From contig JAXMHR010000011.1 of assembly GCA_046346705.1 (NCBI GenBank), forward strand, positions 101,812 through 165,811: a stretch of 64,000 nucleotides of DNA. Direction: 5' to 3'. The position numbers and the translations under genes were made by a program. The notes beneath the pieces are model-generated. The model made no database searches. It saw nothing but the letters and a program-made list of their open reading frames with translations, and was not told where the DNA came from. The first letter of the stretch is position 1. Every line of letters begins with the position of its first letter. Source of the DNA: Verrucomicrobiota bacterium (GTDB taxonomy: Bacteria; Verrucomicrobiota; Verrucomicrobiia; Limisphaerales; UBA9464). Positions 1-64,000 of the stretch are shown piece after piece.

Positions 1-1388
1 TCCAGCAGGCTCCGGAGGATTTCATCGAAGTAGTCCGGGATGTAGGGGCCATAGAAGTTCATCACCCGGGGTTCGTACCCGTCGAGGTGGTAGTACTTCC
101 CCGGAATCACGTAGCCGACGTAATCTCCATTGAAGCTGGTGACGGCGGCGGTGAGACCGAGCCGGCAGGCGGCACCTTCCAGGTCCAGGGCAAGTTCCCC
201 GCTGTAGTCGCAGGGAGTGGAGCACCAGACGGCGTCCCGGAGGCGCATCGCCTGGAGAAACGTTCGCGGCGCGAGCGGGGGCAGCAGCAGGCGCGCGGCC
301 CAGGGGCGGAGGCGGAGGGAGTCGGTGACCCGGTTCTGGAGTTCGGGGAGATCGGCCTCGACCGAGGCCTGTCCGAACACAACCACGTTGGTCAGGGAGA
401 TGCCCGGGAGCGCGGCCAGCGTCTCCGCAGCGAGCGCTTCCCCCAATTGGAGCGCACCGTCGTGCCCGCCTTTGGGGGGACGCGGGCTGTGGCTGCCCAC
501 CGGGCCGGCGAGAAACATCGCCATACCCCCGTGCTTCTGTTCCACCGCCCGCTGCCAGGCGCCCGGGTAATCCGCGCTGAACTGCATGACGTCGGCTCCC
601 TGTACGGTGGCGTGTGCGCTGAAACTGCCGATCACGGCGGTGTCGCCGTCCGATTGGCGAATGGAGACCAGGTTGAAGTTGGGATTCACCCGGCCGCGGT
701 CCCCGACCAGGCGATTTCGGACGAACCGTCCGGCGTCGAAGGATCCCGTCCCCAGCGACGCCGGGGTCAGGTCGGCAAGGGCATTCGTGGCGGCGGCGGC
801 GAGGCGTCCGGCAAACCAGATGCGGACTCCGGGATTAAACGGACCCGCAAACGCTTCGCCCACGATACGTTCCCCCCAGCCGCCGAGTCCGCAATGGGTG
901 TGGGTTGCGGCAAAGTACAACTGGTCCCGGCGCAATCCGGTGGCCTGCGCAATCTGGGAAACGGCCGTTTCGGTGACATCGCGGGGCAGAATCAGGGCGT
1001 CCGCCGCAACGACGATTCCAGTGCGTCCCCCGACTTCCAACGCCACCGCCTTGACCCACAGGTCATCGAGGGTTCCGGCGGCGGGTTTTCCATTCCGATT
1101 GCCGTAGCCGGCCAGGGGCAGGGATTTGAACTCACCCCGGACCGGATCCTCTGCGCCAGCGCCCACGGTCGGAGTCAGTCGGGCGCGGCTGAATCCGGCG
1201 CGCAGCGGGGCTTCGACGACCTGGGTTTGCTTGCGCACCTCCGTCAGCCGCTCCCGGGTTGCGCGCCGCCACGGGGCATCCAGATCCGGATCCATCCGAA
1301 CCCCATCGAGGAGGAGGATGCCGAGCGCCTCCGCGAGAATCAGGAGGACGGCGGCACCCAGGGCGGCATTCCGGAAAAGGCGTTTCAT
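1..1388 (-). CDS. neutral/alkaline ceramidase family protein (5' part; 3' end lies outside the window)
   Basis: Absent from the ORF track because it runs off the window. My reverse translation from the ATG at 1388 gives MKRLFRNAALGAAVLLILAE (signal peptide), then GYGNRNGKPAAGTLDDLWVKAVALEVGG, YFAATHTHCGLGGWGE, FSAHATV and SFNGDYVGYVIP. These match recalled conserved blocks of bacterial neutral ceramidases. GC3 is high in this frame. Confidence 0.7.
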   Translation of the reverse strand, partial: MKRLFRNAALGAAVLLILAEALGILLLDGVRMDPDLDAPWRRATRERLTEVRKQTQVVEAPLRAGFSRARLTPTVGAGAEDPVRGEFKSLPLAGYGNRNGKPAAGTLDDLWVKAVALEVGGRTGIVVAADALILPRDVTETAVSQIAQATGLRRDQLYFAATHTHCGLGGWGERIVGEAFAGPFNPGVRIWFAGRLAAAATNALADLTPASLGTGSFDAGRFVRNRLVGDRGRVNPNFNLVSIRQSDGDTAVIGSFSAHATVQGADVMQFSADYPGAWQRAVEQKHGGMAMFLAGPVGSHSPRPPKGGHDGALQLGEALAAETLAALPGISLTNVVVFGQASVEADLPELQNRVTDSLRLRPWAARLLLPPLAPRTFLQAMRLRDAVWCSTPCDYSGELALDLEGAACRLGLTAAVTSFNGDYVGYVIPGKYYHLDGYEPRVMNFYGPYIPDYFDEILRSLL

Positions 1389-1746
1389 GGCGGGCTCAAG
1401 GACGAACGCTCCGGGTTTGGGCGGCGATTCACAAGCCGGAGCCGCCGCAATCTCCGGCGATCTGGGGGGCGCAAAGGGGGGCCGGATTTCCGTTCGGAAC
1501 GGCGCGGGACCGTCTGAAAAAAGTTTTTGAACAGATGGGAGGGATGGCCAGTCACTAAGAACGTTGGGTGGAGCTTGCTCCGAGAGGATCGTGATCGAGA
1601 GACCGTGGCCCTCTTGTGCGGCAAGCGCATAGGTTGGAGGGGTGGTGCTGGGGAGCATCGCCCCTCCTTTTTTATGGTTCCCTGGACCTCCGCGGGTATG
1701 GACGCGGCGTTGACCGGCGGAAGGGGGGGACGGCAGGGTTCGCGGC

Positions 1747-3051
1747 ATGAAATCCACGGGTTCCCTCGCGTCCTTTGTTTTGCTTTTGGCGGCCGCGGTC
1801 GGGCCTGGTTCCGGTCCAGCGGTCAGGGCGGCGGACTTCTCGGCGGAGGCGGCCGCAACGCGGACCCTGCTTCGGGATCGCGTGCTGCCCTACTGGTACG
1901 ATACCGGGGTGGACTGGGCGCGCGGAGGATATGTCCTGTGTGACGACGCCGTGAAGGGCCGGTGCACCCCCGACGAGAAGCAGTTGGTGACTCAGGCTCG
2001 CATGGTCTGGGGGTTCTCCCATGCCCGGCGGCACGGACTGGACGGGGGAGCCCGGGATTATCTGACGGCCGCCGCGCAGGGGGTGAAATTCCTCCAGGAG
2101 AAAATGCGCGACCCGGAAAACGGAGGCTACTACTGGTCGGTGGCGCTCGACGGAGCGCCCAAGGACACCCGGAAGCGATTATACGGGGAGGCCTTTGTCA
2201 TCTACGCATTGGTCGAATACCACCGCGTCAGTGGGGATTCGGTGGCGTTGTCAGCGGCCATGGATCTTTTCCGGGTGATTCAATCCCGCGCCCATGATGC
2301 CTCCCACCGCGGCTGGACGGAGCATTTTGAGCGGAATTGGGCGCCGCTGCCCCTCCGGCATCCGGATGCCATCGTCGAGGTCGCCGGCCTCAAGAGCGCC
2401 AACACCCATCTGCACCTGATGGAGGCATTGACGGAACTGTACCGGGAGACCCGGGACCCCGCCGTGCGAAGCGCCCTGGAGGAGGCGCTGGAACTGAACC
2501 AGCGCTACTTTTATCCGCTCGAGGCCAGCCGTGCGGCGTTTCATTTTCGCCCGGACTGGACCGTGGTGACCGAGCCGGGCAGCACGGGATTGAGCTATGG
2601 CCACAACGTCGAATTTGCCTGGCTGATGATTGAGGCGGAACGAGTCCTTGGGCGAAGTCCCTCCTGGTCGCACTTTCACAATCATCTGGAACACGCCCTG
2701 CGATATGGGACGGATGCCGTCCGCGGGGGCACCTACAACCGGGGCATGACGGATCAACCGGCGACGGACACCAACAAGGTCTGGTGGGTCCAGGCCGAGA
2801 TGTTTCCGGCGCTGACCTACGGACTTCAGAATCGTCCGGGCGCCGCCGCCTACTCCGACGCCCTGGCGAAACTCATCCTGTGGTGCCAATCGAAGCAGAC
2901 GGATCCCAAGAGCGGCATCTGGATGGACACGGTCTCCGCGGAAGGGGCGCCCAAGGCGACGGGCCTGGCCCACAATTGGAAGGCCAACTATCACGATGTC
3001 CGGGGGCTGATGATCTTTTGCGACGCCTACGGACCGGTTGGACGGAAATGA
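1747..3051 (+). CDS. AGE-family (N-acylglucosamine 2-epimerase / cellobiose 2-epimerase-like) protein with signal peptide
   Basis: Track ORF 1747..3051. Signal peptide MKSTGSLASFVLLLAAAVGPGSG. Blocks VLPYWYD, QLVTQARMVWGFS, GGYYWSV, YGEAFVIYALVEY, NTHLHLMEAL, GHNVEFAWL and WWVQAE are typical of the (alpha/alpha)6 AGE fold. Confidence 0.75.
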   Translation: MKSTGSLASFVLLLAAAVGPGSGPAVRAADFSAEAAATRTLLRDRVLPYWYDTGVDWARGGYVLCDDAVKGRCTPDEKQLVTQARMVWGFSHARRHGLDGGARDYLTAAAQGVKFLQEKMRDPENGGYYWSVALDGAPKDTRKRLYGEAFVIYALVEYHRVSGDSVALSAAMDLFRVIQSRAHDASHRGWTEHFERNWAPLPLRHPDAIVEVAGLKSANTHLHLMEALTELYRETRDPAVRSALEEALELNQRYFYPLEASRAAFHFRPDWTVVTEPGSTGLSYGHNVEFAWLMIEAERVLGRSPSWSHFHNHLEHALRYGTDAVRGGTYNRGMTDQPATDTNKVWWVQAEMFPALTYGLQNRPGAAAYSDALAKLILWCQSKQTDPKSGIWMDTVSAEGAPKATGLAHNWKANYHDVRGLMIFCDAYGPVGRK

Positions 3052-3106
3052 GCGTCCCCCTCGTTTGGAATTCTAAAACCGGGGCTTTCCCTCTTCACTG
3101 CGCCCC

Positions 3107-3826
3107 GTGCTGACACCCAGGAACTGGCGAGTGGAGTCCGTGGCCCGGTTGCTCCTCGCCCTGACCACGTCCTGGCTGGTGGCGGGTTCGCTGGCGGTGG
3201 GATTGTCGGCGGCGTGGAAGGAGCGCGGCGGACAATTCCCCCCGGTGGCCATGTTGGCGATCACAGGATTGGGTTTTCACGGAGTCGGACTCGTGCTCGT
3301 CGGGCGCTTCCTGCGCTGGGAGAAGCGCACGTGGCAGGAGGCGTTCGGCCTCGGCCGGGGAACCGGGTCCGCCCTTCGACTCTCCTTCGGACTCACCTGC
3401 CTGGCGGGTCCTGCGGTGTACGGACTCCATCAAGTGTCCGCCCTGTTGCTGGAGCGTTTGGGGTGGCCTCCTTCCCCTCAGGATTCGGTGGAATTGTTGA
3501 TCCGTTCCGATTGGACGGTCCGACTGGTGATCGCCCTCTTCGCCGTCGTGTTGGCGCCGGTTGTGGAGGAACTCGTCTTCCGGGGAATCCTGTTTCCGGC
3601 GCTTCGGGATGCGGGCTGGCCCCGCGCCGCAATGGCGGTGGCTTCCCTGGGGTTCGGCCTCATCCACGGCAATGCGGCTGCCTTCCTGCCGCTGTCCGCA
3701 TTGGGTGGATTCCTCGCCTGGCTCTACCTGCGGACGGGAAACCTTTGGGCGCCGATCCTGGCGCACTTCCTCTTCAATCTCGTCCCGTTCGTCCTGATTG
3801 CGGCCGGGGTGAACTTCGGCCGCTGA
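3107..3826 (+). CDS. CPBP family intramembrane glutamic endopeptidase (CAAX/Abi-like)
   Basis: Motifs EELVFRG, FGLIHGN and HFLFN plus several hydrophobic helices. GTG start. Confidence 0.8.
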   Translation: MLTPRNWRVESVARLLLALTTSWLVAGSLAVGLSAAWKERGGQFPPVAMLAITGLGFHGVGLVLVGRFLRWEKRTWQEAFGLGRGTGSALRLSFGLTCLAGPAVYGLHQVSALLLERLGWPPSPQDSVELLIRSDWTVRLVIALFAVVLAPVVEELVFRGILFPALRDAGWPRAAMAVASLGFGLIHGNAAAFLPLSALGGFLAWLYLRTGNLWAPILAHFLFNLVPFVLIAAGVNFGR

Positions 3827-4649
3827 AGCGTTCTCTGTTCGAGCGTGGGCCGGGACTGGGCGTCAGGGATCGCGCGCGCAACGGGACAGGCAGGAGGCGG
3901 GGTCCCATGCAGGCATAGGCGGTGTGGAACCGGGTTCCGCGCGCCCGGGATCCCAGAAAGGCATCCCGTCCTACGAGGCAGCCCGACGCCCATTCCGAAA
4001 AGGCCGGCAGGAGCAGCGTGTCATTGGACAGCAGGTGGCAGGGAACGCGGACCCGGGTGAGCATGCCGTCTCCGAGTTCCATCGCTGGATGTTCATGTCC
4101 GAGGACGGTGAACGGTGCGTCGCCCGCCAAGGCGAATTTGCCTGAGGGCTCGTGAGAATCATCCCCGTGGCAAAGATGGAAGCCTCCCACCGGAAGGGTT
4201 CCAACGATTCGAATCGGCAGGCGCCACTCGTTGACCAGCGTGCCCAGTCCGCGGTCATGGTTGCCGGCGCACAGGACCAATTCCCGTTCCGTCAAGGAGG
4301 CGCAAAATTCCTCCAACACCGGACGCAAGGCGTCGAGCGCCACGGCGCGGTGGATGAGATCCCCGAGAATGGCAACGGTGCGCGGCTGATAGTCCGCGCA
4401 GAGTTCCGCGAGTCGGGTTGCGGTGGTGTCGGGAGTTTCGACGGGGAGGAGGAGTCCCCGCGAGCGCTGGGCCCAGGCGTATCCGAGATGCAGGTCCGCG
4501 ACCGCGAGCACGGAGGCGGATTCGAGAAACGCGGCTCGTCGTGCGTCGAGGGTCCATCCGCATTCCAGCCGGATCCGCTGGGGCTTGGGCGTCCGTGGTG
4601 CGGACTTATCCTCCAAGTTCGGTGATCCGGTCGCAGACATGGGCGGCAA
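3774..4649 (-). CDS. PdeM-like ligase-associated metallophosphoesterase
   Basis: Motifs ADLHLGY, ILGDLIHR, AGNHDRG, LCHGDD, LGHEHPA and LLLPAFSEWASG follow the PdeM/calcineurin-like phosphoesterase pattern. The start is uncertain because it overlaps the lhgO stop by 44 nt. Confidence 0.65.
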   Translation of the reverse strand: MPPMSATGSPNLEDKSAPRTPKPQRIRLECGWTLDARRAAFLESASVLAVADLHLGYAWAQRSRGLLLPVETPDTTATRLAELCADYQPRTVAILGDLIHRAVALDALRPVLEEFCASLTERELVLCAGNHDRGLGTLVNEWRLPIRIVGTLPVGGFHLCHGDDSHEPSGKFALAGDAPFTVLGHEHPAMELGDGMLTRVRVPCHLLSNDTLLLPAFSEWASGCLVGRDAFLGSRARGTRFHTAYACMGPRLLPVPLRARSLTPSPGPRSNRERFSGRSSPRPQSGRTGRD

Positions 4650-5814
4650 AGGGCAGGGAACAGGTCCACGCCGGGCTGACCGCGTTCAGGACATGCATCG
4701 AGCGGGCGTCGCCCTCGAGGACGAAGTCCATTTCGAGCTTCCGTGTGCGCAGGTGGATGAGTTGGGCGCGGATTCCGGGTCGGCCCCAGTCGCGGTAATC
4801 CTCGGTGCGGACCCCCGTGGCCAATTCCCCGGCGAGCGACACCAGATGGGGGCGGGAGTACTTGCGGAGTTCCTCGACGGCGAGACGCCGGAAGTCGAAT
4901 CCCGCGGAGAAGAACAACCCGAGGTCGCGCCAGGCGATTTCGACAAACTCCGCCGGGTCGAAGCGGTCCACGCCGGTGTACTGCTCGCGCCAGAAGGCGG
5001 GAATGGCGGTCGGGCCGATCTTGGCATGGCCATCCACCGTCACGGTGAAATGGACTCCAAGAAACGGATTCCGGAGGTCGGGAACGGGATAGATGTTGGT
5101 CCGGAATCCCGGGCCGGATTCCGAGCTGTAGAGGTAGAGGCCCTTGAAGGGGAGGATCCGGTAGTCCTGGGAGAATCCGAAATCGAGTGCGACGCGGTCG
5201 GCGTAGAGTCCCGCGCAGTTGACGACATAGCCCGCGTCCACCAGTCCGGCGGCGGAGTGGATCGTATCTCCGACGCGTCCAAGGTAGGCGGCGCCGGCCA
5301 GGACGCGGACACCCTCCCGACGGGCGTCGTCTCGCATCGCGGCGATGACCGCCGAGGGATCGGCGGTGGCGGTATCCGGCGACCAAAGGGCGCGTCCGCA
5401 TGTCTTCACCCGGGGCTCAATGCGGCGGGCTTCCTCCGCGGAAACCGGCTGCAGGCGGACGCCGTTGCGCGTGCCCCGGCGGAGCAATTCATCCAGCTGC
5501 GGGTGGTCTGCTTCGGAACGCGCGACCACCAGTTTGCCGCACGGGTTCAGCGCCAGTCCGCGCGACGTGATGTAGTCGCGGAGGGCGCGGTTGCCGTCAC
5601 GGCAGAAGCGCGCCTTCAGGGAGTCGGCGGAATAATAGAACCCCGCGTGCAGGACCCCGCTGTTGCGTCCACTGGCGTGCTGGCCGAGTTCCGGTTCCTT
5701 CTCGAGAAGGGTGACGGAGCGTCCGGGGTGGCGGCGCCGCAGTTCCCGGGCGACGCAGACACCGATGATGCCCCCGCCGATGACGAGGTAGTCGGTGGAG
5801 GGAAGGCGGGACAT
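4606..5814 (-). CDS. lhgO: L-2-hydroxyglutarate oxidase (FAD-dependent)
   Basis: The N-terminus DYLVIGGGIIGVCVARELRRR...LLEKE...HASGRNSGVLHAGFYYSADSLKARFCRDG is the LhgO signature. Length is 402 aa. Confidence 0.85.
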   Translation of the reverse strand: MSRLPSTDYLVIGGGIIGVCVARELRRRHPGRSVTLLEKEPELGQHASGRNSGVLHAGFYYSADSLKARFCRDGNRALRDYITSRGLALNPCGKLVVARSEADHPQLDELLRRGTRNGVRLQPVSAEEARRIEPRVKTCGRALWSPDTATADPSAVIAAMRDDARREGVRVLAGAAYLGRVGDTIHSAAGLVDAGYVVNCAGLYADRVALDFGFSQDYRILPFKGLYLYSSESGPGFRTNIYPVPDLRNPFLGVHFTVTVDGHAKIGPTAIPAFWREQYTGVDRFDPAEFVEIAWRDLGLFFSAGFDFRRLAVEELRKYSRPHLVSLAGELATGVRTEDYRDWGRPGIRAQLIHLRTRKLEMDFVLEGDARSMHVLNAVSPAWTCSLPFAAHVCDRITELGG

Positions 5815-5858
5815 GGCGGTCGGTCAGGCAGTGCAGATCTTCCGGTCCAACCCCGGGA

Positions 5859-6635
5859 TCACCATTTCTTCCAGGGGGCCTCCCCCTTCTGCCACATGCG
5901 CTCGAGGAGTTGCTGTTCCCGGTAGGTATCCATGCACTGCCAGAATCCGTCGTGGGCAAACGCCTTGAGCTGTCCCTCGCGGGCCAGTCGTTCCATGGGG
6001 CCGCGCTCGAAAATGCACTGGTCCCCGCCCTCGAGGTATTCCCCCACCCGGCGGTTAAGGACCATGAAGCCCCCGCTGATGTAGGCGGATTCTTGTTCGG
6101 GCTTTTCCCGGAAGGCGGTGATGGTCTTGCCGTCCATCGCCAGTTCGCCGAAGCGTCCGGTGGGTTTCACGGCAGTGACCGTGGCGATGGCTCCGTGGGA
6201 CCGGTGGAACTCGACGGCGCCATTCAGATTCGCATCCGTGACGCCGTCGCCGTAGGTGAAGAGAAAGGTGTCGTCGTGAATGTGCGCCAGGGCGCGCCGG
6301 AGGCGGCCGCCGGTCTGGGTCTCCAGGCCGGTTTCGAGGAGCGTCACCGTCCAGTCCTCCTCATCATGCGTGCTGTGGTACTGGATCTTCGGCTGGCGTC
6401 CCAGCTTCAGGGTGACGTCCGAAGTGTTCCACAGGTAGTTGCGGAAGTATTCCTTGATGACCTCGCCCTTGTAGCCGAGGCACAGGATGAACTCCTTGTG
6501 ACCGGCCGCGGCGTACAGCTTCATGATATGCCACAGGATGGGGCGGCCCCCGACGGGCACCATGGGCTTGGGACGGTATTCGGTCTCCTCACGCAGGCGC
6601 GTGCCCAGACCACCGCACAGGATGACGACTTTCAT
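5859..6635 (-). CDS. rfbF: glucose-1-phosphate cytidylyltransferase
   Basis: I chose the internal start MKVVILCGGLGTRLREETEYRPKPMVPVGGRPILWHIMKLYAAAGHKEFILCLGYKG, giving 258 aa, which is typical RfbF length and sequence. The upstream extension of track ORF 5859..7109 is Arg/Pro-rich and overlaps repeat element A. Confidence 0.9.
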   Translation of the reverse strand: MKVVILCGGLGTRLREETEYRPKPMVPVGGRPILWHIMKLYAAAGHKEFILCLGYKGEVIKEYFRNYLWNTSDVTLKLGRQPKIQYHSTHDEEDWTVTLLETGLETQTGGRLRRALAHIHDDTFLFTYGDGVTDANLNGAVEFHRSHGAIATVTAVKPTGRFGELAMDGKTITAFREKPEQESAYISGGFMVLNRRVGEYLEGGDQCIFERGPMERLAREGQLKAFAHDGFWQCMDTYREQQLLERMWQKGEAPWKKW

Positions 6636-6697
6636 CAGCGAATGAGGGCGGGACTTTATCGGAAGCCGGAGGGCAGGCGAAGGAAAAGGGGAGCTCG

Positions 6698-6802
6698 CGT
6701 TCGTAGTCCAGGCTTCAGCCTGCTCCCGTGCATACCGCAGAGCGCCTGGCGTCGCGCCCCTCACCCACGTTCCCGGACAGCCTGAAGGCCGCACTACGAA
6801 CG
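6698..6802. repeat. palindromic intergenic repeat element, copy A
   Basis: Left arm CGTTCGTAGTCCAGGCTTCAGCCTG and right arm CAGCCTGAAGGCCGCACTACGAACG are near-complementary around a variable core. Lies in the rfbF/trpS divergent intergenic region. Confidence 0.8.
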
Positions 6803-6872
6803 GGACGTCTTCACACCCCTTCGGACGGGCATCCGCTTGCCTTGCGGGGGCGGGGTTTCGCATGGTCTCCGG

Positions 6873-7856
6873 ATGCGCATTCTTACCGGCATCCAGCCGA
6901 GTGGTGTCCTTCACCTGGGCAACTACTTCGGCGCGATGCTTCCAGCCATCGAACTCCAGCATCAGGGGGACGCGTACTATTTCATCGCGGACTACCACTC
7001 CATGACGTCGCTGACGGACCCGGTGCGGCGTCGCGAGTATTCCCGGGATGTCGCCCTCGACTTCCTCGCCTGCGGACTGGACCCCAAACGTTGTGTGTTC
7101 TGGAGGCAAAGCGATGTGCCGTCCGTGACGGAATTGGCGTGGATGCTGAGCACGGTAACCCCGATGGGTCTATTGGAACGGGCGACCAGCTACAAAGATA
7201 AGATGGCCAACCTGGCCGAGGGCGACATCGAGAAGGTCAACCACGGTCTCTTTGCGTACCCGGTTCTCATGGCGGCCGACATCCTCCTGTTTGACTCGAA
7301 TGTGGTGCCCGTGGGGCGGGATCAGAAGCAGCACCTGGAAATGACCCGGGACATCGCGGGCAAGTTCAACACGCTCTATGGGGAGGTGTTCGTGATCCCG
7401 GAACCGCGCATTCGGGAGGCGGTCGCGGTCGTCCCCGGAACCGACGGCCGCAAGATGAGCAAGAGCTACGGCAATACGATTGAGATCTTCACCGACGAGA
7501 AATCGCTGAAGAAAAAGATCATGGCCATCAAGACGGACAGCCGCCTGCCGGCCGAACCCAAGCCGGATGCCGACCAGAACATCGCCATCCAGCTGCTGAA
7601 GCTCGTTGCGCCGGCGGACGTGGCGTCCGATTTGGAAAACCGCCTGCGGGCCGGAGGCACCGGGTACGGGGATGTGAAGAAGGCATTGCTGGAGCATTGC
7701 TGGACTTACTTTGGCGCCGCCCGGCAGCGTCGTGCGGAGTTGGCGGCTGATCCCGGTTACGTGGAGTCGGTGCTGGCCGACGGCGCCGCCCGGGCGGAGG
7801 CGGTGGCATCCCGGGTCATTGCGCGGGCCCGGGCGGCATGCGGATTGGGGAAATGA
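6873..7856 (+). CDS. trpS: tryptophan--tRNA ligase
   Basis: Internal start MRILTGIQPSGVLHLGNYFGA (HIGH-type motif), KMSKSYGN (KMSKS motif), 327 aa. Confidence 0.92.
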   Translation: MRILTGIQPSGVLHLGNYFGAMLPAIELQHQGDAYYFIADYHSMTSLTDPVRRREYSRDVALDFLACGLDPKRCVFWRQSDVPSVTELAWMLSTVTPMGLLERATSYKDKMANLAEGDIEKVNHGLFAYPVLMAADILLFDSNVVPVGRDQKQHLEMTRDIAGKFNTLYGEVFVIPEPRIREAVAVVPGTDGRKMSKSYGNTIEIFTDEKSLKKKIMAIKTDSRLPAEPKPDADQNIAIQLLKLVAPADVASDLENRLRAGGTGYGDVKKALLEHCWTYFGAARQRRAELAADPGYVESVLADGAARAEAVASRVIARARAACGLGK

Positions 7857-7936
7857 TCCGACGCTGGGAGCGGGATACCGCATTCGTTTCCGGGGATTCC
7901 CATTGCCCCTGAACGGAGGACAGGTATGTCCGGGGT

Positions 7937-8881
7937 GTGCGCATGTGGTTTCTTCGCCTGATTGCCTGCCTGGTTCTCTGCGGATTCGTGAGCCGAGGCC
8001 AGTCGCTGGCGGAGCGTCTGGGCTATGGCCCCGGCGACCGGTTGCTGATCATCAATGGGGATGACACCGGGATGTGCCACACGGCGAACCTGGCGACGAC
8101 GGAGGCGATGGAGAAAGGACTGCTCACCGGGGCGACGATCATGGTTCCGTGTCCTTGGTTCCCGGAGATCGTGGATTACGCGAAGGCGCATCCGGAGAAG
8201 GATTTTGGCATTCACCTCGTGCAGACCTCGGAGTGGATCCGTTATCGGTGGGGCTCCGTGGCGCCGAGGGATCAGGTTCCGGGGCTTTTGGATCCGGACG
8301 GCTACTTCTGGCACGAGACGCCGCAGGTGTACGCCAAGGCAACTCCGGCGGAGGCGTTGATCGAGGCGAGGGCGCAAATCCGGAAGGCACTCGCGGCGGG
8401 CATCGACGTCACCCACCTGGATTCCCACATGGGCGTGATGCAATATCTGCCTGCCTACCTGGAGGCCTATCTCCAGTTGGCGGCCGAGTTCGACCTGCCC
8501 GTGCGCATGGCGTCCCAGGCGGATATGGCGGCGGGCGGACAACCCGGCATGCGGGCACGGTTTGCGGCGAAGGGTATTCTCATCCCAGACGACTTCGTTT
8601 ACGACGTAAAGTACGACGGTCCGGAAGGAGTGAAGGCGCAGTGGATGAAACGGCTCGCGGAGCTCAAGCCGGGTGTGACGGAAATCTTCATCCACGCCGG
8701 GCGTCCAACGGAGGAGCTGAAGGCGATCACCGGAAGCTGGGCCGTGCGGTCCGCGGAGTTCGATACGTTCACGACCGATCCCGAGATCCGAGCGCTGCTG
8801 GAGCGGCAGGGAATTCGTCGCGTCGGCTATCGCGCCATCCGCGATCTCCAACGAAAACTGCGGACCAGCAGCGGGAAATGA
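7937..8881 (+). CDS. ChbG/YdjC-family carbohydrate deacetylase with signal peptide
   Basis: LIINGDDTGMCHTANLATTEAMEKGLLTGATIMV and THLDSHMGV are YdjC-family motifs. The N-terminus is a hydrophobic signal peptide. Confidence 0.75.
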   Translation: MRMWFLRLIACLVLCGFVSRGQSLAERLGYGPGDRLLIINGDDTGMCHTANLATTEAMEKGLLTGATIMVPCPWFPEIVDYAKAHPEKDFGIHLVQTSEWIRYRWGSVAPRDQVPGLLDPDGYFWHETPQVYAKATPAEALIEARAQIRKALAAGIDVTHLDSHMGVMQYLPAYLEAYLQLAAEFDLPVRMASQADMAAGGQPGMRARFAAKGILIPDDFVYDVKYDGPEGVKAQWMKRLAELKPGVTEIFIHAGRPTEELKAITGSWAVRSAEFDTFTTDPEIRALLERQGIRRVGYRAIRDLQRKLRTSSGK

Positions 8882-8915
8882 GTTCCGGGAAGGGGTTTTG
8901 ATGCCCCGAGGGCGG

Positions 8916-11900
8916 CTACTTTTTCCCCAGATTGGAGAGATAGGTCGCGAGGTCCCGGACTTCCTCCCGCGACAGCGTATCGAGAAGTCCGGCCGGCATC
9001 AGGGAGCCGATCTGCCGACGTTCCGCCACCTGCCTCGTGGCGAGGCGGACGACCTGGCCGGTAAGGTGATCGAGAATGGCCACCTCTTCGGGAGTCTCGC
9101 CGCGCAGGTATCCCTGGTAGGCTTCGCCATCCCGGGTGGTGATCTCGAAGGCGACGAAGCCCTCCTTGACCTCCTTTTGTGGCTCCAGCATCGCGCCGAG
9201 AACAAACTCCACAGTCTGCGAGGTTCCCAGCGCGCTCAGGTTGGGGCCAATCTTTCCGGGCGTACCGTCCACGCTATGGCATTGGGCACATCCAAGCTGC
9301 GGAGAAAGAAAGAGCGACGCTCCCCGCGTTGGATTTCCGGATTCCCGGACCTCGCGGGCCAGCACGGGAATGTCCGCGGGGGAAACCGTGCGCGTCGGCG
9401 CCATGCCCGAAGAGGCCCGGGTGAAGATGGCGGCGAGTTCGGCGTCACGGCGTCCGGACGCGGCCAGGAGTTGGAGGGCCACCCGCGCGGCTTCGGGGGA
9501 GGGAGGTGTGGCCCCCAACGCGGCGATGAGGTCGGGGATGGAATCCCGATGCTGGAGGAAAACCGGGAGCAGGGTGGGCGTGGTAGCGGCGCCTCCGGCT
9601 TCGGAGGACCACAACGTCGCCGCGGCCTTTGCCGCGGCCTTCGGATTTTTGCGCACGAGTCCTGCGGTGGCTGCAGCGCGGATCGGCACCGGATTGGGAT
9701 CCGCGGCCAGTTCGATCAATCGTGCCTTTGCCGGATCGGAGTCGAATCCGGCCAGACCCTCGGTGGCTCCCAGTTGAGCCAGCGGATTCGAAGGATCCGA
9801 ACTGCTGGCGAGGAGTTGGGGCAACACGGACTCGAGGTGCCAGGTACCGGCGAGTCGGAGTGCTGCGGCGCGGACGGCCGTATTCGTGGACGCCAGCAAC
9901 GGACGGAGGGCCGCATCCAGGTCGCCGTCGGGCCGGATGCCGCGGTTTCGGGAAACGGTACCCAAACGGTTCAACCATTCCGCATGTCGGCTCGCATCGT
10001 ACACCGGGCCGGCGCTGAAGGTCCTCAGCGCCAGAATCACCCCGAGGTCCTTGGGGTCGCCGGCGTCGGCAACCGTCTGCAACAATTCCTGTCGCGTCGC
10101 GTCTTCAAGGGCGACTTCGGAAATCCGGCGGAGACGTCCGGCGGCTCGGGACACGGTGTCGGCGCTGTGATCGGCACGGGTAAACGCGGTGAGGCGGTTG
10201 GCCTTGCCGCCGAAGGTCAGGGAACCGGACTCCAGAGCGGGGCGCCACCAGGGTTTGAGGGCCTGGACACACTGGACGAAGGCGTATTCCAGTGCGGAAT
10301 CCATCGGGGAATCCGTTGCCATGGCGGCGACCTCCACAGCGTGGGCATCCGGGACATAACTGCATGCGACGACCGCTTCGAGACGGACCCTCGGATGCGG
10401 GTCCGCGACCAGGTGCTCCAACTGAGCGAGGCGGAATGCCTGTTCGGTCGACGACGGCGTTGCGGATGAGCGTTCCGCCCAATGCCCGAGAACACGGGCC
10501 GCGTAGGCGCGGGCCTCAAATGCTTTGGCGTCTGCGAGCGTCTGCAGGAGGTTGGTTTGGACCAGACCGTGGTCGGTCAGAACCCCGAGGATCTCGAAAA
10601 GGTGCGCTTCGGAAGCTCCGGTTCCGGCGCGGCTGAGCCACCGGGTGGTCGCGGCGGACACGTCGGCGGGAAGGCGTCCCGCCAGGACACGGTGCGCCAT
10701 CTGCCGGGTCCAGCGGTCCGGGGATCCGAGATCCCCCACCAGTTCGTCGATGCCCCGCGTGCTCATCGGAATCGGAGCGCCCGGTCCGGGGCCCGACCGT
10801 TTCGGCGCGATGCGCCAGATGCGTCCGTGGGTTTTGTCCCGGGCCGGATCGCGGAAGCTGGCCTGGTAATGCCCGATGACCGGGTTCGCCCAGTCGCAGA
10901 GGTATAGTGCGCCGTCGGGACCGAAGCGGACGTCCACGATGCGGAAGGAGGTGTCCGAGGTTTCGATCAACGGGGCCAGGCGTTCGACCCGGAAGGTCGA
11001 TCCGTCGTCGGTGACGCGAAACCGTTCGACGGTGTTCTGGAGGTACCCGCCGGCGACAAACTCCCCCTGCTGCGCGGCGGGCCAGATGCGATTCTCCACG
11101 ACGTCGGCACCACCGAACTTCCGTCCCTGATTCCAAAGGGCCTTCTGCTCCAGGAAATGATCGGTGCGGATCATGGCCTGGGTGAGGTGATAGATGCCGT
11201 GCCCGTTGCCCGCGAAGACGAGGGGTTGTCCCCATCGGTCGAAGACGTTGCCGAAGGGATTGTGGGCTCCCATGGCGCCATCCCAGAACGCATCGAGGCG
11301 CTGCTGCCGCGGCCAGAATCTCCAGACGCCCGCCTGCCGGAGTTCCGCGATGCCCCACGGGGTTTCCACCCGGGAATTCGCATGCAATCCCTGGCTCATC
11401 AGGAGTTCGCCGCTGGGACCCCAGGTGAAGGAGTTGAGCGTCTGGTGTGCGTCGCCGGTGCCGAATCCGCTGAGCACCACCCGGCGTTCGTCCGCGCGCC
11501 CGTCTCCGTCGGTGTCCTTCAGGAAGAGGAGTTCGGTCGCGGCCCCGACATAAACCCCGCCGTCCCCGAGTTCGAGTCCGGTCGGGATCTGGAGTCCGTC
11601 GGCAAAGACGGTGGATCGGTCGGCACGGCCGTCGTGATCGCGATCCTCCAGCATGACGATCCGGTCGTTCGCCGGCTCCCCGGGCACGATCTGGGGATAG
11701 GTGACGCTGCCAGCCACCCAGAGGCGTCCGTCGGGGTCGAATCGGATCTGGATCGGTTTGACGATGCCGTTGGTTTCGGACGCGAAGAGGCTGACCTCGT
11801 ATCCGTCGAGGACCTTGAACGCGGCGAGCTGCTGGGCTGGATCCGGCACCGGAGCGGCCACTGCCGCGACCGCCTTCAGCAGGATGCCGACGCCCAGAAT

Positions 11901-11945
11901 GGAGGTCAGGGCTCGGAGGGAAGGATGGAAACGGAGCGGGTTCAT
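8916..11945 (-). CDS. PVC-type heme-binding CxxCH protein (membrane-bound dehydrogenase-like beta-propeller + HEAT repeats + C-terminal cytochrome c)
   Basis: Internal start MNPLRFHPSLRALTSILGVGILL (signal peptide). Contains DPDGRLWVA, DRDHDGRAD and DTDGDGRAD propeller-region motifs, a long HEAT-like middle, and a C-terminal GCAQCHSVDG heme c site. This is the Pirellula/Verrucomicrobium-type architecture. Confidence 0.85.
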   Translation of the reverse strand: MNPLRFHPSLRALTSILGVGILLKAVAAVAAPVPDPAQQLAAFKVLDGYEVSLFASETNGIVKPIQIRFDPDGRLWVAGSVTYPQIVPGEPANDRIVMLEDRDHDGRADRSTVFADGLQIPTGLELGDGGVYVGAATELLFLKDTDGDGRADERRVVLSGFGTGDAHQTLNSFTWGPSGELLMSQGLHANSRVETPWGIAELRQAGVWRFWPRQQRLDAFWDGAMGAHNPFGNVFDRWGQPLVFAGNGHGIYHLTQAMIRTDHFLEQKALWNQGRKFGGADVVENRIWPAAQQGEFVAGGYLQNTVERFRVTDDGSTFRVERLAPLIETSDTSFRIVDVRFGPDGALYLCDWANPVIGHYQASFRDPARDKTHGRIWRIAPKRSGPGPGAPIPMSTRGIDELVGDLGSPDRWTRQMAHRVLAGRLPADVSAATTRWLSRAGTGASEAHLFEILGVLTDHGLVQTNLLQTLADAKAFEARAYAARVLGHWAERSSATPSSTEQAFRLAQLEHLVADPHPRVRLEAVVACSYVPDAHAVEVAAMATDSPMDSALEYAFVQCVQALKPWWRPALESGSLTFGGKANRLTAFTRADHSADTVSRAAGRLRRISEVALEDATRQELLQTVADAGDPKDLGVILALRTFSAGPVYDASRHAEWLNRLGTVSRNRGIRPDGDLDAALRPLLASTNTAVRAAALRLAGTWHLESVLPQLLASSSDPSNPLAQLGATEGLAGFDSDPAKARLIELAADPNPVPIRAAATAGLVRKNPKAAAKAAATLWSSEAGGAATTPTLLPVFLQHRDSIPDLIAALGATPPSPEAARVALQLLAASGRRDAELAAIFTRASSGMAPTRTVSPADIPVLAREVRESGNPTRGASLFLSPQLGCAQCHSVDGTPGKIGPNLSALGTSQTVEFVLGAMLEPQKEVKEGFVAFEITTRDGEAYQGYLRGETPEEVAILDHLTGQVVRLATRQVAERRQIGSLMPAGLLDTLSREEVRDLATYLSNLGKK

Positions 11946-12841
11946 CGAACCTCCTTGTGGGCGGTGTCTGCGGTTTTCCAGATCTGTTCGTCCGCCTGTT
12001 GGATCAGCGGAACAAACTGTTCCATCTCCGCGGGGAACCAGCGGATGTTTCGGTCGCGGTGATCGCGACTGCTGGGTTGCTCGGTCCGGTCTCCGGCGAG
12101 GAAGGCCCAGTTCATGGGGCGCGTGTAGTCGAACCAAAGACGATTACGGACGACGACGGCCTGACGAACCGCTTCCAAGTCGGGAACGATGAACCGTCCC
12201 CGGGAATCGGTTTCGGATCGGGAGCGGACTACGGGCCCGACGAGTCCTTCAGCCACCGCCCGCCCGACATGGGCATCCCCGACATCCGGCGAGGCGCCGG
12301 GTTGAAGGTCGAGGAAGGGGATGTTTCTCCGGGAAGCCAGGGTTCGAATGCCGGCGGCGTAGTTTGAAATCGCGGCGAGTCGATCAGGGGAGGATGGGAC
12401 ACTGGAGGGCGGAACCGGGGCCACCAGGATTTGACGGGGGGTCACGGCGTTCACCTCGTCGAGCAGGAGCGCGTAGGCCTCCAGGAAGCGGGGGAGTTCC
12501 TTGGGGCCGGCGAGGGATTCCATTTCGCCGAACTGGACGAGCACCACCGTGGCACCGGCCGAGCGCAGTTGTTGGGTCAGCGGGGGATAATTGAGTTCGC
12601 GCGGACGGGAGAAGACCGTGTCGCCTTCCCACGCGAGTCCGCGCCAGCGCAGTTGATCTGCGGGCCGGGCCGCGGCCACCAGCGATTCGGCATAGCCACC
12701 CTTTTCCAGAGCGACCATCCGGGTGCCTCCCAGAACCGCGACCACGTCGTGGGGTTGGAGGAGGGGGCGGTCCTGTCCAGCGGCGGCGGACAGTTCCATC
12801 GAAAGCAGCAGCATGCCGCAGAAAATGCGAACCGGTTTCAT
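11942..12841 (-). CDS. SGNH/GDSL-like hydrolase, secreted
   Basis: Internal start MKPVRIFCGMLLLSMELSAAAG (signal peptide). The overall layout is SGNH-like (VVAVLGGTRM, VVLVQFGEMES, NIPFLDL). Its stop overlaps the ATG of the downstream heme protein (ATGA at 11942-11945). Confidence 0.6.
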   Translation of the reverse strand: MKPVRIFCGMLLLSMELSAAAGQDRPLLQPHDVVAVLGGTRMVALEKGGYAESLVAAARPADQLRWRGLAWEGDTVFSRPRELNYPPLTQQLRSAGATVVLVQFGEMESLAGPKELPRFLEAYALLLDEVNAVTPRQILVAPVPPSSVPSSPDRLAAISNYAAGIRTLASRRNIPFLDLQPGASPDVGDAHVGRAVAEGLVGPVVRSRSETDSRGRFIVPDLEAVRQAVVVRNRLWFDYTRPMNWAFLAGDRTEQPSSRDHRDRNIRWFPAEMEQFVPLIQQADEQIWKTADTAHKEVR

Positions 12842-12869
12842 CGGAGAGCCGGGCGGAGTGTGCCCACGA
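12800..12869. repeat. 70-bp direct repeat, left copy (5' end and leader of the SGNH gene)
   Basis: Matches 16175..16244 with 6 mismatches in 70 nt by hand alignment. The spacing is 3375 bp. Confidence 0.85.
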
Positions 12870-12954
12870 GGGTTGGAAGGGCCAAGCCAGTTCGGAAACG
12901 GGTCAGACCGGCTGCGTGCGGTGGTCAGTCGCGCCACTGCGGAACAAATCCGTG

Positions 12955-13884
12955 CTAGGGAGCAACCCCTGGAAATGGATACGGTCCGTTCATTCGTTCC
13001 CAGAGCCAGAGAAAATCCGGATTATTCGGCGTACTGCGGGACCACTCGAAGAACTCCGTGTTGTTGCGAATCACCGGCGAAGTCCTCGGATCCCGCCATT
13101 TGTGCAACTCGGCATGCCCGTCGGCAAAGGTCATGGCGCCGACGCGGCCGTGACGCGCGGCCGGCACTCCCTCCCACAGCCCACGGGGTCCTCCGTGCCA
13201 GATGACCCGGAAGACGCCCAGATTGATCGTCGATTCATGCTCGTCGATGAACACGAAGATCTGCGACGGCGACGTCCGGTTGAAATCCGCGGACCGCAGA
13301 AACGCCGTGGGTGAGTAGCTCCATTCCTCGGATTCCGGAATCTCGGAATTCCCGCTGTGCCCCACGCCATCCCCCAGCACGATGTATTGATTCATCGAAT
13401 AGCTGCGAACCCGACTTGGCCCGCGGCGTCCGTAGATATCCATTGTGCTGCGGTCCGCGGGGCAATGAAAGACACCGGCCGTCTTCAGGTAGGGTCCCAA
13501 GTGTCCGGGCCCTGGAGCCAGCAGCAAACTGCTGTTGGTGCGGGCGCCGACGCGGTCGTCCCAGGGGCTCATGTAACCGTTCACCCATCGGGCGCCATTC
13601 GGAAACACCGCATCCGTTTCCGAAGGAGAAAGCCAGTCGTTGTGGTCCGGAGCGTAGAGCATCCAGGCCAACTGGAGTTGACGAAGATTGTTCAGGCAGG
13701 CGATGGCCTGCGCCCGATCCCGGGCTTTCTGCAGGGTGGGCAGCAGGAGCCCGGCGAGAATGGCAATGATGGCGATCACCACCAGAAGCTCGATCAGGGT
13801 GAATCCCGGCACCCCGCTCCGGACGGCGACCGAACGGGACGTCCCGACGCGACTCCGTCCTGATCGATTCCGTCCCGAACTCAT
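12955..13884 (-). CDS. prepilin-type N-terminal cleavage/methylation domain protein, H-X9-DG family (pseudopilin-like)
   Basis: [45 protein letters not shown]-terminus and a C-terminal [13 protein letters not shown] (H-X9-DG). Confidence 0.85.
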
Positions 13885-13896
13885 GGATACTCCCGG

Positions 13897-14661
13897 TCAC
13901 TCCGGTCGTCGCAACCGGAAGAACCGGTCGGCATCCTCCGGCGGAAGGTCGGCGGAGGTGCCCCCGGCGGGATAAGGCTCCCAAACAACCAGAGGCGACA
14001 GGCTGCGGGTGCTTTCCAGAATCCAACTGGATGTCCCCGGGGGCCAGTACAGGCGGACACCAGCGCTCTCAGGGAGAATCTCCGACGCAACGGGAATCGC
14101 CGGGGGAAACCCCGCCCGGATCGGTGCGTTAGGAACGGGATTCCAATCGAAACCACCCACCGTGAACAGGGTCTCCGGCTTGGAGTCCGGCCGAACAAAT
14201 CGAACCCACGCAAAGTGAGGCCCATCCTCGGTTCGAATCCTCACACCGATAAGAACATCAGTTCTCAATCCAGCGCCGATTGGGGAATTTCCTCCTGCCT
14301 GAAAATAATACCAGATGTTGGCTGACGAATCCCATTGCGCTATAAATCCGCAAAGAGGAGCGACATTCTGTTCCGTATTCGGGTTCAAATAGGATGGGCT
14401 CGAACCAGAAATCTCTGCGCCTGATTCGAAAAACGAATCCTTCGTGGTCCTTCCCAAGAGGACCGATCCATCGGTAGGAATCACGCCCGCACTCCCGGTC
14501 GCCAAGTCACCAACCAGGGAATACGAATACTCGTAAACCAGATCAGTGTTGCCATCCCCAATAAAATCAAACACTGCAAGATTGGTGCTGACCTGCGGGG
14601 GATCAGAAGCCAGCAACGAAACGCTCGCCAAGAAGAATGCCACTACACCCATTGGATTCAT
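13897..14661 (-). CDS. secreted hypothetical protein with C-terminal (Y/F)FRL tail module (copy 1, intact)
   Basis: Start chosen at MNPMGVVAFFLASVSLLASDPPQ (signal peptide). Ends ...WILESTRSLSPLVVWEPYPAGGTSADLPPEDADRFFRLRRPE. I recognise no family. Confidence 0.7.
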   Translation of the reverse strand: MNPMGVVAFFLASVSLLASDPPQVSTNLAVFDFIGDGNTDLVYEYSYSLVGDLATGSAGVIPTDGSVLLGRTTKDSFFESGAEISGSSPSYLNPNTEQNVAPLCGFIAQWDSSANIWYYFQAGGNSPIGAGLRTDVLIGVRIRTEDGPHFAWVRFVRPDSKPETLFTVGGFDWNPVPNAPIRAGFPPAIPVASEILPESAGVRLYWPPGTSSWILESTRSLSPLVVWEPYPAGGTSADLPPEDADRFFRLRRPE

Positions 14662-14965
14662 GCAGTGTTTTGGAAACCTGAAAATCTGAGCGTTTAATCG
14701 GGGGATGGCGCGTGGGTTTACGCGACTTTCGGGAAACATGGTAGGAAGTTGTCCGCCTTCCCGCAGAGTTTCAATTCGATTCCTTCCAGTGAGAGGCTTC
14801 TTTCGAATGGGTGCTGGTCTTGTGGGGTTGACCCACATGCGTCGAGGCATCGTTGAATCTTGAATCTAAGGAGACTCGGCCGGCAGGTACTTCGCCTCGG
14901 CTCGCCATCGCTCCGTGGCAGGCTGGTTGCAATCGAATCGTCTCGGAACTCATGGATACCTCCGC

Positions 14966-15731
14966 TCACTCCGGTCGTCGCAACCGGAAAAAGCGGTCGG
15001 CATCCTCCGGCGGAACGTCGGCGTAGGTGCCGCCGGCGGGATAAGGCTCCCAAACAACCGGAGGCGACAGGCTGCGGGTACTCTCCAGAATCCAACTGGA
15101 TGTCCCCGGGGGCCAGGACAGGCGGACACCGGCGCTCTCAGGGAGAATCTCCGACGCAACGGGAATCTCCGGGGAAACCCCGCCCGGATCGGTGCGTCAG
15201 GAACGGGATTCCAATCAAAACCACCCACCGTGAACAACGTCTCCGGCTTGGAGTCCGGCCGAACAAATCGAACCCACGCAAAGTGAACTTCAGTGTCTGC
15301 ATGCGAATTCGGGCGCCCACAATAACGTCGGTCCTCAGGCCAGCGCCGATCGGAACATTTCCACCCCCAAGAAAATAATGCCAAATCAGAGCATCTGGAT
15401 CCCATTGGGCAATAAACGCAGTCAACGGGAGTGCGTTCTGGCCCGACTTTGGATTCAAATAGGGTTGATTGGATCCTGAAACCTCGGTCCCTCGTTCAAA
15501 AAACGGATCCTTTGCTGTCCCTTCCAAGATCACCGTATCGTCAGCAGGTAATACGCCTCCTCCCCCACTCGCTATATCACCCACGAGAGAATATGAGTAT
15601 CTGTAAATTAGGTCAGAGTTTCCGTCTCCAGTAAAATTAAACACTGCAAGATTGGTGCTCACCTGCGGGGGATCAGAGGCCAGCAACGAAACGCTCGCCA
15701 AGAAGAATGCCACTACACCCATTGGATTCAT
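14966..15731 (-). pseudogene. frameshifted paralog of 13897..14661 (copy 2)
   Basis: The signal peptide is identical. The reading frame breaks near 15290-15300 (ARIRMQT then out of frame; HFAWVRFVRPDSKPETLFTVGGFDWNPV continues in another frame). It breaks again near 15165, where CCGGGG replaces the CCGGGGG of copy 1. The span is 766 nt versus 765 nt in copy 1. Confidence 0.75.
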
Positions 15732-16026
15732 GCAGTGTTTTGGAAACCTGAAAGCCTGAGCGTTTAATCGGGGCATGGCGCCTGGGTTTACGCGACTTTC
15801 GGCAAACATGGTAGGAAGTTGTCCGCCTTCCCGCAGAGTTTCAATTCGATTCCTTCCAGTGAGAGACTTCTTTCGATGGGTGCTGGTCTTGTGGGGTTGA
15901 CCCACATGCGTCGAGGCATCTTGAATCTAAGGAGACTCGGCCGGCAGTTACTTCGCCTCGGCTCGCCATCGCTCCGTGGCGCTTTGGTCGCAATCGAATC
16001 GTCCCGAAACTCAAGGATACCTCTGC

Positions 16027-16086
16027 TCACTCCGGTCGTCGCAACCGGAAAAAGCGGTCGGCATCCTCCGGCGGAACGTCGGCGTC
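16027..16086 (-). pseudogene. remnant of a third copy (last ~18-20 codons only)
   Basis: The reverse strand reads DVPPEDADRFFRLRRPE-stop. Similarity to copy 2 stops at 16086. Confidence 0.7.
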
Positions 16087-16174
16087 AACAAGGCAACTGA
16101 GACTGCATACCTCACACAACAACCGAAGACTCTAGTTCTCATTTCCTTTCCCTCCGTTTAATTAAAATAAACAC

Positions 16175-16244
16175 CGAGAGCAGTAGCCCGCCGCAGAAGA
16201 TGCGAACCGGTTTCATCGGAGAGCCGGGCGCAGTGTGCCCACGA
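16175..16244. repeat. 70-bp direct repeat, right copy, carrying a 25-aa stub ORF (16139..16216)
   Basis: Copy of the SGNH gene leader and first codons. The stub reads MKPVRIFCGGLLLSVFILIKRRERK-stop and runs into an AT-rich filler. Confidence 0.85.
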
Positions 16245-16265
16245 ACAAGGGAAGCGCGAGCCTGG

Positions 16266-16305
16266 AAACAAAACGGCGGGCGGGCCAAACCACAGCCCGT
16301 CCGCC
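16266..16305 (-). terminator. Rho-independent terminator after the 689-aa gene
   Basis: The minus strand reads GGCGGACGGGC-tgtggtttg-GCCCGCCCGCC followed by GTTTTGTTT, beginning 24 nt after the stop at 16329. Confidence 0.7.
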
Positions 16306-16328
16306 TTGCAAGGGGTGTTGTTGTTGAC

Positions 16329-18398
16329 TCAGGGCATCAGTCGGAAATACCGGGTCTGACCACTCGTCGGAACAACGACGGAGTTTCCGGAAACGCCGGG
16401 AACGGTCTGCCAGTCGGGCTGGGCCAGGGATCCGCTTCCCTTCAAGGTGAGTCCGGTGGTGTCTCCGGTCCAAGTGAGCCGCAGGCCTTCGGACGTGACC
16501 GCCGCGGAGATCGCGGGAGCTTCGGGGGCGATGGAGTACAATCCGAAGTCGTCGACACCCCAGTACCAACTGTCGGTCCCCGCATAGGTGAAGCGGAGGC
16601 GCACGGTCTTCGCGCCGTCGGCTTTGGGTAGACGGTATTTCTCGATGCGTTTGGATTCCTTTGAGTTGTCGTCCACACGACCCTGAATGAACGGTGCCAG
16701 CGACGCATTGATCGGGGCTCCGATAAAGGCGCCATAGGTTCCGCCTACGTCATTTCCTGCATCGTCGGAGTAAACGGCGATGTCATTGGCCGACGTGGTC
16801 AGCGTGGCCTCAGCGTCCACGTCGCCCGCTTCGGTCCGGATGATGTCTCCCGCGTTGATCAAGTACGCGACGGGCAGCCAATTGGCGCCGCCATCCACCG
16901 AATACTCCAGAGCCCCAATGCTGTCCTGATTCTGTTCGTAGAGACTCTTGAAGACCACGTACACCGAATCCTTCCCGGTGAGATTGTAGTCGGGGGTTGT
17001 GATGGACAGGACCTGGCTGCGTCCGTTGCGGTATCCGGAGTCGCCGAAGAGCATCCGACCCGACGCCAGCGGTCCGTCAACCTCGGCTCCGTTGAGGACA
17101 TTGTTTCGGTTCGGCGTGAGCACGCGCTGGTAATCGGTTCCCCAGTCCGCCGGATTTTCCGGATTGCTGTACGTTACAAAGGATCCCGTGAAGCGGTTCA
17201 CATCCAATACGACCCAGTTGGCAAACGAGGCGGAGTCCAGATTCCCGAGATCGAGATCGGGGTTCTGAACCTCGGTGTGACTGGTGAGGGTCCAGCCCGC
17301 GGGAACCTGGCCTTCGGGGGTGGAATCGAAGTTCTCGAAGTAGAGCGGCGCGGGGAGGACGATGTTTTCGTACTGGACCGTGGTGAAGGATCCCTTGGCG
17401 GAGATCGCGGTGGGTTTCGAAGCGTCGTCCGTGAAGCTGAGTTCGTAGGTGTGAGCGGAGAGGGGAAGGGAAATGCCGGCATTGGTGTAGCTGACGGTGA
17501 CCAGTCCGTTGGCGGACGTGACGACTGGCTGAACCGACGCTCCGTCGAGCTTCAACCCGATGCTGGACAGCAGCACGGAACTGGTGCCGTTGGTGATCGT
17601 GGCGTTGAACCGGATCCGCGGTTCGACGCCCGTCGCTCCGTCCGCCGGGCGGATCGAGAGGAGGCGGGGCAGATTGCTCGAGGGCGCGCCAATCGTGAAC
17701 GCCTCGCTGGCCAGCACGTCGTAGCCGTCGTTTCGCAGGAAGAAGGCGACGTACCGGCCCGGGGTGGTGAGGCCACCGGAGAACTTGACCGATCCGTCGG
17801 TCAGGGCGACCGCGCCGTTTTGGGTTCCATCCACGTAGAGGTAGCGCGTCGAGGAGATTCCGGAAGTCCCGGGTACTTCGTTTTCCTTGTAAAGACCGAT
17901 CCAATCGAGGGCGTTGCCTGGGCCTGATGCAAACGTCACCGTGATGTCTTCATCCGTTGTGTAGAGGCGTTTCGCGACGTGCACCGTCGGGGTGCCGGCC
18001 TCCACGACCTGGAAGGTGGTTTCCGCCGCGATGGTGTAGCCGTCATTGAGGAGCAGGTAGGCCTTCCAGGTTCCCGCGAAGCTGAGTCCTCCGGGAAATG
18101 GGATCACGCCTTCCGTAAGTCCCGTTGACCCCGCCCGGGTTCCGTCCACGTAGAACCACAGGGTCGACGTGGTTCCCTGGGCTCCCGGGACCGCGTCCGC
18201 GGGATAAATGCCGATCCAATCGAGGGGACGGCCCGGACCACCGGAGAATGCGATGGAGATGTCCTCCCCGATGGCGTAGCTATCGTGATTCGCCACCACG
18301 CTTGCGGTTTGTGCGGCGACGGCGAGCGGGAGGATGCCGATCAGCCCGGTCGCCCAGCGGAGGAGTCGGGAGAATGGAGACTGGAGGTTGGCTTTCAT
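16329..18398 (-). CDS. large secreted protein: two DWIG(I/L)Y repeat modules, Ig-like region, MAM/choice-of-anchor-J-like domain, (Y/F)FRL tail
   Basis: Signal peptide MKANLQSPFSRLLRWATGLIGILPLAVAAQT. Two ~115-aa internal repeats. ENFDSTPEGQVPAGWTL and RLRFTYAGTDSWYWGVDDFGLY resemble the choice-of-anchor-J/MAM style. Ends ...GQTRYFRLMP. Confidence 0.75.
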   Translation of the reverse strand: MKANLQSPFSRLLRWATGLIGILPLAVAAQTASVVANHDSYAIGEDISIAFSGGPGRPLDWIGIYPADAVPGAQGTTSTLWFYVDGTRAGSTGLTEGVIPFPGGLSFAGTWKAYLLLNDGYTIAAETTFQVVEAGTPTVHVAKRLYTTDEDITVTFASGPGNALDWIGLYKENEVPGTSGISSTRYLYVDGTQNGAVALTDGSVKFSGGLTTPGRYVAFFLRNDGYDVLASEAFTIGAPSSNLPRLLSIRPADGATGVEPRIRFNATITNGTSSVLLSSIGLKLDGASVQPVVTSANGLVTVSYTNAGISLPLSAHTYELSFTDDASKPTAISAKGSFTTVQYENIVLPAPLYFENFDSTPEGQVPAGWTLTSHTEVQNPDLDLGNLDSASFANWVVLDVNRFTGSFVTYSNPENPADWGTDYQRVLTPNRNNVLNGAEVDGPLASGRMLFGDSGYRNGRSQVLSITTPDYNLTGKDSVYVVFKSLYEQNQDSIGALEYSVDGGANWLPVAYLINAGDIIRTEAGDVDAEATLTTSANDIAVYSDDAGNDVGGTYGAFIGAPINASLAPFIQGRVDDNSKESKRIEKYRLPKADGAKTVRLRFTYAGTDSWYWGVDDFGLYSIAPEAPAISAAVTSEGLRLTWTGDTTGLTLKGSGSLAQPDWQTVPGVSGNSVVVPTSGQTRYFRLMP

Positions 18399-18443
18399 GG
18401 AATTGAGGTGAATTGAGAGGTGCCTGAAGAAAAATGTTCGGGG

Positions 18444-18941
18444 CTAAGGGGAACAGACCACCGGAATGGAGCCGTTCGCTCCGAGGGAGGTCCATTCGGA
18501 GACGATCCGTTCGCCTTCGGGGGAGGCGAGGGAGAACCAGTTGGTTTCACCGACACGGCGGACCAAGCGGAGGGACTGGGCGGCGGTCCGTCCGATTTCG
18601 GGAGCGGTTCCGGCCGCGCGGGCTGCATCGAGCTGGGATTTCAATTCGGGGGCGCAGGTTTCGAGGTAGGCGATGGTCCAGGAAGATTTATCCTCGGGCT
18701 TTCCCGTCGGCGAAACCACCACCGCGCGCACGCCGTCCTCGGCCGGGTCATTGATGCCGCGAATTGGAGGAACCAGTCCCCGTTCGGCAATGAAGAGTTT
18801 CTTTTCACTGAGGTCGTAGAAGAAGGCTTGTTCTGAAATTCCGTGGGTGTCGTGGAAGAACCGCCAAGCCAGGATTCCGGCAACTGCCAGCAGGGCGATG
18901 GCCAGGAGCGCCTTGGGGATGGAGGGTTTTCGGGCGGACAT
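18444..18941 (-). CDS. membrane-anchored hypothetical protein (165 aa)
   Basis: N-terminal anchor KALLAIALLAVAGILAWRFF. Starts 12 nt after the upstream pilin-like gene and ends 45 nt before the 689-aa gene, so an operon is likely. Confidence 0.6.
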   Translation of the reverse strand: MSARKPSIPKALLAIALLAVAGILAWRFFHDTHGISEQAFFYDLSEKKLFIAERGLVPPIRGINDPAEDGVRAVVVSPTGKPEDKSSWTIAYLETCAPELKSQLDAARAAGTAPEIGRTAAQSLRLVRRVGETNWFSLASPEGERIVSEWTSLGANGSIPVVCSP

Positions 18942-18953
18942 CCGGAGCGTGTT

Positions 18954-19775
18954 TCAATGCGGGTCCGCTTCGGCTGACCACCAGCATTCGTTGGTGTTGC
19001 AGGGAATCCGCCCGGCATAGAGCAGTTCGGCCCGACCGTCCGCAAAAGTGTAGTTGGATTTTCCGGCATGTCGCACGGAACCCTTGTCCCCCTGGGCGAC
19101 GCGGTTGAATCCGGCGCTGTTGGCGTTGCCGATTTCCTTCCAGATCCACCAACGGTCCCGCGGCCAGACGCCGTTCACGTCGCTGTGTCCGTCTCCGAAG
19201 AGGATCAGGCGCGACGGCGATACGATCTGGGGCCAGCGGCAGAGATTGTTTTCGTATCCGGCGGGACGTCCAAAGGGAGGGCGCGCTCCCCCCGCATTCC
19301 AGTGCACATTGACGGCTCCGAGACCGCTCGGGATGTCGAGTTCCTTGTCCGCAAAGGTGCCCAGGAGGGCTTTGTTTCCGGCGCCCTGTTTCATGCCTGA
19401 AGGACGGCCGGACGCATACGATTCGACCTTCTCCGCGGGGCAGTCATAGACCGACGGCGTCTTTCCGACGTAGTTGAACAAGAAGGGGCGCCAGCAGGTT
19501 TCCCCGTTGGGAATCCGCGCCTGGATGGGCGGCAGTCCGTCGGCGTTGTCCCCGGAGTACATGTGGGTGGCCAGCGCCAGCTGCCGGAGATTGTTGAGAC
19601 AGGCGATGCCCGTGGCCCGAGCCTTCGCCTTGCTCAAGGCGGGAAGGAGCATCGACGCCAGGACCGCAATAATGGCGATCACCACGAGCAGTTCGATGAG
19701 GGTGAAGGCCTTCCCTCGCAGCAAATGTCGCCGCCACGTCGGGGCAGGGCGGGGCATGAGGGACGCGGTGTGCAT
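18954..19775 (-). CDS. prepilin-type N-terminal cleavage/methylation domain protein, H-X9-DG family (second copy)
   Basis: [44 protein letters not shown] and [13 protein letters not shown] (H-X9-DG). Confidence 0.85.
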
Positions 19776-19924
19776 TCGGATGATGAGCGTGCAGAGCCTA
19801 GGGTCGTCGTGGATTCAGGCCATTGCCCGTTTGGGGGGGCGATGAGAACCCGATTGTCACCGGGGCGTGACCCGGCCGTTTCCGGTCCCCCAACCCGGAG
19901 TTCGAGGACCGTGTTGGCAGCTGT

Positions 19925-21289
19925 ATGATTCCTCCCAATCGGTGCTTCCGGGGGCCCGGGTTTCGGGGGCGGCGTGGAATCGGATTGCTGTTTCGGGCCG
20001 GAACCCTTGAAAGTGTCCAAGCAGTGTCCAAGCCAATCGCAGAGGATCCCCAATCCGCGCCGGGCTACTGGCGGACGCGACTGTTTCGCAACAGCTACAC
20101 CCGGGGCGGGCAGCGGCGCGAGGTCCAGGGTTGGCGGGTCAAGATTCAGATGCTGGGCCGCCGCAGGACCTACCGCCTGAGGTCATCGGCGCGGGAGGCA
20201 GCGGCGCGCGAAGCCGTGGCGTTGTTTCGATCCCTCCGGGGCGGGCGCGAGGTGGCGGTGGCTTTGAAAGATGCAGGAAATGGAGTGGAGGACAACCTGG
20301 CACGGGGTGCCACTCACCCGGGGCGGCCGGGAATCCAAAGGCTCCGGTTGGTCCGGCGGCCGTACGTCCCGGTTTCCTCAGGAAGTGGTGTTTGGTCAGT
20401 CTGGCTGGAGCGGGAGGGGCAGGGTCACTATTTCCCGCTGGGAACGGAGGATATCGAGGAGGCGGAACGCCGTGCCCGGCGTCTGCAACTCCAGTTGGCG
20501 CAGGAGGGGATGGAACTGCTCACCCGGCGTCATCCCCGGGAAGCCACGGTGGCCATTCGATGGTGCGCCGATCCCATCATGTGGAGTTACTTTTCCCTGC
20601 ACACGGCGCCGGGAAAGCCGGTGACCGTGACCCGGCGAAGGGCTGAATTGTTGTCCCTGGCGGTTGTCGAGCCCGACGACGGTTTTGGGGCGGCGTTGGT
20701 CTCCTGTCTGAATTCGCAACCCGGGTGCCGCGTTGTCGGAGCGTGGGGACGGGCGAGCGAGGCGCTCGGAATCGTGGCGCGACTAAAGCCGGATTTGATC
20801 CTGGTCAACCAGACGTTGGACGGCATCCCGGGAGCGGATTTCGTCACGCGCCTGTGTCAGCTCGAACCAGGAATTGCGACGCTCGCGTATTCCGTCTGCG
20901 CGGATAGTGACGAGTTGTTCAAGTCCACTCCCGGCGGTGCCGTCGGTTATCTGTTGCGGCGCACGCCTCCGGACCGGGTGTTGGAACCCTTGGAAGGGCC
21001 TCCGTTCTCGGGGCGACCGGACTCGACGGCGATGGCGGTGAGAGTTCGGCGATATTTTCAGCAGTTGGTGGGGGCGCCGGTTCTGTCAGGTGGGTCCGTG
21101 ACGCTGTCGCGGTTAACGCCGCGGGAGTTGGAGATTCTGGCCCTGATGTCCAAGGGATTCCTCGACAAGGAAATTGCCCGCGATCTCCGGATCAGTGTCT
21201 GGACGGTTCATGGGCACGCGAAGAAGATCTATGAGAAGTTGGGCGTTCACTCCCGGACTGAGGCGGTGGTGAGGTATTTGCAGAAGTGA
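19925..21289 (+). CDS. LuxR-family regulator with receiver-like domain (probable pseudo-receiver) and long N-terminal extension
   Basis: C-terminal LTPRELEILALMSKGFLDKEIARDLRISVWTVHGHAKKIYEKLGV is a LuxR/FixJ HTH. The receiver-like region reads LAVVEPDDG...PDLILVNQTLDG...GAVGYLLRRTP. The start codon is uncertain. Confidence 0.75.
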   Translation: MIPPNRCFRGPGFRGRRGIGLLFRAGTLESVQAVSKPIAEDPQSAPGYWRTRLFRNSYTRGGQRREVQGWRVKIQMLGRRRTYRLRSSAREAAAREAVALFRSLRGGREVAVALKDAGNGVEDNLARGATHPGRPGIQRLRLVRRPYVPVSSGSGVWSVWLEREGQGHYFPLGTEDIEEAERRARRLQLQLAQEGMELLTRRHPREATVAIRWCADPIMWSYFSLHTAPGKPVTVTRRRAELLSLAVVEPDDGFGAALVSCLNSQPGCRVVGAWGRASEALGIVARLKPDLILVNQTLDGIPGADFVTRLCQLEPGIATLAYSVCADSDELFKSTPGGAVGYLLRRTPPDRVLEPLEGPPFSGRPDSTAMAVRVRRYFQQLVGAPVLSGGSVTLSRLTPRELEILALMSKGFLDKEIARDLRISVWTVHGHAKKIYEKLGVHSRTEAVVRYLQK

Positions 21290-21294
21290 AAGGG

Positions 21295-21315
21295 GGTCAG
21301 TGGTCAGTGGTCAGT
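21295..21315. repeat. heptamer repeat (GGTCAGT)x3
   Basis: Begins 6 nt after the regulator stop codon. The unit GTCAGTG is the reverse complement of the CACTGAC units at 22869-22900. Confidence 0.85.
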
Positions 21316-21388
21316 CGGGATTCGTCATTGGAGGGGCGTCGTCAGTTGTTGGCGCCAGGGCGCTGTTCGCCATCGGATTTTCGCCCAC

Positions 21389-21452
21389 CCAGTGACCAGT
21401 GACCAGTGACCAGTGACCAGTGACCAGTGACCAGTGACCAGTGACCAGTGAC
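21389..21452. repeat. perfect heptanucleotide tandem array (CCAGTGA)x9
   Basis: Counted by hand as nine perfect units from 21389 to 21451. The array abuts the left end of the IS element. Confidence 0.95.
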
Positions 21453-21457
21453 TGCGG

Positions 21458-22858
21458 TCCAGGTTCAATACATGGGTGACAGTGGAGGTTCAGAACATGG
21501 GTGACACAGTGACCATGGAAGAGAGGGCAGCGAAGCTGCCCGCATGCCTTGGCAGGAGACCCGAGCGATGGACCAACGGATCGAGTTTGTGATGAAGGCG
21601 CTGAACCACCCGAACTTTGGAGAGCTGTGCCGGGAGTACGGGATTAGCCGGAAGACCGGGTACAAGTGGCGTGAACGGTTTGTGGAGCACGGACTGGGTG
21701 GGCTTGGGGAGCAGAGCCGGCGACCGCATGGGCATGCGCACCAGCTGTGCGAGGACGTGGTATGCGAGTTGGTACGGCTGAAGCGGGGGCATCCACACTG
21801 GGGGCCGCGCAAGATCCGGGAGCTGTACCAGCGGCTGCACCGCGGGGCGGAGGTTCCGAGCGAGAGCAGCTTCAAGCGAGTGCTGGAGAAGGCCGGGCTC
21901 ACAGAGCCTCGCCGAACCCAGGTGGCGCGGGCCGGGGCCGGCTGGCCCAGGGGCTCCGGGCGGAGGCGCCGAACGAGGTCTGGAGCGTGGATTTCAAGGG
22001 GTGGTGGCGGGACCGGAGCGGGGCGCGGGTCGAGCCGCTGAGCGTGCGGGACGAGCACAGCCGGATGATTTTGGAGCTAAGAGCGGTTCCGGACGCGCGG
22101 ACGGAGACGGTGCGAGGCCCGCTTCGAGGAGTTGTTCCGACGGCACGGGCTGCCCGGGGCGATCCGGAGCGACAACGGGCCGCCTTTTGCCAGCGCCCAG
22201 GGGCTGTTGGGACTGAGCCGGCTCTCGGTGTGGTGGCTGGCCCTGGGGATCCAGCTGGAGCGGAGCCGACCGGGGTGTCCGCAGGACAACAGGGCGCACG
22301 AGCGGATGCACCTGGACGTGAGACGGGAACTGCAGGCGGGCCGGATTGGGGACAGCGAGGCGGCCTTCGAGCAATGGCGGCAGGAGTTCAACACAGAGCG
22401 TCCCCACGAAGCGTTGGGGATGAAGACGCCAGCGGAGGTTTACAGGCCCTCACCCCGGAGCTTCGAAGGGACTCCGGAGGCTCTGGACTACGAGGGACGA
22501 GAGATCCGGCGCGTGCTGGCGCACGGGAAGATCAGCTTTCATGGTCACGGGATCTACATCAGCGGAGCACTGGCGGGATGGGACGTGGGGCTGGGCGATC
22601 AGCACGGGGAACGGATCGAGTTGTGGTTCGCCCACCTGCTGCTGGGCCACCTGAACGCGGAAACGATGAGCTTTGAGCCGTTGCGGGCTGGCGGGAGTTC
22701 CGGCCCCGGGGTGGCTTCCGCTTCGCTCCAGCCGACCCCGGGGCCTTCACTCCCGCCAGTCTCATCCCCCTTTAAACCAACCCCCAACCTGTACCCCCCA
22801 CCCCCAAAAGTGTTACCTATGTTCTGAACCAAAAGTGTTACCGATGTATTGACTGGGC
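21458..22858 (+). mobile_element. IS481-family insertion sequence, decayed
   Basis: Terminal inverted repeats TCAATACATGGGTGACA... (left) and ...TGTTACCGATGTATTGA (right). Each end carries two subterminal copies of GGTTCA(A/G)(T/A)ACAT(G/A)GGT(G/A)ACA. A possible imperfect 6-bp duplication CTGCGG/CTGCGC flanks the element. End positions are good to about 7 nt. Confidence 0.75.
21544..22827 (+). pseudogene. IS481-family DDE transposase, two frame disruptions
   Basis: N-terminus MPWQETRAMDQRIEFVMKAL...YGISRKTGYKWRERF...RRPH (HTH). The DDE core APNEVWSVDFKGWW...LSVRDEHSRMILEL lies in a different frame (about 21930-22110). GLPGAIRSDNGPPF...TERPHEALG returns to the first frame. Confidence 0.8.
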
Positions 22859-22868
22859 CTGCGCCCCG

Positions 22869-22900
22869 CCACTGACTACTGACCACCGACCACTGACTAC
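22869..22900. repeat. degenerate heptamer array (CCACTGA CTACTGA CCACCGA CCACTGA CTAC)
   Basis: Same orientation and register as the (CCAGTGA)x9 array on the other side of the IS. Confidence 0.8.
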
Positions 22901-22964
22901 TTTCTCCCCCCTTCCCCCTGAAACCGGTGATTGAGGGTGCGGGGAGGCGCGGTAGCATCCGGGC

Positions 22965-24233
22965 ATGGCGATGGCGAATGCACCGGTAGCCGGGGGATCC
23001 ACGGGAACCACGCGGGTGGCGGATGCCGGCCTCCCCGCGAGGACGCCGGGTTGGACGCTTCCCCAGGCGTATTTCAACGACGCGGAAATCTACCGGCGGG
23101 ATTTGGAGCGGGTCTGGAAGACCGGGTGGCTTTTCGCCGGACACACGTGTGAAATTCCCTCCACCGGCGATTATTTCCTGGTGGAACTTGATACGGAGTC
23201 GGTGATCGTGATCCGGGGGGACCGGGGCAGCCTGCATGCCCTTCACAATGTTTGCCGTCACCGTGGTTCGATCCTGTGCGCGGATCCCTGCGGGCATGTG
23301 TCCAAGCTCGTGTGCCCGTATCACCAGTGGGCGTACGATTACGACGGGCGCCTGCTGGCATGGCGCGGCATGCAGCCCGATCTGGATAAATCCGACTTCC
23401 CGCTGGCGCGCGTGGCCCTCCGCGAGGTCGGGGGGCTGATCTTTATCAACCTGTCCCGGGAACCGTCCTCGTTTGACGCTGCGGAGGCGTGCTTTGGTCC
23501 GCTGGCAAAGCCGCAGGGATTCGACCGCGCGCGGGTTGCCAAGGTGGCGGACTACCTGGTGAAGGCGAATTGGAAGGTGGTCTGGGAGAACAATCGCGAG
23601 TGCTACCACTGCAACGTCAACCACCCGCAGTACATCAAGGCGAACTTCGACCATTACAATTCCGACGACACGACGCCCCGCATCCGGGAGGACATCGATG
23701 CGGTGGTGGCGCGAAGCGAAGCCCGCTGGGCGAAGGATGGATTGGCGCCCTCCCATACCGATACGGGCATGACACGGTTTCCAGATGCGGCCCGGGGCAT
23801 CTGGTTCAGTGCCAATCGGACGCCCTTGGTGGAGGGGTGGGTGAGTGAAACCATGGACGGCAGGCAGGTGGCCCCGCTCATGGGAGATTATCCGGATGCC
23901 GATGTTGGGACCCTTCGCATGCGGGCGCTGCCGAATTTCTGGAATCACTCCAGTTGCGACCACGGGGTCAGCACCCGACTTCTTCCGATGGGACCGCAAC
24001 TCACCGCAATCCGGGTCTGGTGGCTGGTGGCGGGTACCGCGGTGGAGGGACGTGACTACGATCTGGAGAAGGTCATGCCCTTCTGGCAGCTCACGAGCGA
24101 ACAGGACTGGCTCATCTGCGAGCGTCAGCAGAAGGGAATCAATTCCAGCGCGTATCGCCCCGGCCCGTACTCCACGTTTAAGGAGTACAACGTGGAGGGA
24201 TTCGTCCAGTGGTACCTGGACATGATCCGTTGA
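22965..24233 (+). CDS. Rieske [2Fe-2S] ring-hydroxylating/N-demethylating oxygenase alpha subunit family (GbcA/Stc2-like)
   Basis: CRHRG...CPYHQW Rieske motif and the NWKVVWENNRECYHCNVNHPQY catalytic-domain motif. Length is 422 aa. Confidence 0.8.
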   Translation: MAMANAPVAGGSTGTTRVADAGLPARTPGWTLPQAYFNDAEIYRRDLERVWKTGWLFAGHTCEIPSTGDYFLVELDTESVIVIRGDRGSLHALHNVCRHRGSILCADPCGHVSKLVCPYHQWAYDYDGRLLAWRGMQPDLDKSDFPLARVALREVGGLIFINLSREPSSFDAAEACFGPLAKPQGFDRARVAKVADYLVKANWKVVWENNRECYHCNVNHPQYIKANFDHYNSDDTTPRIREDIDAVVARSEARWAKDGLAPSHTDTGMTRFPDAARGIWFSANRTPLVEGWVSETMDGRQVAPLMGDYPDADVGTLRMRALPNFWNHSSCDHGVSTRLLPMGPQLTAIRVWWLVAGTAVEGRDYDLEKVMPFWQLTSEQDWLICERQQKGINSSAYRPGPYSTFKEYNVEGFVQWYLDMIR

Positions 24234-24261
24234 GTGGACGCTGCCTTTTCCTCGATCTTCC

Positions 24262-25482
24262 ATGTCCTCACTTCCCAATTCCGAATTCATCATTGTGGGC
24301 GGCGGCGCCGTCGGTGTCGGTTGCGCCTATGCCCTGGCCAAGGCGGGCAGGACCGACGTCCTCGTCTTGGAGCGGGCGGACGAGGTCGGGTCCGTGACCA
24401 CGTCGCAGGGGGCGGGTTTGTGTGGGCAGGTCCGGGACTCTGCTGATCGGATCCGGCTGGCCATGCACTCGGTGGCGACCTTCCGGGAGTTGCAGGCGTC
24501 GGCGGTGAAGCCCGACTGGAATGAAGTGGGATCCATCCGCGTGGCGCTGAGCGCGCGCCGGACCGAGGAATTTCAGCGTCTGAAGGCGGCGGCTGACGCG
24601 GCGGGACTCGACGCGGAGTTGATTGATCGCGCGGAGGCAAAGCGCCGTTGGCCCCTCATGGATTTTTCCACGGCGACCAGCGTGTTGTGGTGTCCGAGCG
24701 ACGGCTACATGACGCCCCGGTGTGTGGCGGCGTCCTATCGCCACAATGCCGCACGGCTGGGGGTGAAGTTTGCGACGGCTACGGCGCTGGAGGAAATCCA
24801 ACTCCGGAATGGACGGGTTTCCGGTGTCCGGACCAACCGGGGAACGGCGGAGTGCCGCTACCTGATCAATTCCGCGGGGGCCAACGCGTATCATGTGGCC
24901 CGCATGGCCGGGTTGGAGTTGCCGATTTTCCCGGTGCGTCACGAGTACTATGTGACCGTGCCGATGGCGGGGTTGACCGCGGATCTCCCCTGTTTCCGCA
25001 TTCCCGAATTGACGCTCTATGGACGGGTCCGCGACGCCGGTCTTCTCCTCGGCGGATGGGAACCGAAATCGCTGAGCCAGGATCCCCAGAGTTATTCGCC
25101 GGACAATGAGCCGCCTCCCGTGGTCACCGACTGGCCCGTGCTGGATTCCTTTGAGACGTCGTTTCGGGCGTTGTTCCCCACGGCGGAACCCGCGCAGAAG
25201 AGCTGGGTGGGGAAGGGGTGGCCGACCTTCACGCCGGATGGACGGTTTCTCATTGGCGAAAGTTCCCGGGTTCCGGGATTCGTGATGGCCGGTGGGTGCA
25301 ATGCGCACGGAATTTCAGGTTCGGGCGGCATTGGGAAACTGCTGGTGGAATCGCTGCTGGATCCAAATCCGGGCGAGTACGTCCGCAGTCTGAGTCCGGA
25401 CCGTTTTACTAAACGTTCGATCAACTGGTCCGAAGCCCGCCGTCAGGCCGCGCACGTGTACGAGACATACTATGGAGTCTGA
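24262..25482 (+). CDS. FAD-dependent oxidoreductase (DAO / sarcosine-oxidase-beta-like)
   Basis: FIIVGGGAVGVGCAYALAKAG...VLVLER dinucleotide fold and DAO-family length. Confidence 0.75.
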   Translation: MSSLPNSEFIIVGGGAVGVGCAYALAKAGRTDVLVLERADEVGSVTTSQGAGLCGQVRDSADRIRLAMHSVATFRELQASAVKPDWNEVGSIRVALSARRTEEFQRLKAAADAAGLDAELIDRAEAKRRWPLMDFSTATSVLWCPSDGYMTPRCVAASYRHNAARLGVKFATATALEEIQLRNGRVSGVRTNRGTAECRYLINSAGANAYHVARMAGLELPIFPVRHEYYVTVPMAGLTADLPCFRIPELTLYGRVRDAGLLLGGWEPKSLSQDPQSYSPDNEPPPVVTDWPVLDSFETSFRALFPTAEPAQKSWVGKGWPTFTPDGRFLIGESSRVPGFVMAGGCNAHGISGSGGIGKLLVESLLDPNPGEYVRSLSPDRFTKRSINWSEARRQAAHVYETYYGV

Positions 25483-25758
25483 GCGGAGGGATGGTGGTCG
25501 GGTGCTTCCGGGTCGAAGGCAGGTGGACGCCTGAATCCTCGGCGCGCCCGACGTGCGATTACCGGTGTGGGTGGTGCCAGTTCTGGTTTCTGGAAGCCGC
25601 TGCGCGGGGCAAGGACTGGCCGGCAATCGCCAAGAGTTGGTTGGAGCCGATCCTCCAAATCCGTTGCCCTGTTCCTGCCGGCGGATGAAGGCAGCCCCAG
25701 TGGGGATTGTGTTTCAGGCTGCCGAAGCAGAATCAACAACCTCAGACCCATCCATTCC

Positions 25759-26415
25759 ATGAACGTCGCCAGAATTCTTCCTTTCGTTTCGCTCTTCGGG
25801 CTCTCCGCTGCCTTGCCTTTCTCCAACCTGGCGGAATGTAATCTCGCCTTGGGAAAACCCGTGTCCTTGACCGGCTATTTTGGAGTCGGTAGCGGCTATT
25901 TCGGGGCCAATAATCCGCCCTATGTCGGAGTGCCGGATCTGCCTCCCGCCAAGATCGTCACCGACGGAATCATCCAGGGGAATTGGACCCAGGGGGTGTG
26001 GTGGGACGAGCAGTACAACGACCAGCACGGCCTGGGGACGCACAACTATGTCACGGTCGATTTGCAAGGGACGTTCCAGGTTCAGAAATTCGACCTCGCG
26101 GTGGATGAGAACGACCGCTACCTGCTGGAGGTTCGGGACGCCGGGGGGAATTGGACCGTGGCGTGGGATGTTCCCATCCTCGGCCACGAGCGCAGTCTTA
26201 CCCTGGCCACGCCGATAGAAGCCACGGCGGTTCGCCTTTCCGGCTACACGCTTCCGAATGTCCCCGGGACGGACTACGCCTACAGCGTTTCCGAGATCAA
26301 GGTGTCCTGCGTGCCGGAGCCCTCGTCCTACGCCTTCGTGTTCGGCCTGGTTCTGCTCGGGGGAGGCGTCGTCCGGCGGTACGGCGTCCGGACCTCGCGG
26401 CGTCCGTTGAATTGA
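25759..26415 (+). CDS. PEP-CTERM protein with discoidin/F5-8 type C-like domain
   Basis: Start chosen at MNVARILPFVSLFGLSAALP (signal peptide). C-terminal VPEPSSYAFVFGLVLLGGGVVRR is a PEP-CTERM sorting signal. Confidence 0.75.
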   Translation: MNVARILPFVSLFGLSAALPFSNLAECNLALGKPVSLTGYFGVGSGYFGANNPPYVGVPDLPPAKIVTDGIIQGNWTQGVWWDEQYNDQHGLGTHNYVTVDLQGTFQVQKFDLAVDENDRYLLEVRDAGGNWTVAWDVPILGHERSLTLATPIEATAVRLSGYTLPNVPGTDYAYSVSEIKVSCVPEPSSYAFVFGLVLLGGGVVRRYGVRTSRRPLN

Positions 26416-26475
26416 GGGACCCTTCCGCGCTGGCCGTCTGTTTTTCACCAGGACCCGAAGAACTGCCAGGGGTGG

Positions 26476-26498
26476 ACGAGGGGTCTCCGACCCCTCGT
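26476..26498. terminator. perfect 10-bp hairpin between convergent genes (possible bidirectional terminator)
   Basis: ACGAGGGGTC-tcc-GACCCCTCGT. No clear U-tract follows. Confidence 0.4.
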
Positions 26499-26537
26499 GA
26501 AGCCTGAACCTGGTGAATGCAGGCCGGGCGTGCCCCT

Positions 26538-27299
26538 TCATTTTTTCGGGGGCAGCGGACTGAGCGGGATTGAGGGATTATTCTGTGCGAAATAGTTGAG
26601 GGACCATTCGGTCGGAAAGAGCGCCACGGGGTTCTTGTCGCCGTCATGGGCGATGCGGCTTCCGGTCGGCAGGGAAAGGGCGTCCAGGTCCTCTGGACCG
26701 AGGCTCGTCGGGAGCCAGCGCACGGCCTGAAACGGCGCCGACTCGCGGCGGGTCTCGGCATTGTACTCGGTTTCCAGCCGGTATTGGAGCACCTCAAACT
26801 GCAGCGGACCCACGGCGGCCAACAGGGGGACCCGACTGGCGGTGTCCTTGAGGTGGAACGCCTGGGCGACTCCCTCGAGGAGAAGTTGGTCGAGACCCTG
26901 TCGGAACTGCTTGTACTTTGCGGTATTGGGATTGTGGAAGTATTCGAAGACCTCCGGGGTGAACCGCGGGATCTCGTCGTAACAGATCGCCGGATCGGTG
27001 GTGAGCGTGTCGCCAATCCCAAAGCCGTCATGTCCGACCAGGCCGATGATGTCTCCGGGGAACGCCTGATCGACGGTCTCGCGCTCGTTTCCGAACAGCT
27101 TGTGGGAGGAACTCAGGCGGACCTTGCGTCCGGACTGCACATGAGTGACGACCATGTCCCGCTCGAAACGGCCGCTGACCACCCGGACAAAGGCGATGCG
27201 GTCGCGATGCTTCGGATCCATGTTGGCCTGGATCTTGAAGATGAATCCGGAAAACGCGGGGTGTTCCGGGGTGATCAGCGGGGATTCGGAAACGCTCAC
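26538..27299 (-). pseudogene. prfC: peptide chain release factor 3 fragment (domains II-C only; GTPase domain missing)
   Basis: FSGFIFKIQANMDPKHRDRIAFVRVVSGRFERDM...PGDIIGL...GPLQFEVLQYRLETEYN matches the RF3 C-terminal half, roughly from residue 275 of E. coli PrfC. The ORF starts at a GTG. The in-frame upstream sequence (...RPSCIPSSPASAHRGPGAPLSF) is not G-domain-like, and only 114 nt separate it from the next gene. Confidence 0.7.
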
Positions 27300-27413
27300 A
27301 AATGATAATGGGGCACCGGGGCCTCGGTGGGCAGACGCCGGTGAGGAAGGAATACACGAAGGGCGCCTTCCGGCCGAGGTCTTTTGAGAGATCTGCGACG
27401 GGGGGCGGCGGGT

Positions 27414-28436
27414 CTATTTCAGGAAACTCCGGGCTTCGTTCACGACGCGTTCCCATTGGAAGGCGGGACCCGGATCCACCTTGTTGGTCTGGACGTGGTA
27501 GTGCCCAAGGATCCCCTGATAGTGGGCCAGGGTCGCTTCGGGAAGTGCGTGAGTCATCACGGAGCCGTCCGGTTCCCGGGGATAGTCGCAGGGGAGTTTT
27601 GGGAATACCCGGCACAGGGTGGCCGTCAGCCGGGCGAGGGCCCGGTACTGTTGCGGGGTGAAGTCGTACTGGATGAGTTCCTCGTCCTGGATCCGTCCGG
27701 TGACCGGTTCCGGACGCGCCGGATGTCCGACAAAATTCGGCGTCCGTATTTCCGGGTTTCCCGCCCATTCCGGGAAGACCAGCTTCATGCCGTCCCCGTC
27801 GGGGACATACCAGGATTCCAACGTGCGACGCTGGGCGATCGGAACCGCGCCGATGGCGGCAATTTCGATCCCGATGGCCCGCGTGTTGGATGAGGTCGCA
27901 TGCCACGCGCGTTCCTTGAGGTCCAGCGTCTGGTAGAGGGTGCCGTCCACATCGAGCATGAAATGGACGCTCAATCCGCGCTGGTCATGGAGCACTTCGA
28001 AACAGCGTCGGCTGGATCCGCTGGCGTCGTAGTGGAGGACAAACTGGTCCACCACGCCCTGAAGCTCGGGCAATGACCAGCCGCCACCGCGGAGGTGTTC
28101 GAGTTGGTTCGTGGACAATCCGTCGCGCCGAAGTCCGTAGCGGTTCGGGGTTGCGAGGGACGGCTGTTCGAGGTGGGACTGATCCCAGCTGCTTCGGTCG
28201 TAGGGAGCGAAGCGGCGTTCCACCCGGTATCCGTCGTAGCCGCCGGGGTCGGTCCAAAGCACCACCGGTGTTCCGGTGTGGAAGAGCTGACCGGCGGCCA
28301 TGATTTCGTCCCCGGTGCGGGGCAGTGGTTGCCCGGGATGCGGGGGGGAGGCGCATCCGGCGAGCCACGCGGCTGCCACGACTCCCCAGAGTGGGGACGA
28401 CTTCCGGGGGCTTGGGCTCGAGTTTGTCGTTGGCAC
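27414..28436 (-). CDS. N-acetylmuramoyl-L-alanine amidase (Amidase_2/PGRP fold) lipoprotein
   Basis: Lipobox AAAWLAGCAS. FVLHYDASGS, VHFMLDVDGTLYQTLDLKERAWHA, NTRAIGIEI and HYHVQTNKVDPGP are amidase_2 motifs. Confidence 0.75.
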   Translation of the reverse strand: MPTTNSSPSPRKSSPLWGVVAAAWLAGCASPPHPGQPLPRTGDEIMAAGQLFHTGTPVVLWTDPGGYDGYRVERRFAPYDRSSWDQSHLEQPSLATPNRYGLRRDGLSTNQLEHLRGGGWSLPELQGVVDQFVLHYDASGSSRRCFEVLHDQRGLSVHFMLDVDGTLYQTLDLKERAWHATSSNTRAIGIEIAAIGAVPIAQRRTLESWYVPDGDGMKLVFPEWAGNPEIRTPNFVGHPARPEPVTGRIQDEELIQYDFTPQQYRALARLTATLCRVFPKLPCDYPREPDGSVMTHALPEATLAHYQGILGHYHVQTNKVDPGPAFQWERVVNEARSFLK

Positions 28437-28535
28437 GGGACCATTCCGCGGGAGGTCCCGCGGGCCGTCAATCGTTCATCCACGCAACGCTGCGGACTGG
28501 CTGGGTCCGGGGGAGGTCGTCTAGACTGCGTCCCG

Positions 28536-29309
28536 ATGAAACGGACATGGATGGTGGTGATCGGTCTGATGATTGGCGTGTCGGGCCGGGCAGAGATTCG
28601 AATGGACCGGGTGGAATACCGGGACGGTGCCGCGACGCTGGAGGGACTCGCCGTGTACGACGACGCGAAGTCGGGTCCGCGTCCGGGAGTGGTGGTGGTC
28701 CACCAATGGCGGGGACTTGGCGACTATGAGCGGAAGCGTGCGGAGATGCTGGCCCAGCTCGGCTATGTGGCTTTCTGTGCCGACATTTATGGCAAGGGAG
28801 TCCGGGCGCAGACCGTGGAGGAGGCGGGGAAGCTGGCGGGGCAGTACAAGGGTGACCGGGCATTGCTGCGGAGTCGGGTCCGAGCGGCCCTCGGTCAGTT
28901 GAAAGCGTTGCCGCAGTGCGATCCGGCTCGGACGGCGGCGTTGGGATACTGTTTCGGGGGGACGACCGTTCTGGAGCTGGCCCGCAGTGGTGCGGAAACG
29001 CTCGGGGTGGTCAGCTTCCATGGCGGTCTGGCAACGCCCACTCCGGCGGATGCGAAACAAAGCAAGGCACGGATCCTTGCCCTGCATGGTGCCGACGATC
29101 CGTTCGTTCCGGCGACCGAGGTGGCGGGATTTGAACAGGAGATGCGCGATGCCGGAGTGGACTGGCAGCTGGTCGCCTATGGCGGCGCGGTGCACAGCTT
29201 CACCGATTGGAATGCGACCGGTGCGATGAAGGGGGCGCAGTACAACGAGAAGGCGGACCGTCGCTCGTGGGAGGCGATGCGGGATTTTCTCGTGGAGATT
29301 TTCCGCTGA
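28536..29309 (+). CDS. dienelactone hydrolase family protein, secreted
   Basis: Start at MKRTWMVVIGLMIGVSGRA. Contains LGYCFGG (nucleophile elbow), LHGADDPFVP and GAVHSF. Confidence 0.8.
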   Translation: MKRTWMVVIGLMIGVSGRAEIRMDRVEYRDGAATLEGLAVYDDAKSGPRPGVVVVHQWRGLGDYERKRAEMLAQLGYVAFCADIYGKGVRAQTVEEAGKLAGQYKGDRALLRSRVRAALGQLKALPQCDPARTAALGYCFGGTTVLELARSGAETLGVVSFHGGLATPTPADAKQSKARILALHGADDPFVPATEVAGFEQEMRDAGVDWQLVAYGGAVHSFTDWNATGAMKGAQYNEKADRRSWEAMRDFLVEIFR

Positions 29310-29384
29310 TCCCCGCTGTCTGACGCATGGGCGGGCTTTCGGAACCCGGCAGTCGGGGCTTGATGGAGGCGGGGGGACCTGCGG

Positions 29385-29834
29385 ATGGTGCGTGCCGCCA
29401 TGGACGCGCTTCAATCCCTGCTCTGGCACGACGGCAAGTTTCTCGGAATCGAGTGGCACCTGTGGAAGGTCATCGGCTGGGCGGGCAACGTCGCGTTCAC
29501 GTCCCGCTTTCTCGTGCAATGGTACGCCACGGAGAAGCGGAAGGAGGTCATCGTACCGGCGTCCTTCTGGTGGCTGAGCCTGGCGGGATCCTGGTTGTTG
29601 CTTTCCTACGCCATCTTCTCCGCGAAGAATTCCGTCTTCATCTTCGCCAACGCGTTCAACTGGATTCCCTACCTGCGAAACCTGGTGATCCATCGGCGCC
29701 ATCTCCGGGCGCATCAAACCTGCGTGGCCTGCTCCCGGGTGAATCCGCCGCCGGCGGATTTTTGCATGCACTGTGGCGCTCGCCTGGTCACGGGACCCGG
29801 AACCGCCGGGGCCGCGGCGGGAGAATCCGCCTAG
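29385..29834 (+). CDS. lipid-A-disaccharide synthase N-terminal (LAB_N) domain membrane protein with C-terminal zinc-ribbon-like CxxC...CxxC
   Basis: WKVIGWAGNVAFTSRFLVQWYATEKRKEVIVPASFWWLSLAGSWLLLSYAI is LAB_N-like. The tail reads CVACSRVNPPPADFCMHCGARL. Confidence 0.6.
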   Translation: MVRAAMDALQSLLWHDGKFLGIEWHLWKVIGWAGNVAFTSRFLVQWYATEKRKEVIVPASFWWLSLAGSWLLLSYAIFSAKNSVFIFANAFNWIPYLRNLVIHRRHLRAHQTCVACSRVNPPPADFCMHCGARLVTGPGTAGAAAGESA

Positions 29835-30190
29835 GGCTGGGCCGGGGTCGGGGCGTTGGTGGGCGGCAGCGCCGGGAGCCCGAAATGAGCCAGAACATTG
29901 CTGGCGTAGTCGGGATGTAGCCCGCCGACTTGTTGAAAGCGGGGCACCAACTGGAGTTCCGGAGCCACCGACGCCTCGGCCTGGGCGACCATCTCGCTCT
30001 GAGCAATGATCTGGTAGCGGAGCAGCTTGGTCTGCCGATACATGAAGAGAAACAATCCGCCCGTGGTAATGATCAGGCCGAGCAGCAGCAGTCGGACGAC
30101 CCCGCGCAATTCAGCAACCTTGCGGTCCAGGCGCACCAGTTCCGCGGGAATATCCGACGGGTTGGAGGAGAAATCGCTGGAATCACTCAT
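29831..30190 (-). CDS. small single-pass membrane protein (119 aa)
   Basis: MSDSSDF... with TM LLLLGLIITTGGLFLFMY. Its ATG overlaps the stop of the upstream small ORF (ATGA at 30187-30190). Confidence 0.5.
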   Translation of the reverse strand: MSDSSDFSSNPSDIPAELVRLDRKVAELRGVVRLLLLGLIITTGGLFLFMYRQTKLLRYQIIAQSEMVAQAEASVAPELQLVPRFQQVGGLHPDYASNVLAHFGLPALPPTNAPTPAQP

Positions 30191-30519
30191 GGTTTGGACG
30201 GGGTGCTCCGGTTGCGGGCTCCGGTTCGGGTTTGAACCGCGGAAGGGGCCGGCGGGTTGGATGCGGGGGTGATCCGGAGTCCGGCCGCGGCCAGCGCGGG
30301 AAGGAGGGCCGGATTGGTGCGGGTGGCGTACGCGACGCTTTCGTTGACGAGGCCGTTGAAGTTTTGCTGGTTCGCGTTGGCCTGCAGATAGCGCCTCACC
30401 TGCCGGCTGTTCAGCACCGTCAGGTAAATGTGCAATGCAGTAAGCGCTGCGAGGGCGACGGCCAGCATCAACTGGATGGCGGCCAGCGCGGGAAGAAGCG
30501 ACGGGCGTCGTGGATCCAC
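30187..30519 (-). CDS. small single-pass membrane protein (110 aa)
   Basis: TM AAIQLMLAVALAALTALHIYL. Translationally coupled to the next small ORF and divergent from hemB. Confidence 0.45.
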   Translation of the reverse strand: MDPRRPSLLPALAAIQLMLAVALAALTALHIYLTVLNSRQVRRYLQANANQQNFNGLVNESVAYATRTNPALLPALAAAGLRITPASNPPAPSAVQTRTGARNRSTPSKP

Positions 30520-30639
30520 AGGCGGAGGCTACGATTCCCGACTCCATTTCCAAGTTGAACTTTGATCCCGGTCCGGGCGCCGGGCTGCAGGGAGATTGCG
30601 GTTTTCCGAGCTTCCTGTCGGCGGTATGCTGAATCCCTG

Positions 30640-31650
30640 ATGAAACCCTCATCGCTTCTGCGGCGCCCCCGGAGACTCCGAAGGACCCCGGCGATTCGCG
30701 CCCTGGTGGAGGAGACGCGTGTCGGTCCCGCGGATCTTATCGCGCCGCTTTTTGTCCGCGAGGGAACCGGGGACCCGGAACCGGTCGGTTCCATGCCGGG
30801 AATCGTGCGCTGGCCCATGGATCGGTTGATCGTGGAGGCCCGGGAGTTGGCCTCCCTTGGGATTCCGGGAGTGGCTTTGTTTCCGGTGACGGACCCCGCG
30901 CTCAAGGATCCCCGGGGGACCGCTGCCCTGGACCCCGCAGGGTTGGTGCCCCGGGCGGTCCGGGCCCTCAAGGCCGCGGTTCCGGAGTTGCTGGTGTTCA
31001 CCGACCTGGCGCTCGATCCGTTCACCAGCCATGGGCATGACGGGATCCTGACGGAGGACGGGGCAGACGTGGACAATGATCCGACGGTTGCGGTCCTGGC
31101 CGAGATGGCGGTGCTTCACGCCCGGGCTGGAGCGGACTTCGTGGCGCCGAGCGACATGATGGATGGACGGGTCCGCGCCGTGCGGATGGCGCTCGATGCC
31201 GCAGGATTTCATGGGACGGGCATCCTGGCCTACGCGGCGAAGTTTGCGTCGGCGTACTACGGTCCGTTCCGGGATGCGGTGGGCAGTGCCTCGGCTGCGG
31301 GAACCCGGTCCCTGGACAAACGGACCTATCAGTTGAATCCGGCCAACCGACGGGAAGCGGTGGAGGACGCCCTGCTGGATGAGTCGGAAGGTGCGGATCT
31401 CCTAATGGTCAAGCCCGCGGGACCCTACCTGGATGTGCTGGCGGAACTTCGTCGGACAACCCGATTGCCGCTGGCCGCATATCAGGTGAGCGGCGAATAC
31501 GCCCAACTGCAGGCGGCCGCGCGGCTCGGCTGGCTCGATCTTGCGAAAACCCGCGACGAGTCCCTGCTCGCCATCAAGCGCGCGGGGGCGGACGTCATCC
31601 TCACGTATTTCGCCCGCGAGTTGGCCGAGGCGCACCGCGGGCGGCACTGA
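30640..31650 (+). CDS. hemB: porphobilinogen synthase (delta-aminolevulinate dehydratase), Asp-rich (Mg-type) metal site
   Basis: MKPSSLLRRPRRLRRTPAIRALVEETRVGPADLIAPLFVREG and DLALDPFTSHGHDGIL (Asp in place of the Zn-binding Cys residues). Length is 336 aa. Confidence 0.9.
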   Translation: MKPSSLLRRPRRLRRTPAIRALVEETRVGPADLIAPLFVREGTGDPEPVGSMPGIVRWPMDRLIVEARELASLGIPGVALFPVTDPALKDPRGTAALDPAGLVPRAVRALKAAVPELLVFTDLALDPFTSHGHDGILTEDGADVDNDPTVAVLAEMAVLHARAGADFVAPSDMMDGRVRAVRMALDAAGFHGTGILAYAAKFASAYYGPFRDAVGSASAAGTRSLDKRTYQLNPANRREAVEDALLDESEGADLLMVKPAGPYLDVLAELRRTTRLPLAAYQVSGEYAQLQAAARLGWLDLAKTRDESLLAIKRAGADVILTYFARELAEAHRGRH

Positions 31651-31693
31651 CTGTTTCCGCGCGGGTTCGAAGCGGCGCTGGAGGCGGGCCGTT

Positions 31694-34600
31694 CTAGGGG
31701 ATGGCCGGAGTCAGGATCCTGAAGTAGCGATCTCCGTCGGACAATGTCCCGGCCGGGAGGGTGACGGTGCCATTGCTTTCTCGCGCGGGGACCTGTTGCG
31801 CGAGAGTCCATTCTTCGGCGGTAAGGCTCTTGCGGCGTTGGACGGTGTAGGTTCGTCCCGCCACGGCTTGAAAGCGAATGGACACCGTACCGTTGTCGGA
31901 CGCGAACGCCTCGACGGCCAGGCTGCTGGCGGCATTTTTCGGGTCAGTGCCCGCAAGGAACTCGTCGAGATTGGAGAATCCGTCCTGATCCGGATCGAGA
32001 CCGGAGTCATCGGTGCGCGGATCGAGTCCGTGCGCCGTTTCCCAGTCGTCCGGCATGCCGTCCGAATCGGAATCACCGGGCAGCCCGCCAATGCGATTGG
32101 GCGCCTCTGGGGTGGGCGTCACCGGGAAGGACGCCAGGATGTCGGCGCCATCGGGCAGGCGCCCCTCGGAAATTCCATGTCCCTGGGCACCGAAGCCGAG
32201 GGCGTCGAGCGTCAGGCCGGATCTTGCAAACAGACCGAGGGTGGATCCGTCCTTCGACAGTTTGAAGTCGGCGTGATTCCCGCCCGCAGCGGGCTTCTTG
32301 TCGGCGAAAACCTGAAGGTAACCGTCCCGTCCGGTCCCGATGAAGGACAGCGGGGGGAAGGGGGACTTTGCGATGTCAGCCAGGTCATCGGTGACGGCGA
32401 GTCCGTGGAGGGCGACGGGTGCGGCGTCGGGATTGAAGATCTCAAACCAATCGGAGCCGACGGCCGGGTCGGCCATCCATTCGTTCAGACGGAGGGACGT
32501 GGGCGAACCCAGTCCGGCGCGAAGATTCGCGGTGTCCGGCGCCGGAACCGTGAGTTCCCAGTCGCCACCTCCGTCCGGAACCCGGCCGACCCCGAAGTCC
32601 GCCGCCTGGAGTCCATAATGGAGCGCGTCCAGAACAGCGCCGCCTGCAGAACTTCGGTCGGAAAGGAACACGCTGCCCCCCCGGGCGGAAAGGCCGAAGC
32701 CGGTGTTGGTTCCGGACGCCGGCTGGGTCGCGTCGAAACGGATCGTCCGGAATCCCTTTGGAGGCAGCACCGGGCCATCGGGGAACTCCCACTTCCTGGG
32801 CGTTGCGGCGTCGTCACTAAGGGCGAGTCCCGTCAGGACGACGTCGTTGGTGCCGGGATTGTAGAGTTCGACCCACCCGGCCAGGTTCCCATCGGGGAGG
32901 GCGCGGGTTTGGTTTCGCGCGAACACTTCGTTCAGAACGACGACGGGCGCCGAGCCCGAGGTGGTGTTGGTGATGGATTCCAGTGCACCAAGGGCCATGG
33001 CAAACATCACGTCCGAACTGGAGCTGCCGGACTGATGGACCTCCACGGCGAGGACATTGTCCCCCTCGCGAAGGTGCGTCGCGGGAAGGGAAAGGACCTC
33101 CGCCTGCCCCTCGTCGGGTTGGAGGGTGGCGTCGCTGGTGTAGCGCGCGGGATTATCCGTAACACGGAGCGCACCGATCCGGAATCCGTTGAGGTAGTAC
33201 ACGGCACCGTCGTCCAGATAGTTGGTGGCGTGGAGGGTCCAGCCTGCTCCGGGCGCGGGTGCCTGGAAATGGGTCCGGAAATAGTACGTCTTGATGTGCG
33301 TGCCATTGGGGGCCGTGATAGGCAGCGGTGTCGCGATCCGGATCGGATAGGGGTAGGGCGTGCTGGTCTCAAGTCCCAAGGGAGCGGCTCCGGAGGACCA
33401 GGATCCATCCGCGAACTCCGGAGTCGTCCATGCGGAAGGCGCTTCGGTCAGGCCGGCGAGATACTTCCATTGGGTGCCGAAGCCAATGAGCGGTGTACTC
33501 ACGTAGGTGACGTTGGTCGATCCGCCGCCCCCCGAACCCGGATTCGGAGCCCCTGGAGTCGGTTCCCGGAACAGGGCAAATCGGTCCGCTCCGCTCGGAG
33601 TGCGTCCTTCGGAAACATCCGTCTGCTGGGGGCCATAGTTGATGGTGTCGATGGGGGTCAGCTCCGGGTCGGAGAGCTGAAGGATTCCCGACTCGGCGGC
33701 GAGCTTGAAGGGGAGGTGTCCCGGACGCCCCAGGTCATCGCCATCGGCACGCAGACTCAGGCAGCTTTCCGCTGCGATAAAGGATAGCGGAGGGAAAACA
33801 TAGCGATCCTGCATTCCGGCGGCGTCAGTGAGGTAAAGCCCGGCGAGCGAGACCGGACGGGAATCCGGGTTGTACAGCTCCACGAAATCGTCCGCATAGA
33901 GGAAGCGGGCGTTGGCGAGCCACTCATTGATTCGAAGCGTTTTTGGGGATCCGGTGGACACCGCGTGGTTGGGCGCGCCGAAGGTGGGGCGGCACAATCC
34001 CCATGAGCCGTCAGCGCGTCGTCCCAACGAGACGTCGGCCACCTGGAGTCCAAACGTCACGGAGTCCACCCGCTGGCCGCCTGCGGAGGCCGGTGCGGTC
34101 AGGAAAACAGAATCGCCCTCCTGTTTGAGCGCGAACCCGGTGTGAAGTCCGGGGGAGGCGGTGTCACTGTCGGCGAGCAGCACAAGGTACGTGCCGGGAT
34201 CCAGTCGGATTCCGTCGGGCAATCGGTACCGGTAGGGAAGGGATGCGTCGTCGGACAATCCGTAGCCGCCGAGATCGACGGCGGCTTGGCCGGAGTTCAC
34301 GAGTTCGATCAGGTCCGGGGTGGTTTCACCGCTGGTGAAGCTGGTGGTGTTTCGGGCAAGGACCTCGTTGATCCGCACCGTCGGGCCGGCGGGCGGAACG
34401 AAATTCGGGTCCACGGTCCATTCCGCAGTGGTGCTGACCGCCGCATCGTCCCCGAAGAGCGGGTCGTCCTGATAAAGTCCTGAATCGCGTCGGCCGGTCA
34501 CATCGACCCTGTGGTTTCCCGGGGTGAGGTTCGCGAGGATCAGGGATTCGGCGATGGGCGTTTCAACGCTCCAGGCGCCTCCGTCCAGCCGCCACCGATA

Positions 34601-37600
34601 ATGGGTGTAGCCGGCCCCCTGGGGCCAGCCGGACGCCGGAATTCCCTGTCCGGACCGATTGGGTCCGACCGACAGCACGGCGCCCGTCGCCCGTGTGGTG
34701 CCAACCGGTGCCCCGGAGACGAACACGCCCAGGGGGAGGACTCCGCCCCGATCCTGACCGACCGGACCCGTGCCCGTCGCGGGGGAGCCGGGCTGAAGTG
34801 CGAACCAGTTCCGGAGGACCTGGGCTTCCTCCCAGGTTTTGAATTGGGTCTCTTCGAGAGTGGGGAGGTGGTTCAGCAGGGGATCCAGATCGACATTGTC
34901 GCCGCCGGGACCCGACCAAGGAAGGGGTGTGATGTTGTTGCGGAACGTCACGGTGGCGGTCGTCAGATTGCGCACGAGCTTTTCGGCGTCCTGGATGATG
35001 TTTCCTTCCAGATACATTCCGGCGCCTTCCAATTTGCCTTCATCAGCGAGGTTGACGACCGCACCGTCGGTATCGAGGCCGCCCGCGTGGGTTTGGTGAA
35101 CGACGGTATTGTTGAGCAGGACGTAGAAGTTGGACTCTTTGCCGGTGACCGCATGATCGCAGTCGTAGAACAAGTTTCCGATGATGGTGATCTCGGAGGG
35201 TTGCCCCGTGTCGTTGCCGCCGCTGATGGCGCTGGAGGAATCCGGTGAGCCGTTCTTGTGCGAATGAAGGAAGATGTTGCCCTCGATCCAGGCGTCGGTG
35301 TTGTCGAGGTCCAGGATGTCGTCCGTCGCTCCGGTGAAAACGTTGTTGATGAAGTGGACAATGGGCTGGCTCGCCCGGTTCCCGCCGGTGAAGTCCACGA
35401 TGTCGTTGTATCCGCTCGTTGTTCCAAAGAAGCAGTGATGGATGATGCCATGGCCGCCGGGACGGATTCCCTGGGTCCCATGCACGAGTTCAAACGCGGC
35501 GGTGCTGGACGGGAAGATGCAATGGCCCACTACGAATGATGCGCCGTCCAGTGCGAGATACTGGTGATCGGTGGTTCCAAAGGTAAGCGAATCGAGGAAG
35601 ACGGCGGCGCCCGCCACTTCAATGGCGGTGGTTCCATTGAACTCGATGTGCGCATGGGTGATCCGGTTTTCGGGAGACGAGCCGCCCCCGTTGAGAACGA
35701 TGCCTCCCCAGGCGGATGCGGAGCCGGGGGAGCGGGTGAACCGGATGGGCGCCTCGGCGGTGCCCTCGGCCAGAATCCGGCCGCCGGAAGCGACGGTGAG
35801 ATTGGCTCCGGGACCGAGGTACACGGTGGTGCCTGGGGTGAGGGTCAGGGTGGCCCCGGAGGCCACGGTCAGGTTTCCAGTGATCTGAAACGGGCCATCG
35901 GCGGCCGACCAGGTCGTGTTCCCTGCGATGGTGGTGCCCGCGGAGGAGACCGTCCCGTCGTCATACCAGACGTCGTGGACGGCCGATTCGAACACACGTC
36001 CGTCGCCATCCAGCGATTCAATCCGGATCTGGTTGAGTCCGGGATGCACCGGGACTCCAGTGATGTTCCAGGAAGCCTCCCACGCACTCCAGGTCGCCGG
36101 GAGTCCGTTGACCTGGATCGTCCGAGTCTTAACGGCGTCGGCGCGTCCCTGCAGGGCGATGGCGGATGTCGTGGTCCGGGGGTATCCGCTCTGGGTCGGC
36201 AGCGAATCCGTGACGGAGATGCCTCCGGGGATTTCACCCAGGACGTATTCCCGTTGCGAACTGTTGAAGGCCCGGAAGTTTTCGATCGCGGTGTCCAGCG
36301 GAGCGCTGGGGTCGAAACCGCCAGCGAGTTGGTCGAGCACGGGATTCATCCGCTCGGGCGCAAAGACGGTGTCCGCGAGGCTGCGCAATTCGCGGTAGTA
36401 GATGGGGGCGAACTCCGGATGCTTCAGCAGCCGTTCGAGGGTCGGGATACGGTGGTTCCCGGAACCAAACATCCGGAACAGTCCGTCGGCGTACGTCGTG
36501 TTTCGGGTGCCCGATCCCAGGACCGAGTCCATGTCGTAGGCCAGGAGGCGCACCCTGGGATCGGCGACCCCAGCGTACAGGGCGAAATCATCGCCGTATC
36601 CCGTGGCGAGCGCCGTCTCCTGATTTCCCATCAGCGTGTTCAGCGCGAAATAGCGCATCCATTCCTCCACGTCGGCGACCTGTCGGACGGCGTCGGGGTA
36701 GGTCGCGTCGGGAGCATTGTTGAGCACATCGACGAGGCGAACGAGATCCCGCCAATCGTTCTCGGTGGTGTGGTTTCGTTTGAAGTACGCGTTGGTGTAG
36801 GACGAGAAGTCGGGGCCGTGCCAGGCGAGGTCCGCCTTGGGATTCCCCGGAAAGACGTCGCGAATGCCCCGGTACAAATTCCCGTTGGGGTCTCCCGGGA
36901 ACTGGCGTTCCACCAGGCTGTCGTCCACCAGCTCGTTCGCGGCGTACGAACCAAACTGCGGCGAGCCGGCTCCGGCGAGATCCTCCCCGTTGACCCGCAC
37001 GCGGACCGCCCGGGATTCGGCCATGGGAAGGCGGGCGCGTCGCATGATCATGCTCCCGAGCACCTGGGCCGGAGTGAACTGGGTGTTGAGGTTGATTCCC
37101 TCGCGGCCCTGCCAGAGACGATCCTTGGGAAAGTTGACCCGGAAGTTGTGAGGGACCGATACCCGGGTGCCGTGTCCGCGATTGCGGAAGCTGCTCAGGT
37201 AGCGCACCTGCGCCGCGGCACCTTCCCGGACCTGCCCATCCACGCCGATGAAGGTTCCGTTGACCTCGGCGTCGCTGTCGGGTTGATCGCTCCAGGTCTT
37301 CTTCAGGTAGTCGTACTCCGCCTTGGGGAGGAGAATGCGATACAGCGGTTGGATCCCCGAGAAGACTTCGCTGTCCACCTGGTACACCAGATTGGCCGTG
37401 CGGCCGGTGTCGGTGGGCGCCACGGCGGGATACGTCCGGGCGTGACCGGTCGCATCGGTGGCGACGACATAGAACTCGACCAGTGTTCCCTCGGGATGAG
37501 GAGGAAGTCGCACGGCGAACAGTCCGTCCCCGGCGAGGCCGTCCCCATGCGCTCCGTCATCCAAGAGGGCTACGGAAGTGAAGGACGCGGCACCGTCCAC

Positions 37601-38338
37601 CCGGTGGAACAATGTGACGCTGAGACCGGACTTTTGCTCGTCCACCAGGCGGACGTGAATGGTCACTGGATCCGAGGGGCCGGGAATGAGGGGAAAATGG
37701 CCGACGTCGATCACCAGGGGCGCGATGTCGCTGGCGTCCGAGGAATTTGGCTGTCCCGGAGTTCCGCCCTCAACGCGGCTTGCGCTCCAGTTGTGTCCGT
37801 ACTCATTGGGAAGCGACGGATTGATAAGTTCGAGGGATTTTCCCAATCCATCGTGCTCCGCATACCATTCCCAGCCGGTGCGCCCATGGGAATCGGGCGG
37901 CCCCATGCGTCGAATCGCCCAGTCACCCTCCGGCGCATAGGAAACCTCGTTCACCACCTGTCCCAAAGCGTCGGTCAAGGTGAGCCGCTCCCCGTTGTCC
38001 CGTAGGGAACCGGTCCATCCGGCGAGGAAACCGGTTACCGCAGGATGTCGGTCATGAAAGGTGGCGGCATCCGCGGCGATCACCAACCGCGCGCCGGCCG
38101 GCAATAGCGTCTGGGCCGGAAACGTGAATTGAATCCCGTGGGAAAACTGCCAGCCGGTCAGGTCCGCGGGGGAACCTCCCGCATTGAGCAGTTCCACCCA
38201 CTCTTCGAGCACATTGGTGCTCGGAGGATGGTACATGATCTCTGAGATGATAACCCGCGCCGGCTGGGCGGCGGACACGCGGGGGCCGAATACGAGGGTG
38301 AGGAGGAGCAGGGGCCCGGCAAGGAGCAAACGGCGCAT
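31694..38338 (-). CDS. giant secreted surface protein: lamin-tail-domain (LTD) repeats + CotH kinase-like domain + right-handed beta-helix + Ca-binding Asp repeats + (Y/F)FRI tail
   Basis: Signal peptide MRRLLLAGPLLLLTLVFGPRVSA. Five LTD starts: VIISEIMY, VRINEVLA, LRINEWLA, VVLNEVFA and LRLNEWMA. CotH-like blocks FRNRGHGTR, INLNTQFTPAQVLGSMIMRRARLP and YFALNTLMGNQE. DSDSDGMPDDWE...DPDQDGFSNLDEF. Ends DRYFRILTPAIP. Confidence 0.8.
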   Translation of the reverse strand: MRRLLLAGPLLLLTLVFGPRVSAAQPARVIISEIMYHPPSTNVLEEWVELLNAGGSPADLTGWQFSHGIQFTFPAQTLLPAGARLVIAADAATFHDRHPAVTGFLAGWTGSLRDNGERLTLTDALGQVVNEVSYAPEGDWAIRRMGPPDSHGRTGWEWYAEHDGLGKSLELINPSLPNEYGHNWSASRVEGGTPGQPNSSDASDIAPLVIDVGHFPLIPGPSDPVTIHVRLVDEQKSGLSVTLFHRVDGAASFTSVALLDDGAHGDGLAGDGLFAVRLPPHPEGTLVEFYVVATDATGHARTYPAVAPTDTGRTANLVYQVDSEVFSGIQPLYRILLPKAEYDYLKKTWSDQPDSDAEVNGTFIGVDGQVREGAAAQVRYLSSFRNRGHGTRVSVPHNFRVNFPKDRLWQGREGINLNTQFTPAQVLGSMIMRRARLPMAESRAVRVRVNGEDLAGAGSPQFGSYAANELVDDSLVERQFPGDPNGNLYRGIRDVFPGNPKADLAWHGPDFSSYTNAYFKRNHTTENDWRDLVRLVDVLNNAPDATYPDAVRQVADVEEWMRYFALNTLMGNQETALATGYGDDFALYAGVADPRVRLLAYDMDSVLGSGTRNTTYADGLFRMFGSGNHRIPTLERLLKHPEFAPIYYRELRSLADTVFAPERMNPVLDQLAGGFDPSAPLDTAIENFRAFNSSQREYVLGEIPGGISVTDSLPTQSGYPRTTTSAIALQGRADAVKTRTIQVNGLPATWSAWEASWNITGVPVHPGLNQIRIESLDGDGRVFESAVHDVWYDDGTVSSAGTTIAGNTTWSAADGPFQITGNLTVASGATLTLTPGTTVYLGPGANLTVASGGRILAEGTAEAPIRFTRSPGSASAWGGIVLNGGGSSPENRITHAHIEFNGTTAIEVAGAAVFLDSLTFGTTDHQYLALDGASFVVGHCIFPSSTAAFELVHGTQGIRPGGHGIIHHCFFGTTSGYNDIVDFTGGNRASQPIVHFINNVFTGATDDILDLDNTDAWIEGNIFLHSHKNGSPDSSSAISGGNDTGQPSEITIIGNLFYDCDHAVTGKESNFYVLLNNTVVHQTHAGGLDTDGAVVNLADEGKLEGAGMYLEGNIIQDAEKLVRNLTTATVTFRNNITPLPWSGPGGDNVDLDPLLNHLPTLEETQFKTWEEAQVLRNWFALQPGSPATGTGPVGQDRGGVLPLGVFVSGAPVGTTRATGAVLSVGPNRSGQGIPASGWPQGAGYTHYRWRLDGGAWSVETPIAESLILANLTPGNHRVDVTGRRDSGLYQDDPLFGDDAAVSTTAEWTVDPNFVPPAGPTVRINEVLARNTTSFTSGETTPDLIELVNSGQAAVDLGGYGLSDDASLPYRYRLPDGIRLDPGTYLVLLADSDTASPGLHTGFALKQEGDSVFLTAPASAGGQRVDSVTFGLQVADVSLGRRADGSWGLCRPTFGAPNHAVSTGSPKTLRINEWLANARFLYADDFVELYNPDSRPVSLAGLYLTDAAGMQDRYVFPPLSFIAAESCLSLRADGDDLGRPGHLPFKLAAESGILQLSDPELTPIDTINYGPQQTDVSEGRTPSGADRFALFREPTPGAPNPGSGGGGSTNVTYVSTPLIGFGTQWKYLAGLTEAPSAWTTPEFADGSWSSGAAPLGLETSTPYPYPIRIATPLPITAPNGTHIKTYYFRTHFQAPAPGAGWTLHATNYLDDGAVYYLNGFRIGALRVTDNPARYTSDATLQPDEGQAEVLSLPATHLREGDNVLAVEVHQSGSSSSDVMFAMALGALESITNTTSGSAPVVVLNEVFARNQTRALPDGNLAGWVELYNPGTNDVVLTGLALSDDAATPRKWEFPDGPVLPPKGFRTIRFDATQPASGTNTGFGLSARGGSVFLSDRSSAGGAVLDALHYGLQAADFGVGRVPDGGGDWELTVPAPDTANLRAGLGSPTSLRLNEWMADPAVGSDWFEIFNPDAAPVALHGLAVTDDLADIAKSPFPPLSFIGTGRDGYLQVFADKKPAAGGNHADFKLSKDGSTLGLFARSGLTLDALGFGAQGHGISEGRLPDGADILASFPVTPTPEAPNRIGGLPGDSDSDGMPDDWETAHGLDPRTDDSGLDPDQDGFSNLDEFLAGTDPKNAASSLAVEAFASDNGTVSIRFQAVAGRTYTVQRRKSLTAEEWTLAQQVPARESNGTVTLPAGTLSDGDRYFRILTPAIP

Positions 38339-38419
38339 GAAGGTGAGAATTTTAGCAACATCCGGACCAGAATCACGGGAGATTCCCTGATTTTCGTCCC
38401 GCCCCTGTTGGGCCTGTCG

Positions 38420-39295
38420 TCAACCGGCGATCAGGACGAGCAGGGCTCCGATTCCCATGACGAGGCATGCCATCAGGCGTTTTCGGAATTCCGCCTCGCG
38501 AAGAACCCAGCGCCCGATCAGGACCTGGAACACCATGCCCAGCTGGAAGAAGGCAAAGGAGTAGGTGAGCAGGGTCCTGCGGAAGACCTCCAGCGTCAGC
38601 CATTGCATGATGAGGAATACGATGGCGTGGAGTCCGAGGGTTGGACGCTGGTCCGGCGCGGCGCGATTCCAAAGAACACCGCGAAACCGCCGGGTTGCGA
38701 CCCAAAGAATCAGAACGGTCAGCCAGCCTCCGCCGATCCAGACCCCGAGGGTTAGGCCGGGGGATCCGGTGAGCGTGGCCCGTTTCAGGAAGACGGCTCC
38801 CGCGGTGGAGAGCGCCAGTCCTGCGAGACGCCAGGCCGCGGCGCGGAGGTGTCCCGAAAAGTTCTCCGCCGATCCGTTCCTTGTGGAGGGGCGCAGGAGC
38901 CAGAAGGCGCCGAACGTGAGGATGAGAACGCCGGCAACTCCGGTGGCCGTGGGCTGTTCTCCGAGGAACAGAAAGCCGGCGATCCAGGCCAGCGCCGGAC
39001 GAAAGGCGTTCAAGGGTCCGAAGATGGAGAGGTCCGTGTTGCGAAGTGCGGACGCCATCGCGACGTTTCCAGCGACATCCAGGAGCGCAGCGATCAGCGC
39101 CGCCGACCAAAACCCGCGACCGGCCGTTCCGTACGAGGCCGCGAGGAGCCCGATGGCCGGCACCAGGAGGTATCCGTAGGTCGCCAGCCAAAGACGCCCG
39201 GTGCCCAGGCCCCCGGACAGGAGGCGCTTTTGGAGGACGCTGGCGGTGACGCTTCCGAGGAGACGACCGGCCAGGCAGAAAAGGACGGACGTCAT
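38420..39295 (-). CDS. EamA/DMT family transporter
   Basis: About 10 hydrophobic helices in two-halves organisation, 291 aa. Confidence 0.65.
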   Translation of the reverse strand: MTSVLFCLAGRLLGSVTASVLQKRLLSGGLGTGRLWLATYGYLLVPAIGLLAASYGTAGRGFWSAALIAALLDVAGNVAMASALRNTDLSIFGPLNAFRPALAWIAGFLFLGEQPTATGVAGVLILTFGAFWLLRPSTRNGSAENFSGHLRAAAWRLAGLALSTAGAVFLKRATLTGSPGLTLGVWIGGGWLTVLILWVATRRFRGVLWNRAAPDQRPTLGLHAIVFLIMQWLTLEVFRRTLLTYSFAFFQLGMVFQVLIGRWVLREAEFRKRLMACLVMGIGALLVLIAG

Positions 39296-39354
39296 GCGCG
39301 GCGCGTGGGTTGATTGAATCAGGTGCGCCGGATTTCGCGAGCGTGGGAATGGAG

Positions 39355-39442
39355 CGTTGGTAGTGCAGGCTTCAGCCTGTCTTCCGGTGCCTGTGGTCGG
39401 CTGTTGGTTTGGGGAAGCAGCCCGGAGGCTGGACTACGAACG
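39355..39442. repeat. palindromic intergenic repeat element, copy B
   Basis: CGTTGGTAGTGCAGGCTTCAGCCTG ... GGAGGCTGGACTACGAACG, in the EamA/folA divergent intergenic region. Confidence 0.8.
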
Positions 39443-39517
39443 GGCGCAGGAATGGGCCGGGGCCGCTCGTTTTGGTTTGTCGCCGCCAGGGGAATCTGCG
39501 GGCATTCCGGGGTGCGG

Positions 39518-39994
39518 ATGTTCAAGGCCATTGCGGCGATGTCGGAGAATCGCGTGATCGGCGACGCGGGGCGGATTCCGTGGCATCTGCCAGAGGATTT
39601 TCGGTGGTTTAAGCAAACCACGATGGGCCACGTCCTGGTGATGGGACGCCGCACGTATGAGTCGATCGGGCGTCCCCTGCCGGGACGCGAGACGTGGATC
39701 CTGACCCGTTCCGGCTTCACCGCGCCCGGCACCCGTTCGTTTTCCGAAGTCGAGGCACTGGACACGGCTGCAGCGTCGGATCCCCGGGACATTTTTGTGG
39801 CGGGAGGATCCGAAATCTACACCCAGCTCCTACGGCGATGCGGTGACCTATACCTCACGCGGGTGAAGCGGATTGTGCCCGGGGACGCGTTTTTTCCTCC
39901 GTTTGAAGAATGGTTTGCCCCGGTGGGCCCGCTGCTCGAAACCGCGGACTTTAGGATCGAACATTACCAGTTGCGAATCCCGCTCGCGGCATGA
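39518..39994 (+). CDS. folA: dihydrofolate reductase
   Basis: MFKAIAAMSENRVIGDAGRIPWHLPEDFRWFKQTTMGHVLVMGRRTYESIGRPLPGR, 158 aa. Confidence 0.9.
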   Translation: MFKAIAAMSENRVIGDAGRIPWHLPEDFRWFKQTTMGHVLVMGRRTYESIGRPLPGRETWILTRSGFTAPGTRSFSEVEALDTAAASDPRDIFVAGGSEIYTQLLRRCGDLYLTRVKRIVPGDAFFPPFEEWFAPVGPLLETADFRIEHYQLRIPLAA

Positions 39995-41103
39995 ATGGGG
40001 CCTTACTTCTTTCTCCGGTATTTGACCGCATTTCTCGGGGCCGTGCCGTCATGTGTGCCGTGGTTGCCTGGCTTTCGTCCGGCATCTTTTGCGCGGCCTG
40101 GGCGGACGTCCGCCTCCTCAGCATCACCAATTTCGACTCCTTTTCCCGGGTCCTGGCGAACTCGGAGGGACTGGTGCTGGTTTCGCCCGAACTGCAGCCG
40201 GGCTTCCGATGGAAGGAACTCATCGTCAGTTGGAATGCCGCGACCAATGTTTCGCTGTCCGTCGAGGCGCGGCCGGTGATTTCGGGGGGAGCGACGTTTC
40301 TGTCGCTGGGTCGATGGACTTCCGTTCCAGGGCCGGAGAATCCCCGAGAAAGTGTCAATGGACAGAAGGAACCCTGGGGTGAGGTCCAGACGGATGTAAT
40401 GATCCTGAAGGACTCCGCGACGGCGGCCCAGGTGCGATTGGGCATCCGGGGGCCCGTAGCCGGATTGCGTCGGCTATCCCTGGCTTTCTCCGGCCCGGGA
40501 CCTCACCCGGCCCGCGCCTCCGTCCCGTCGGTTCCGTCGGCCCGCGGCATGGATCTCCCCGTGCCGATTCGTTCGCAGGCGGACTATCCGGAGGGAGTGA
40601 GCAAATGGTGTAGTCCGACGAGCACGTCGATGCTTATGGCATTCTGGGGTGAGCGGATGGGGCGGTCCGAATGGATCCTGCCGGTTCCGGACGTGGCGAA
40701 GGGAGTGATGGACCCCGGTTGGGGTGGGACTGGCAACTGGCCCTTCAACATGGCCCTTCCGGGAAGCCGGACTGGACTCAATGCCGCGGTGGCCCGTTGG
40801 AATGGAATCCAGGATCTGGAGCGCTGGGTGGCTGCCGGAATGCCGGCAGCGGCATCGGTCAGTTACGCACTGCTCAAGGGACGGCCCTCCGTGGAGGCCG
40901 GGGACGGCCACCTGGTGGTGGTGCGGGGATTCACCCCGGATGGTGACGTGATTGTGAACGACCCGGGGGTTCGCCAGGAGAAGGTTCGGCGTGTGTTTCC
41001 CAGGTCTGATTTTGAACGCGCCTGGGACCATTCGGGACGCACGGTTTATCTGGTGTGGCCCGACGGACATGCCCTGCCGGAAGGCGCGGGGTATCCGCGG
41101 TGA
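39991..41103 (+). CDS. C39-like (papain-fold) peptidase family protein, secreted
   Basis: WCSPTSTSMLMAFWG (candidate Cys nucleophile) and DGHLVVVRGFTPDGDVIVNDPG (candidate His). Its ATG overlaps the folA stop (ATGA). Confidence 0.6.
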   Translation: MNGALLLSPVFDRISRGRAVMCAVVAWLSSGIFCAAWADVRLLSITNFDSFSRVLANSEGLVLVSPELQPGFRWKELIVSWNAATNVSLSVEARPVISGGATFLSLGRWTSVPGPENPRESVNGQKEPWGEVQTDVMILKDSATAAQVRLGIRGPVAGLRRLSLAFSGPGPHPARASVPSVPSARGMDLPVPIRSQADYPEGVSKWCSPTSTSMLMAFWGERMGRSEWILPVPDVAKGVMDPGWGGTGNWPFNMALPGSRTGLNAAVARWNGIQDLERWVAAGMPAAASVSYALLKGRPSVEAGDGHLVVVRGFTPDGDVIVNDPGVRQEKVRRVFPRSDFERAWDHSGRTVYLVWPDGHALPEGAGYPR

Positions 41104-41109
41104 GCGGAC

Positions 41110-42912
41110 TCATCCGCCGCGTGTCAGCTCGTTGTAGGACTTTTCCAACCACATCACCTGCGGAGGCATCAGTTCGCCCGGATCGATGGCGCGGTAGGCC
41201 TTCAGAGCTGCCTCGCGGTTGCCCCGTCGGAGATTGAGCTCAAAGCGGGCGAATTCGAGGATGGACCGGTTCGACGCCGCCAAATTTGCGGGGGAAAGGC
41301 GGTCCAGGATCCGCTCGGCGTCCTCCAACCGGCCGTTCTGGAGCAGGGCGAGGGCATGATTGAGATTGGCCCCGGGATCATTCGGGGATGCCGTCAGCCG
41401 CTTCAGGGTCAATTGGACGGCCAGGGGGGCGTTGGTCCGCTGGACGAGCAGGCAGGCCGCATAGTTGTTGATGAAGACCGGATTATTCGTGGCCAGCGCA
41501 TAGCCGCGCCGGGCGGCGGCCTCCATGACGTCAAATTGTTTCGCTTCGTGGGCGGCGGCCACGACCTGAAGCCAGTACGAGGCGCGGTCGCCGAACTCCT
41601 TCTCCAACCGCGTCAGCAGTTGTGTGGCTTGTTCCGGAAACCCATTTTGCTGCAGGCCGGTGGCGATCCGGAACGCGGTGAGCGGATCCTCCGGAGGGTA
41701 TTCCACCACGCGCTTCATGTCCTCCTTCGCGGAATCCGGGCGCCCGAGGTTCAATTCCGCCAGTCCCTCCCAATACCAGGTCAGTCCGATCTGGCTCACG
41801 GGGATGCGGTCCGACGCGCGGACCTGGAAGGCCAGTGCCCGCAGGTCGCCCCAGCGTTGCTTCTGGGAGTAAAGTTCGCCGAGGCGCTGCCAGATTTCCG
41901 GGCTGTAGTTGAAGACGGGCATCTGGCTTTCGAGCAGCGTTGCCGCGGCATCCGCCAGTCCCAGGGAGTTGTATGCGTCCGCGAGGGCCGCCACTTCCCC
42001 GGAAGATTCGGCGGGAGTCGCAAAGTTCCGAGCCAGCTGACTTGCGCGGTCCCGCTGTCCAATCCGTACCAATAGGCGCCAATGCGCGATGTGGTCGCGA
42101 ATTCGGTCGCCGCGGGCATCGGATAGTTCCTGGAGCGCGCGTTCAAAGGTATCGATATCCGAGCGCGACGATGCCACGGACAAAGTGAGCCGCCGGGCGA
42201 GATTCGCGGTGGCCCGGTTGGTGGTCGCCGACGCGAGTTGGTCGCCGGCAGGGCGCATTTCCGACGGGGGCCCCCAGCCCGCCTGCCACGCGGCAAAATA
42301 GAGTTTTATTTCCGGATCCGCCGCGAGGGAATTGCTGTATCGGTTCCACGTGGACGCGAAGGCCTCCATCGAGTTGAGATTGAACAACGCCTTGAGATAG
42401 GCTGCGGCCTGCTCCCGGGTCAGGCTGCCTTCCCTGGGTTGGAGGTAGGACGCGAGGAAACTGTCCAGTCCGTACCGCGAAAACAGCCGTGCCGTGAGGT
42501 CCAGATCGGCGGCATTGGTTTGGGTCAGGCGGAGGAGGAACAGCGCGTTGGCCGCGCCGAGCGTCAGGTATTTTGGGGAAACCTCCGGAGGCGCCAGCAG
42601 GGATTCGATCAGGCCCCGATGCAGTCGGGGATCTCCCGGATCGTTGGCGATGGCGGCCTGCCACCCCAGCACCGCCTCGTCCACCCGGCCGGCCTCGGAC
42701 TCCTTCCGGGCACCGCGCGCGAGCGAGGCGGCCTGAAGCTTGTCGAGTGCCGACATCCGGAACTCCGGGAGGAATCCCCGGGGAGTCGAAGGGAAAATCT
42801 TCACAAGGCTCAGCACGCCGGTGGCCACGAACACCGCGAGCACTACGAGGACGGATTTCGAACCCGTGGGAAGGCGGGTGAAGTCAACATATCGCTGACT
42901 GGATCGGCTCAT
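41110..42912 (-). CDS. TPR-repeat protein with N-terminal membrane anchor
   Basis: Start chosen at MSRSSQRYVDFTRLPTGSKSVLVVLAVFVATGVLSL. Repeated A/L/Y-rich 34-aa-like helical units follow. An alternative start lies at 43011. Confidence 0.65.
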   Translation of the reverse strand: MSRSSQRYVDFTRLPTGSKSVLVVLAVFVATGVLSLVKIFPSTPRGFLPEFRMSALDKLQAASLARGARKESEAGRVDEAVLGWQAAIANDPGDPRLHRGLIESLLAPPEVSPKYLTLGAANALFLLRLTQTNAADLDLTARLFSRYGLDSFLASYLQPREGSLTREQAAAYLKALFNLNSMEAFASTWNRYSNSLAADPEIKLYFAAWQAGWGPPSEMRPAGDQLASATTNRATANLARRLTLSVASSRSDIDTFERALQELSDARGDRIRDHIAHWRLLVRIGQRDRASQLARNFATPAESSGEVAALADAYNSLGLADAAATLLESQMPVFNYSPEIWQRLGELYSQKQRWGDLRALAFQVRASDRIPVSQIGLTWYWEGLAELNLGRPDSAKEDMKRVVEYPPEDPLTAFRIATGLQQNGFPEQATQLLTRLEKEFGDRASYWLQVVAAAHEAKQFDVMEAAARRGYALATNNPVFINNYAACLLVQRTNAPLAVQLTLKRLTASPNDPGANLNHALALLQNGRLEDAERILDRLSPANLAASNRSILEFARFELNLRRGNREAALKAYRAIDPGELMPPQVMWLEKSYNELTRGG

Positions 42913-43043
42913 GGGTAGGGGGAGTGAACGGTCTGAGAATCGCGGAGGATCCCCTTCGGTGCAATTCCCAAGGTGCTGGCGGAGGTCCCTCTCGACACTG
43001 ATTCTGAGCACATGGAGCGAGGGCGAGGCGGCTGAAGGCGGGC

Positions 43044-43158
43044 CGTTTGTAGGTTTGTCGTGCAGCCTTTAGGCTGTCCGGTGGGGCGTGGGCGAGGGGC
43101 GCGGCGTCGGGTGAGTTGCGGCGCGCGGGGAGGCAGGCTGAAGCCTGGACTACGAACG
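43044..43158. repeat. palindromic intergenic repeat element, copy C (left arm has an insertion)
   Basis: CGTTTGTAGgtttgtcGTGCAGCCTTTAGGCTG ... GCAGGCTGAAGCCTGGACTACGAACG. The right arm contains the TAG stop of the manA-like gene. Confidence 0.7.
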
Positions 43159-44133
43159 CGGGAGGACCCGCAGGAGGGTGGTGCCGGGCTGGGCGTCGAA
43201 AATCATGGATTCCGCCACCGCGGGAATGAGGACAAATCCACCCGCACCCAGCTCCAGGACTTCACCCCCGCTCGGGAGACGCAGTCCTCCCTCCACCACT
43301 GCGATCACCGACGGCGTCCCAGGGGGGCGCCCATCGGGGACGGACGCCGCATGGTCGAACTTCCATTCGTCGATCTGAAACAGTTCATGGGCCACCAGCG
43401 AACGGCGTCGCACGTCGCCGTCGTCGCTCCATTGGGATTGGATCAACCCCGGGGAAACATCGTCGAAATCGATGGAGGCCATCGACGGCTCCAAATGAAG
43501 CTCGCGAGGCTTTCCGTCGAGTCCCTTCCGGTTCCAGTCGAACACGCGATAGGTGGTGTCGGAGTTCTGTTGGATCTCAAATACCACACTGCCGCCGCCC
43601 AGCGCATGGACGCGTCCGCTGGGCACGAACATCGCATCGCCGCGGGAAGGCGTTTCCACGTGAAAGCATCCAGCGACGGTTCCGTCCGCCACGCGTTGTT
43701 CAAATTCCCCGCGGGTGACGCCGGGTTTCAATCCCACGTAGATTTTGGCCCCGGGATCGGCGGCGGCGAAGTACCACATCTCGGTCTTCGGTTCGCCGCA
43801 CAAGGCCTCGGCGCGGTGGGCGGGAGGATGAACCTGCAGGGACAGGTCGTCGCGTGCGTCGAGAATCTTGATCAACCAGGGGAACCGTTCCCCGGGGGAA
43901 ACGGGGCGTCCCAACACCTCGGATCCGTGGTTTTCCAGGAGCCAGCGGAGGGTGCGTCCGGCCCACGGACCATTGCGAATCACCGAGACGCCTTCCGGCC
44001 GGTCGGTGATCTCCCAGGATTCCCCGATCGGATTGGTCCCCGGGAGGGTTTTTCCAAACAGCCCGGAGAGCCGGCGTCCGCCCCAGATACGTTCCTTGAA
44101 CTGGGGTTCGAAGGTGACAGGGTAGGGCTTCAC
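43150..44133 (-). CDS. manA: class I mannose-6-phosphate isomerase
   Basis: KERIWGG, GESWEI, LSLQVHPP and GDAMFVPSGRVHALG, 327 aa. Confidence 0.8.
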   Translation of the reverse strand: MKPYPVTFEPQFKERIWGGRRLSGLFGKTLPGTNPIGESWEITDRPEGVSVIRNGPWAGRTLRWLLENHGSEVLGRPVSPGERFPWLIKILDARDDLSLQVHPPAHRAEALCGEPKTEMWYFAAADPGAKIYVGLKPGVTRGEFEQRVADGTVAGCFHVETPSRGDAMFVPSGRVHALGGGSVVFEIQQNSDTTYRVFDWNRKGLDGKPRELHLEPSMASIDFDDVSPGLIQSQWSDDGDVRRRSLVAHELFQIDEWKFDHAASVPDGRPPGTPSVIAVVEGGLRLPSGGEVLELGAGGFVLIPAVAESMIFDAQPGTTLLRVLPRS

Positions 44134-45107
44134 GCAGCCTGCGCCGAGGGCTCCAACACGTGGCCAAAGGACCGGAATTTGCGGTACCGGTTCCGCAGGC
44201 GTTCCTCGACCGATTGGTCACTGACCTCACCGAGGTGGCGCAGCACGGCATCCTTGAGGGACGCCGCCGTGGCCGCCGGGTCGTTGTGGGCGCCGCCAAC
44301 CGGCTCAGAAATTATGTCATCCACCAGGCCCAGTTGGCGGAGATCCGTGGCAGTGATGCGAAGGGCCGCGGCGGCGTCCGGAGCCGCCGATCGGTTCTTC
44401 CAGAGAATGGCCGAGCATCCTTCGGGACTGATGACCGAATAGTATGCGTTTTCGAGAATGAGCACGCGATCGCCGACCCCGATCCCGAGCGCGCCGCCTG
44501 AGCCTCCCTCGCCGATGACCACGGGGATGATGGGTACGTTGAAAAGCATCATCTCCCGCAAATTGACGGCGATGGCCTCGCCGATGTGGCGTTCCTCGGA
44601 TCCGACACCCGGGTAGGCCCCGGCCGTGTCGATCAGGGTGACGATGGGGAGCCCGAATTTGTCGGCCATTCGCATCAACCGGAGCGCCTTGCGGTAACCT
44701 TCGGGATGGGCCGACCCGAAATTGCGGAGGATGTTCTCCTTGGTGTCGCGGCCCTTCTGGGTGCCGATCACCACCACCTTGCGGTCCCCGATCTGGGCGA
44801 AGCCGCCCACGAAGGCCCGGTCGTCACCGTACATGCGATCGCCGTGCAGTTCCTCGAATCCGGTGAAGGCGAGGCGGAGGTAATCCTGCGTGTACGGACG
44901 CTTCGGGTGCCGGGCGAGCTGCACCCGCTGCCAGGGCGTCAGGTTGGAGAAGATGTGACGTCGGGCGTCCTCAATCTTCCGCTGCAGGACGCGGATTTCC
45001 TCCTCCCAGCTGATGCCGAGGGAATGGTTTTCGGGGTGCTGCTTGAGGTCCTCCAGTTTTCGCTGGAGTTCGGCGATGGGTTTTTCGAAATCGAGGTGAT
45101 GTTTCAT
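44130..45107 (-). CDS. accA: acetyl-CoA carboxylase carboxyltransferase subunit alpha
   Basis: Internal start MKHHLDFEKPIAELQRKLEDLK. Contains PWQRVQLARHPKRPY, GGFAQIGDRKVVVIGTQKGRDTKE and LIDTAGAYPGVGSEERH. Confidence 0.92.
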   Translation of the reverse strand: MKHHLDFEKPIAELQRKLEDLKQHPENHSLGISWEEEIRVLQRKIEDARRHIFSNLTPWQRVQLARHPKRPYTQDYLRLAFTGFEELHGDRMYGDDRAFVGGFAQIGDRKVVVIGTQKGRDTKENILRNFGSAHPEGYRKALRLMRMADKFGLPIVTLIDTAGAYPGVGSEERHIGEAIAVNLREMMLFNVPIIPVVIGEGGSGGALGIGVGDRVLILENAYYSVISPEGCSAILWKNRSAAPDAAAALRITATDLRQLGLVDDIISEPVGGAHNDPAATAASLKDAVLRHLGEVSDQSVEERLRNRYRKFRSFGHVLEPSAQAA

Positions 45108-45269
45108 CGCAAAGCGCCGGCGGCTTGAATGCGGCAGGAACCGTAGGGAGCCCCGTCCGGGCAGGCAACGGCCATTTCCACCCCATCCTCCATTGGGCAA
45201 CCCCTTCAACCCGGCCATTTGTATTGGCAACCGCGGCCCCTCGGGCGCCACACTGGGCACCCGAGAATC

Positions 45270-46712
45270 ATGAGCCGAACCCGTCGTCCAGCCACCCCCT
45301 CCGCCGTTGTCTCCCGGTCCGGCCGCTTTACCGGTGGTCCGGATGCCACCGTGGCCACCTTCTCCCAGTCCGTGAGCTTCGACTGGCGCCTGTGGCGTCA
45401 CGACATTCGCGGGTCCATTGCCCACGCGACGATGCTAACCCGGATCGGCGTGCTCACGGGGGCGGAGTTGAAGGCGATCCGGGACGGCTTCGCGGCCATC
45501 ACCTCCGAGATCGAGTCAGGCACCTTTCGCTGGCTGCCTGAACTTGAGGACGTGCACATGAACCTGGAGTCCGAACTCACCCGGCGCGTGCCGGCCGGAG
45601 CCAAGCTTCACACCGGACGCTCCCGCAACGATCAGGTCGCCCTCGACATGCGCCTGTGGCTGCGGGAGGAGGTGACGGCCCTCCGCCAGGACCTCGCGGA
45701 GTTGCAGCGGTCGCTGGTAATGCTGGCCGGGAAAAATGCCGGTGTCCTGATTCCGGGATACACCCATCTTCAGCGGGCGCAGCCGGTGTCCTTCGCCCAC
45801 CACTGCCTCGCCTACGTCGAAATGTTCGCGCGCGATGACTCGCGGTTCGCGGACGGCCAGCACCGGGCGAATGTTTGTCCGCTCGGGTCCGGCGCCATTG
45901 CGGGCAGCACCCTGCCGCTGGACCGCGAGTTGGTGGCGACGCTGCTTGAGTTCACCGATCCGCGTACGGGCAAGCCCCGCGTCACGGCCAACTCGATGGA
46001 CGGCGTCAGCGACCGCGATTTCGCCATCGAGTTCTGCGCCTCCGCGGCGCTACTCGCGGTGCACCTCAGTCGCCTCGCCGAGGACGTCATCCTGTGGGCG
46101 ACGTCGGAGTTCAACTTCATCCGCATCGGCGATTCCTACACCACCGGATCGTCCCTGATGCCGCAGAAGAAGAATCCGGACGTCGCCGAGTTGACTCGGG
46201 GCAAGACCGGACGCGTTGTCGGCAACCTGATGTCGCTGCTGACTCTTCTGAAGGGGCTTCCGATGACCTACAACCGGGACCTGCAGGAGGACAAGGAGCG
46301 GTTGTTCGACACCGCGGACACCATCCGGGCCTGCGTGAAACTGATGGGCGCCATGCTGTCCCACACCACCGTGCGGGCCGACGTGTGCAACGCGGCGGCG
46401 GCGGACCCGCAGCTCCTGGCCACGGACCTCGCGGACTACCTCGTCCGGCGGGGAATGGCCTTCCGGCAGGCGCACCACCTGGTGGGGGCCGTCGTGGCGT
46501 TGGCCGAGCGCAAGGGGTGTCCGCTCGACCAGGTGACTGTCGCCGAGTTGCGCACCGTTTCGGATCAATTCGACGAGGACGTCCAGGAGATCTTTGACCT
46601 GAAGCGGGCCATGGCGCGACGGACGTTGACCGGATCCCCGGGAACCCGGGAGGTGACCCGGCAACTGAAGGCGTGGCGTCGCCGACTGGGAGTGGATTCC
46701 TCAAAGTCGTAG
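45270..46712 (+). CDS. argH: argininosuccinate lyase
   Basis: DIRGSIAHATMLTRIG, TGRSRNDQVALD, GYTHLQRAQP and GSSLMPQKKNPDVAEL. Confidence 0.92.
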   Translation: MSRTRRPATPSAVVSRSGRFTGGPDATVATFSQSVSFDWRLWRHDIRGSIAHATMLTRIGVLTGAELKAIRDGFAAITSEIESGTFRWLPELEDVHMNLESELTRRVPAGAKLHTGRSRNDQVALDMRLWLREEVTALRQDLAELQRSLVMLAGKNAGVLIPGYTHLQRAQPVSFAHHCLAYVEMFARDDSRFADGQHRANVCPLGSGAIAGSTLPLDRELVATLLEFTDPRTGKPRVTANSMDGVSDRDFAIEFCASAALLAVHLSRLAEDVILWATSEFNFIRIGDSYTTGSSLMPQKKNPDVAELTRGKTGRVVGNLMSLLTLLKGLPMTYNRDLQEDKERLFDTADTIRACVKLMGAMLSHTTVRADVCNAAAADPQLLATDLADYLVRRGMAFRQAHHLVGAVVALAERKGCPLDQVTVAELRTVSDQFDEDVQEIFDLKRAMARRTLTGSPGTREVTRQLKAWRRRLGVDSSKS

Positions 46713-46772
46713 GAGCGATCCTGTGGACGCATCCGCGTGCATTCAGTTGCCCGCAGCCGGAAGGTCCGCGTC

Positions 46773-47486
46773 ATGATTGAAGTCGTCCTCGCCAACCTCA
46801 CCGAAATCCCGATCCCGGATGCGGCGCTGTGGGCGCTGCTGGATTCGGACGAGGCGGCGCGCGCGGCGCGGTTCCACTTTGAGCGGGATCGGATGCGCTT
46901 TGTGCGCCGGCGCTCTTTTCGCCGGATCTGGATCGGCGCGCGCCTGGGGATTGAGCCCCGTGCGCTCCGGTTTGAGGCCGGTCAACACGGCAAGCCGTCC
47001 GTGGCCGGGCTGCCGGCCGGTTGGGCCTTCAACTGTTCTTCTTCCGCCGATCAGGCATTGCTGGCGTGGTCCACCGAAGGTCCGGTGGGAGTGGACCTCG
47101 AATGGCATCGTCCCCTGGAACCCGACCTGGCCTTTGTGGCTGAGCGGTTCGCCCCCGCGGAGCGCGCGGCGATCCGGGAGGCGTCGGGGCCTGGGAAGTC
47201 CCGGTACTTCTTCGATTGCTGGGCGCGCAAGGAGGCCTTTGTGAAGGCAGTCGGGATCGGGCTCTCCCTGGACCTCGACACGTTTGAGGTTCCGCTCGCT
47301 CCCGGCGTCCAGTCGGTGCGGGTGCGCTGGACCGGGGTGCCCAAGGCGGCCGGCGACTGGTACGCGACGGCGTTGGACGTGGGCGCTGAGTTTTCCGCCG
47401 CCGTCGTTGCGGATCACCCTTTCGAAGTGGGTTGGGTTCCTGCGAACGGGTCGTGGCCGGGAGGGACGGAAGCAGGCTCGCGCTGA
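46773..47486 (+). CDS. 4'-phosphopantetheinyl transferase (Sfp-type)
   Basis: GKPSV, VGVDLEW and FDCWARKEAFVKAVG motifs. Confidence 0.75.
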   Translation: MIEVVLANLTEIPIPDAALWALLDSDEAARAARFHFERDRMRFVRRRSFRRIWIGARLGIEPRALRFEAGQHGKPSVAGLPAGWAFNCSSSADQALLAWSTEGPVGVDLEWHRPLEPDLAFVAERFAPAERAAIREASGPGKSRYFFDCWARKEAFVKAVGIGLSLDLDTFEVPLAPGVQSVRVRWTGVPKAAGDWYATALDVGAEFSAAVVADHPFEVGWVPANGSWPGGTEAGSR

Positions 47487-47511
47487 GCGGCGCCTCCGCA
47501 ATCGTCAACCC

Positions 47512-47784
47512 TCACTTCCGTCGAAGGCGATTGCCCAAAGCGAGTGCGGCGACTCCTCCGAGGGCGAGTAGGGCGCTGGGGGAGGGTTCGGGCACCTGAA
47601 CCGGGGACAGAATAGTGCCGTTATCCATCATCTGGCCCCGATAGTCTCCGGTCAGGATTGGCGCAGGTGCGGGCGGCGGCGAAGAGATAAAGTCGGCGGC
47701 CAAGGCGGCCGTCCCGATGAAAACCAAGGCCGAGGCGAGTAGAACGGTTCGGAGGGCTGGTCTTCGGTTCACGGGAGAAAGCAT
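47512..47784 (-). CDS. minimal PEP-CTERM protein (90 aa)
   Basis: A signal peptide, then about 40 residues, then VPEPSPSALLALGGVAALALGNRLRRK. Confidence 0.65.
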   Translation of the reverse strand: MLSPVNRRPALRTVLLASALVFIGTAALAADFISSPPPAPAPILTGDYRGQMMDNGTILSPVQVPEPSPSALLALGGVAALALGNRLRRK

Positions 47785-47848
47785 TCAAAGGCGTTGGGTT
47801 ACGGGCAAGACGAAACCCACAAACTGAGATCCGTCATCCACTGTAAGA

Positions 47849-48313
47849 TCATGAGGCTCTGGTCCCGTCGGGTGCTGCGAAGTGGATCCCATGATCCTTG
47901 GCTATCTGGACGGCCCGGGCCATGTCTGGTCCGCCGGGCCGTGCGAATTCCTCAGCAGCGGCGCCGAAGAATTTCTCAAAGCCCCCCGGGGTTGCCTGGA
48001 TCAGCATGCGGGTGGTGCGGTCGGTGTTGTTCCGGAATGTGTGCACTTGGCCGCGGGGCGCGAGCACGGTGTCCCCGGGCCCGGCGTCCACCCAGCGTCC
48101 GTCGGCGAAGAAGCTCACGGTGCCCTCCAGCACGTGGAAGCATTCGTCCTCGCGGTCGTGCCAATGGGGCGGCGGCCCGCCACCCGGCGGGGTCAGTTCG
48201 GTAAACAGGGCGAAGCGCCCGTCCGTCTGTTCGGACGTGAGGTGCAGGTGGAGTTCCTCACCGAAGGCGCGGAGGACGGTGGATTGTGCGGCGGAGGTCA
48301 GTGTGGTCTTCAT
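47849..48313 (-). CDS. cupin domain protein
   Basis: Start at MKTTLTSAAQ. PPHWHDREDECFHVLEG...GDTVLAPRGQVHTF is a two-motif cupin signature. Confidence 0.75.
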   Translation of the reverse strand: MKTTLTSAAQSTVLRAFGEELHLHLTSEQTDGRFALFTELTPPGGGPPPHWHDREDECFHVLEGTVSFFADGRWVDAGPGDTVLAPRGQVHTFRNNTDRTTRMLIQATPGGFEKFFGAAAEEFARPGGPDMARAVQIAKDHGIHFAAPDGTRAS

Positions 48314-48381
48314 GATGCGATGTCGGATCCAGTCTGCCCGCCGGCGGCGCCGGGGAAAAATACCCGTTGGATTGGCGTCGC

Positions 48382-48396
48382 ATACCTTTTGGGTAT
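48382..48396. promoter_or_regulatory. candidate LysR-type T-N11-A box
   Basis: ATACCTTTTGGGTAT is a dyad (ATACC-N5-GGTAT) in the cupin/LysR divergent intergenic region. Confidence 0.4.
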
Positions 48397-48409
48397 GGTG
48401 TCCGCCGTC

Positions 48410-49315
48410 ATGGAACTGCGTCACCTACGCTATTTCGTCGCGGTCGCCGAGGAGCGGGGCATCACGCGGGCGGCGGCGCGCCTGCATGTGTCCCAGCCGC
48501 CCCTGAGCCGGCAGATCCGGGACCTGGAGTCCGAGATGCAGGTCCCGCTGTTCACCCGCGGGGCGCGCGAGGTGACCCTGACTGCGGCTGGACGTCGATT
48601 CCTGCGCGACGCGCGGGACATCCTTCGGCGCGTGGACGTCGCGATGGGCCGGGCCCGGAGCGCCGCGCCGGCGGCGGTGGGGGAGATCCGGGTGGGCTTC
48701 TCGCCGACTCCGGCCACGGAGATTCTTCCCGAGGGATTGAAGCGCTTTCAGAAGACCCATCCGCGGGTCCCGGTGGTGCTGTTGGATCAGGAGAGCCGGG
48801 AACTGCTGGCGGGGGTCCGCTCCCGCAAACTGGACGTTGCCTTCATGATCGAACCGCCGCTCGGGAGCGGGCGCGTGCTGCGGTTTGAGCCGTTGCAGGA
48901 ACTGCCGATTGGCATCCTGGTGGGGCATGAGCATCCGCTGGCCCGGCGCCGTTCGGTGACGGTGGAGGAGGTGTTGGGACAGCCGATCGTCGCCTTCGCA
49001 CGGAAGGGGTATCCGGACTACCACCTCTGGCTGCGGCGCCTGCTCCGGCATGCGCGGCGTCCGGCGCGGTTGGTGGGTTGGGCGGACGGGGCCACGTCCC
49101 TGATGGCCGCCGTCGAGGCGGGGCAGGGCATTGCCTTTGGCCCGCCGGCCTACGCGGTCGTCGCCGGGAAGCGGGCGAAATATCTTCCGATCGTCCCTCC
49201 GGTTCCACCCGTGCGACTGGGCTGCGTCCTGTGCACCGGTCGTGTATCCGCGGAGGTCGTGGCCTTCGTGGAATCCCTGCGGGCGGCGTGTGCCGGGATG
49301 GTGACCACCGACTGA
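48410..49315 (+). CDS. LysR family transcriptional regulator
   Basis: Start at MELRHLRYFVAVAEERGITRAAARLHVSQPPLSRQIRDLE. Divergent from the cupin gene. Confidence 0.88.
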   Translation: MELRHLRYFVAVAEERGITRAAARLHVSQPPLSRQIRDLESEMQVPLFTRGAREVTLTAAGRRFLRDARDILRRVDVAMGRARSAAPAAVGEIRVGFSPTPATEILPEGLKRFQKTHPRVPVVLLDQESRELLAGVRSRKLDVAFMIEPPLGSGRVLRFEPLQELPIGILVGHEHPLARRRSVTVEEVLGQPIVAFARKGYPDYHLWLRRLLRHARRPARLVGWADGATSLMAAVEAGQGIAFGPPAYAVVAGKRAKYLPIVPPVPPVRLGCVLCTGRVSAEVVAFVESLRAACAGMVTTD

Positions 49316-49347
49316 AGATTCGCTCTGCGCGGCGGGGGCGGACGGTT

Positions 49348-49752
49348 TTACCGGTTGGAGCGAAGAAGCCGTCGCAGCCGCTCCGTCGTCTGCTCCCGAT
49401 CCAGGCGGCTGGCGGCCAGGTCCAGCGTCAATGCCTCCCACGCCTCAACCTCCAGTTCCTCTTTCGTGAGCAATCCATTGGTACTGAGGAAGACGAGGCA
49501 GGTCGCCAGGGCCGCGCGTTTGTTGGCATCCACAAACGGGTGGTTGCGGCACAAATAAAACAGGTAGGCCGCCGCGATTTCCACCGGGTCGGTAAACAAC
49601 GGCCTGCCCATCATCGTGGCCTGCGGGGCCGCCACGGCCGATTCGAGCAAGGCTTCGTCCCTCAGGCCCGTGCCGCCTCCGTGTGCGGCGAGCACCTCCG
49701 CGTGGATGGCCTTCACCGCCTCGACGGTGGGATGCAGGAGCGGCGGCTTCAT
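49348..49752 (-). CDS. doc: Doc (death-on-curing) Fic-family toxin
   Basis: HPFVDANKRAA matches the Doc-type Fic motif. Length is 134 aa, with a 4-nt overlap with the upstream antitoxin gene. Confidence 0.8.
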   Translation of the reverse strand: MKPPLLHPTVEAVKAIHAEVLAAHGGGTGLRDEALLESAVAAPQATMMGRPLFTDPVEIAAAYLFYLCRNHPFVDANKRAALATCLVFLSTNGLLTKEELEVEAWEALTLDLAASRLDREQTTERLRRLLRSNR

Positions 49753-49976
49753 GAGAGCCGTCGAAACAGTTCCGAGTTTTTGCGAATCAAGCGCTGGGCG
49801 GTGGCCGCTGCCTGGTCCGCCTGGATCACGGGCCGCACCGGAGTCAGTACGACGGACCCGCCTTCATGCACGCTGACCGTCACCTGGTCACCCACCTTGA
49901 GCCGGGCCAGGTCCATCAGGGCAGCGTCCAGCATCAGCCCCTGCGAATTCCCGATCTTGGTGATGGTCTTGATCAT
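49749..49976 (-). CDS. AbrB/MazE/SpoVT-fold antitoxin
   Basis: MIKTITKIGNSQGLMLDAALMDLARLKVGDQVTV is a swapped-hairpin barrel signature. Length is 75 aa. Confidence 0.75.
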   Translation of the reverse strand: MIKTITKIGNSQGLMLDAALMDLARLKVGDQVTVSVHEGGSVVLTPVRPVIQADQAAATAQRLIRKNSELFRRLS

Positions 49977-50265
49977 GGAGTCAAACTATGTTTTACGATG
50001 AGTTGACGTCAAACCCGAACTCTGGAGGGAGGAGGTGGGATTGGGAATCCGCTCAGCGTTTGAGGTCCTCCGCAATGGTGGCGAACTGTTCGAGGGTGGC
50101 CACGAGATCGTCGGTGATCTCCTGGGCATTGATCCTTGGGGTTGGCAGGTTGGCGGATTCCTCCAAGGCCTCGTTCTGCAGATAGAAGTGGTCGAGGTTC
50201 CCCGAGGGTGCGCGGGGCGTAAGAAACGTGGGGAGGGAGGGCGGTTCCAAACTCCTGATGGAGAG

Positions 50266-50342
50266 TGGTGCACCCGTGAGGAGTCGAACCTCAAACCTGC
50301 TGATCCGTAGTCAGCCGCTCTATCCAATTGAGCTACGGGTGC
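50266..50342 (-). tRNA. tRNA-Arg (anticodon ACG), CCA encoded
   Basis: Hand-folded. Acceptor GCACCCG/CGGGTGC, D arm GCTC-AATTGGATA-GAGC, anticodon arm GCTGA-CTACGGA-TCAGC, T arm TGAGG-TTCGACT-CCTCA, then discriminator A and CCA. Confidence 0.9.
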
Positions 50343-50578
50343 GAACCGGGCCGGAAACTAGGAATGGCCCCGCAGAGCGGCAAGACCGTTTTTCGGGAAT
50401 CATTGAGGCCCAAAGTGAGATTGGACTTGGAATTCTCCAGCGTCTGGGATGCAGGCGCGGGGCGGTCCGGGCGCGCGACGCTCCCGGGCGGGGCCGGCCC
50501 GTGCCGGTGACAGTCCATGGCGGCAGGCTTGCCAAGGCCGGTCAGGGTCCTGAATTGTTCGGTGCTCTCTGGCTTCGC

Positions 50579-51295
50579 ATGGGACGGCATCTCAAATGGG
50601 CACAGGTGTACCGCTTTTACGAGCGCGTGGAGCCGTTGCTCAAACACTCGATCCCCAAGGAGGAGAAACCGCGCGGCCCGCGAATCCTCGTCCTGGCCCC
50701 GCACATCGATGACGAAACGATCGGCTGCGGCGGGGTGATGATGAAGCACGTCGCCGCGGGGGACCGGGTGGCGATTGTCACGGTGGCGGATTGCACGCCC
50801 GAGCGCATCGCGGAGGGGCGGGCGGCGGGGGCGATCCTGGGCGTCCAACGGCAGGAGTTTCTTCCGTTTGCCTCCAAGACGCTGCTCGACGATCCGGCGG
50901 TGGCGGCGCGTCTGCGGGACTGTTTCCGCGAGGAGTCGCCGGACCTCGTGTACGTGCCGGCGCTGCTCGACCGGCATTCGGATCATGTCGCCCTGAACCA
51001 GCTCGTGGCGCGGCTCTCGAAGGAGGAGGGCTGGAACGGCATGTTGTACGGGTACGAGGTCTGGAGCACGTGCACGCCGAATGTCGCGGTGGACATCACG
51101 GCGCAGCGGGACCGCAAGGCGGCGGCCCTGGCGTGCTTCGCCAGCCAGAACCGGTCCAACAACTGGGCGGATGCGTCGTTGTCCCTGAATCGCTACCGGG
51201 GGATCACGACGGGCGCCGGCGATTTTGCGGAGGCTTTTCATCGCATGACCGCGGCCCGGCACCGGGAGTTGGTCGGCCAGCTCTGGAGGTCGTGA
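50579..51295 (+). CDS. PIG-L/LmbE family N-acetylglucosaminyl deacetylase
   Basis: ILVLAPHIDDETIGCGG (AHPDDE-type motif) and RHSDHVAL. The start was chosen downstream of the tRNA. Confidence 0.75.
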   Translation: MGRHLKWAQVYRFYERVEPLLKHSIPKEEKPRGPRILVLAPHIDDETIGCGGVMMKHVAAGDRVAIVTVADCTPERIAEGRAAGAILGVQRQEFLPFASKTLLDDPAVAARLRDCFREESPDLVYVPALLDRHSDHVALNQLVARLSKEEGWNGMLYGYEVWSTCTPNVAVDITAQRDRKAAALACFASQNRSNNWADASLSLNRYRGITTGAGDFAEAFHRMTAARHRELVGQLWRS

Positions 51296-52425
51296 TGGCG
51301 CGCATCATCCAACTCATCGACGGGGGGGGGCGGGGCGGTGCGGACCGCGTGGCGGTGGCGTTGGGGGACGGGCTACGTGCGCTGGGATACGACGTGGTGT
51401 TCGCGGTGAATCCCGAGTTCCTCAAGTACCAGTCCTCGGTGCAGCAGCATCATGAGTGTCGTCCGATCACACGGTTTCGGGGCCTGCCGTGGGCGGAGAT
51501 CAAAGAGTTCAAGGCGTTCGCGTCCGGAGCGGACCTGGTGTTGACCCATGATTCCGGCAGCCGGCATTTCGCGCTGTGGGCGAAGGGGCTGGGATTGCGT
51601 CCGCCCGTATGGTTCCTGCGGCACTGCATCAGCGGCACAACACGGTTTGGCGGCGTGCAGCTGCACCGGCTGCTGGTGGAGCGACACGTCGCGGTCAGCG
51701 ATGTCATCGCGAGGGATTTGGTCGAGGGGGGGTATCCGAGGAACACCGTCAGCCGCATTTACGGTGGTGTGGACCTTTCGCCGTTTGTGAACCCGGATCC
51801 GGCGCGGGTGGCGGCGGCGCGCCGCGAGTTGCTGGGGGATGTCCCGGCGGGAACGCTCATTCTAGGGATGGTGGCGCGCCTGAACCTGGGGCCGGACTGG
51901 CGCCCGGACCGCCCGGACTTCAAGGGCTACGACGTGTTGTTTGGGGCGTTGTCGCAGGTGAAGTTTCCCTGGCGGGTGCTGACGCTGGGACCGGAGGGTC
52001 GCGTCGCGCAGGATGCGGTGCGCCAGATTGCGGGGCATCAGGGATGTGATCCGGCGCGGATTTTGTTCGCGGGCTTTGTAAAGGAGCCTTCGGCGCATTA
52101 TGCGCTGATGGACCTGAACGTCCTGCCTTCGCGGAAGGAGGGTCTCGGCCTGGCTGTGGTGGAGGGAATGGCGGCCGGGGTGCCGACGCTCGGGAGCCGG
52201 AGTGGAGGGATCTCGGAGATCATTGAGGACGGAGAAAGCGGGCTTTTGTTTGAGTCGGGGAATCCGGGATCGCTCCGGGCCGCTTTGGAGCAGGTGGTCT
52301 CGAATCGTCCGCTGCGGGAGCGGATTGCAGTGGGCGGGCGGAAGCGCGCCCTGGAGTCGTTTGATGCGCCCGTAATGGTGCGCGCGTTCGACGCGCTATT
52401 GCGGCGGGAGTTGAAGCCGCGGTGA
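51295..52425 (+). CDS. glycosyltransferase family 4 (GT-B)
   Basis: EGLGLAVVEGMAAGVPTLGSRSGGISEIIEDGESGLLF is the GT4 C-terminal motif. Its ATG overlaps the PIG-L stop (GTGATGG). Confidence 0.8.
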   Translation: MARIIQLIDGGGRGGADRVAVALGDGLRALGYDVVFAVNPEFLKYQSSVQQHHECRPITRFRGLPWAEIKEFKAFASGADLVLTHDSGSRHFALWAKGLGLRPPVWFLRHCISGTTRFGGVQLHRLLVERHVAVSDVIARDLVEGGYPRNTVSRIYGGVDLSPFVNPDPARVAAARRELLGDVPAGTLILGMVARLNLGPDWRPDRPDFKGYDVLFGALSQVKFPWRVLTLGPEGRVAQDAVRQIAGHQGCDPARILFAGFVKEPSAHYALMDLNVLPSRKEGLGLAVVEGMAAGVPTLGSRSGGISEIIEDGESGLLFESGNPGSLRAALEQVVSNRPLRERIAVGGRKRALESFDAPVMVRAFDALLRRELKPR

Positions 52426-52481
52426 AGGGAGCGGTGCCGGGCGGAGCTCCCGAAGGGATCGGAGTCTCGTGACCTGGTCTT

Positions 52482-53672
52482 CTACGGATTCGGGCGTGCG
52501 GGAGATTCCAAGTCCGGCAGGAAGGCGGCGAGCAGGCCGATGAGGGGCAGGAACGCGCACACCTGAAATACGAACCGGATGCTGGTTTGGTCAGCGAGTT
52601 TTCCGAGCACCGCCGCGCCGATGCCCGCCATCCCGAAGGCGAATCCGAAGAACAGTCCGGAAACGAAACCCACCCGGCCGGGCAGCAGTTCCTGGGCGTA
52701 GACCAGGATGGCGGAGAAGGCCGAGGACAGGATGAGCCCGATGAGCACGGACGCGATCGCGGCCCCGGCGAGGTTGAGGTAGGGCAGGGCGAGCGTGAAC
52801 GGGGCGACGCCGAGGATGGAGGCCCAGATCACGCGGCGGCGTCCGATGCGATCCCCGACCGGGCCGCCGGCGATGGTCCCGGCGGCGACGGCGAACAGGA
52901 ACACGAACAGGTAGATCTGGGCGGTGGTGGCCGGGAGCGCAAACCGGTCCATGAGGTAGAACGTGTAGTAGTTCCCGAGGGCGGCGAGGTAGAAGTATTT
53001 GGAGAAGATCAGGGCCAGCAGGATGGCGAGGGCGCGGACGATCACGCCCGGAGGACGCAGCGAGGGCGGCGCGGGGGCAGGACCGGAGGCGCGGTTGCGA
53101 TGCGACGGGTGGGCGCTCCGCCAGCGTCCGACCCCGAACAGGACGCCCGCAGCCGCGAGGGCCACGAGGGAGAACGCGGCGAGGCTGTGTTGTCCCCGCG
53201 GCATGATGATGAGCGCGGCGAGCAGCGGTCCGAGGGCGGTGCCGGCGTTGCCCCCGACCTGGAAAAGGGATTGTGCGAAGCCGCGGCGGAGTCCGGCGGC
53301 AAGATGTGCGGCGCGCGAGGCTTCCGGGTGGAAGATGGAGGATCCCACGCCCACCAGCGCTGCCGCGGCCAGCACGAGGTGGAACGAGTCCGCCGCAGCC
53401 AGCAGCAGGACGCCGGCGGTCGTGATCCCCATTCCCACGGTAAGGGCGAAGGGGCTCGGATGCCGGTCGAGGAGGAGTCCGACGAGCGGCTGCAGCACCG
53501 AGGCGGTGAGCTGGAAGCAGAGCGTGATCAGGCCCAATTGCGCGAAGCTCAGGTGCAGCGAGTCCTTGAGCAGCGGATAGGTCGCGGGGATTAGCGACTG
53601 GACCGTGTCGTTCAGGAGGTGCGCAAGGCTCAGCGCGAACAGGACCGGCAGGACGGTGCGCGGGGAGTTCAC
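52482..53672 (-). CDS. MFS transporter (Fsr/fosmidomycin-resistance-like)
   Basis: LSLAHLLNDTVQSLIPATYPLLKDSLHLSFAQLGLI N-terminus and 12 predicted helices. Confidence 0.7.
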   Translation of the reverse strand: MNSPRTVLPVLFALSLAHLLNDTVQSLIPATYPLLKDSLHLSFAQLGLITLCFQLTASVLQPLVGLLLDRHPSPFALTVGMGITTAGVLLLAAADSFHLVLAAAALVGVGSSIFHPEASRAAHLAAGLRRGFAQSLFQVGGNAGTALGPLLAALIIMPRGQHSLAAFSLVALAAAGVLFGVGRWRSAHPSHRNRASGPAPAPPSLRPPGVIVRALAILLALIFSKYFYLAALGNYYTFYLMDRFALPATTAQIYLFVFLFAVAAGTIAGGPVGDRIGRRRVIWASILGVAPFTLALPYLNLAGAAIASVLIGLILSSAFSAILVYAQELLPGRVGFVSGLFFGFAFGMAGIGAAVLGKLADQTSIRFVFQVCAFLPLIGLLAAFLPDLESPARPNP

Positions 53673-53702
53673 GACATCGGGGGCGCTGGGAGAGTGGGCC
53701 GG

Positions 53703-54590
53703 CTAGGCGGCGCCCTGGAGTTCGCGGATCATCCGTTCCAAGCGCTGTCCGTACTCGACGAAATTATCCCGCAACGCGTCATCCTGGGCAGCGGCGGACG
53801 TCGTGTCATGGAACACGGCCACCATGTGGGGTTCGATGCTGATGCCGGCGTCATAGCCGCGCTGCAGGGCGTCGCCGAGGATGCGCCGGACGTCGCCATC
53901 CCCCTCGCCGGGCCAGGCGTAGTCGGCGTCATTCTTGGCGGGGTTCCACCGCGCGTCCTTGACGTGGATGTGCGCGACGCGGTCGCGAACACGGGTCCAG
54001 AACTCCCACGGATCCTGCCGTGTCCAGGGCTTTGGTCGGGACCGGTCTGGATTGAACACAGGATTGGCGGTGTCGAAGACCCATTGGAGATCCGGGACGG
54101 CCTCGAGCAGTTCCACCGCGTGATGGCCGCTCATGCCGCCGAAGTTCATGCAGTTCTCGTGGACCACCTGGCATCCGCCGTCCCGGAACCGGGCGGTGAC
54201 CTCGCGGACGCGGCGAACTACTTCGGGTGGGATTCGGTCCGCGTCGTCGTCCGGCCTGTAGCTCATGATGCGGACGAACCGGGTGCCAAGCCGCTGCATG
54301 CGGGGCAGGGCGCGTTCCACCTCGGCGAGGGTGGTCTCGAAGGGATCGGTGACCCGCTTCGCCCAGTTCATGATGGTGGAGCCGAAGCAGTACACCGAGA
54401 TGCCCGCGGCTTTGAGGGATTCGGCGGCCCGGTCGAAAGCGGGTTCGGGAAGGTCGTGAAGATTTGCCTTCGGGAAACCGTCCACCAGCACGTTGCGGGC
54501 TTCCAGGTGCCTCCAATTCAGACGGCGCAGGGCGTCGATCTGGGAGGAGAGCGCGTTGCCGGCTTCGTCACCGATGCCACAGAGAATCAT
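53703..54590 (-). CDS. sugar phosphate isomerase/epimerase (xylose-isomerase-like TIM barrel)
   Basis: Length and HENC, HIHVKD and SIEPH-type motifs. Confidence 0.65.
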   Translation of the reverse strand: MILCGIGDEAGNALSSQIDALRRLNWRHLEARNVLVDGFPKANLHDLPEPAFDRAAESLKAAGISVYCFGSTIMNWAKRVTDPFETTLAEVERALPRMQRLGTRFVRIMSYRPDDDADRIPPEVVRRVREVTARFRDGGCQVVHENCMNFGGMSGHHAVELLEAVPDLQWVFDTANPVFNPDRSRPKPWTRQDPWEFWTRVRDRVAHIHVKDARWNPAKNDADYAWPGEGDGDVRRILGDALQRGYDAGISIEPHMVAVFHDTTSAAAQDDALRDNFVEYGQRLERMIRELQGAA

Positions 54591-54675
54591 GTGTCAGAGC
54601 CAAGCGCGAAGCGGCGCCCGGGGAAAACAAAAACGCCACCCGGGAACGGGTGGCGGGAATCGGAACCGGCGGGGA

Positions 54676-54771
54676 TCACGCCTTCTTGCCGGTGCGAGCG
54701 GCAGCCTTCTTGCGTTTCTGTTGGCGGATCCGGCGGCTGCGCTTTTCGACTTTGTTGTGTTGTTTGCCCAT
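54676..54771 (-). CDS. possible 31-aa highly basic peptide
   Basis: Below the track size cut-off. My translation is MGKQHNKVEKRSRRIRQQKRKKAAARTGKKA-stop, with mostly G/C third positions. No clear SD. Confidence 0.3.
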   Translation of the reverse strand: MGKQHNKVEKRSRRIRQQKRKKAAARTGKKA

Positions 54772-54792
54772 GGCTGTTTAATTACGGAAACA

Positions 54793-55554
54793 ATGATTGC
54801 GAATTCGCGGATGACGATGGGCCTTCACCGGAGGCCCATCAACCTCTTTTTCCTGACCGTCCTGGTGGCCGGGTTGTCGGGACTGTCCGCACTTCAAGCG
54901 GCGGATCCTGCCGTTGCGGGAGGAAAGCCGGCGGGAGCAGCAACTCCCGCACCCGCCACCAATTCCGCGACGGCCACCCCGGCGAAGAAGAATTCCAAGC
55001 CCAAGAAGGCTTCGGACCGCTACGCCGTCATCCGGTACCATCTGGAAACCACGGATGACGGGAACGGTCCCAAGGCGGAGGTCATCCGGAGTCGTCCCCA
55101 GTTGATTCCCATCCAGAAGATGCCGTTCTTTGATGAGCGGGATGTGGCGTCCGCGGATCTGATCGAAACCCCGGACGGAGGATTCATTGTCCAGATTGAG
55201 GGGACGGAACACGGGCGCAATGCCTTGGAAATGGCGACGGTGTCCGCCAACGGACGCAGGGTGGCCATTTACGGACAGTGGATGACGGACTCCGAAACCC
55301 CTGAGATCCGATGGATTGCCGCGCCGATGATCCGGGGGACGGTTCGGAACGGGACTCTTCGATTCTCCGTCGATTGCGACCGGACGGAGGCGCAGATGCT
55401 GGTGGACGGCCTGAACAATGTGGCGGTGAAGCTGAAGAACCGCCCGAAGATCAAGAGTGACCCGGATTCCACGGCCAAGGGCGCCTCCAAGAAGAGTCCC
55501 GTGAATTCCAAGTCCGCTGCGGCCGACCTGATCAACCAGAACACCCGCCCGTGA
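54793..55554 (+). CDS. secreted hypothetical protein (possible SecDF P1-head-like domain)
   Basis: Signal peptide INLFFLTVLVAGLSGLSALQA, then a low-complexity linker. GRRVAIYGQW...IAAPMIRGTVRNGTLRFSVDCDRTEAQMLVDGLN resembles P1-head motifs. Alternative starts lie at 54811 and 54817. Confidence 0.5.
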   Translation: MIANSRMTMGLHRRPINLFFLTVLVAGLSGLSALQAADPAVAGGKPAGAATPAPATNSATATPAKKNSKPKKASDRYAVIRYHLETTDDGNGPKAEVIRSRPQLIPIQKMPFFDERDVASADLIETPDGGFIVQIEGTEHGRNALEMATVSANGRRVAIYGQWMTDSETPEIRWIAAPMIRGTVRNGTLRFSVDCDRTEAQMLVDGLNNVAVKLKNRPKIKSDPDSTAKGASKKSPVNSKSAAADLINQNTRP

Positions 55555-56570
55555 TTTTTCGGTTTCTCCGGCGGCTTCCAGGTGTCGCGCTCCTTTTGGG
55601 GATCGCGTCGGGTGTGTGGGCCCAGCCGTTTCGATTCCCCACGGAGAATCACGCCCTGCTCGAGGCCGGGGGTGAGGCCCGCTTCTTCCAGGGCACGAGT
55701 GGCAAGCCTTGGAACAGCGGCCAGTTCGGATGCGTCCGCACGGACGGACATCAGTTTCACGAGGGCGTGGACATCCAGGCGCTTCACCGCGACGCCCATG
55801 GGGAACCGACGGACGCGGTGACCGCCAGCGCTGCCGGCACGGTGGCCTACATCAATTCGCGGTCCGCGTTGTCGAATTACGGGAACTATGTCGTGCTGCG
55901 ACATCAGATCGAGGGCATGGAGGTGTACACGTTGTACGCCCATCTGCGGCAGGTGCGGGAGGGATTGCGGGTGGGGGAGGCGGTGTCCGCCGGGGATCGG
56001 ATCGGAACGCTGGGGCGCACGAGCAATACCCGGCAGCCCATCACCAAGGATCGCGCCCACGTGCATTTCGAAATCAACCTCGTGGTCAATGACCGGTACG
56101 TCGACTGGCACCGGGCGCACCTCAAGGGGATGCGCAATGATCACGTCAATTTCAATGGCAGGAATCTGCTGGGGCTGGATCCCGCCGAAGTTTTCCGGGA
56201 GCAGGCTCGGCAGGGTTCGGCATTCCGCTTCACGGAGTTCATCCGGAGCCGTCCGGTGATGGCCCGCGTCGCGGTGAAGGACACGTCAATCCCGTGGGTG
56301 AAGCGGTATCCGCAACTGCTGGTGGCGAACCCAGTGGCGGAGCGCGAAGGCATCGCGGGATACGAACTGGGCCTGACGTTCAACGGCATGCCGGTCCGGG
56401 TAACTCCGAGAGCGGCGTCGGAACTGAAGGGGCCGGCGAAGGTTCGACTGGTGGAGGTCAGTGCGGGGGAGTGCCAGGGCCATCCGTGCGGACACCTGGT
56501 GGCGCGGCGTGGGGACGGCTGGGTGCTGACGACGCATGGGACGGATGTGGTGGATTTGATCGCGTATTGA
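55551..56570 (+). CDS. M23 family metallopeptidase
   Basis: HEGVDI, YGNYVVLRH, LYAHL and HVHFEI motifs. The GTG start overlaps the upstream stop (GTGA). Confidence 0.8.
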   Translation: MIFRFLRRLPGVALLLGIASGVWAQPFRFPTENHALLEAGGEARFFQGTSGKPWNSGQFGCVRTDGHQFHEGVDIQALHRDAHGEPTDAVTASAAGTVAYINSRSALSNYGNYVVLRHQIEGMEVYTLYAHLRQVREGLRVGEAVSAGDRIGTLGRTSNTRQPITKDRAHVHFEINLVVNDRYVDWHRAHLKGMRNDHVNFNGRNLLGLDPAEVFREQARQGSAFRFTEFIRSRPVMARVAVKDTSIPWVKRYPQLLVANPVAEREGIAGYELGLTFNGMPVRVTPRAASELKGPAKVRLVEVSAGECQGHPCGHLVARRGDGWVLTTHGTDVVDLIAY

Positions 56571-56590
56571 GAGGGGGGCGACGAATGGGG

Positions 56591-56679
56591 CGATTGTAGT
56601 GCAGGCTTTAGCCTGTCTTCCGCGGGCGCTGGGGTGGGGGGGCGGGGATTGGGACAGCCTGAAAGCTGGACTACGAACG
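56591..56679. repeat. palindromic intergenic repeat element, copy D
   Basis: CGATTGTAGTGCAGGCTTTAGCCTG ... CAGCCTGAAAGCTGGACTACGAACG. Confidence 0.8.
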
Positions 56680-56731
56680 AGGGGCAGCATGCCGCCAAAA
56701 CGCTCGCCACGGCGGCCCGAACGGGCACGGT

Positions 56732-58276
56732 TTGGGCATGATTCGAATTTGGGCGTTCGTTCTCATGGCGGGATGTGCCCTTGCGGCGGAGTCGTTGAGT
56801 TACACGGCGCCGCGTTGGGACGACGCCGGGCGCGCGGCGCGGATCGAGGCGGTGTTGCCGCGGTTGGACGAAATCTACGCGTCACACGCGACGAGCAATC
56901 ACATTCCCGGCTACGTGTACGGTGTGGTGGTGGACGGACGGTTGATCCACGTCCGCTCCGCCGGGTCGGCGACGTTGAATCCCGAGCGGCCGGTGACGGA
57001 GGAGACGCGGTTTCGAATTGCGTCGATGACCAAGAGCTTCACCGCAATGGCCATTCTCAAGCTGCGGGATGCCGGAAAGCTGTCGCTGGAGGATCCGGTG
57101 GAGCGCTGGATCCCGCAGTTTTCGCGGGTGAAGCCGCCCACGACCGACTCGCCCAAGATCACCTTGCGTCATTTGCTGCGAATGTCCGCGGGGTTTCCCC
57201 AGGATGATCCGTGGGGTGATCGCCGGTTGGCGGACACGGTGCGACAGTTGGAGGACCTGGTTTCCGGAGGACTGGCTTTCTCAAATCCGCCGGGGGTGAC
57301 TTGGGAATACAGCAACCTGGGGTACGGACTCCTGGGGCAGGTCGTGACGCGGGCTTCGGGGCGGCCGTTCCAGGAGTACATCACCCGGGAGATTCTACGT
57401 CCGCTGGACATGACCAACACCGTCTGGGAGTTCACGAAGGTCCCCGATGGCCGGATGGCGCAGGGATACCGATGGGAGAACGACCATTGGCGGGAGGAGC
57501 CGCTGCTGCACGACGGAACGTTTGGGGCGATGGGGGGATTGATCACCACGGTGGGCGATTTCTCCCGGTATGTGGCCTTCCATCTCGACGCCTGGCCGCC
57601 GCGCAATGGTCCCGACCCCGGGCCCGTGCGTCGTTCGACCCGCCGGGAGATGCACCGGCCTGCGGAAGTGCTGTCGGTGATCACCAATTCCTTCACCCTG
57701 GATGGAACGCCGGATCCGAGGGTGGCGGGTTACAGTTTTGGACTGAGCTGGAACCAGGATGCGCGCGGGGTGATCTGGCTGCGGCACGGGGGTGGCTTGC
57801 CGGGATTTGGCAGTGAACATCGTTTTCTGCCCGACTACGGCATCGGCCTGGTCGCGTTTGCCAACCGGACCTACGCGCCCATGACCGCGGCCAATGCGGC
57901 GGCCATGGAGGTCCTGCTCGGCGCGGCCCGCATTCCGCCCCGGCAGGCGGTTGCCTCACCGTTGTTGGAACGGCGCGCCGCGCAGGTGGCGTCCATTCTC
58001 CAGACCTGGGATGCCGCCGAGATGGCGGATGCGCTTGCACCGAATGTATTTCAGGACCGCGATCTGTCGGATTGGAAGACGATGTCCGCGGAGACGCTGT
58101 CTCTGTGCGGGAAGATCCAGTCCGTGTCGGAGCTGCGTCCGGAGAACCAATTGCGCGGCCGGTTTGATCTGATCGGCGAACGGGGTGTCGTGGAGGTGTT
58201 TTTTACGATGATGCCCGAGGCGGTTCCGCGGGTTCAGGAGATCAAGCTGACGCCGAAACCGAGGTCCGGGCTGTAA
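56732..58276 (+). CDS. serine hydrolase, beta-lactamase (class C/esterase) family
   Basis: ASMTKSF (SxxK) and WEYSNLGY (YxN), plus an N-terminal signal peptide. Confidence 0.8.
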   Translation: MGMIRIWAFVLMAGCALAAESLSYTAPRWDDAGRAARIEAVLPRLDEIYASHATSNHIPGYVYGVVVDGRLIHVRSAGSATLNPERPVTEETRFRIASMTKSFTAMAILKLRDAGKLSLEDPVERWIPQFSRVKPPTTDSPKITLRHLLRMSAGFPQDDPWGDRRLADTVRQLEDLVSGGLAFSNPPGVTWEYSNLGYGLLGQVVTRASGRPFQEYITREILRPLDMTNTVWEFTKVPDGRMAQGYRWENDHWREEPLLHDGTFGAMGGLITTVGDFSRYVAFHLDAWPPRNGPDPGPVRRSTRREMHRPAEVLSVITNSFTLDGTPDPRVAGYSFGLSWNQDARGVIWLRHGGGLPGFGSEHRFLPDYGIGLVAFANRTYAPMTAANAAAMEVLLGAARIPPRQAVASPLLERRAAQVASILQTWDAAEMADALAPNVFQDRDLSDWKTMSAETLSLCGKIQSVSELRPENQLRGRFDLIGERGVVEVFFTMMPEAVPRVQEIKLTPKPRSGL

Positions 58277-58315
58277 GCTTTTTGGCCGGGAAATCCGGGG
58301 TGCTTGGAGGGATGT

Positions 58316-59731
58316 TCAGGGGTTCGTTGAGGGGGCAGCGCCCTCGTCGGGTTGGGGATCTTCGGGAACCGGGCCCGGGTCCAACCGCCATTCAGAATCC
58401 GAGAGCCTCAGGTTCACCAGAACGACATCGGATTTTCCCGTATCGAGGTCGTCAAATCCATAGAAGACGGTTCGCGATCCATCCTCGTTGGTTCTCACCT
58501 GTTGAATGGAGGTCACCGAGCGTCGCGAAAAGGCGTTGGTCATGACCCGGAACAACAGATCCTGCCGACGCGAAAGGGTGTCCGGTGAAGCGCCCGGGTC
58601 GGGCAGCACGAGTTCCCCGAGGCGCCGGCGGTTTCCCTCGGTGATGGCCCAGAGGGCTGTGGTGGCGGCATCCTCGGGACTGTCGGTTCCCAGGTCGGCC
58701 AGCCGCGCCCGGGCGGCGGGTGTTGTTGCCTGAACCTTGCCTTCAGGAACGGGAATCGTGCGGCGCAGCCGGGCTACTTCGCCCCGGAGGCGCAGGAGTT
58801 CGGACTGCACTTCGGGTGGGGTTCCGGGCGGAGTTTGTTCGGGACGGTTTCGGGCTATTTCCAAGTCGCTGGCGAGTTGCTGCTGGACGACCTCCAAACG
58901 GGCGATTTCGTTCCGGAGCCGGTGTTGTTCCTGATGGAGGAGGATCCAGGGAATTCCGATGGCGACGGCGAGCAGAACCCCAGAGGCGATCTTCAGGGCA
59001 GGGGAGGACGTCAGGGCGAGGAATCCCGTTGCCGGAGTCTCTATCAGATTCGAGGCGACGGCGACGGAAGCGACCGAGGACATCATGGGTGTCGGCGCGG
59101 AGGAGACGGCGTGGGTCGCGAGCAAGCCTCCCAGCGACGGCAGGCCGGGCTCGGCTCCGGGGCGTGCGAGCAGTGCTCGCAATCGTTCGAGAGCGCGGGT
59201 GACGCGCTTTTGGGCGGTGTCTTCGGTGACCCCGAGGGCCGCGCCCACGGCTCGGAGGTCGCGTTGTTCGAAATAGCGCAGAACGAGGGCTTGGCGGTCG
59301 GGTTCCCGGAGTTTGTCGAGGGCGGCATCGAGGTCGGCACGGATTGCATTCCATTCCGCGGGAGCGGGGTGATCGGGAGAATTCAATTCGATGTGCAATT
59401 GTTCGCGGGTCTCCCGACGCTGGCGGGTGCGGCGGACCTGCCCGGCCGCAAACCGGGTGGCGCGATGGAGCCAGGGACCGAGCAGGACGTGCGACGACAG
59501 CGACCCGGCGCGGCGTGCGAGGTCGGTGAAGACCATCTGGGTCACGTCGTGGGCGAGGTCCGGGTCACCCACCTGTCGGGCGGCGGAGGAATGCACCCAG
59601 TGCAGGTGTCTGGAGACCAGTTCGGAGAATGCGGATTCGGATCCGGAGATGGCGTAACGTTGGAGCAGTTCGTGGTCTTCGGCCATGGCGTTTCTGTCTC
59701 CAAACAGCCGCCGGGCGTTGAAATCCGACAC
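58316..59731 (-). CDS. ECF sigma-70 factor fused to a transmembrane segment, coiled coil and C-terminal domain
   Basis: Region 2 reads LVSRHLHWVHSSAARQVGDPDLAHDVTQMVF. Region 4 reads DRQALVLRYFEQRDLRAVGAALGVTEDTAQKRVTRALERL. Then TM ASGVLLAVAIGIPWILL, then heptad-like RLRNEIARLEVVQQQLASDLE. Confidence 0.75.
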   Translation of the reverse strand: MSDFNARRLFGDRNAMAEDHELLQRYAISGSESAFSELVSRHLHWVHSSAARQVGDPDLAHDVTQMVFTDLARRAGSLSSHVLLGPWLHRATRFAAGQVRRTRQRRETREQLHIELNSPDHPAPAEWNAIRADLDAALDKLREPDRQALVLRYFEQRDLRAVGAALGVTEDTAQKRVTRALERLRALLARPGAEPGLPSLGGLLATHAVSSAPTPMMSSVASVAVASNLIETPATGFLALTSSPALKIASGVLLAVAIGIPWILLHQEQHRLRNEIARLEVVQQQLASDLEIARNRPEQTPPGTPPEVQSELLRLRGEVARLRRTIPVPEGKVQATTPAARARLADLGTDSPEDAATTALWAITEGNRRRLGELVLPDPGASPDTLSRRQDLLFRVMTNAFSRRSVTSIQQVRTNEDGSRTVFYGFDDLDTGKSDVVLVNLRLSDSEWRLDPGPVPEDPQPDEGAAPSTNP

Positions 59732-59758
59732 CGGTTCCCGGAATTTTTTCCTCCGGGC

Positions 59759-60391
59759 TCAGGAGAACCGGTCGTTGGTCCAGGGATCCGCGGTGTTGGA
59801 GTAGCCGCGGAGTTCCCAGAATCCGAGGATGTCGCGGTCGAGGAAGGTGATCTCGCGGATCCACTTGGCGCCCTTCCACGCGTAGCGCTTGGGGATGATG
59901 ACCCGCGCCGGGCCGCCATGTTCCGCGGGCAGCGGGGCGCCATTCCACGTGTGGGCGATCAGGACGTCCTCATCGAGGCAGACCTCCAGCGGGTTGTTGG
60001 TGGAATAGCCGTCGTAGCTCTTGAAGAAGACATGGGTGGCGGCGCTCCTGGGTTGGACGAGGTCCGCAAGGGTTAGGAACGAAACGCCCTGAAAGGTCAT
60101 GTCCAGCTGGCTCCAGGTGGTGACGCAATGGAAGTCACTGGTATCGGTGATCTGGGGCAGGGCCTGAAAGGCGTCCCAGTCGAGGGTGATGGGGCGCTCG
60201 ACCTGTCCACCGATCTTGAGGCGCCACTGGGAGGTGGAAATCTCGGGTTTGATGCCGAGGTCGAGGACGGGAAAGTTGGTGACGACCTTTTGTCCGGGCG
60301 GCACCCGTTCGACGGAACGTTCCGTTTGGCGTGCGGTGCCGGCTTTTCGGGCGGCCCAGCGTTCCTTGGCGGCGACATACGCTGCATTCAC
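59759..60391 (-). CDS. sulfite-oxidase-like molybdopterin-binding oxidoreductase
   Basis: FHCVTTWS, GAPLPAEHGGPARVIIP and YAWKGAKWI. Confidence 0.75.
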   Translation of the reverse strand: MNAAYVAAKERWAARKAGTARQTERSVERVPPGQKVVTNFPVLDLGIKPEISTSQWRLKIGGQVERPITLDWDAFQALPQITDTSDFHCVTTWSQLDMTFQGVSFLTLADLVQPRSAATHVFFKSYDGYSTNNPLEVCLDEDVLIAHTWNGAPLPAEHGGPARVIIPKRYAWKGAKWIREITFLDRDILGFWELRGYSNTADPWTNDRFS

Positions 60392-60504
60392 GGGGGGAGG
60401 GTGCGGCTTCGACGGGTGAACGCAAGAAACGGGAATAATCTCCTTGATGCCATGAGGGAACCCGGGTAAGTACCGCGCTCCTTTTCGAGGAAAGGAAACA
60501 ATTT

Positions 60505-60765
60505 ATGGCACGCATTTGTCCCATCTCCGGCAAGCGCCCCGTCAAGGGCAATCACATCTGGCGCTCCGGTAAGGCCAAGAAGAAGGGCGGTATCGGTACC
60601 CACGTGACCGCCATCACCAAGCGGCGGTTCTTCCCGAACCTCCAGACCGTTCGCGTCGTTCTGCCGAACGGCCAGGTGAAGCGCATCCGGGTGGCCGCCA
60701 GTGTCATCAAGAAGGGCCAGATCACCAAGGCTCCGAAGCGCACTTGGACCAAGAAGGCGGCTTAA
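60505..60765 (+). CDS. rpmB: 50S ribosomal protein L28
   Basis: MARICPISGKRPVKGNHI...RRFFPNLQ. Confidence 0.9.
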   Translation: MARICPISGKRPVKGNHIWRSGKAKKKGGIGTHVTAITKRRFFPNLQTVRVVLPNGQVKRIRVAASVIKKGQITKAPKRTWTKKAA

Positions 60766-60819
60766 GGCTGGGCTGGGTTGCCGTGGTTCGGCGGTCGGCC
60801 AGCATGCCGGCCGACGCTT

Positions 60820-60860
60820 AAAGGACGGTTCTCCGAATGGGGGAACCGTCCTTTGGCATT
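60820..60860 (+). terminator. Rho-independent terminator after rpmB
   Basis: AAAGGACGGTTC-loop-GAACCGTCCTTT is a 12-bp perfect stem, followed by GGCATTTTA. Confidence 0.55.
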
Positions 60861-60978
60861 TTACCACCGGAGATTTTGGGCCGGGCGCCACTGCGAGTCC
60901 TCCTGCAGTCGAGGGTTTCGACGGCCCCGTGCCCTGGGTGGTTGCCCGGGCGTTTGGACTGGGAAGGTTATCCCCAGG

Positions 60979-61434
60979 TTATCCCCGCTTGGTGCGGTGT
61001 TGCAGCGCCCGCTGGATTTCCCGGTCGGTCTCGCGTTTGCGGATGTCGTCCCGCTTGTCGAAGTCGGCCTTTCCCTTACCGACGGCGAGTTGGACCTTCA
61101 CCTTGCCGTTCTTCCAGTAGAACGAGAGGGGAACGATGGAATGCCCCTTGATATTGCCCAGGGCGAAGAGCTTCTGGATCTCGGAACGGTGGAGGAGGAG
61201 CTTCCGTTTCCCTTTTGGGGCGTGGTTGTGGACGTTGCCGTGGGAGTATTCGTCGATGTGGGCGTTGTGGAGCCAGACCTCCTCCTTCTCCACCCGCGCA
61301 AAGGCGTCGGAAATCTGGCCGCGTCCCTGTCGGAGGGCCTTCACCTCGGTCCCGTGCAGGACAATGCCCGCCTCGAAGGTGTCGAGGATGTGGTAGTCGC
61401 GGCGGGCCTTCGAGTTGGTGAGGATTTCGGCCAT
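60979..61434 (-). CDS. smpB: SsrA-binding protein
   Basis: NSKARRDYHILDTFEAGIVLHGTEVKALR...KRKLLLHRSEI...GKGKADFDKR. Confidence 0.92.
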   Translation of the reverse strand: MAEILTNSKARRDYHILDTFEAGIVLHGTEVKALRQGRGQISDAFARVEKEEVWLHNAHIDEYSHGNVHNHAPKGKRKLLLHRSEIQKLFALGNIKGHSIVPLSFYWKNGKVKVQLAVGKGKADFDKRDDIRKRETDREIQRALQHRTKRG

Positions 61435-61497
61435 AAAGCCGGCAGCCGGAGGGCGGGGCCCTCCGGCTGCAAATCCATCGGGCAGGGTTGACCTGCG

Positions 61498-61770
61498 TCA
61501 GGCCACGGCGGCCTTGCGGGTCCGGCGCCGCTTGGGCGCCTCCGGACCGGCTCCGCCGGCCTCGGCTTCCAGTTCGTAGCCGATCTTTTCCTCCAGAAGC
61601 TCCAGAAGGGCGATGTCCGCGACTCCCATTTCGGGGGTCACCACCACCAGGGGGCGGCTGATGCCACCGCCGCCGGAGTTCAGCTGGCGGACCCGGCGTG
61701 AGATGACGTTCACGAGGACGTGTGCATTCCCCACCTTTTCAAGCGCCTTGCGCGTCAGTTCTGCGTTCAT
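61498..61770 (-). CDS. rpoZ: DNA-directed RNA polymerase subunit omega
   Basis: Internal start MNAELTRKALEKVGNAHVLVNVISRRVRQLN. Confidence 0.8.
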   Translation of the reverse strand: MNAELTRKALEKVGNAHVLVNVISRRVRQLNSGGGGISRPLVVVTPEMGVADIALLELLEEKIGYELEAEAGGAGPEAPKRRRTRKAAVA

Positions 61771-61886
61771 TCGTTGGAGTCTCTTCGAAACGAGCGGGGT
61801 ACCATAGGCTGGGCGTGGAATGCAGCAATGGAAATTTGACTGCAAGCGGCTTGGCGAGCCCGGGGAATGCCGGATAGCGTAGGCCC

Positions 61887-62411
61887 ATGCTCCAGGGGAT
61901 GCGGTTCGCGGGATTGCTGGTGGTGGCGGTTTGGCTGGGGGCGACCGTGTTTCTCACCTTTGGAGCGGGCCCGGCCTTCTTTTCGTCCGCCATGCTGGAG
62001 GTGGTTCCCCGGTACCATGCCGGCCGGGCCGCCCAGATCGTCCTGGAGTCGTTCTTTGAATTCCAATTGGTGTGCAGCTGGCTGGCGGCGGTGTTGGTGC
62101 TGGTGGATTGGGCGACAACCGGACGCCTTCCTCGGAGGTGGGCCCTGGGAGTGCTCGGGGTGCTGCTGGCCCTGGTCCTGGTCGGCGGTACGGTCCTTCA
62201 ACCCCGGCTCCGCCGCCTGCACGCGGTGATGTACGCCCCCAATTCGAGTGTGGAGCAGAAGGAGGTGGCAACCCTTCAGTTCCGTCGTTGGCACGGTGTC
62301 TCCCAGGTGGGGAACCTCGTCGTGTTGATCGGGGTCGTCGCCTATTTCTGGTCCCTGGCGACGCCGGTGCCCGTTCGTCCGGGCATTGTTTACTCGGGAC
62401 GCCGGAGTTGA
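61887..62411 (+). CDS. integral membrane protein (DUF4149-like)
   Basis: Four hydrophobic segments. The family recall is weak. Confidence 0.5.
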   Translation: MLQGMRFAGLLVVAVWLGATVFLTFGAGPAFFSSAMLEVVPRYHAGRAAQIVLESFFEFQLVCSWLAAVLVLVDWATTGRLPRRWALGVLGVLLALVLVGGTVLQPRLRRLHAVMYAPNSSVEQKEVATLQFRRWHGVSQVGNLVVLIGVVAYFWSLATPVPVRPGIVYSGRRS

Positions 62412-62433
62412 TTCCCCGACCGAGTAGATCCGG

Positions 62434-62817
62434 TCAGGAACGGGCCGCCGGTTCGCCGGCCTTCCGCGTCCGGCGGGCCTTGGGCAGGCGGGGCGCATCG
62501 CTCCAGAGTCCTTCGAGGTCGTAATGGGCGCGGACCTCCGCCTTCATGATGTGGACAATCACATCGAAGAAATCCGCCACGATCCAGTTGGTCTGGGCGC
62601 GACCGTCCGTGGAATGCGGTTGGATGCCGTGTTCGCTGCGCAGTTGTCCGAGAATCTCCCCCTCGATCGCCCTCAGGTGCGGCTCGCTGGTTCCGCTGGC
62701 GATCACGAAATAGTCGGTGACGTCGGAGAGCTTCCGAACGTCCAGGACGACCACATCTTCGGCCTTCTTGTTTTCAGCGAGGTCGCGGCAGAGCAGCGCG
62801 AGCTTCTTGGAATCCAT
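62434..62817 (-). CDS. rsfS: ribosome silencing factor
   Basis: Internal start MDSKKLALLCRDLAENKKAEDVVVLDVRKLSDVTDYFVIASGTSEPH...WIVADFFDVIVHIM. Confidence 0.88.
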   Translation of the reverse strand: MDSKKLALLCRDLAENKKAEDVVVLDVRKLSDVTDYFVIASGTSEPHLRAIEGEILGQLRSEHGIQPHSTDGRAQTNWIVADFFDVIVHIMKAEVRAHYDLEGLWSDAPRLPKARRTRKAGEPAARS

Positions 62818-62891
62818 CGCGGTCACCGTGCCGCCCCGGTGGCAAACCGACAAGGCGGTTTCTGCGGGGGCGGATCGTCTCCGGACGGGAT

Positions 62892-63794
62892 TCAAGGATG
62901 CTCTTCCGGGGCGATTTCTCCTGCGGGAATCGGGAATGGGAGCCGGTTTTGCGGAGGCGGCAGGGGACAGGTGGCGAAGGGAGTAAAGCCGCAGGGCGGC
63001 GTGTAGGCGCGGTTGAAATCCAGGATGACGCGTCCGGTGGAGTCCGGCGGGCTTACATAGAGGAAGCGTCCGGATCCGTACGTGGTCTTGCCGGCGGTTT
63101 GGTCCCGGAACATCACAAAGTAGTCGGTCTCCCCCGGTTCCACGGCGACTTCAAGTCGATACTCCTTTCCGGCGTGGGAAAAGACGAGGGAACCCGGCGA
63201 GGGGAAATCCTGAGTCCCTCCGATCCGGCTCGGGACCCGGAGGGTTCGGGGACTGGCAAACGGCTCGAAGCGCCCTTCGATTCTCCAGGAAGGGGCATAG
63301 GGAAAGGAGTGCGGGGCCGTGAAGGATTTTCGCCACGGAGACTCCGGGTCCCGGACCCTCAGACCAATCCTCCCACTGCGTTCGATGACAATGATGGACA
63401 GGGGGCCTACTTCGAGTCGGGAGGGAGGCGGGGTGCGGTCTGAGACCAGCGACGCCTGGGTGACGGGGTGTCCATCGACTCGGGCCTGGACTCCAGGCGC
63501 CGCAAGGAATTGGACGGATTCTCCGGTTCGGATGAATTGCCCGATCCAGGGTGCCGAACGTCCTTTGGGGAGAACGACATCCTGGTTGGCGGCACTCCCG
63601 GCGGAATTCGTTCCCTCCTTCAGCCAGTGCAGTCCCACGAGTGTGGTCCATCCATTGGTGCCAGCCAGGAACTCGATGCGGCGGACCTTCCACGCCACCC
63701 AGTCCGGCGGATCCGCCGGCTGTGTGGCGCAACCGCCCCACAGGAGCATTGCTGCTGCGAGGGGAGGGAGAGTGTGGGTGGGGGATGGGGTCAT
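62892..63794 (-). CDS. DUF1684 domain protein, lipoprotein
   Basis: Lipobox LLWGGCA. GWTTLVGLHWL...FRDQTAGKTTYGSGRFLYV...DFNRAYTPPCGFTPFATCPLPPPQNRL is the DUF1684 signature. Confidence 0.75.
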   Translation of the reverse strand: MTPSPTHTLPPLAAAMLLWGGCATQPADPPDWVAWKVRRIEFLAGTNGWTTLVGLHWLKEGTNSAGSAANQDVVLPKGRSAPWIGQFIRTGESVQFLAAPGVQARVDGHPVTQASLVSDRTPPPSRLEVGPLSIIVIERSGRIGLRVRDPESPWRKSFTAPHSFPYAPSWRIEGRFEPFASPRTLRVPSRIGGTQDFPSPGSLVFSHAGKEYRLEVAVEPGETDYFVMFRDQTAGKTTYGSGRFLYVSPPDSTGRVILDFNRAYTPPCGFTPFATCPLPPPQNRLPFPIPAGEIAPEEHP

Positions 63795-63827
63795 GGAACG
63801 GGTGCGTTCTGAACCCGGGTCGAACCG

Positions 63828-64000
63828 TCAGGGTCTGGGCGCGTTCGTTTTGGACGCGGCCTTTCGGAACAATTCCTCGGTGCGATCCGCCGGGTTCGGC
63901 GGCAGCGGACGTCCCGGTGGGCCTGCCGAGTTGGTGGAAAGATTGGGCGGCGCGGTGAAGGGCAGGGCGGCCTTTTGAAGGAATTCCGCGATTTCGCGAA
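63828..64000 (-). CDS. 3' end of an unidentified CDS (5' part outside the window)
   Basis: The minus frame reads ...REIAEFLQKAALPFTAPPNLSTNSAGPPGRPLPPNPADRTEELFRKAASKTNAPRP-stop, with high GC3. No family assigned. Confidence 0.35.
   Translation of the reverse strand, partial: REIAEFLQKAALPFTAPPNLSTNSAGPPGRPLPPNPADRTEELFRKAASKTNAPRP

Follow-up and report, generated by a model that had tools for sequence, protein, structure and literature searches.

The 64-kb stretch of DNA analysed here (the window, to which all coordinates refer) comes from a wastewater Verrucomicrobiota genome and holds an 8.5-kb run of cell-envelope genes without assigned function, with a gene for an H-X9-DG prepilin-like protein near each end. 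Does this run encode one pilin-assisted system under its own regulator, as originally predicted, and what might the pilins do for the secreted proteins encoded beside them? The predicted gene coordinates were reproduced (Table 1) and the description of the genes held, with corrections to the tandem duplicates.

Layout and origin of the two cassettes

The stretch consists of two units, each combining an H-X9-DG pilin-like gene with one or more genes for tail-bearing secreted proteins. Cassette 1 comprises pilin2, anchor165 and big689; cassette 2 (12955-15731) comprises dupB, dupA and pilin1; all lie on the minus strand, and pilin1 and pilin2 are the only prepilin-type ORFs in the window. The pilin1 and dup genes are located inside an insertion of lower GC content bordered by an 83-nt copy of the 5' end of the GDSL gene, which forms one boundary of the inserted segment, and they are missing from the cassette 1 neighbourhood in the other 79 species. 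Hence, the two cassettes are independent of each other, and the view of a "bracketed" locus acting as one system had to be abandoned. One relative (L087) carries a longer GDSL 5'-end copy (87 codons) at the same place. The GDSL gene itself is the ancestral downstream neighbour and stands outside both cassettes.

Table 1. Features of the locus, with positions in the window.
Feature	Position	Strand	Basis
LuxR/FixJ-type regulator	19925-21289	+	PF00072 38.5 bits (cut-off 30.2), PF00196 59.7 bits (cut-off 23.5)
Divergent intergenic region pilin2/LuxR gene, presumed promoters	19776-19924		149 nt
pilin2, 273-aa prepilin-type, first gene of cassette 1	18954-19775	-	PF07963, TIGR02532, TIGR04294
anchor165, second gene of cassette 1	18444-18941	-	N-terminal transmembrane helix, bitopic
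big689, 689-aa secreted protein	16329-18398	-	AF2 model pLDDT 87.9; weak recurrent Pfam matches
Intrinsic-terminator-like hairpin and U-tract, end of cassette 1	16265-16305	-	RNA fold
83-nt duplicate of GDSL gene 5' end and upstream region	16175-16257	-	86% identical to 12800-12882; repeat family D6
Third dup-gene copy, remnant	16030-16085	-	Last codons ...DVPPEDADRFFRLRRPE and stop; repeat D3
dupB, second copy of small tail-bearing secreted protein	14966-15731	-	Alignment of two units
dupA, 254-aa secreted protein	13897-14661	-	Variable N-domain, conserved C-half, tail ...RFFRLRRPE
pilin1, 309-aa prepilin-type H-X9-DG, last gene of cassette 2	12955-13884	-	HMM and motif pattern
GDSL/SGNH-type hydrolase gene	11942-12841	-	PF13472 29.5 bits, below cut-off

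The order and strand of cassette 1 (pilin2, anchor, big689) are kept in 61 of 80 species-level Verrucomicrobiota genomes, and an H-X9-DG pilin gene stands immediately upstream in 65 of the 74 loci having upstream sequence. The gaps in the window are exactly those predicted, 12 nt between pilin2 and anchor165 and 45 nt between anchor165 and big689; the medians across 54 species are ~7 and ~48 nt. On the minus strand, 24 nt past the big689 stop codon, a 12-bp GC-rich hairpin (16275-16305) is followed by a U-tract (16265-16274), the RNA folding as GGCGG-ACGGGCU...GGCCCGC-CCGCC, then GUUUUGUUU. Together, the conserved order, tight gaps and terminator support the proposal that these three genes form one operon-like unit. 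The conserved cassette 1, present in at least 61 species, provides the first consistent genomic partner for the very large H-X9-DG family.

The remaining neighbours each recur in 12 loci at most; depending on the genome they include an OmpR-type regulator with its kinase, PilT or unrelated genes. A PilT-like ATPase gene lies directly upstream of cassette 1 in six loci, which we count as a link to filament machinery. On inspection, genes for type IV filament machinery were not evident in the window, which counts against a filament reading. Two further observations speak against the reading that we favour below: nine big689 paralogues or orthologues retain the tail without pilin and anchor, and in L087 big689 is deleted with pilin2 and anchor intact. 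L087 also holds a hybrid pilin2-anchor-dupA-like arrangement.

The divergently encoded LuxR protein carries a ~240-aa N-terminal extension that matches no family, a pseudo-receiver and a GerE HTH, an arrangement that fits the NarL/FixJ-type architecture. Its receiver had been described as phosphorylation-dead in appearance, and the alignments agree: Asn295 aligns with the phospho-acceptor Asp of VraR (Asp55) and NarL (Asp59), Asn is found at this site in all seven LuxR orthologues, and the conserved Lys (NarL Lys109) is replaced by Arg. This atypical regulator adjoins only ~7 of the 61 cassettes, which does not support the idea of a regulator dedicated to the cassette. No σ70 consensus was found in the intergenic region that separates it from pilin2.

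Proteins encoded by the cassettes

Both pilins have the prepilin N-terminal methylation domain, with scores of 30.2 (pilin1) and 28.1 bits (pilin2) for PF07963 (cut-off 21.2) and of 29 and 27.5 bits for TIGR02532 (cut-off 16.3), and both carry the C-terminal motif, in line with the original prediction. The N-terminal domain is matched in 53 of 53 pilin2 orthologues; the N-terminal helix of pilin2 aligns with solved type IV pilins and GspG, and its processing site reads K-A↓FTLIELL. At the other end, pilin2 shows H236-x9-D246G247 and reaches 19.4 bits for TIGR04294 (cut-off 19), a model matched at E≤0.01 by 20 of 53 orthologues. In pilin1 the H-x9-DG motif was found near the C-terminus by pattern, but the TIGR04294 HMM gave no match at E≤0.01. 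Orthologues of pilin2 are 60-88% identical and lie directly upstream of the anchor gene in 61 species, a conservation at least equal to that of the partners anchor165 and big689. Judged by sequence, pilin2 forms an orthologue group of its own, strongly conserved and with constant neighbours. Its structure model is poor (pLDDT 67).

Three other family assignments were rejected. DUF1559 (PF07596, SBP_bac_10) scored 18.4 and 20.5 bits against a gathering threshold of 23.3, with only about the first 40 of 268 positions aligned; a precomputed PF07596 match is present on some pilin2 orthologues. For the T2SS pseudopilins GspG/H/I/J, TIGR01710 gave 29-35 bits against 88.85 and the others fell further below, with approximately residues 22-84 aligned. 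Verru_Chthon cassette protein D (TIGR02596) scored 20-21 bits against 70, over the N-terminal 26 residues only.

The partners of pilin2 were expected to be a membrane-anchored and a secreted multidomain protein, and the corresponding features were observed. Anchor165 has a single N-terminal hydrophobic helix and a predicted extracytoplasmic domain of ~135 aa; no relative was found in Pfam, NCBIfam or PDB, and its orthologues (n=54, 41-67% identical) are confined to the interval between pilin2 and big689. Big689 begins with a signal peptide (pLDDT<50 for residues 1-28), followed by two SKICH-like β-sandwiches (33-237), an Ig-like Big_5 domain (245-340), a ~270-aa Reelin-subrepeat-B-like jelly-roll (350-622) and the C-terminal tail (628-689, ending ...RYFRLMP); these Pfam assignments are weak matches that recur across 30 homologues. 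More than 350 full-length homologues exist, all unnamed. Foldseek returned only generic multi-β-sandwich matches and the AF2 model, all β-sandwich and jelly-roll, contains no enzyme fold. The concern that the cargo proteins might belong to known enzyme families is therefore not borne out by the profile and structure searches. A PilC/PilY1 tip adhesin was also considered for big689 and rejected, as the C-terminal β-propeller has no Pfam match and the model is β-sandwich/jelly-roll.

In cassette 2, the predicted tandem duplication is real but its extent was corrected: a unit of 1069 bp is present twice in full, and a third copy survives as a 56-nt remnant. As it stands in the window, dupB contains two frameshifts (~15300 and 15170-15174). 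At exactly these two sites the window disagrees with short-read contigs of three independent runs, and once both are changed accordingly dupB becomes an uninterrupted ORF of 253 aa that includes the tail. DupA matches no family in Pfam or NCBIfam, and 5.8 billion proteins yielded just 12 homologues. Pilin1 starts 12 nt downstream of dupA, and a dupA-like gene followed by a pilin1-like gene is found in four unrelated contexts (the window, L088/L089, L090 and L091). Comparison of dupA with its relatives gives 78-94% identity for the tail and 36-66% for the N-domain, and pilin1 is 94% identical to the pilin that follows the dupA-like gene in L088/L089, so that tail and pilin are co-conserved while the N-domain diverges.

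The shared tail and its association with pilins

Alignment and tblastn cross-matches confirmed that proteins of both cassettes end in one shared module, a ~65-aa β-sandwich whose last strand reads [YF][FY]R[LV]. It had no Pfam or NCBIfam match even at E≤1, including the T9SS C-terminal sorting domain (PF18962/TIGR04183). The tail was found in 1165 or more clusters of very different proteins, in tandem arrays in some, and stands at the extreme C-terminus in ~83% of the best 150 of 1165 clusters.

In order to evaluate its association with pilins, ORFs of metagenome loci (n=80, 481 kb), each with a pilin1-like gene at its centre, were searched with the tail HMM. All six tail-bearing ORFs detected lie within 706 nt of the pilin and on the same strand (binomial p≈6e-4), and a tail neighbour is present for four of the six closest pilin1 relatives. 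The six ORFs encode lectin or adhesion domains. Apart from this sample, L082 has a pilin followed by a 1056-aa tail protein. Partner domains were F5/8 type C, TIG×6 with DUF11, Laminin_G_3×3 with Ig, and the SKICH-like/Big_5/Reelin-B-like set; all are of binding type and no enzyme fold was seen among pilin-adjacent tail partners. On the other side, a tail neighbour is missing for 74 of the 80 pilin1-like genes, and 9 of 11 tail proteins in 1.24 Mb have no adjacent pilin; neither has the LTD/CotH protein at 31.7-38.3 kb of the window, which comes in addition to these. The proposed above-chance association of H-X9-DG genes with the tail thus stands for the sampled loci, but most genes of either kind are not adjacent. 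Since most tail proteins lack an adjacent pilin and some form arrays, the tail is generic and may simply be a common β-sandwich domain.

A possible carrier role for the pilins, alternatives and known systems

We tentatively favour the possibility that both cassettes serve a type IV filament system as accessory modules, the system being either a type IV pilus or a type II secretion pseudopilus with machinery encoded elsewhere. The H-X9-DG protein would be processed by prepilin peptidase, its N-terminal helix would enter the inner membrane and the filament, and it would carry the lectin-like β-sandwich product of the neighbouring gene, which is big689 for cassette 1 and dupA or dupB for cassette 2. 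This non-pilin partner would be exported by Sec, dock on the pilin through the last strand of its tail, and then either stay exposed on the filament or be driven through the outer membrane. Ligands would be bound by the variable N-domains of dupA/dupB or the conserved jelly-roll of big689, and anchor165 may be an assembly or holding factor specific to cassette 1. The carrier and export steps are modelled by analogy on PilY1/PilK.

It seems unlikely that cassette 1 is instead a T2SS cargo module, in which big689 would be a substrate that is released rather than displayed, the anchor a membrane-tethered chaperone and pilin2 a cargo-specific pseudopilin on the piston. Membrane-anchored accessory proteins encoded beside T2SS cargo are documented in Acinetobacter (CpaB-CpaA and LipB-LipA; PMC4713064), the best scores of the pilin2 N-terminus include GspG-type pseudopilins as well as pilins, NCBI annotates pilin2 orthologues as "type II secretion system protein", and the anchor is confined to cassette 1. 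However, the equivalog models for GspG/H/I/J score far under their cut-offs and cover the N-terminal helix only, no similarity of the anchor to any chaperone family was detected, an anchor is lacking from cassette 2 and from the metagenome pairs, and PilT, the neighbour in six loci, is an ATPase of pilus retraction that does not belong to the T2SS.

Equally doubtful is a role outside any filament, with the H-X9-DG protein as a membrane-anchored periplasmic binding protein that joins anchor and big689 in a periplasmic or inner-membrane complex for polymer capture, sensing or uptake. The Pfam name SBP_bac_10, the treatment of DUF1559 proteins as a solute-binding protein family (PMC2754498), the 68-74 paralogues per planctomycete genome, far above the needs of a filament, the many invariant polar and aromatic loop residues of pilin2, as in a binding site, and the regulators adjoining the cassette in several lineages are all consistent with this role. 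The processing site and the Glu5 needed for filament assembly are nevertheless invariant in pilin2, the DUF1559 alignment is short and below cut-off, and the conserved unit has no transporter gene. Mere co-location or co-expression of envelope genes without physical interplay agrees with the wide spread of the tail and the many unlinked genes of both kinds, but is very improbable given that 61 species preserve gene order, strand and single-digit gaps although every other neighbour changes, that pilin and tail-protein pairs recur independently, and that pilin1 is co-conserved with the tail half of dupA.

The putative carrier modules resemble several known systems in part. The DUF1559/H-X9-DG family of Planctomycetota and Verrucomicrobiota (PF07596, TIGR04294) shares the N-terminal prepilin domain and C-terminal H-x9-DG but has no assigned role or partner, whereas pilin2 has its fixed neighbours. 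Verru_Chthon cassette A-D (TIGR02596-TIGR02600) is likewise a PVC-lineage cassette with prepilin-like proteins; its gene content differs and the N-terminal helix alone matches (~21 bits against 70). CpaA/CpaB and LipA/LipB also pair a small membrane-anchored protein with a secreted one; no sequence similarity links them to cassette 1, and a chaperone role for anchor165 would be pure analogy. In the type IVb systems CofB-CofJ and TcpB-TcpF (PMC8179133, PMC6048534, PMC9565799), a minor pilin is the specific adapter for a Sec-exported soluble protein of the same operon, but the cargo binds through an N-terminal segment and the genes lie inside a full pilus operon, while here the conserved element is C-terminal and the cassette stands alone. 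The modular type IV pilins PilB and PilC of Streptococcus sanguinis (PMC8179133) unite a pilin carrier and lectin- or adhesin-type modules (concanavalin-like, vWA and others) in one polypeptide, which here would be split over two gene products. The nearest parallel is offered by PilC/PilY1/MshQ, in which a β-strand at the C-terminus is added to the β-sheet of a PilK-type minor pilin and completes it (PMC13533445). The present cassettes differ in having no PilY1 β-propeller and no PilI/J/K-like trio, but a single H-X9-DG pilin, to which cassette 1 adds a bitopic protein; their docking element would be a 65-aa β-sandwich tail also found on hundreds of unlinked proteins. Common to both are a large non-pilin protein encoded beside one or more minor-pilin (PilK/GspK-type) genes, a variable N-terminal "effector" with a conserved, putative docking end, and the proposed attachment through the extreme C-terminal strand.

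Gene layout of the region

Every gene between 11.9 and 19.8 kb lies on the minus strand, and the features of the region are listed in the table below. For the prepilin N-terminal domain, pilin1 and pilin2 both score above the curated cut-offs, and each has the C-terminal H-x9-DG motif; the 64-kb window contains no other prepilin-type ORF. In cassette 1 (pilin2, anchor and big689) the genes are separated by exactly 12 nt (pilin2-anchor) and 45 nt (anchor-big689). Folding revealed a 12-bp GC-rich hairpin with a U-tract 3' of big689, which the terminator scan had missed because its loop limits were narrow. Strand, pilin domains, H-x9-DG motifs, exact gaps and the hairpin with its U-tract all bear out the gene description given in the original prediction. 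A σ70 promoter scan returned zero matches, and a search for co-transcription support did not find the locus sequence in any RNA run.

Features of the pilin cassettes and of other elements in the window
Feature	Position	Strand	Description
IS481-type transposase	21544-22827	plus	split over two frames (HTH_32/LZ_Tnp_IS481 followed by rve_3); flanked by the LuxR gene and a Rieske oxygenase gene
LuxR-type regulator	19925-21289	plus	divergent from pilin2
LuxR N-terminal extension	19925-20650	plus	~240 residues; two Arg-rich segments of similar pattern
pilin2	18954-19775	minus	273 aa; first in transcription order
anchor	18444-18941	minus	165 aa; single N-terminal hydrophobic helix
big689	16329-18398	minus	689 aa; signal peptide
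big689-dupB intergenic stretch		minus-strand gene run	two sequence remnants inside
Hairpin and U-tract	16265-16305		3' of big689
Copy of GDSL gene 5' end	16175-16257		83 nt; 86% identical to 12800-12882
Remnant of third tandem unit	16030-16085		56 nt
dupB	14966-15731	minus	tandem copy of small secreted protein
dupA	13897-14661	minus	254 aa; other tandem copy of small secreted protein
pilin1	12955-13884	minus	309 aa; after dupA
GDSL-type hydrolase, then PVC-type haem-binding CxxCH protein	8916-12841	minus	after pilin1 in transcription order; genes overlap by 4 nt; haem-binding protein with DUF7133, HEAT repeats and cytochrome c domains
LTD×5/CotH protein	31694-38338	minus	2214 aa, secreted; five Lamin-tail domains, CotH kinase-like domain, tail (...DRYFRILTPAIP)

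The GDSL and haem-protein genes, which are also adjacent in the related loci L086 and L087, probably form a separate operon. On the other side of the region, the LuxR gene of L087 directly adjoins the Rieske gene, and the IS481 insertion in the window is therefore recent; its transposase is probably frameshifted. The LuxR receiver has Asn295 at the phospho-acceptor position, where Asn is found in 7/7 orthologues, and Arg in place of the conserved Lys. No confident family was found for its N-terminal extension, which gave weak matches to DUF6417/DUF6538 only.

Conservation and variation of the two cassettes

More than 350 full-length homologues of big689 were found at ~50% identity, none of them named. 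Scanning one genome per species yielded 80 loci, essentially all from Verrucomicrobiota MAGs. In 61 of these loci, orthologues of pilin2 and anchor lie upstream of big689 in the same order and on the same strand; three have a pilin directly upstream without anchor, and one has anchor with a divergent pilin. The upstream side is cut by a contig end in six loci and is occupied by unrelated genes in the remaining nine. Across 54 species the median gaps are ~7 nt (pilin to anchor) and 48 nt (anchor to big689), and the orthologues share 60-88% (pilin2), 41-67% (anchor) and 46-85% (big689) identity.

We also considered a wider conserved neighbourhood, containing machinery or a regulator, and rejected it: when the flanking ORFs of the 80 loci were clustered, nothing beyond the three cassette genes was conserved in more than 12 loci. 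The LuxR gene adjoins cassette 1 in only ~7 loci, those of the closest relatives; other neighbours are an OmpR-type regulator with its kinase, a PilT-like ATPase or housekeeping genes. The gene for the PilT-like ATPase (T2SSE domain, ~365 aa) lies directly upstream of pilin2 on the same strand, at 69-665 nt, in six loci of one clade (L030, L035, L037, L045, L070 and L076).

Cassette 2 (dupB, dupA and pilin1) is built differently. Its tandem unit of 1069 bp is present as two full copies and the remnant of a third. The copies are mosaic, with a 5' leader and signal peptide 94-100% identical, a mature N-domain 64-72% identical and a C-terminal half, including the tail, 92-96% identical. As it stands in the window, dupB contains two frameshifts. 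At exactly these sites, contigs from three independent short-read runs differ from the window, lacking two bases at 15300 and having an extra G after 15170, and with both changes dupB becomes an intact 253-aa ORF including the tail. A pseudogene was considered and set aside, both frameshifts being absent from the independent assemblies; their source is either misassembly or strain variation, and the indels at 15170 and 15300 suggest local errors made within repeats during assembly or polishing. Between 13647 and 13888, over the helix-coding part of pilin1, assembler word depth rises from ~10 to 100-300 and loose ends are numerous; this stretch recurs near-verbatim in many pilin paralogues of the community, and short-read assemblies break there.

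The dupB-dupA-pilin1 segment is flanked by the partial copy of the GDSL gene, and the dup genes have a lower GC content (56% versus ~62-64%; GC3 0.52-0.57 versus 0.72-0.8). From its sequence, the segment looks like an insertion between big689 and the GDSL gene. Among 5.8 billion proteins, the dupA family has only 12 members. A dupA-like gene followed, 4-12 nt further on, by a pilin1-like gene was found in the loci L088/L089, L090 and L091, in unrelated genomic contexts. L088 and the window share 94% identity in pilin1 and 78% in the dupA tail, but only 37% in the dupA N-domain.

L086, from the organism of the window itself (97.5% nucleotide identity), has an identical gene order. The close relative L087 (76-87% protein identity) shares the insertion and has the order LuxR, pilin2, anchor, GDSL 5' fragment, dupA-like gene, deleted pilin1, GDSL and haem protein. 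Here big689 is missing, and an internal deletion has left pilin1 with just 62 codons at its start and 19 at its end (L087:7024-9194). As these losses lie beside intact pilin2, anchor and dupA-like genes, the cassettes therefore decay or recombine between close lineages.

Protein architecture and the shared tail

The AF2 model of big689 (pLDDT 87.9) runs from a signal peptide through a pair of SKICH-like sandwiches and an Ig-like Big_5 domain to a jelly-roll of ~270 aa, with weak but recurrent similarity to Reelin subrepeat B, and ends in the tail. Conservation is highest in the jelly-roll (column mean 0.73 versus 0.54 for the tail). Pfam/NCBIfam, Foldseek and PDB-sequence profile searches found no enzyme family or fold for big689, the last of these giving no match. 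Foldseek comparison of the whole model with the PDB returned only generic multi-Ig proteins (TEP1, α2-macroglobulin and complement; TM<0.2) and was dropped as giving no functional lead. Confidence in the pilin2 model is low (pLDDT 67); the pilin helix was all that Foldseek matched, and no solved relative was found for the remainder. Scanning all 54 anchor orthologues at E≤1 gave no Pfam, NCBIfam or PDB relative. Mature big689 homologues are cysteine-free in 27/30 sequences of the homologue alignment (A1); pilin2 has four to five conserved cysteines and anchor a single one, in its C-terminal ...VVC(S/T)P. An intermolecular disulfide between the odd pilin2 Cys179 and anchor Cys163 was rejected because their losses across species do not coincide.

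A homologous β-sandwich of ~65 aa, closing with [YF][FY]R[LV], ends big689, dupA/dupB and the LTD×5/CotH protein. No pilin gene lies near the last of these. The tail matched no model in Pfam or NCBIfam. A profile built from the three window tails and searched against 1.84 billion representatives matched 1165 clusters. In ~83% of the best 150 of these the tail is the extreme C-terminus, with protein lengths of 52-1353 aa. Tandem arrays of 6-8 tails in a few proteins (P0253, P0254 and P0306) make it a repeatable β-sandwich domain and more than a terminal tag.

The original prediction had tied H-X9-DG pilins to tail-bearing proteins. We took 80 metagenome loci centred on pilin1-like genes, 481 kb in total, and ran the tail HMM over their ORFs. 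Six matched. Each of these shares the strand of its pilin and lies no more than 706 nt away from it, and four are immediately upstream. Because just 29% of the flanking sequence is within 1 kb of a pilin, this gives a binomial p ~6e-4, a value resting on six ORFs and on a pilin sample biased towards pilin1 relatives. Four of the six closest pilin1 relatives have a tail-protein neighbour. The pilin-adjacent partners carry F5/8 type C domains, TIG×6 with DUF11 or lectin-like domains; that of L082 has Laminin_G_3×3 with Ig. Against the predicted tie, 74/80 pilin1-like genes have no tail neighbour, and tail proteins mostly have no pilin neighbour. In the flanks of the 80 big689 genome loci, two of eight other pilins are adjacent to tail ORFs, a general co-occurrence that is not significant (108/500 shuffles). 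The pilin-tail gene link is real but partial.

Candidate role and relation to known systems

Together, the loci present a pattern in which a dedicated pilin-like gene is fixed beside a non-enzymatic, lectin-like secreted protein, the C-terminal end of this partner is conserved, its N-terminal "effector" parts are variable, and a PilT gene is sometimes adjacent. In our analysis this pattern is best fitted by the cassettes being an accessory module of a type IV filament, a reading that we hold tentatively, at a little under an even chance. A T2SS cargo module with a tethered chaperone fits less well and appears unlikely, and a periplasmic binding complex with no filament is doubtful to the same degree. 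Mere co-location of the cassette genes is very improbable.

As parts of a type IV filament accessory module, the H-X9-DG pilin would be the carrier, the tail the docking element of the partner protein, and anchor an assembly factor specific to cassette 1; docking, incorporation into the filament and surface exposure are what we infer from this arrangement. A broader proposal, which we consider improbable, is that H-X9-DG pilins are interchangeable docking subunits of type IV filaments and that the tail is a phylum-wide tag handing them lectin-like and other proteins. Were this so, it would amount to a "split modular pilin" pathway of display or secretion, and the cassettes described here would be cases in which tag-bearing cargo and pilin are still encoded together.

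The components are of known kinds: a type IV pilin-like protein, a β-sandwich adhesin-like protein and an atypical response regulator. In Planctomycetota and Verrucomicrobiota a genome encodes tens of H-X9-DG pilin-like proteins (68-74 DUF1559/H-X9-DG copies in each of two model planctomycetes), making this one of the largest paralogous families without known function in these phyla. In the literature searched, no role was assigned to the family and no description of the cassette or the tail was found. The fixed and widely conserved partners pilin2, anchor and the 689-aa lectin-like protein provide a concrete, testable hypothesis, as does the recurring tie of one pilin subfamily to tail-tagged binding proteins. 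The analysis also defines an unannotated C-terminal domain, present in more than 1100 protein clusters, as a possible sorting tag. If the model is correct, it would explain the presentation of binding proteins at the cell surface by bacteria that are abundant in freshwater, soil and wastewater.

Among established mechanisms, the proposed tail-pilin docking comes closest to that of PilC/PilY1/MshQ, in which a PilK-type minor pilin has its β-sheet completed by the final ~10 residues of these proteins (PMC13533445). The CofB-CofJ and TcpB-TcpF minor-pilin adapters are also related, as are the modular pilins (PMC8179133). If the tail does act as a split modular pilin tag, its role would be comparable to that of the T9SS C-terminal domain in Bacteroidota.

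Follow-up and report, generated by a model that had tools for sequence, protein, structure and literature searches.

The tandem array analyzed here probably represents a pair of functional paralogues in a family of ~250-aa secreted proteins, together with an upstream relic stub, and its sequence suggests that the members are kept alike by recurrent exchange. The array lies in a 64,000-nt stretch of DNA, hereafter called the window. That the units recombine recurrently, by gene conversion or unequal exchange, and thereby keep the leader, the signal-peptide region, and the C-terminal module (C-module) near-identical, is well supported. It is this recombination between units that leaves near-identical flanks beside a diverged core. 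The mechanism itself, gene conversion between paralogues, is already well known. The features of the array and its surroundings are listed in Table 1.

Table 1. Coordinates of the array and adjacent features in the window.
Feature	Position	Strand	Description
Pseudopilin-like gene	12955-13884	(-)	Prepilin-type N-terminal methylation motif (PF07963, TIGR02532); weak DUF1559 match
Unit 1	13863-14931	(-)	Contains copy 1
Copy 1 CDS	13897-14661	(-)	Intact; 254 aa: signal peptide, variable N-domain (type 1 core), conserved C-terminal module; from ORF and translation
Diverged core block of unit 1	14219-14561	(-)	Max chi-square breakpoints; encodes the N-terminal domain; unit 2 counterpart at ~15287-15631
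Leader 1	14662-14931	(-)	Non-coding 5' region of copy 1, GC-poor
Unit 2	14932-15992	(-)	Contains copy 2
Inter-unit spacer J2	14932-14965	(-)	Relic of the start (~35 nt) of the pseudopilin-like gene that lies downstream
Copy 2 CDS	14966-15731	(-)	Type 2 core; three frames in this assembly, intact in other samples
G-run one G short	15171-15174	(-)	4 G here, 5 G elsewhere; causes frameshift 2
Private 2-nt insertion	15300-15301	(-)	TG on the coding strand; causes frameshift 1
Private substitution	15380	(-)	G here, A elsewhere; Tyr to His beside an invariant Trp
Leader 2	15732-15992	(-)	5' region of copy 2
Unit 3 stub	15993-16086	(-)	94 nt: spacer J3 (15993-16026), stop codon and last 20 codons of the tail module (16027-16086)
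Stub copy of GDSL-like gene 5' end (12797-12882)	16172-16257	(-)	Repeat D5, 85% identity; upstream edge of the block

The unit starts are spaced by 1069-1070 nt and then by 1061 nt. Leader, signal peptide, and C-module are common to the two 1.07-kb units and the 94-nt stub, with 93-100% identity. In 50-nt windows, the identity between units 1 and 2 is 0.84-1.00 in the leader and signal peptide and 0.94-0.96 in the tail, while it falls to 0.58-0.70 in the core. A two-breakpoint maximum chi-square test with 200 permutations delimited the diverged block (maximum chi-square = 143; 0/200 permutations as high). This block contains 122 differences in 345 columns (35%), in contrast to 49 in 726 (6.7%) outside of it. 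The first-pass annotation had described a tandem 1.07-kb duplication with near-identical ends, a diverged core, and divergence that is not uniform along the unit, and both the 50-nt identity profile and the sharp low-identity block confirm this description. Its count by eye of roughly 17 differences in the tail is close to the computed value, 16 substitutions in 303 aligned coding nt and one 1-nt indel. Its estimate that only the last ~18-20 codons remain of the third copy also agrees with the tblastn match of the last 20 codons at 16089-16030. At its 5' end, the stub matches the end of tail 2 over 61 nt without a difference. In L002, a contig from another species, a longer stub of the GDSL-like gene is found at the position equivalent to 16172-16257.

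The product of copy 1 is identical to P0001, and exact matches are present in Logan contigs of four samples (X1, X5, X7, and X9). Leaders 1 and 2 are 92-100% identical apart from an 8-nt indel, and ~96% identical overall. The upstream in-frame ATG at 14739 was rejected as the start of copy 1 for two reasons: read in the ORF that extends upstream in frame, all five inter-unit differences at 14684-14733 would change amino acids, and other family members start at the position of 14661. The same five differences argue that leader 1 is non-coding. Sensitive blastn searches for homologues of the leader outside the species returned none besides the 35-nt relic of the pseudopilin start. An Rfam scan of the leader gave no match, promoter and terminator scans were empty, and a sigma-70 consensus is absent. 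The spacer J2 is 83% identical to the start of the N_methyl gene in L004-L009, and also aligns with 13863-13884.

The divergence at silent sites separates the core from its flanks. Between copies 1 and 2, the core shows dS of 1.88, dN of 0.24, and dN/dS of 0.13. In the C-module and the signal peptide, in contrast, dS is 0.12 and 0.11, respectively. Compared with synonymous sites of the core, the synonymous and non-coding positions of the flanks have diverged ~15-fold less. Purifying selection acts on the N-domain cores, which are of old origin and have been maintained separately. Between the window and L002, dS of the C-module is 0.36-0.42 and that of neighboring genes is 0.48-0.60, and thus the C-module diverges at the background rate between these genomes. 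Its dS within the genome, 0.12, is lower than the 0.36-0.42 to L002, and in this segment the paralogues are closer to each other than to their orthologues at silent sites. In the same comparison, dN of the N-domain is 0.69-0.76 against a background of 0.07-0.08. Both dS and dN are raised in the N-domain in every pair compared.

The first-pass annotation also noted that the central part is AT-richer. The GC content is indeed 0.44-0.52 through most of the core compared with 0.64 for the window, and the leader is GC-poor as well. GC3 is 0.48 and 0.44 in the two cores, 0.71 in the tail, and 0.73-0.77 in neighboring genes. It is low in the N-domain in all lineages compared. AT-richness of the core is found throughout the family and does not mark a cassette.

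Exchange between units was traced across samples with Logan contigs (k = 31), in which markers more than ~30 nt apart are unphased. At least five forms of the inter-unit junction and leader are observed: J2 with L1 (the window, X9, and the long-read contig L001), J2 with a short L2 patch (X6 and X10), J2 with a longer L2 patch (X12), J3 with an L2 patch followed by L1 (X5), and J3 with L2, identical to the upstream junction (X1 and X7). The contigs come from different wastewater studies and carry nested patches of the leader or tail of one unit within the other. In X10, core 2 is joined to at least 204 nt of type-1 tail, and the mid-tail is converted. L003, a single-unit short-read contig at 2.9x, has its crossover at 15168-15198, and one of its switches falls within a 75-nt shared stretch. 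It is tentatively taken as evidence for copy-number variation. The homogenization of the flanks by gene-conversion-like exchange, which the first-pass annotation proposed, is thus upheld by the ~15-fold contrast in dS and by the sample-specific nested patches. Silent-site likeness, sharp breakpoints beyond what constraint alone would produce, and tract ends that are polymorphic among strains are the marks of concerted evolution by gene conversion, and all three are observed.

The cores behave differently from the flanks. There are two cores inside the window and two core types among the matches with at least 70% identity. In every run, core contigs match either type 1 or type 2 with at most one mismatch, and the cores are identical across samples of 2015-2025. 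Although depth is noisy (3-20x), both cores are at about single-copy depth in the same genomes. In X1, the depth is 13.3 for core 1 and 16.4 for core 2, compared with 11.8-13.1 for the flanks. In X6, the corresponding values are 6.4, 8.0, and 6.9-7.9.

Copy 2 carries its own leader, ATG, and signal peptide. Followed through its frames, its translation is 70% identical to copy 1 at aa 1-145, 97% at 149-184, and 90% at 184-254. The first-pass annotation reported at least two frame disruptions in copy 2. There are exactly two, the extra TG and the missing G, but they are confined to this assembly. The lesions were compared with samples of 8 studies and with two independent assemblies, and both frameshifts, as well as the private substitution at 15380, are absent in every covered sample. 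The TG insertion is missing at full depth in X1, X2, X3, X4, X6, X9, X10, X11, and X16, and is also missing in L003 and L001. The fifth G (behind 15170) is present on type-2-specific contigs of X1, X2, X3, X4, X6, X9, X11, and X12, and the run in L003 has 5 G. L001 also lacks the substitution at 15380. Copy 2 is therefore free of the frameshifts of the window in X1-X4, X6, X9, X10, X11, X12, and X16 where covered. Its frame is open in X1-X4, X6, X9, and X11 and in L003, which encodes an intact homologue (P0002). The private lesions may have arisen very recently in one mutational event, clustered at the 3' homology boundary, or they may reflect an error in the local consensus. Judged by these reading frames, both units are complete genes and probably an ordinary working pair of paralogues. 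The "silent" copy is silent in one assembly only, which corrects a tempting misreading.

Protein family searches place the pair in an unannotated group. Pfam and NCBIfam scans with the copy 1 protein detected no family at E <= 0.1. Its AlphaFold2 model (pLDDT 70.5) is all-beta with two domains, and showed no fold match in PDB at E <= 0.001 (best E = 0.075). Members of the family, found in Verrucomicrobiales, are secreted proteins of ~250 aa in which a predicted signal peptide is followed by an AT-richer N-domain that evolves fast and by a tail that is conserved. The source bacterium belongs to the Verrucomicrobiales of sewage sludge. The pseudopilin-like gene starts 13 nt past the stop of copy 1, and the pairing of a family gene with an N_methyl gene is kept in relatives (L004-L009, L013, and L014). 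Among relatives, for which the first-pass annotation had suggested a survey of copy number, L014 and L015 have arrays in which two, three, or more copies are intact, with arrays of at least three in a distant relative. Between L015_C and L015_D, dS is 2.6 in the N-domain and 0.22 in the C-module. None of the RNA runs searched contains the locus, and a literature search on DUF1559, pseudopilin, and Verrucomicrobia returned nothing specific.

Among other explanations, the array may have arisen by a recent tandem duplication, after which one core was replaced by a divergent allele from another strain through homologous recombination in the flanks. Long-term concerted evolution would then be unnecessary. 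The low divergence of the flanks (dS about 0.1) and the sharp boundaries fit this history. The N-domains are far above background divergence even between species (the window and L002), and the excess of dN between species indicates that the gene pool offers divergent alleles. Recombination could be anchored in the conserved C-module and the pseudopilin gene. However, no donor lineage with a single core was found, the doubtful L003 aside, and the atypical GC3 is shared by the two cores. In addition, leader and tail carry nested patches that differ between samples, which means that exchange between units is continuing anyway. This history is considered unlikely as a replacement for recurrent exchange.

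The first-pass annotation likened the array to an expression site with a silent cassette, in which copy 1 is expressed and copy 2 is a silent donor of cores for surface variation. In favor of this model, the identity along the units is indeed mosaic, copy 2 carries frameshifts in the assembly studied here, and core 2 is joined to a type-1 tail in L003 and X10; in L003 the joined gene sits directly before the pseudopilin gene. L003, however, is equally explained by an unequal-crossover deletion or a misassembly. Copy 2 is a complete gene with its full leader and is intact in all other samples, and the genes in the arrays of relatives are intact as well. Close relatives have no more than two core types, neither of which varies between studies. 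Recombinant cores, which such a system would produce, were sought in the Logan contigs and among close relatives, and neither a chimeric nor a third core type was found, with the reservation that contigs drop rare variants and low-frequency events are possible. The silent-cassette arrangement is thus very improbable here. Neisseria pilS cassettes are promoterless, 5'-truncated, and many, and donate to one expression site (pilE) at high frequency. The array resembles pilE/pilS in its conserved segments around variable ones and in the pilin-like gene at the locus, but both of its genes are complete and are found intact in the population, and their cores are stable.

Hypermutation targeted to the N-domain by a local mutator, such as a diversity-generating retroelement, would be consistent with dS raised along with dN and with GC3 low in all lineages. 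It is hardly credible, because there is no adenine bias (of 120 differences in the core, which comprise 65 transitions and 55 transversions, 28 coincide with an A of copy 1 and 35 with an A of copy 2), the cores have been stable on the time scale of 2015-2025, and dN/dS is 0.13. An assembly artefact, with alleles of two strains stitched in tandem, is almost certainly not the explanation: ~95% identical flanks are prone to misassembly and the lesions of copy 2 are private to the window, but the independent long-read contig L001 is collinear with the window over both units, contigs of X6, X7, X9, X10, and X12 span the junction from tail 2 through the spacer to the leader, and each core is at full, not half, flank depth.

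The preferred reading, recurrent exchange between two working paralogues, has parallels in known systems. In Helicobacter pylori, the outer-membrane adhesin paralogues babA/babB and sabA/sabB are nearly identical in their 5' and 3' segments and diverge in the middle, where specificity resides, and conversion proceeds via the conserved ends. The units here share with them the conserved ends, the divergent middle, and strain differences in mosaic pattern and copy number. However, bab genes are at separate loci, and their conversion moves the middle and switches expression, whereas the present genes are in tandem, belong to an unrelated family, and show conversion of the flanks only. In tufA/tufB, paralogues within a genome are likewise closer than orthologues in converted segments, synonymous sites included. 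The whole tuf gene is homogenized, while the central block escapes here and a mosaic results. Flagellins and type IV pilins also combine a conserved module, presumably for assembly or docking, with a rapidly diverging, often AT-richer exposed domain, at dN/dS < 1. There is no relationship in sequence or fold to the present family, whose members are not themselves pilins and have their conserved part at the C-terminus.

Under recurrent exchange, conversion tracts would halt at the core, either because heteroduplexes fail to form at ~35% divergence or because two different N-domains are retained by selection. A task shared by both proteins, for example sorting or docking to the pseudopilin-like protein encoded alongside, may fall to the conserved C-module, and the N-domain may carry a specificity that differs between the paralogues.

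A bolder reading, which is rather improbable, is that members of the family serve in Verrucomicrobiota as modular specificity subunits of a fibre or secretion apparatus built on pseudopilins. The C-module would dock to the co-encoded pseudopilin-like protein, the N-domain would be a swappable binding head, and the conserved flanks would be recombination handles for exchanging and stacking heads in arrays between strains and species. If so, the exchange of cassettes would take place at the population level, without antigenic variation within a clone. This would explain the ~10-fold divergence of the N-domain over background between sister species, the low GC3 across the family, and the arrays of at least three copies.

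The array is a clean case of segmental concerted evolution in uncultured bacteria, in which exchange between tandem paralogues can be traced in public metagenomes spanning 2015-2025. The array also reveals an unannotated family that has a hypervariable N-domain and is linked to pseudopilin-like genes, which are very numerous in Verrucomicrobiota and Planctomycetota. A partner with a variable head is a lead on the role of these pseudopilins.

The whole repeat region reads along the minus strand. Copy 1, the intact gene of unit 1, and the pseudopilin-like gene lie at a distance of 13 nt. The spacers are relics of the initial ~35 nt of the pseudopilin-like gene; thus, the repeat unit consists of the leader, the gene and the start of the next gene.

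Features of the tandem repeat region, listed 5' to 3' on the minus strand
Feature	Position	Strand	Remarks
Stub of GDSL-like gene 5' end	16257-16172	minus	85% identical to 12882-12797
AT-rich filler	between GDSL-like stub and third-unit stub	minus	
Third-unit stub	16086-15993	minus	last 20 codons of tail module, stop codon and 34-nt spacer (J3)
Leader 2	15992-15732	minus	
Copy 2	15731-14966	minus	
Spacer J2	14965-14932	minus	
Leader 1	14931-14662	minus	
Copy 1	14661-13897	minus	254 aa, intact
Pseudopilin-like gene	13884-12955	minus	309 aa; prepilin-type N-terminal methylation motif; weak DUF1559 match

The syntenic relative L002 (GCA_016793645.1, a Verrucomicrobiales MAG) has a 377-nt version of the GDSL-like gene stub (L002 5525-5896) upstream of its single family gene. 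The block of family gene and pseudopilin-like gene is therefore flanked by a stub and a full GDSL gene in both species. The pseudopilin-like gene that follows the family gene in L002 is a 60-aa remnant with an internal deletion of ~660 nt (L002 6854-7036 versus window 13677-13016).

Global alignment of the two units showed identities of 0.84-1.00 in the leader and signal peptide, 0.58-0.70 in the core and 0.94-0.96 in the tail. The two-breakpoint maximum chi-square test placed the diverged block at 14219-14561, with 35.4% differences inside versus 6.7% outside; the observed value was reached in 0 of 200 permutations. The conserved ends and diverged core described in the first-pass annotation are thus confirmed, and so is the AT-richer core, whose GC content is mostly 0.44-0.52 versus 0.64 for the window. 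The two cores have a GC3 of 0.48 and 0.44; the tail reaches 0.71 and neighbouring genes 0.73-0.77. The dS between copy 1 and copy 2 falls from 1.88 for the core to 0.12 for the C-terminal module and 0.11 for the signal peptide, and the non-coding leaders are ~96% identical. Judging from this dS contrast and the likeness of the leaders, constraint alone does not account for the mosaic. The dN/dS of the core is 0.13, indicating that both cores evolved as working protein-coding sequence.

Background genes of the window and L002 differ with dS of 0.48-0.60 and dN of 0.07-0.08. The family C-module is close to the background level (dS 0.36-0.42), and the N-domain greatly exceeds it (dN 0.69-0.76, dS saturated). 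The flanks inside the window's genome (dS 0.12) are much closer to one another than to the L002 orthologue, as is characteristic of concerted evolution.

The locus was found in many activated-sludge and wastewater metagenomes. The population data are Logan contigs only (k = 31), in which phasing is limited to about 30 nt, depths of 3-20x are noisy and rare variants are hidden. Both cores co-occur within samples, each near flank depth: 13.3 and 16.4 versus 11.8-13.1 in sample X1, and 6.4 and 8.0 versus 6.9-7.9 in X6. L001, an independent noisy long-read contig (69.5 kb), matches the window collinearly over both units. Together, these observations indicate that the tandem pair is real. Depth spikes of 100-500x at 13716-13884 do not reflect copy number, because pseudopilin-like genes of many other organisms, sharing the conserved N-terminal methylation motif, map there.

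At least five forms of the inter-unit region were observed among samples. The window type, J2 with leader 1, is seen in X9 and L001. J2 is followed by a short leader-2 patch (8-nt deletion, T at 14887) in X6 and X10, and by a longer patch, additionally with A at 14796 and a 1-nt deletion at 14806, in X12. J3 is followed by a leader-2 patch and leader 1 in X5, and by leader 2, the same as the upstream junction, in X1, X2 and X7; a single X7 contig spans tail 2, J3 and leader 2. One X10 contig, 455 nt long, has core 2 followed by an exact stretch of type-1 tail spanning 204 nt or more, with the tail end and the J2 spacer still of type 2. Such nested tracts with differing end points are predicted by recurrent conversion or unequal exchange between units. 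L003, a 2.4-kb SPAdes contig from a different study, contains only one unit, in which core 2 switches to the type-1 tail at a crossover within 15198-15168; a pseudopilin-like gene follows. L003 may be a genuine unequal-crossover deletion, and its 2.9x coverage is too thin for reliance.

Copy 2, in which at least two frame disruptions were noted at first pass, is in three reading frames in the window's assembly, with an extra TG at 15300-15301 and a G-run at 15171-15174 that is one G short. Its description as silent is not borne out by other samples. The TG insertion is absent wherever covered (X1-X4, X6, X9, X10, X11, X16/17, L003 and L001). The G-run has 5 G wherever a type-2-specific contig covers it (X1-X4, X6, X9, X11, X12 and L003), and position 15380 is A in all of these, restoring a conserved Tyr. 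P0002, the product of L003, is a full-length type-2 protein. The adjoining 13.3 kb shows no indels and at most one substitution against X1, X2 and X6. The three private lesions of copy 2 fall inside 210 nt and straddle the 3' identity boundary. Such clustering is not clock-like decay; they represent either a local consensus problem or a single clustered mutational event. The latter could be, for example, error-prone synthesis during conversion ending at the lesion site.

According to the best supported reading, the two copies are probably functional paralogues: inter-unit exchange homogenises the conserved ends, and the N-domains are maintained as different sequences. A recent duplication with later import of a foreign core is rather unlikely; it differs in history only, and the evidence for continuing exchange stands even under it. 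An expressed locus with a silent cassette, to which the arrangement had been likened, is very improbable. The supposed donor is a complete gene, intact elsewhere; the window has just two cores, with no further core type among hits of at least 70% identity, and they are stable from 2015 to 2025. No chimeric core was seen in Logan contigs, which could miss low-frequency core switching. DGR-type mutagenesis is rejected on the substitution spectrum, and an assembly artefact on L001 and the junction contigs.

Copy 1 had no matches in Pfam and NCBIfam scans. A word-indexed search found 12 related proteins, and searching the family profile against 1.84 billion representatives gave 235 at E <= 0.001, mostly of about 250 aa. 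Portions of the family profile recur within large multi-domain secreted proteins. A two-domain, all-beta structure was modelled with AlphaFold2 (pLDDT 70.5), and it has no significant neighbour in PDB. In all members checked, GC3 of the N-domain (codons 28-143) is 0.44-0.53 versus 0.68-0.71 in the C-modules of the same genes; most host genes show 0.73-0.81, except a 1308-aa neighbouring gene in L004 (0.59). The low N-domain GC3 could be due to absent GC-biased conversion, foreign origin or local mutation bias.

Two contigs from JGI metagenome Ga0268299, L014 (1-2560) and L015 (1-3246), break inside arrays. L014 contains a tail stub, two intact copies and a pseudopilin-like gene, and L015 contains a pseudopilin-like gene followed by at least three intact copies. 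Between the array genes L015_C and L015_D, dS is 2.6 in the N-domain and 0.22 in the C-module. Tandem arrays of intact, variable-headed paralogues are thus a recurring feature of the family.

The pseudopilin-like gene comes next after the family gene in contigs L004-L009, L013 and L014. That of the window (12955-13884 versus L004 6772-7701) is 91% identical in nucleotides and 94% in amino acids to those of L004-L009 (dS 0.34), whose neighbourhood is unrelated to the window's and whose adjoining C-module is only 72% identical in nucleotides (dS 1.34). This contrast marks the gene junction as another mosaic boundary. In the family alignment, the C-terminal ~105 residues are almost invariant, ending in FFRLRRPE, and the N-domain is poorly conserved. 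The C-terminus of the 689-aa neighbouring secreted protein (16329-18398, minus strand) aligns with the last ~85 residues of the family (hhalign probability 75%, E = 2.6e-5). This common C-terminus, with (Y/F)FRL at its end, may serve in sorting or docking as a shared domain. As a working interpretation, the C-module would dock to, or be sorted with, the pseudopilin-like partner, and the N-domain would give specificity.
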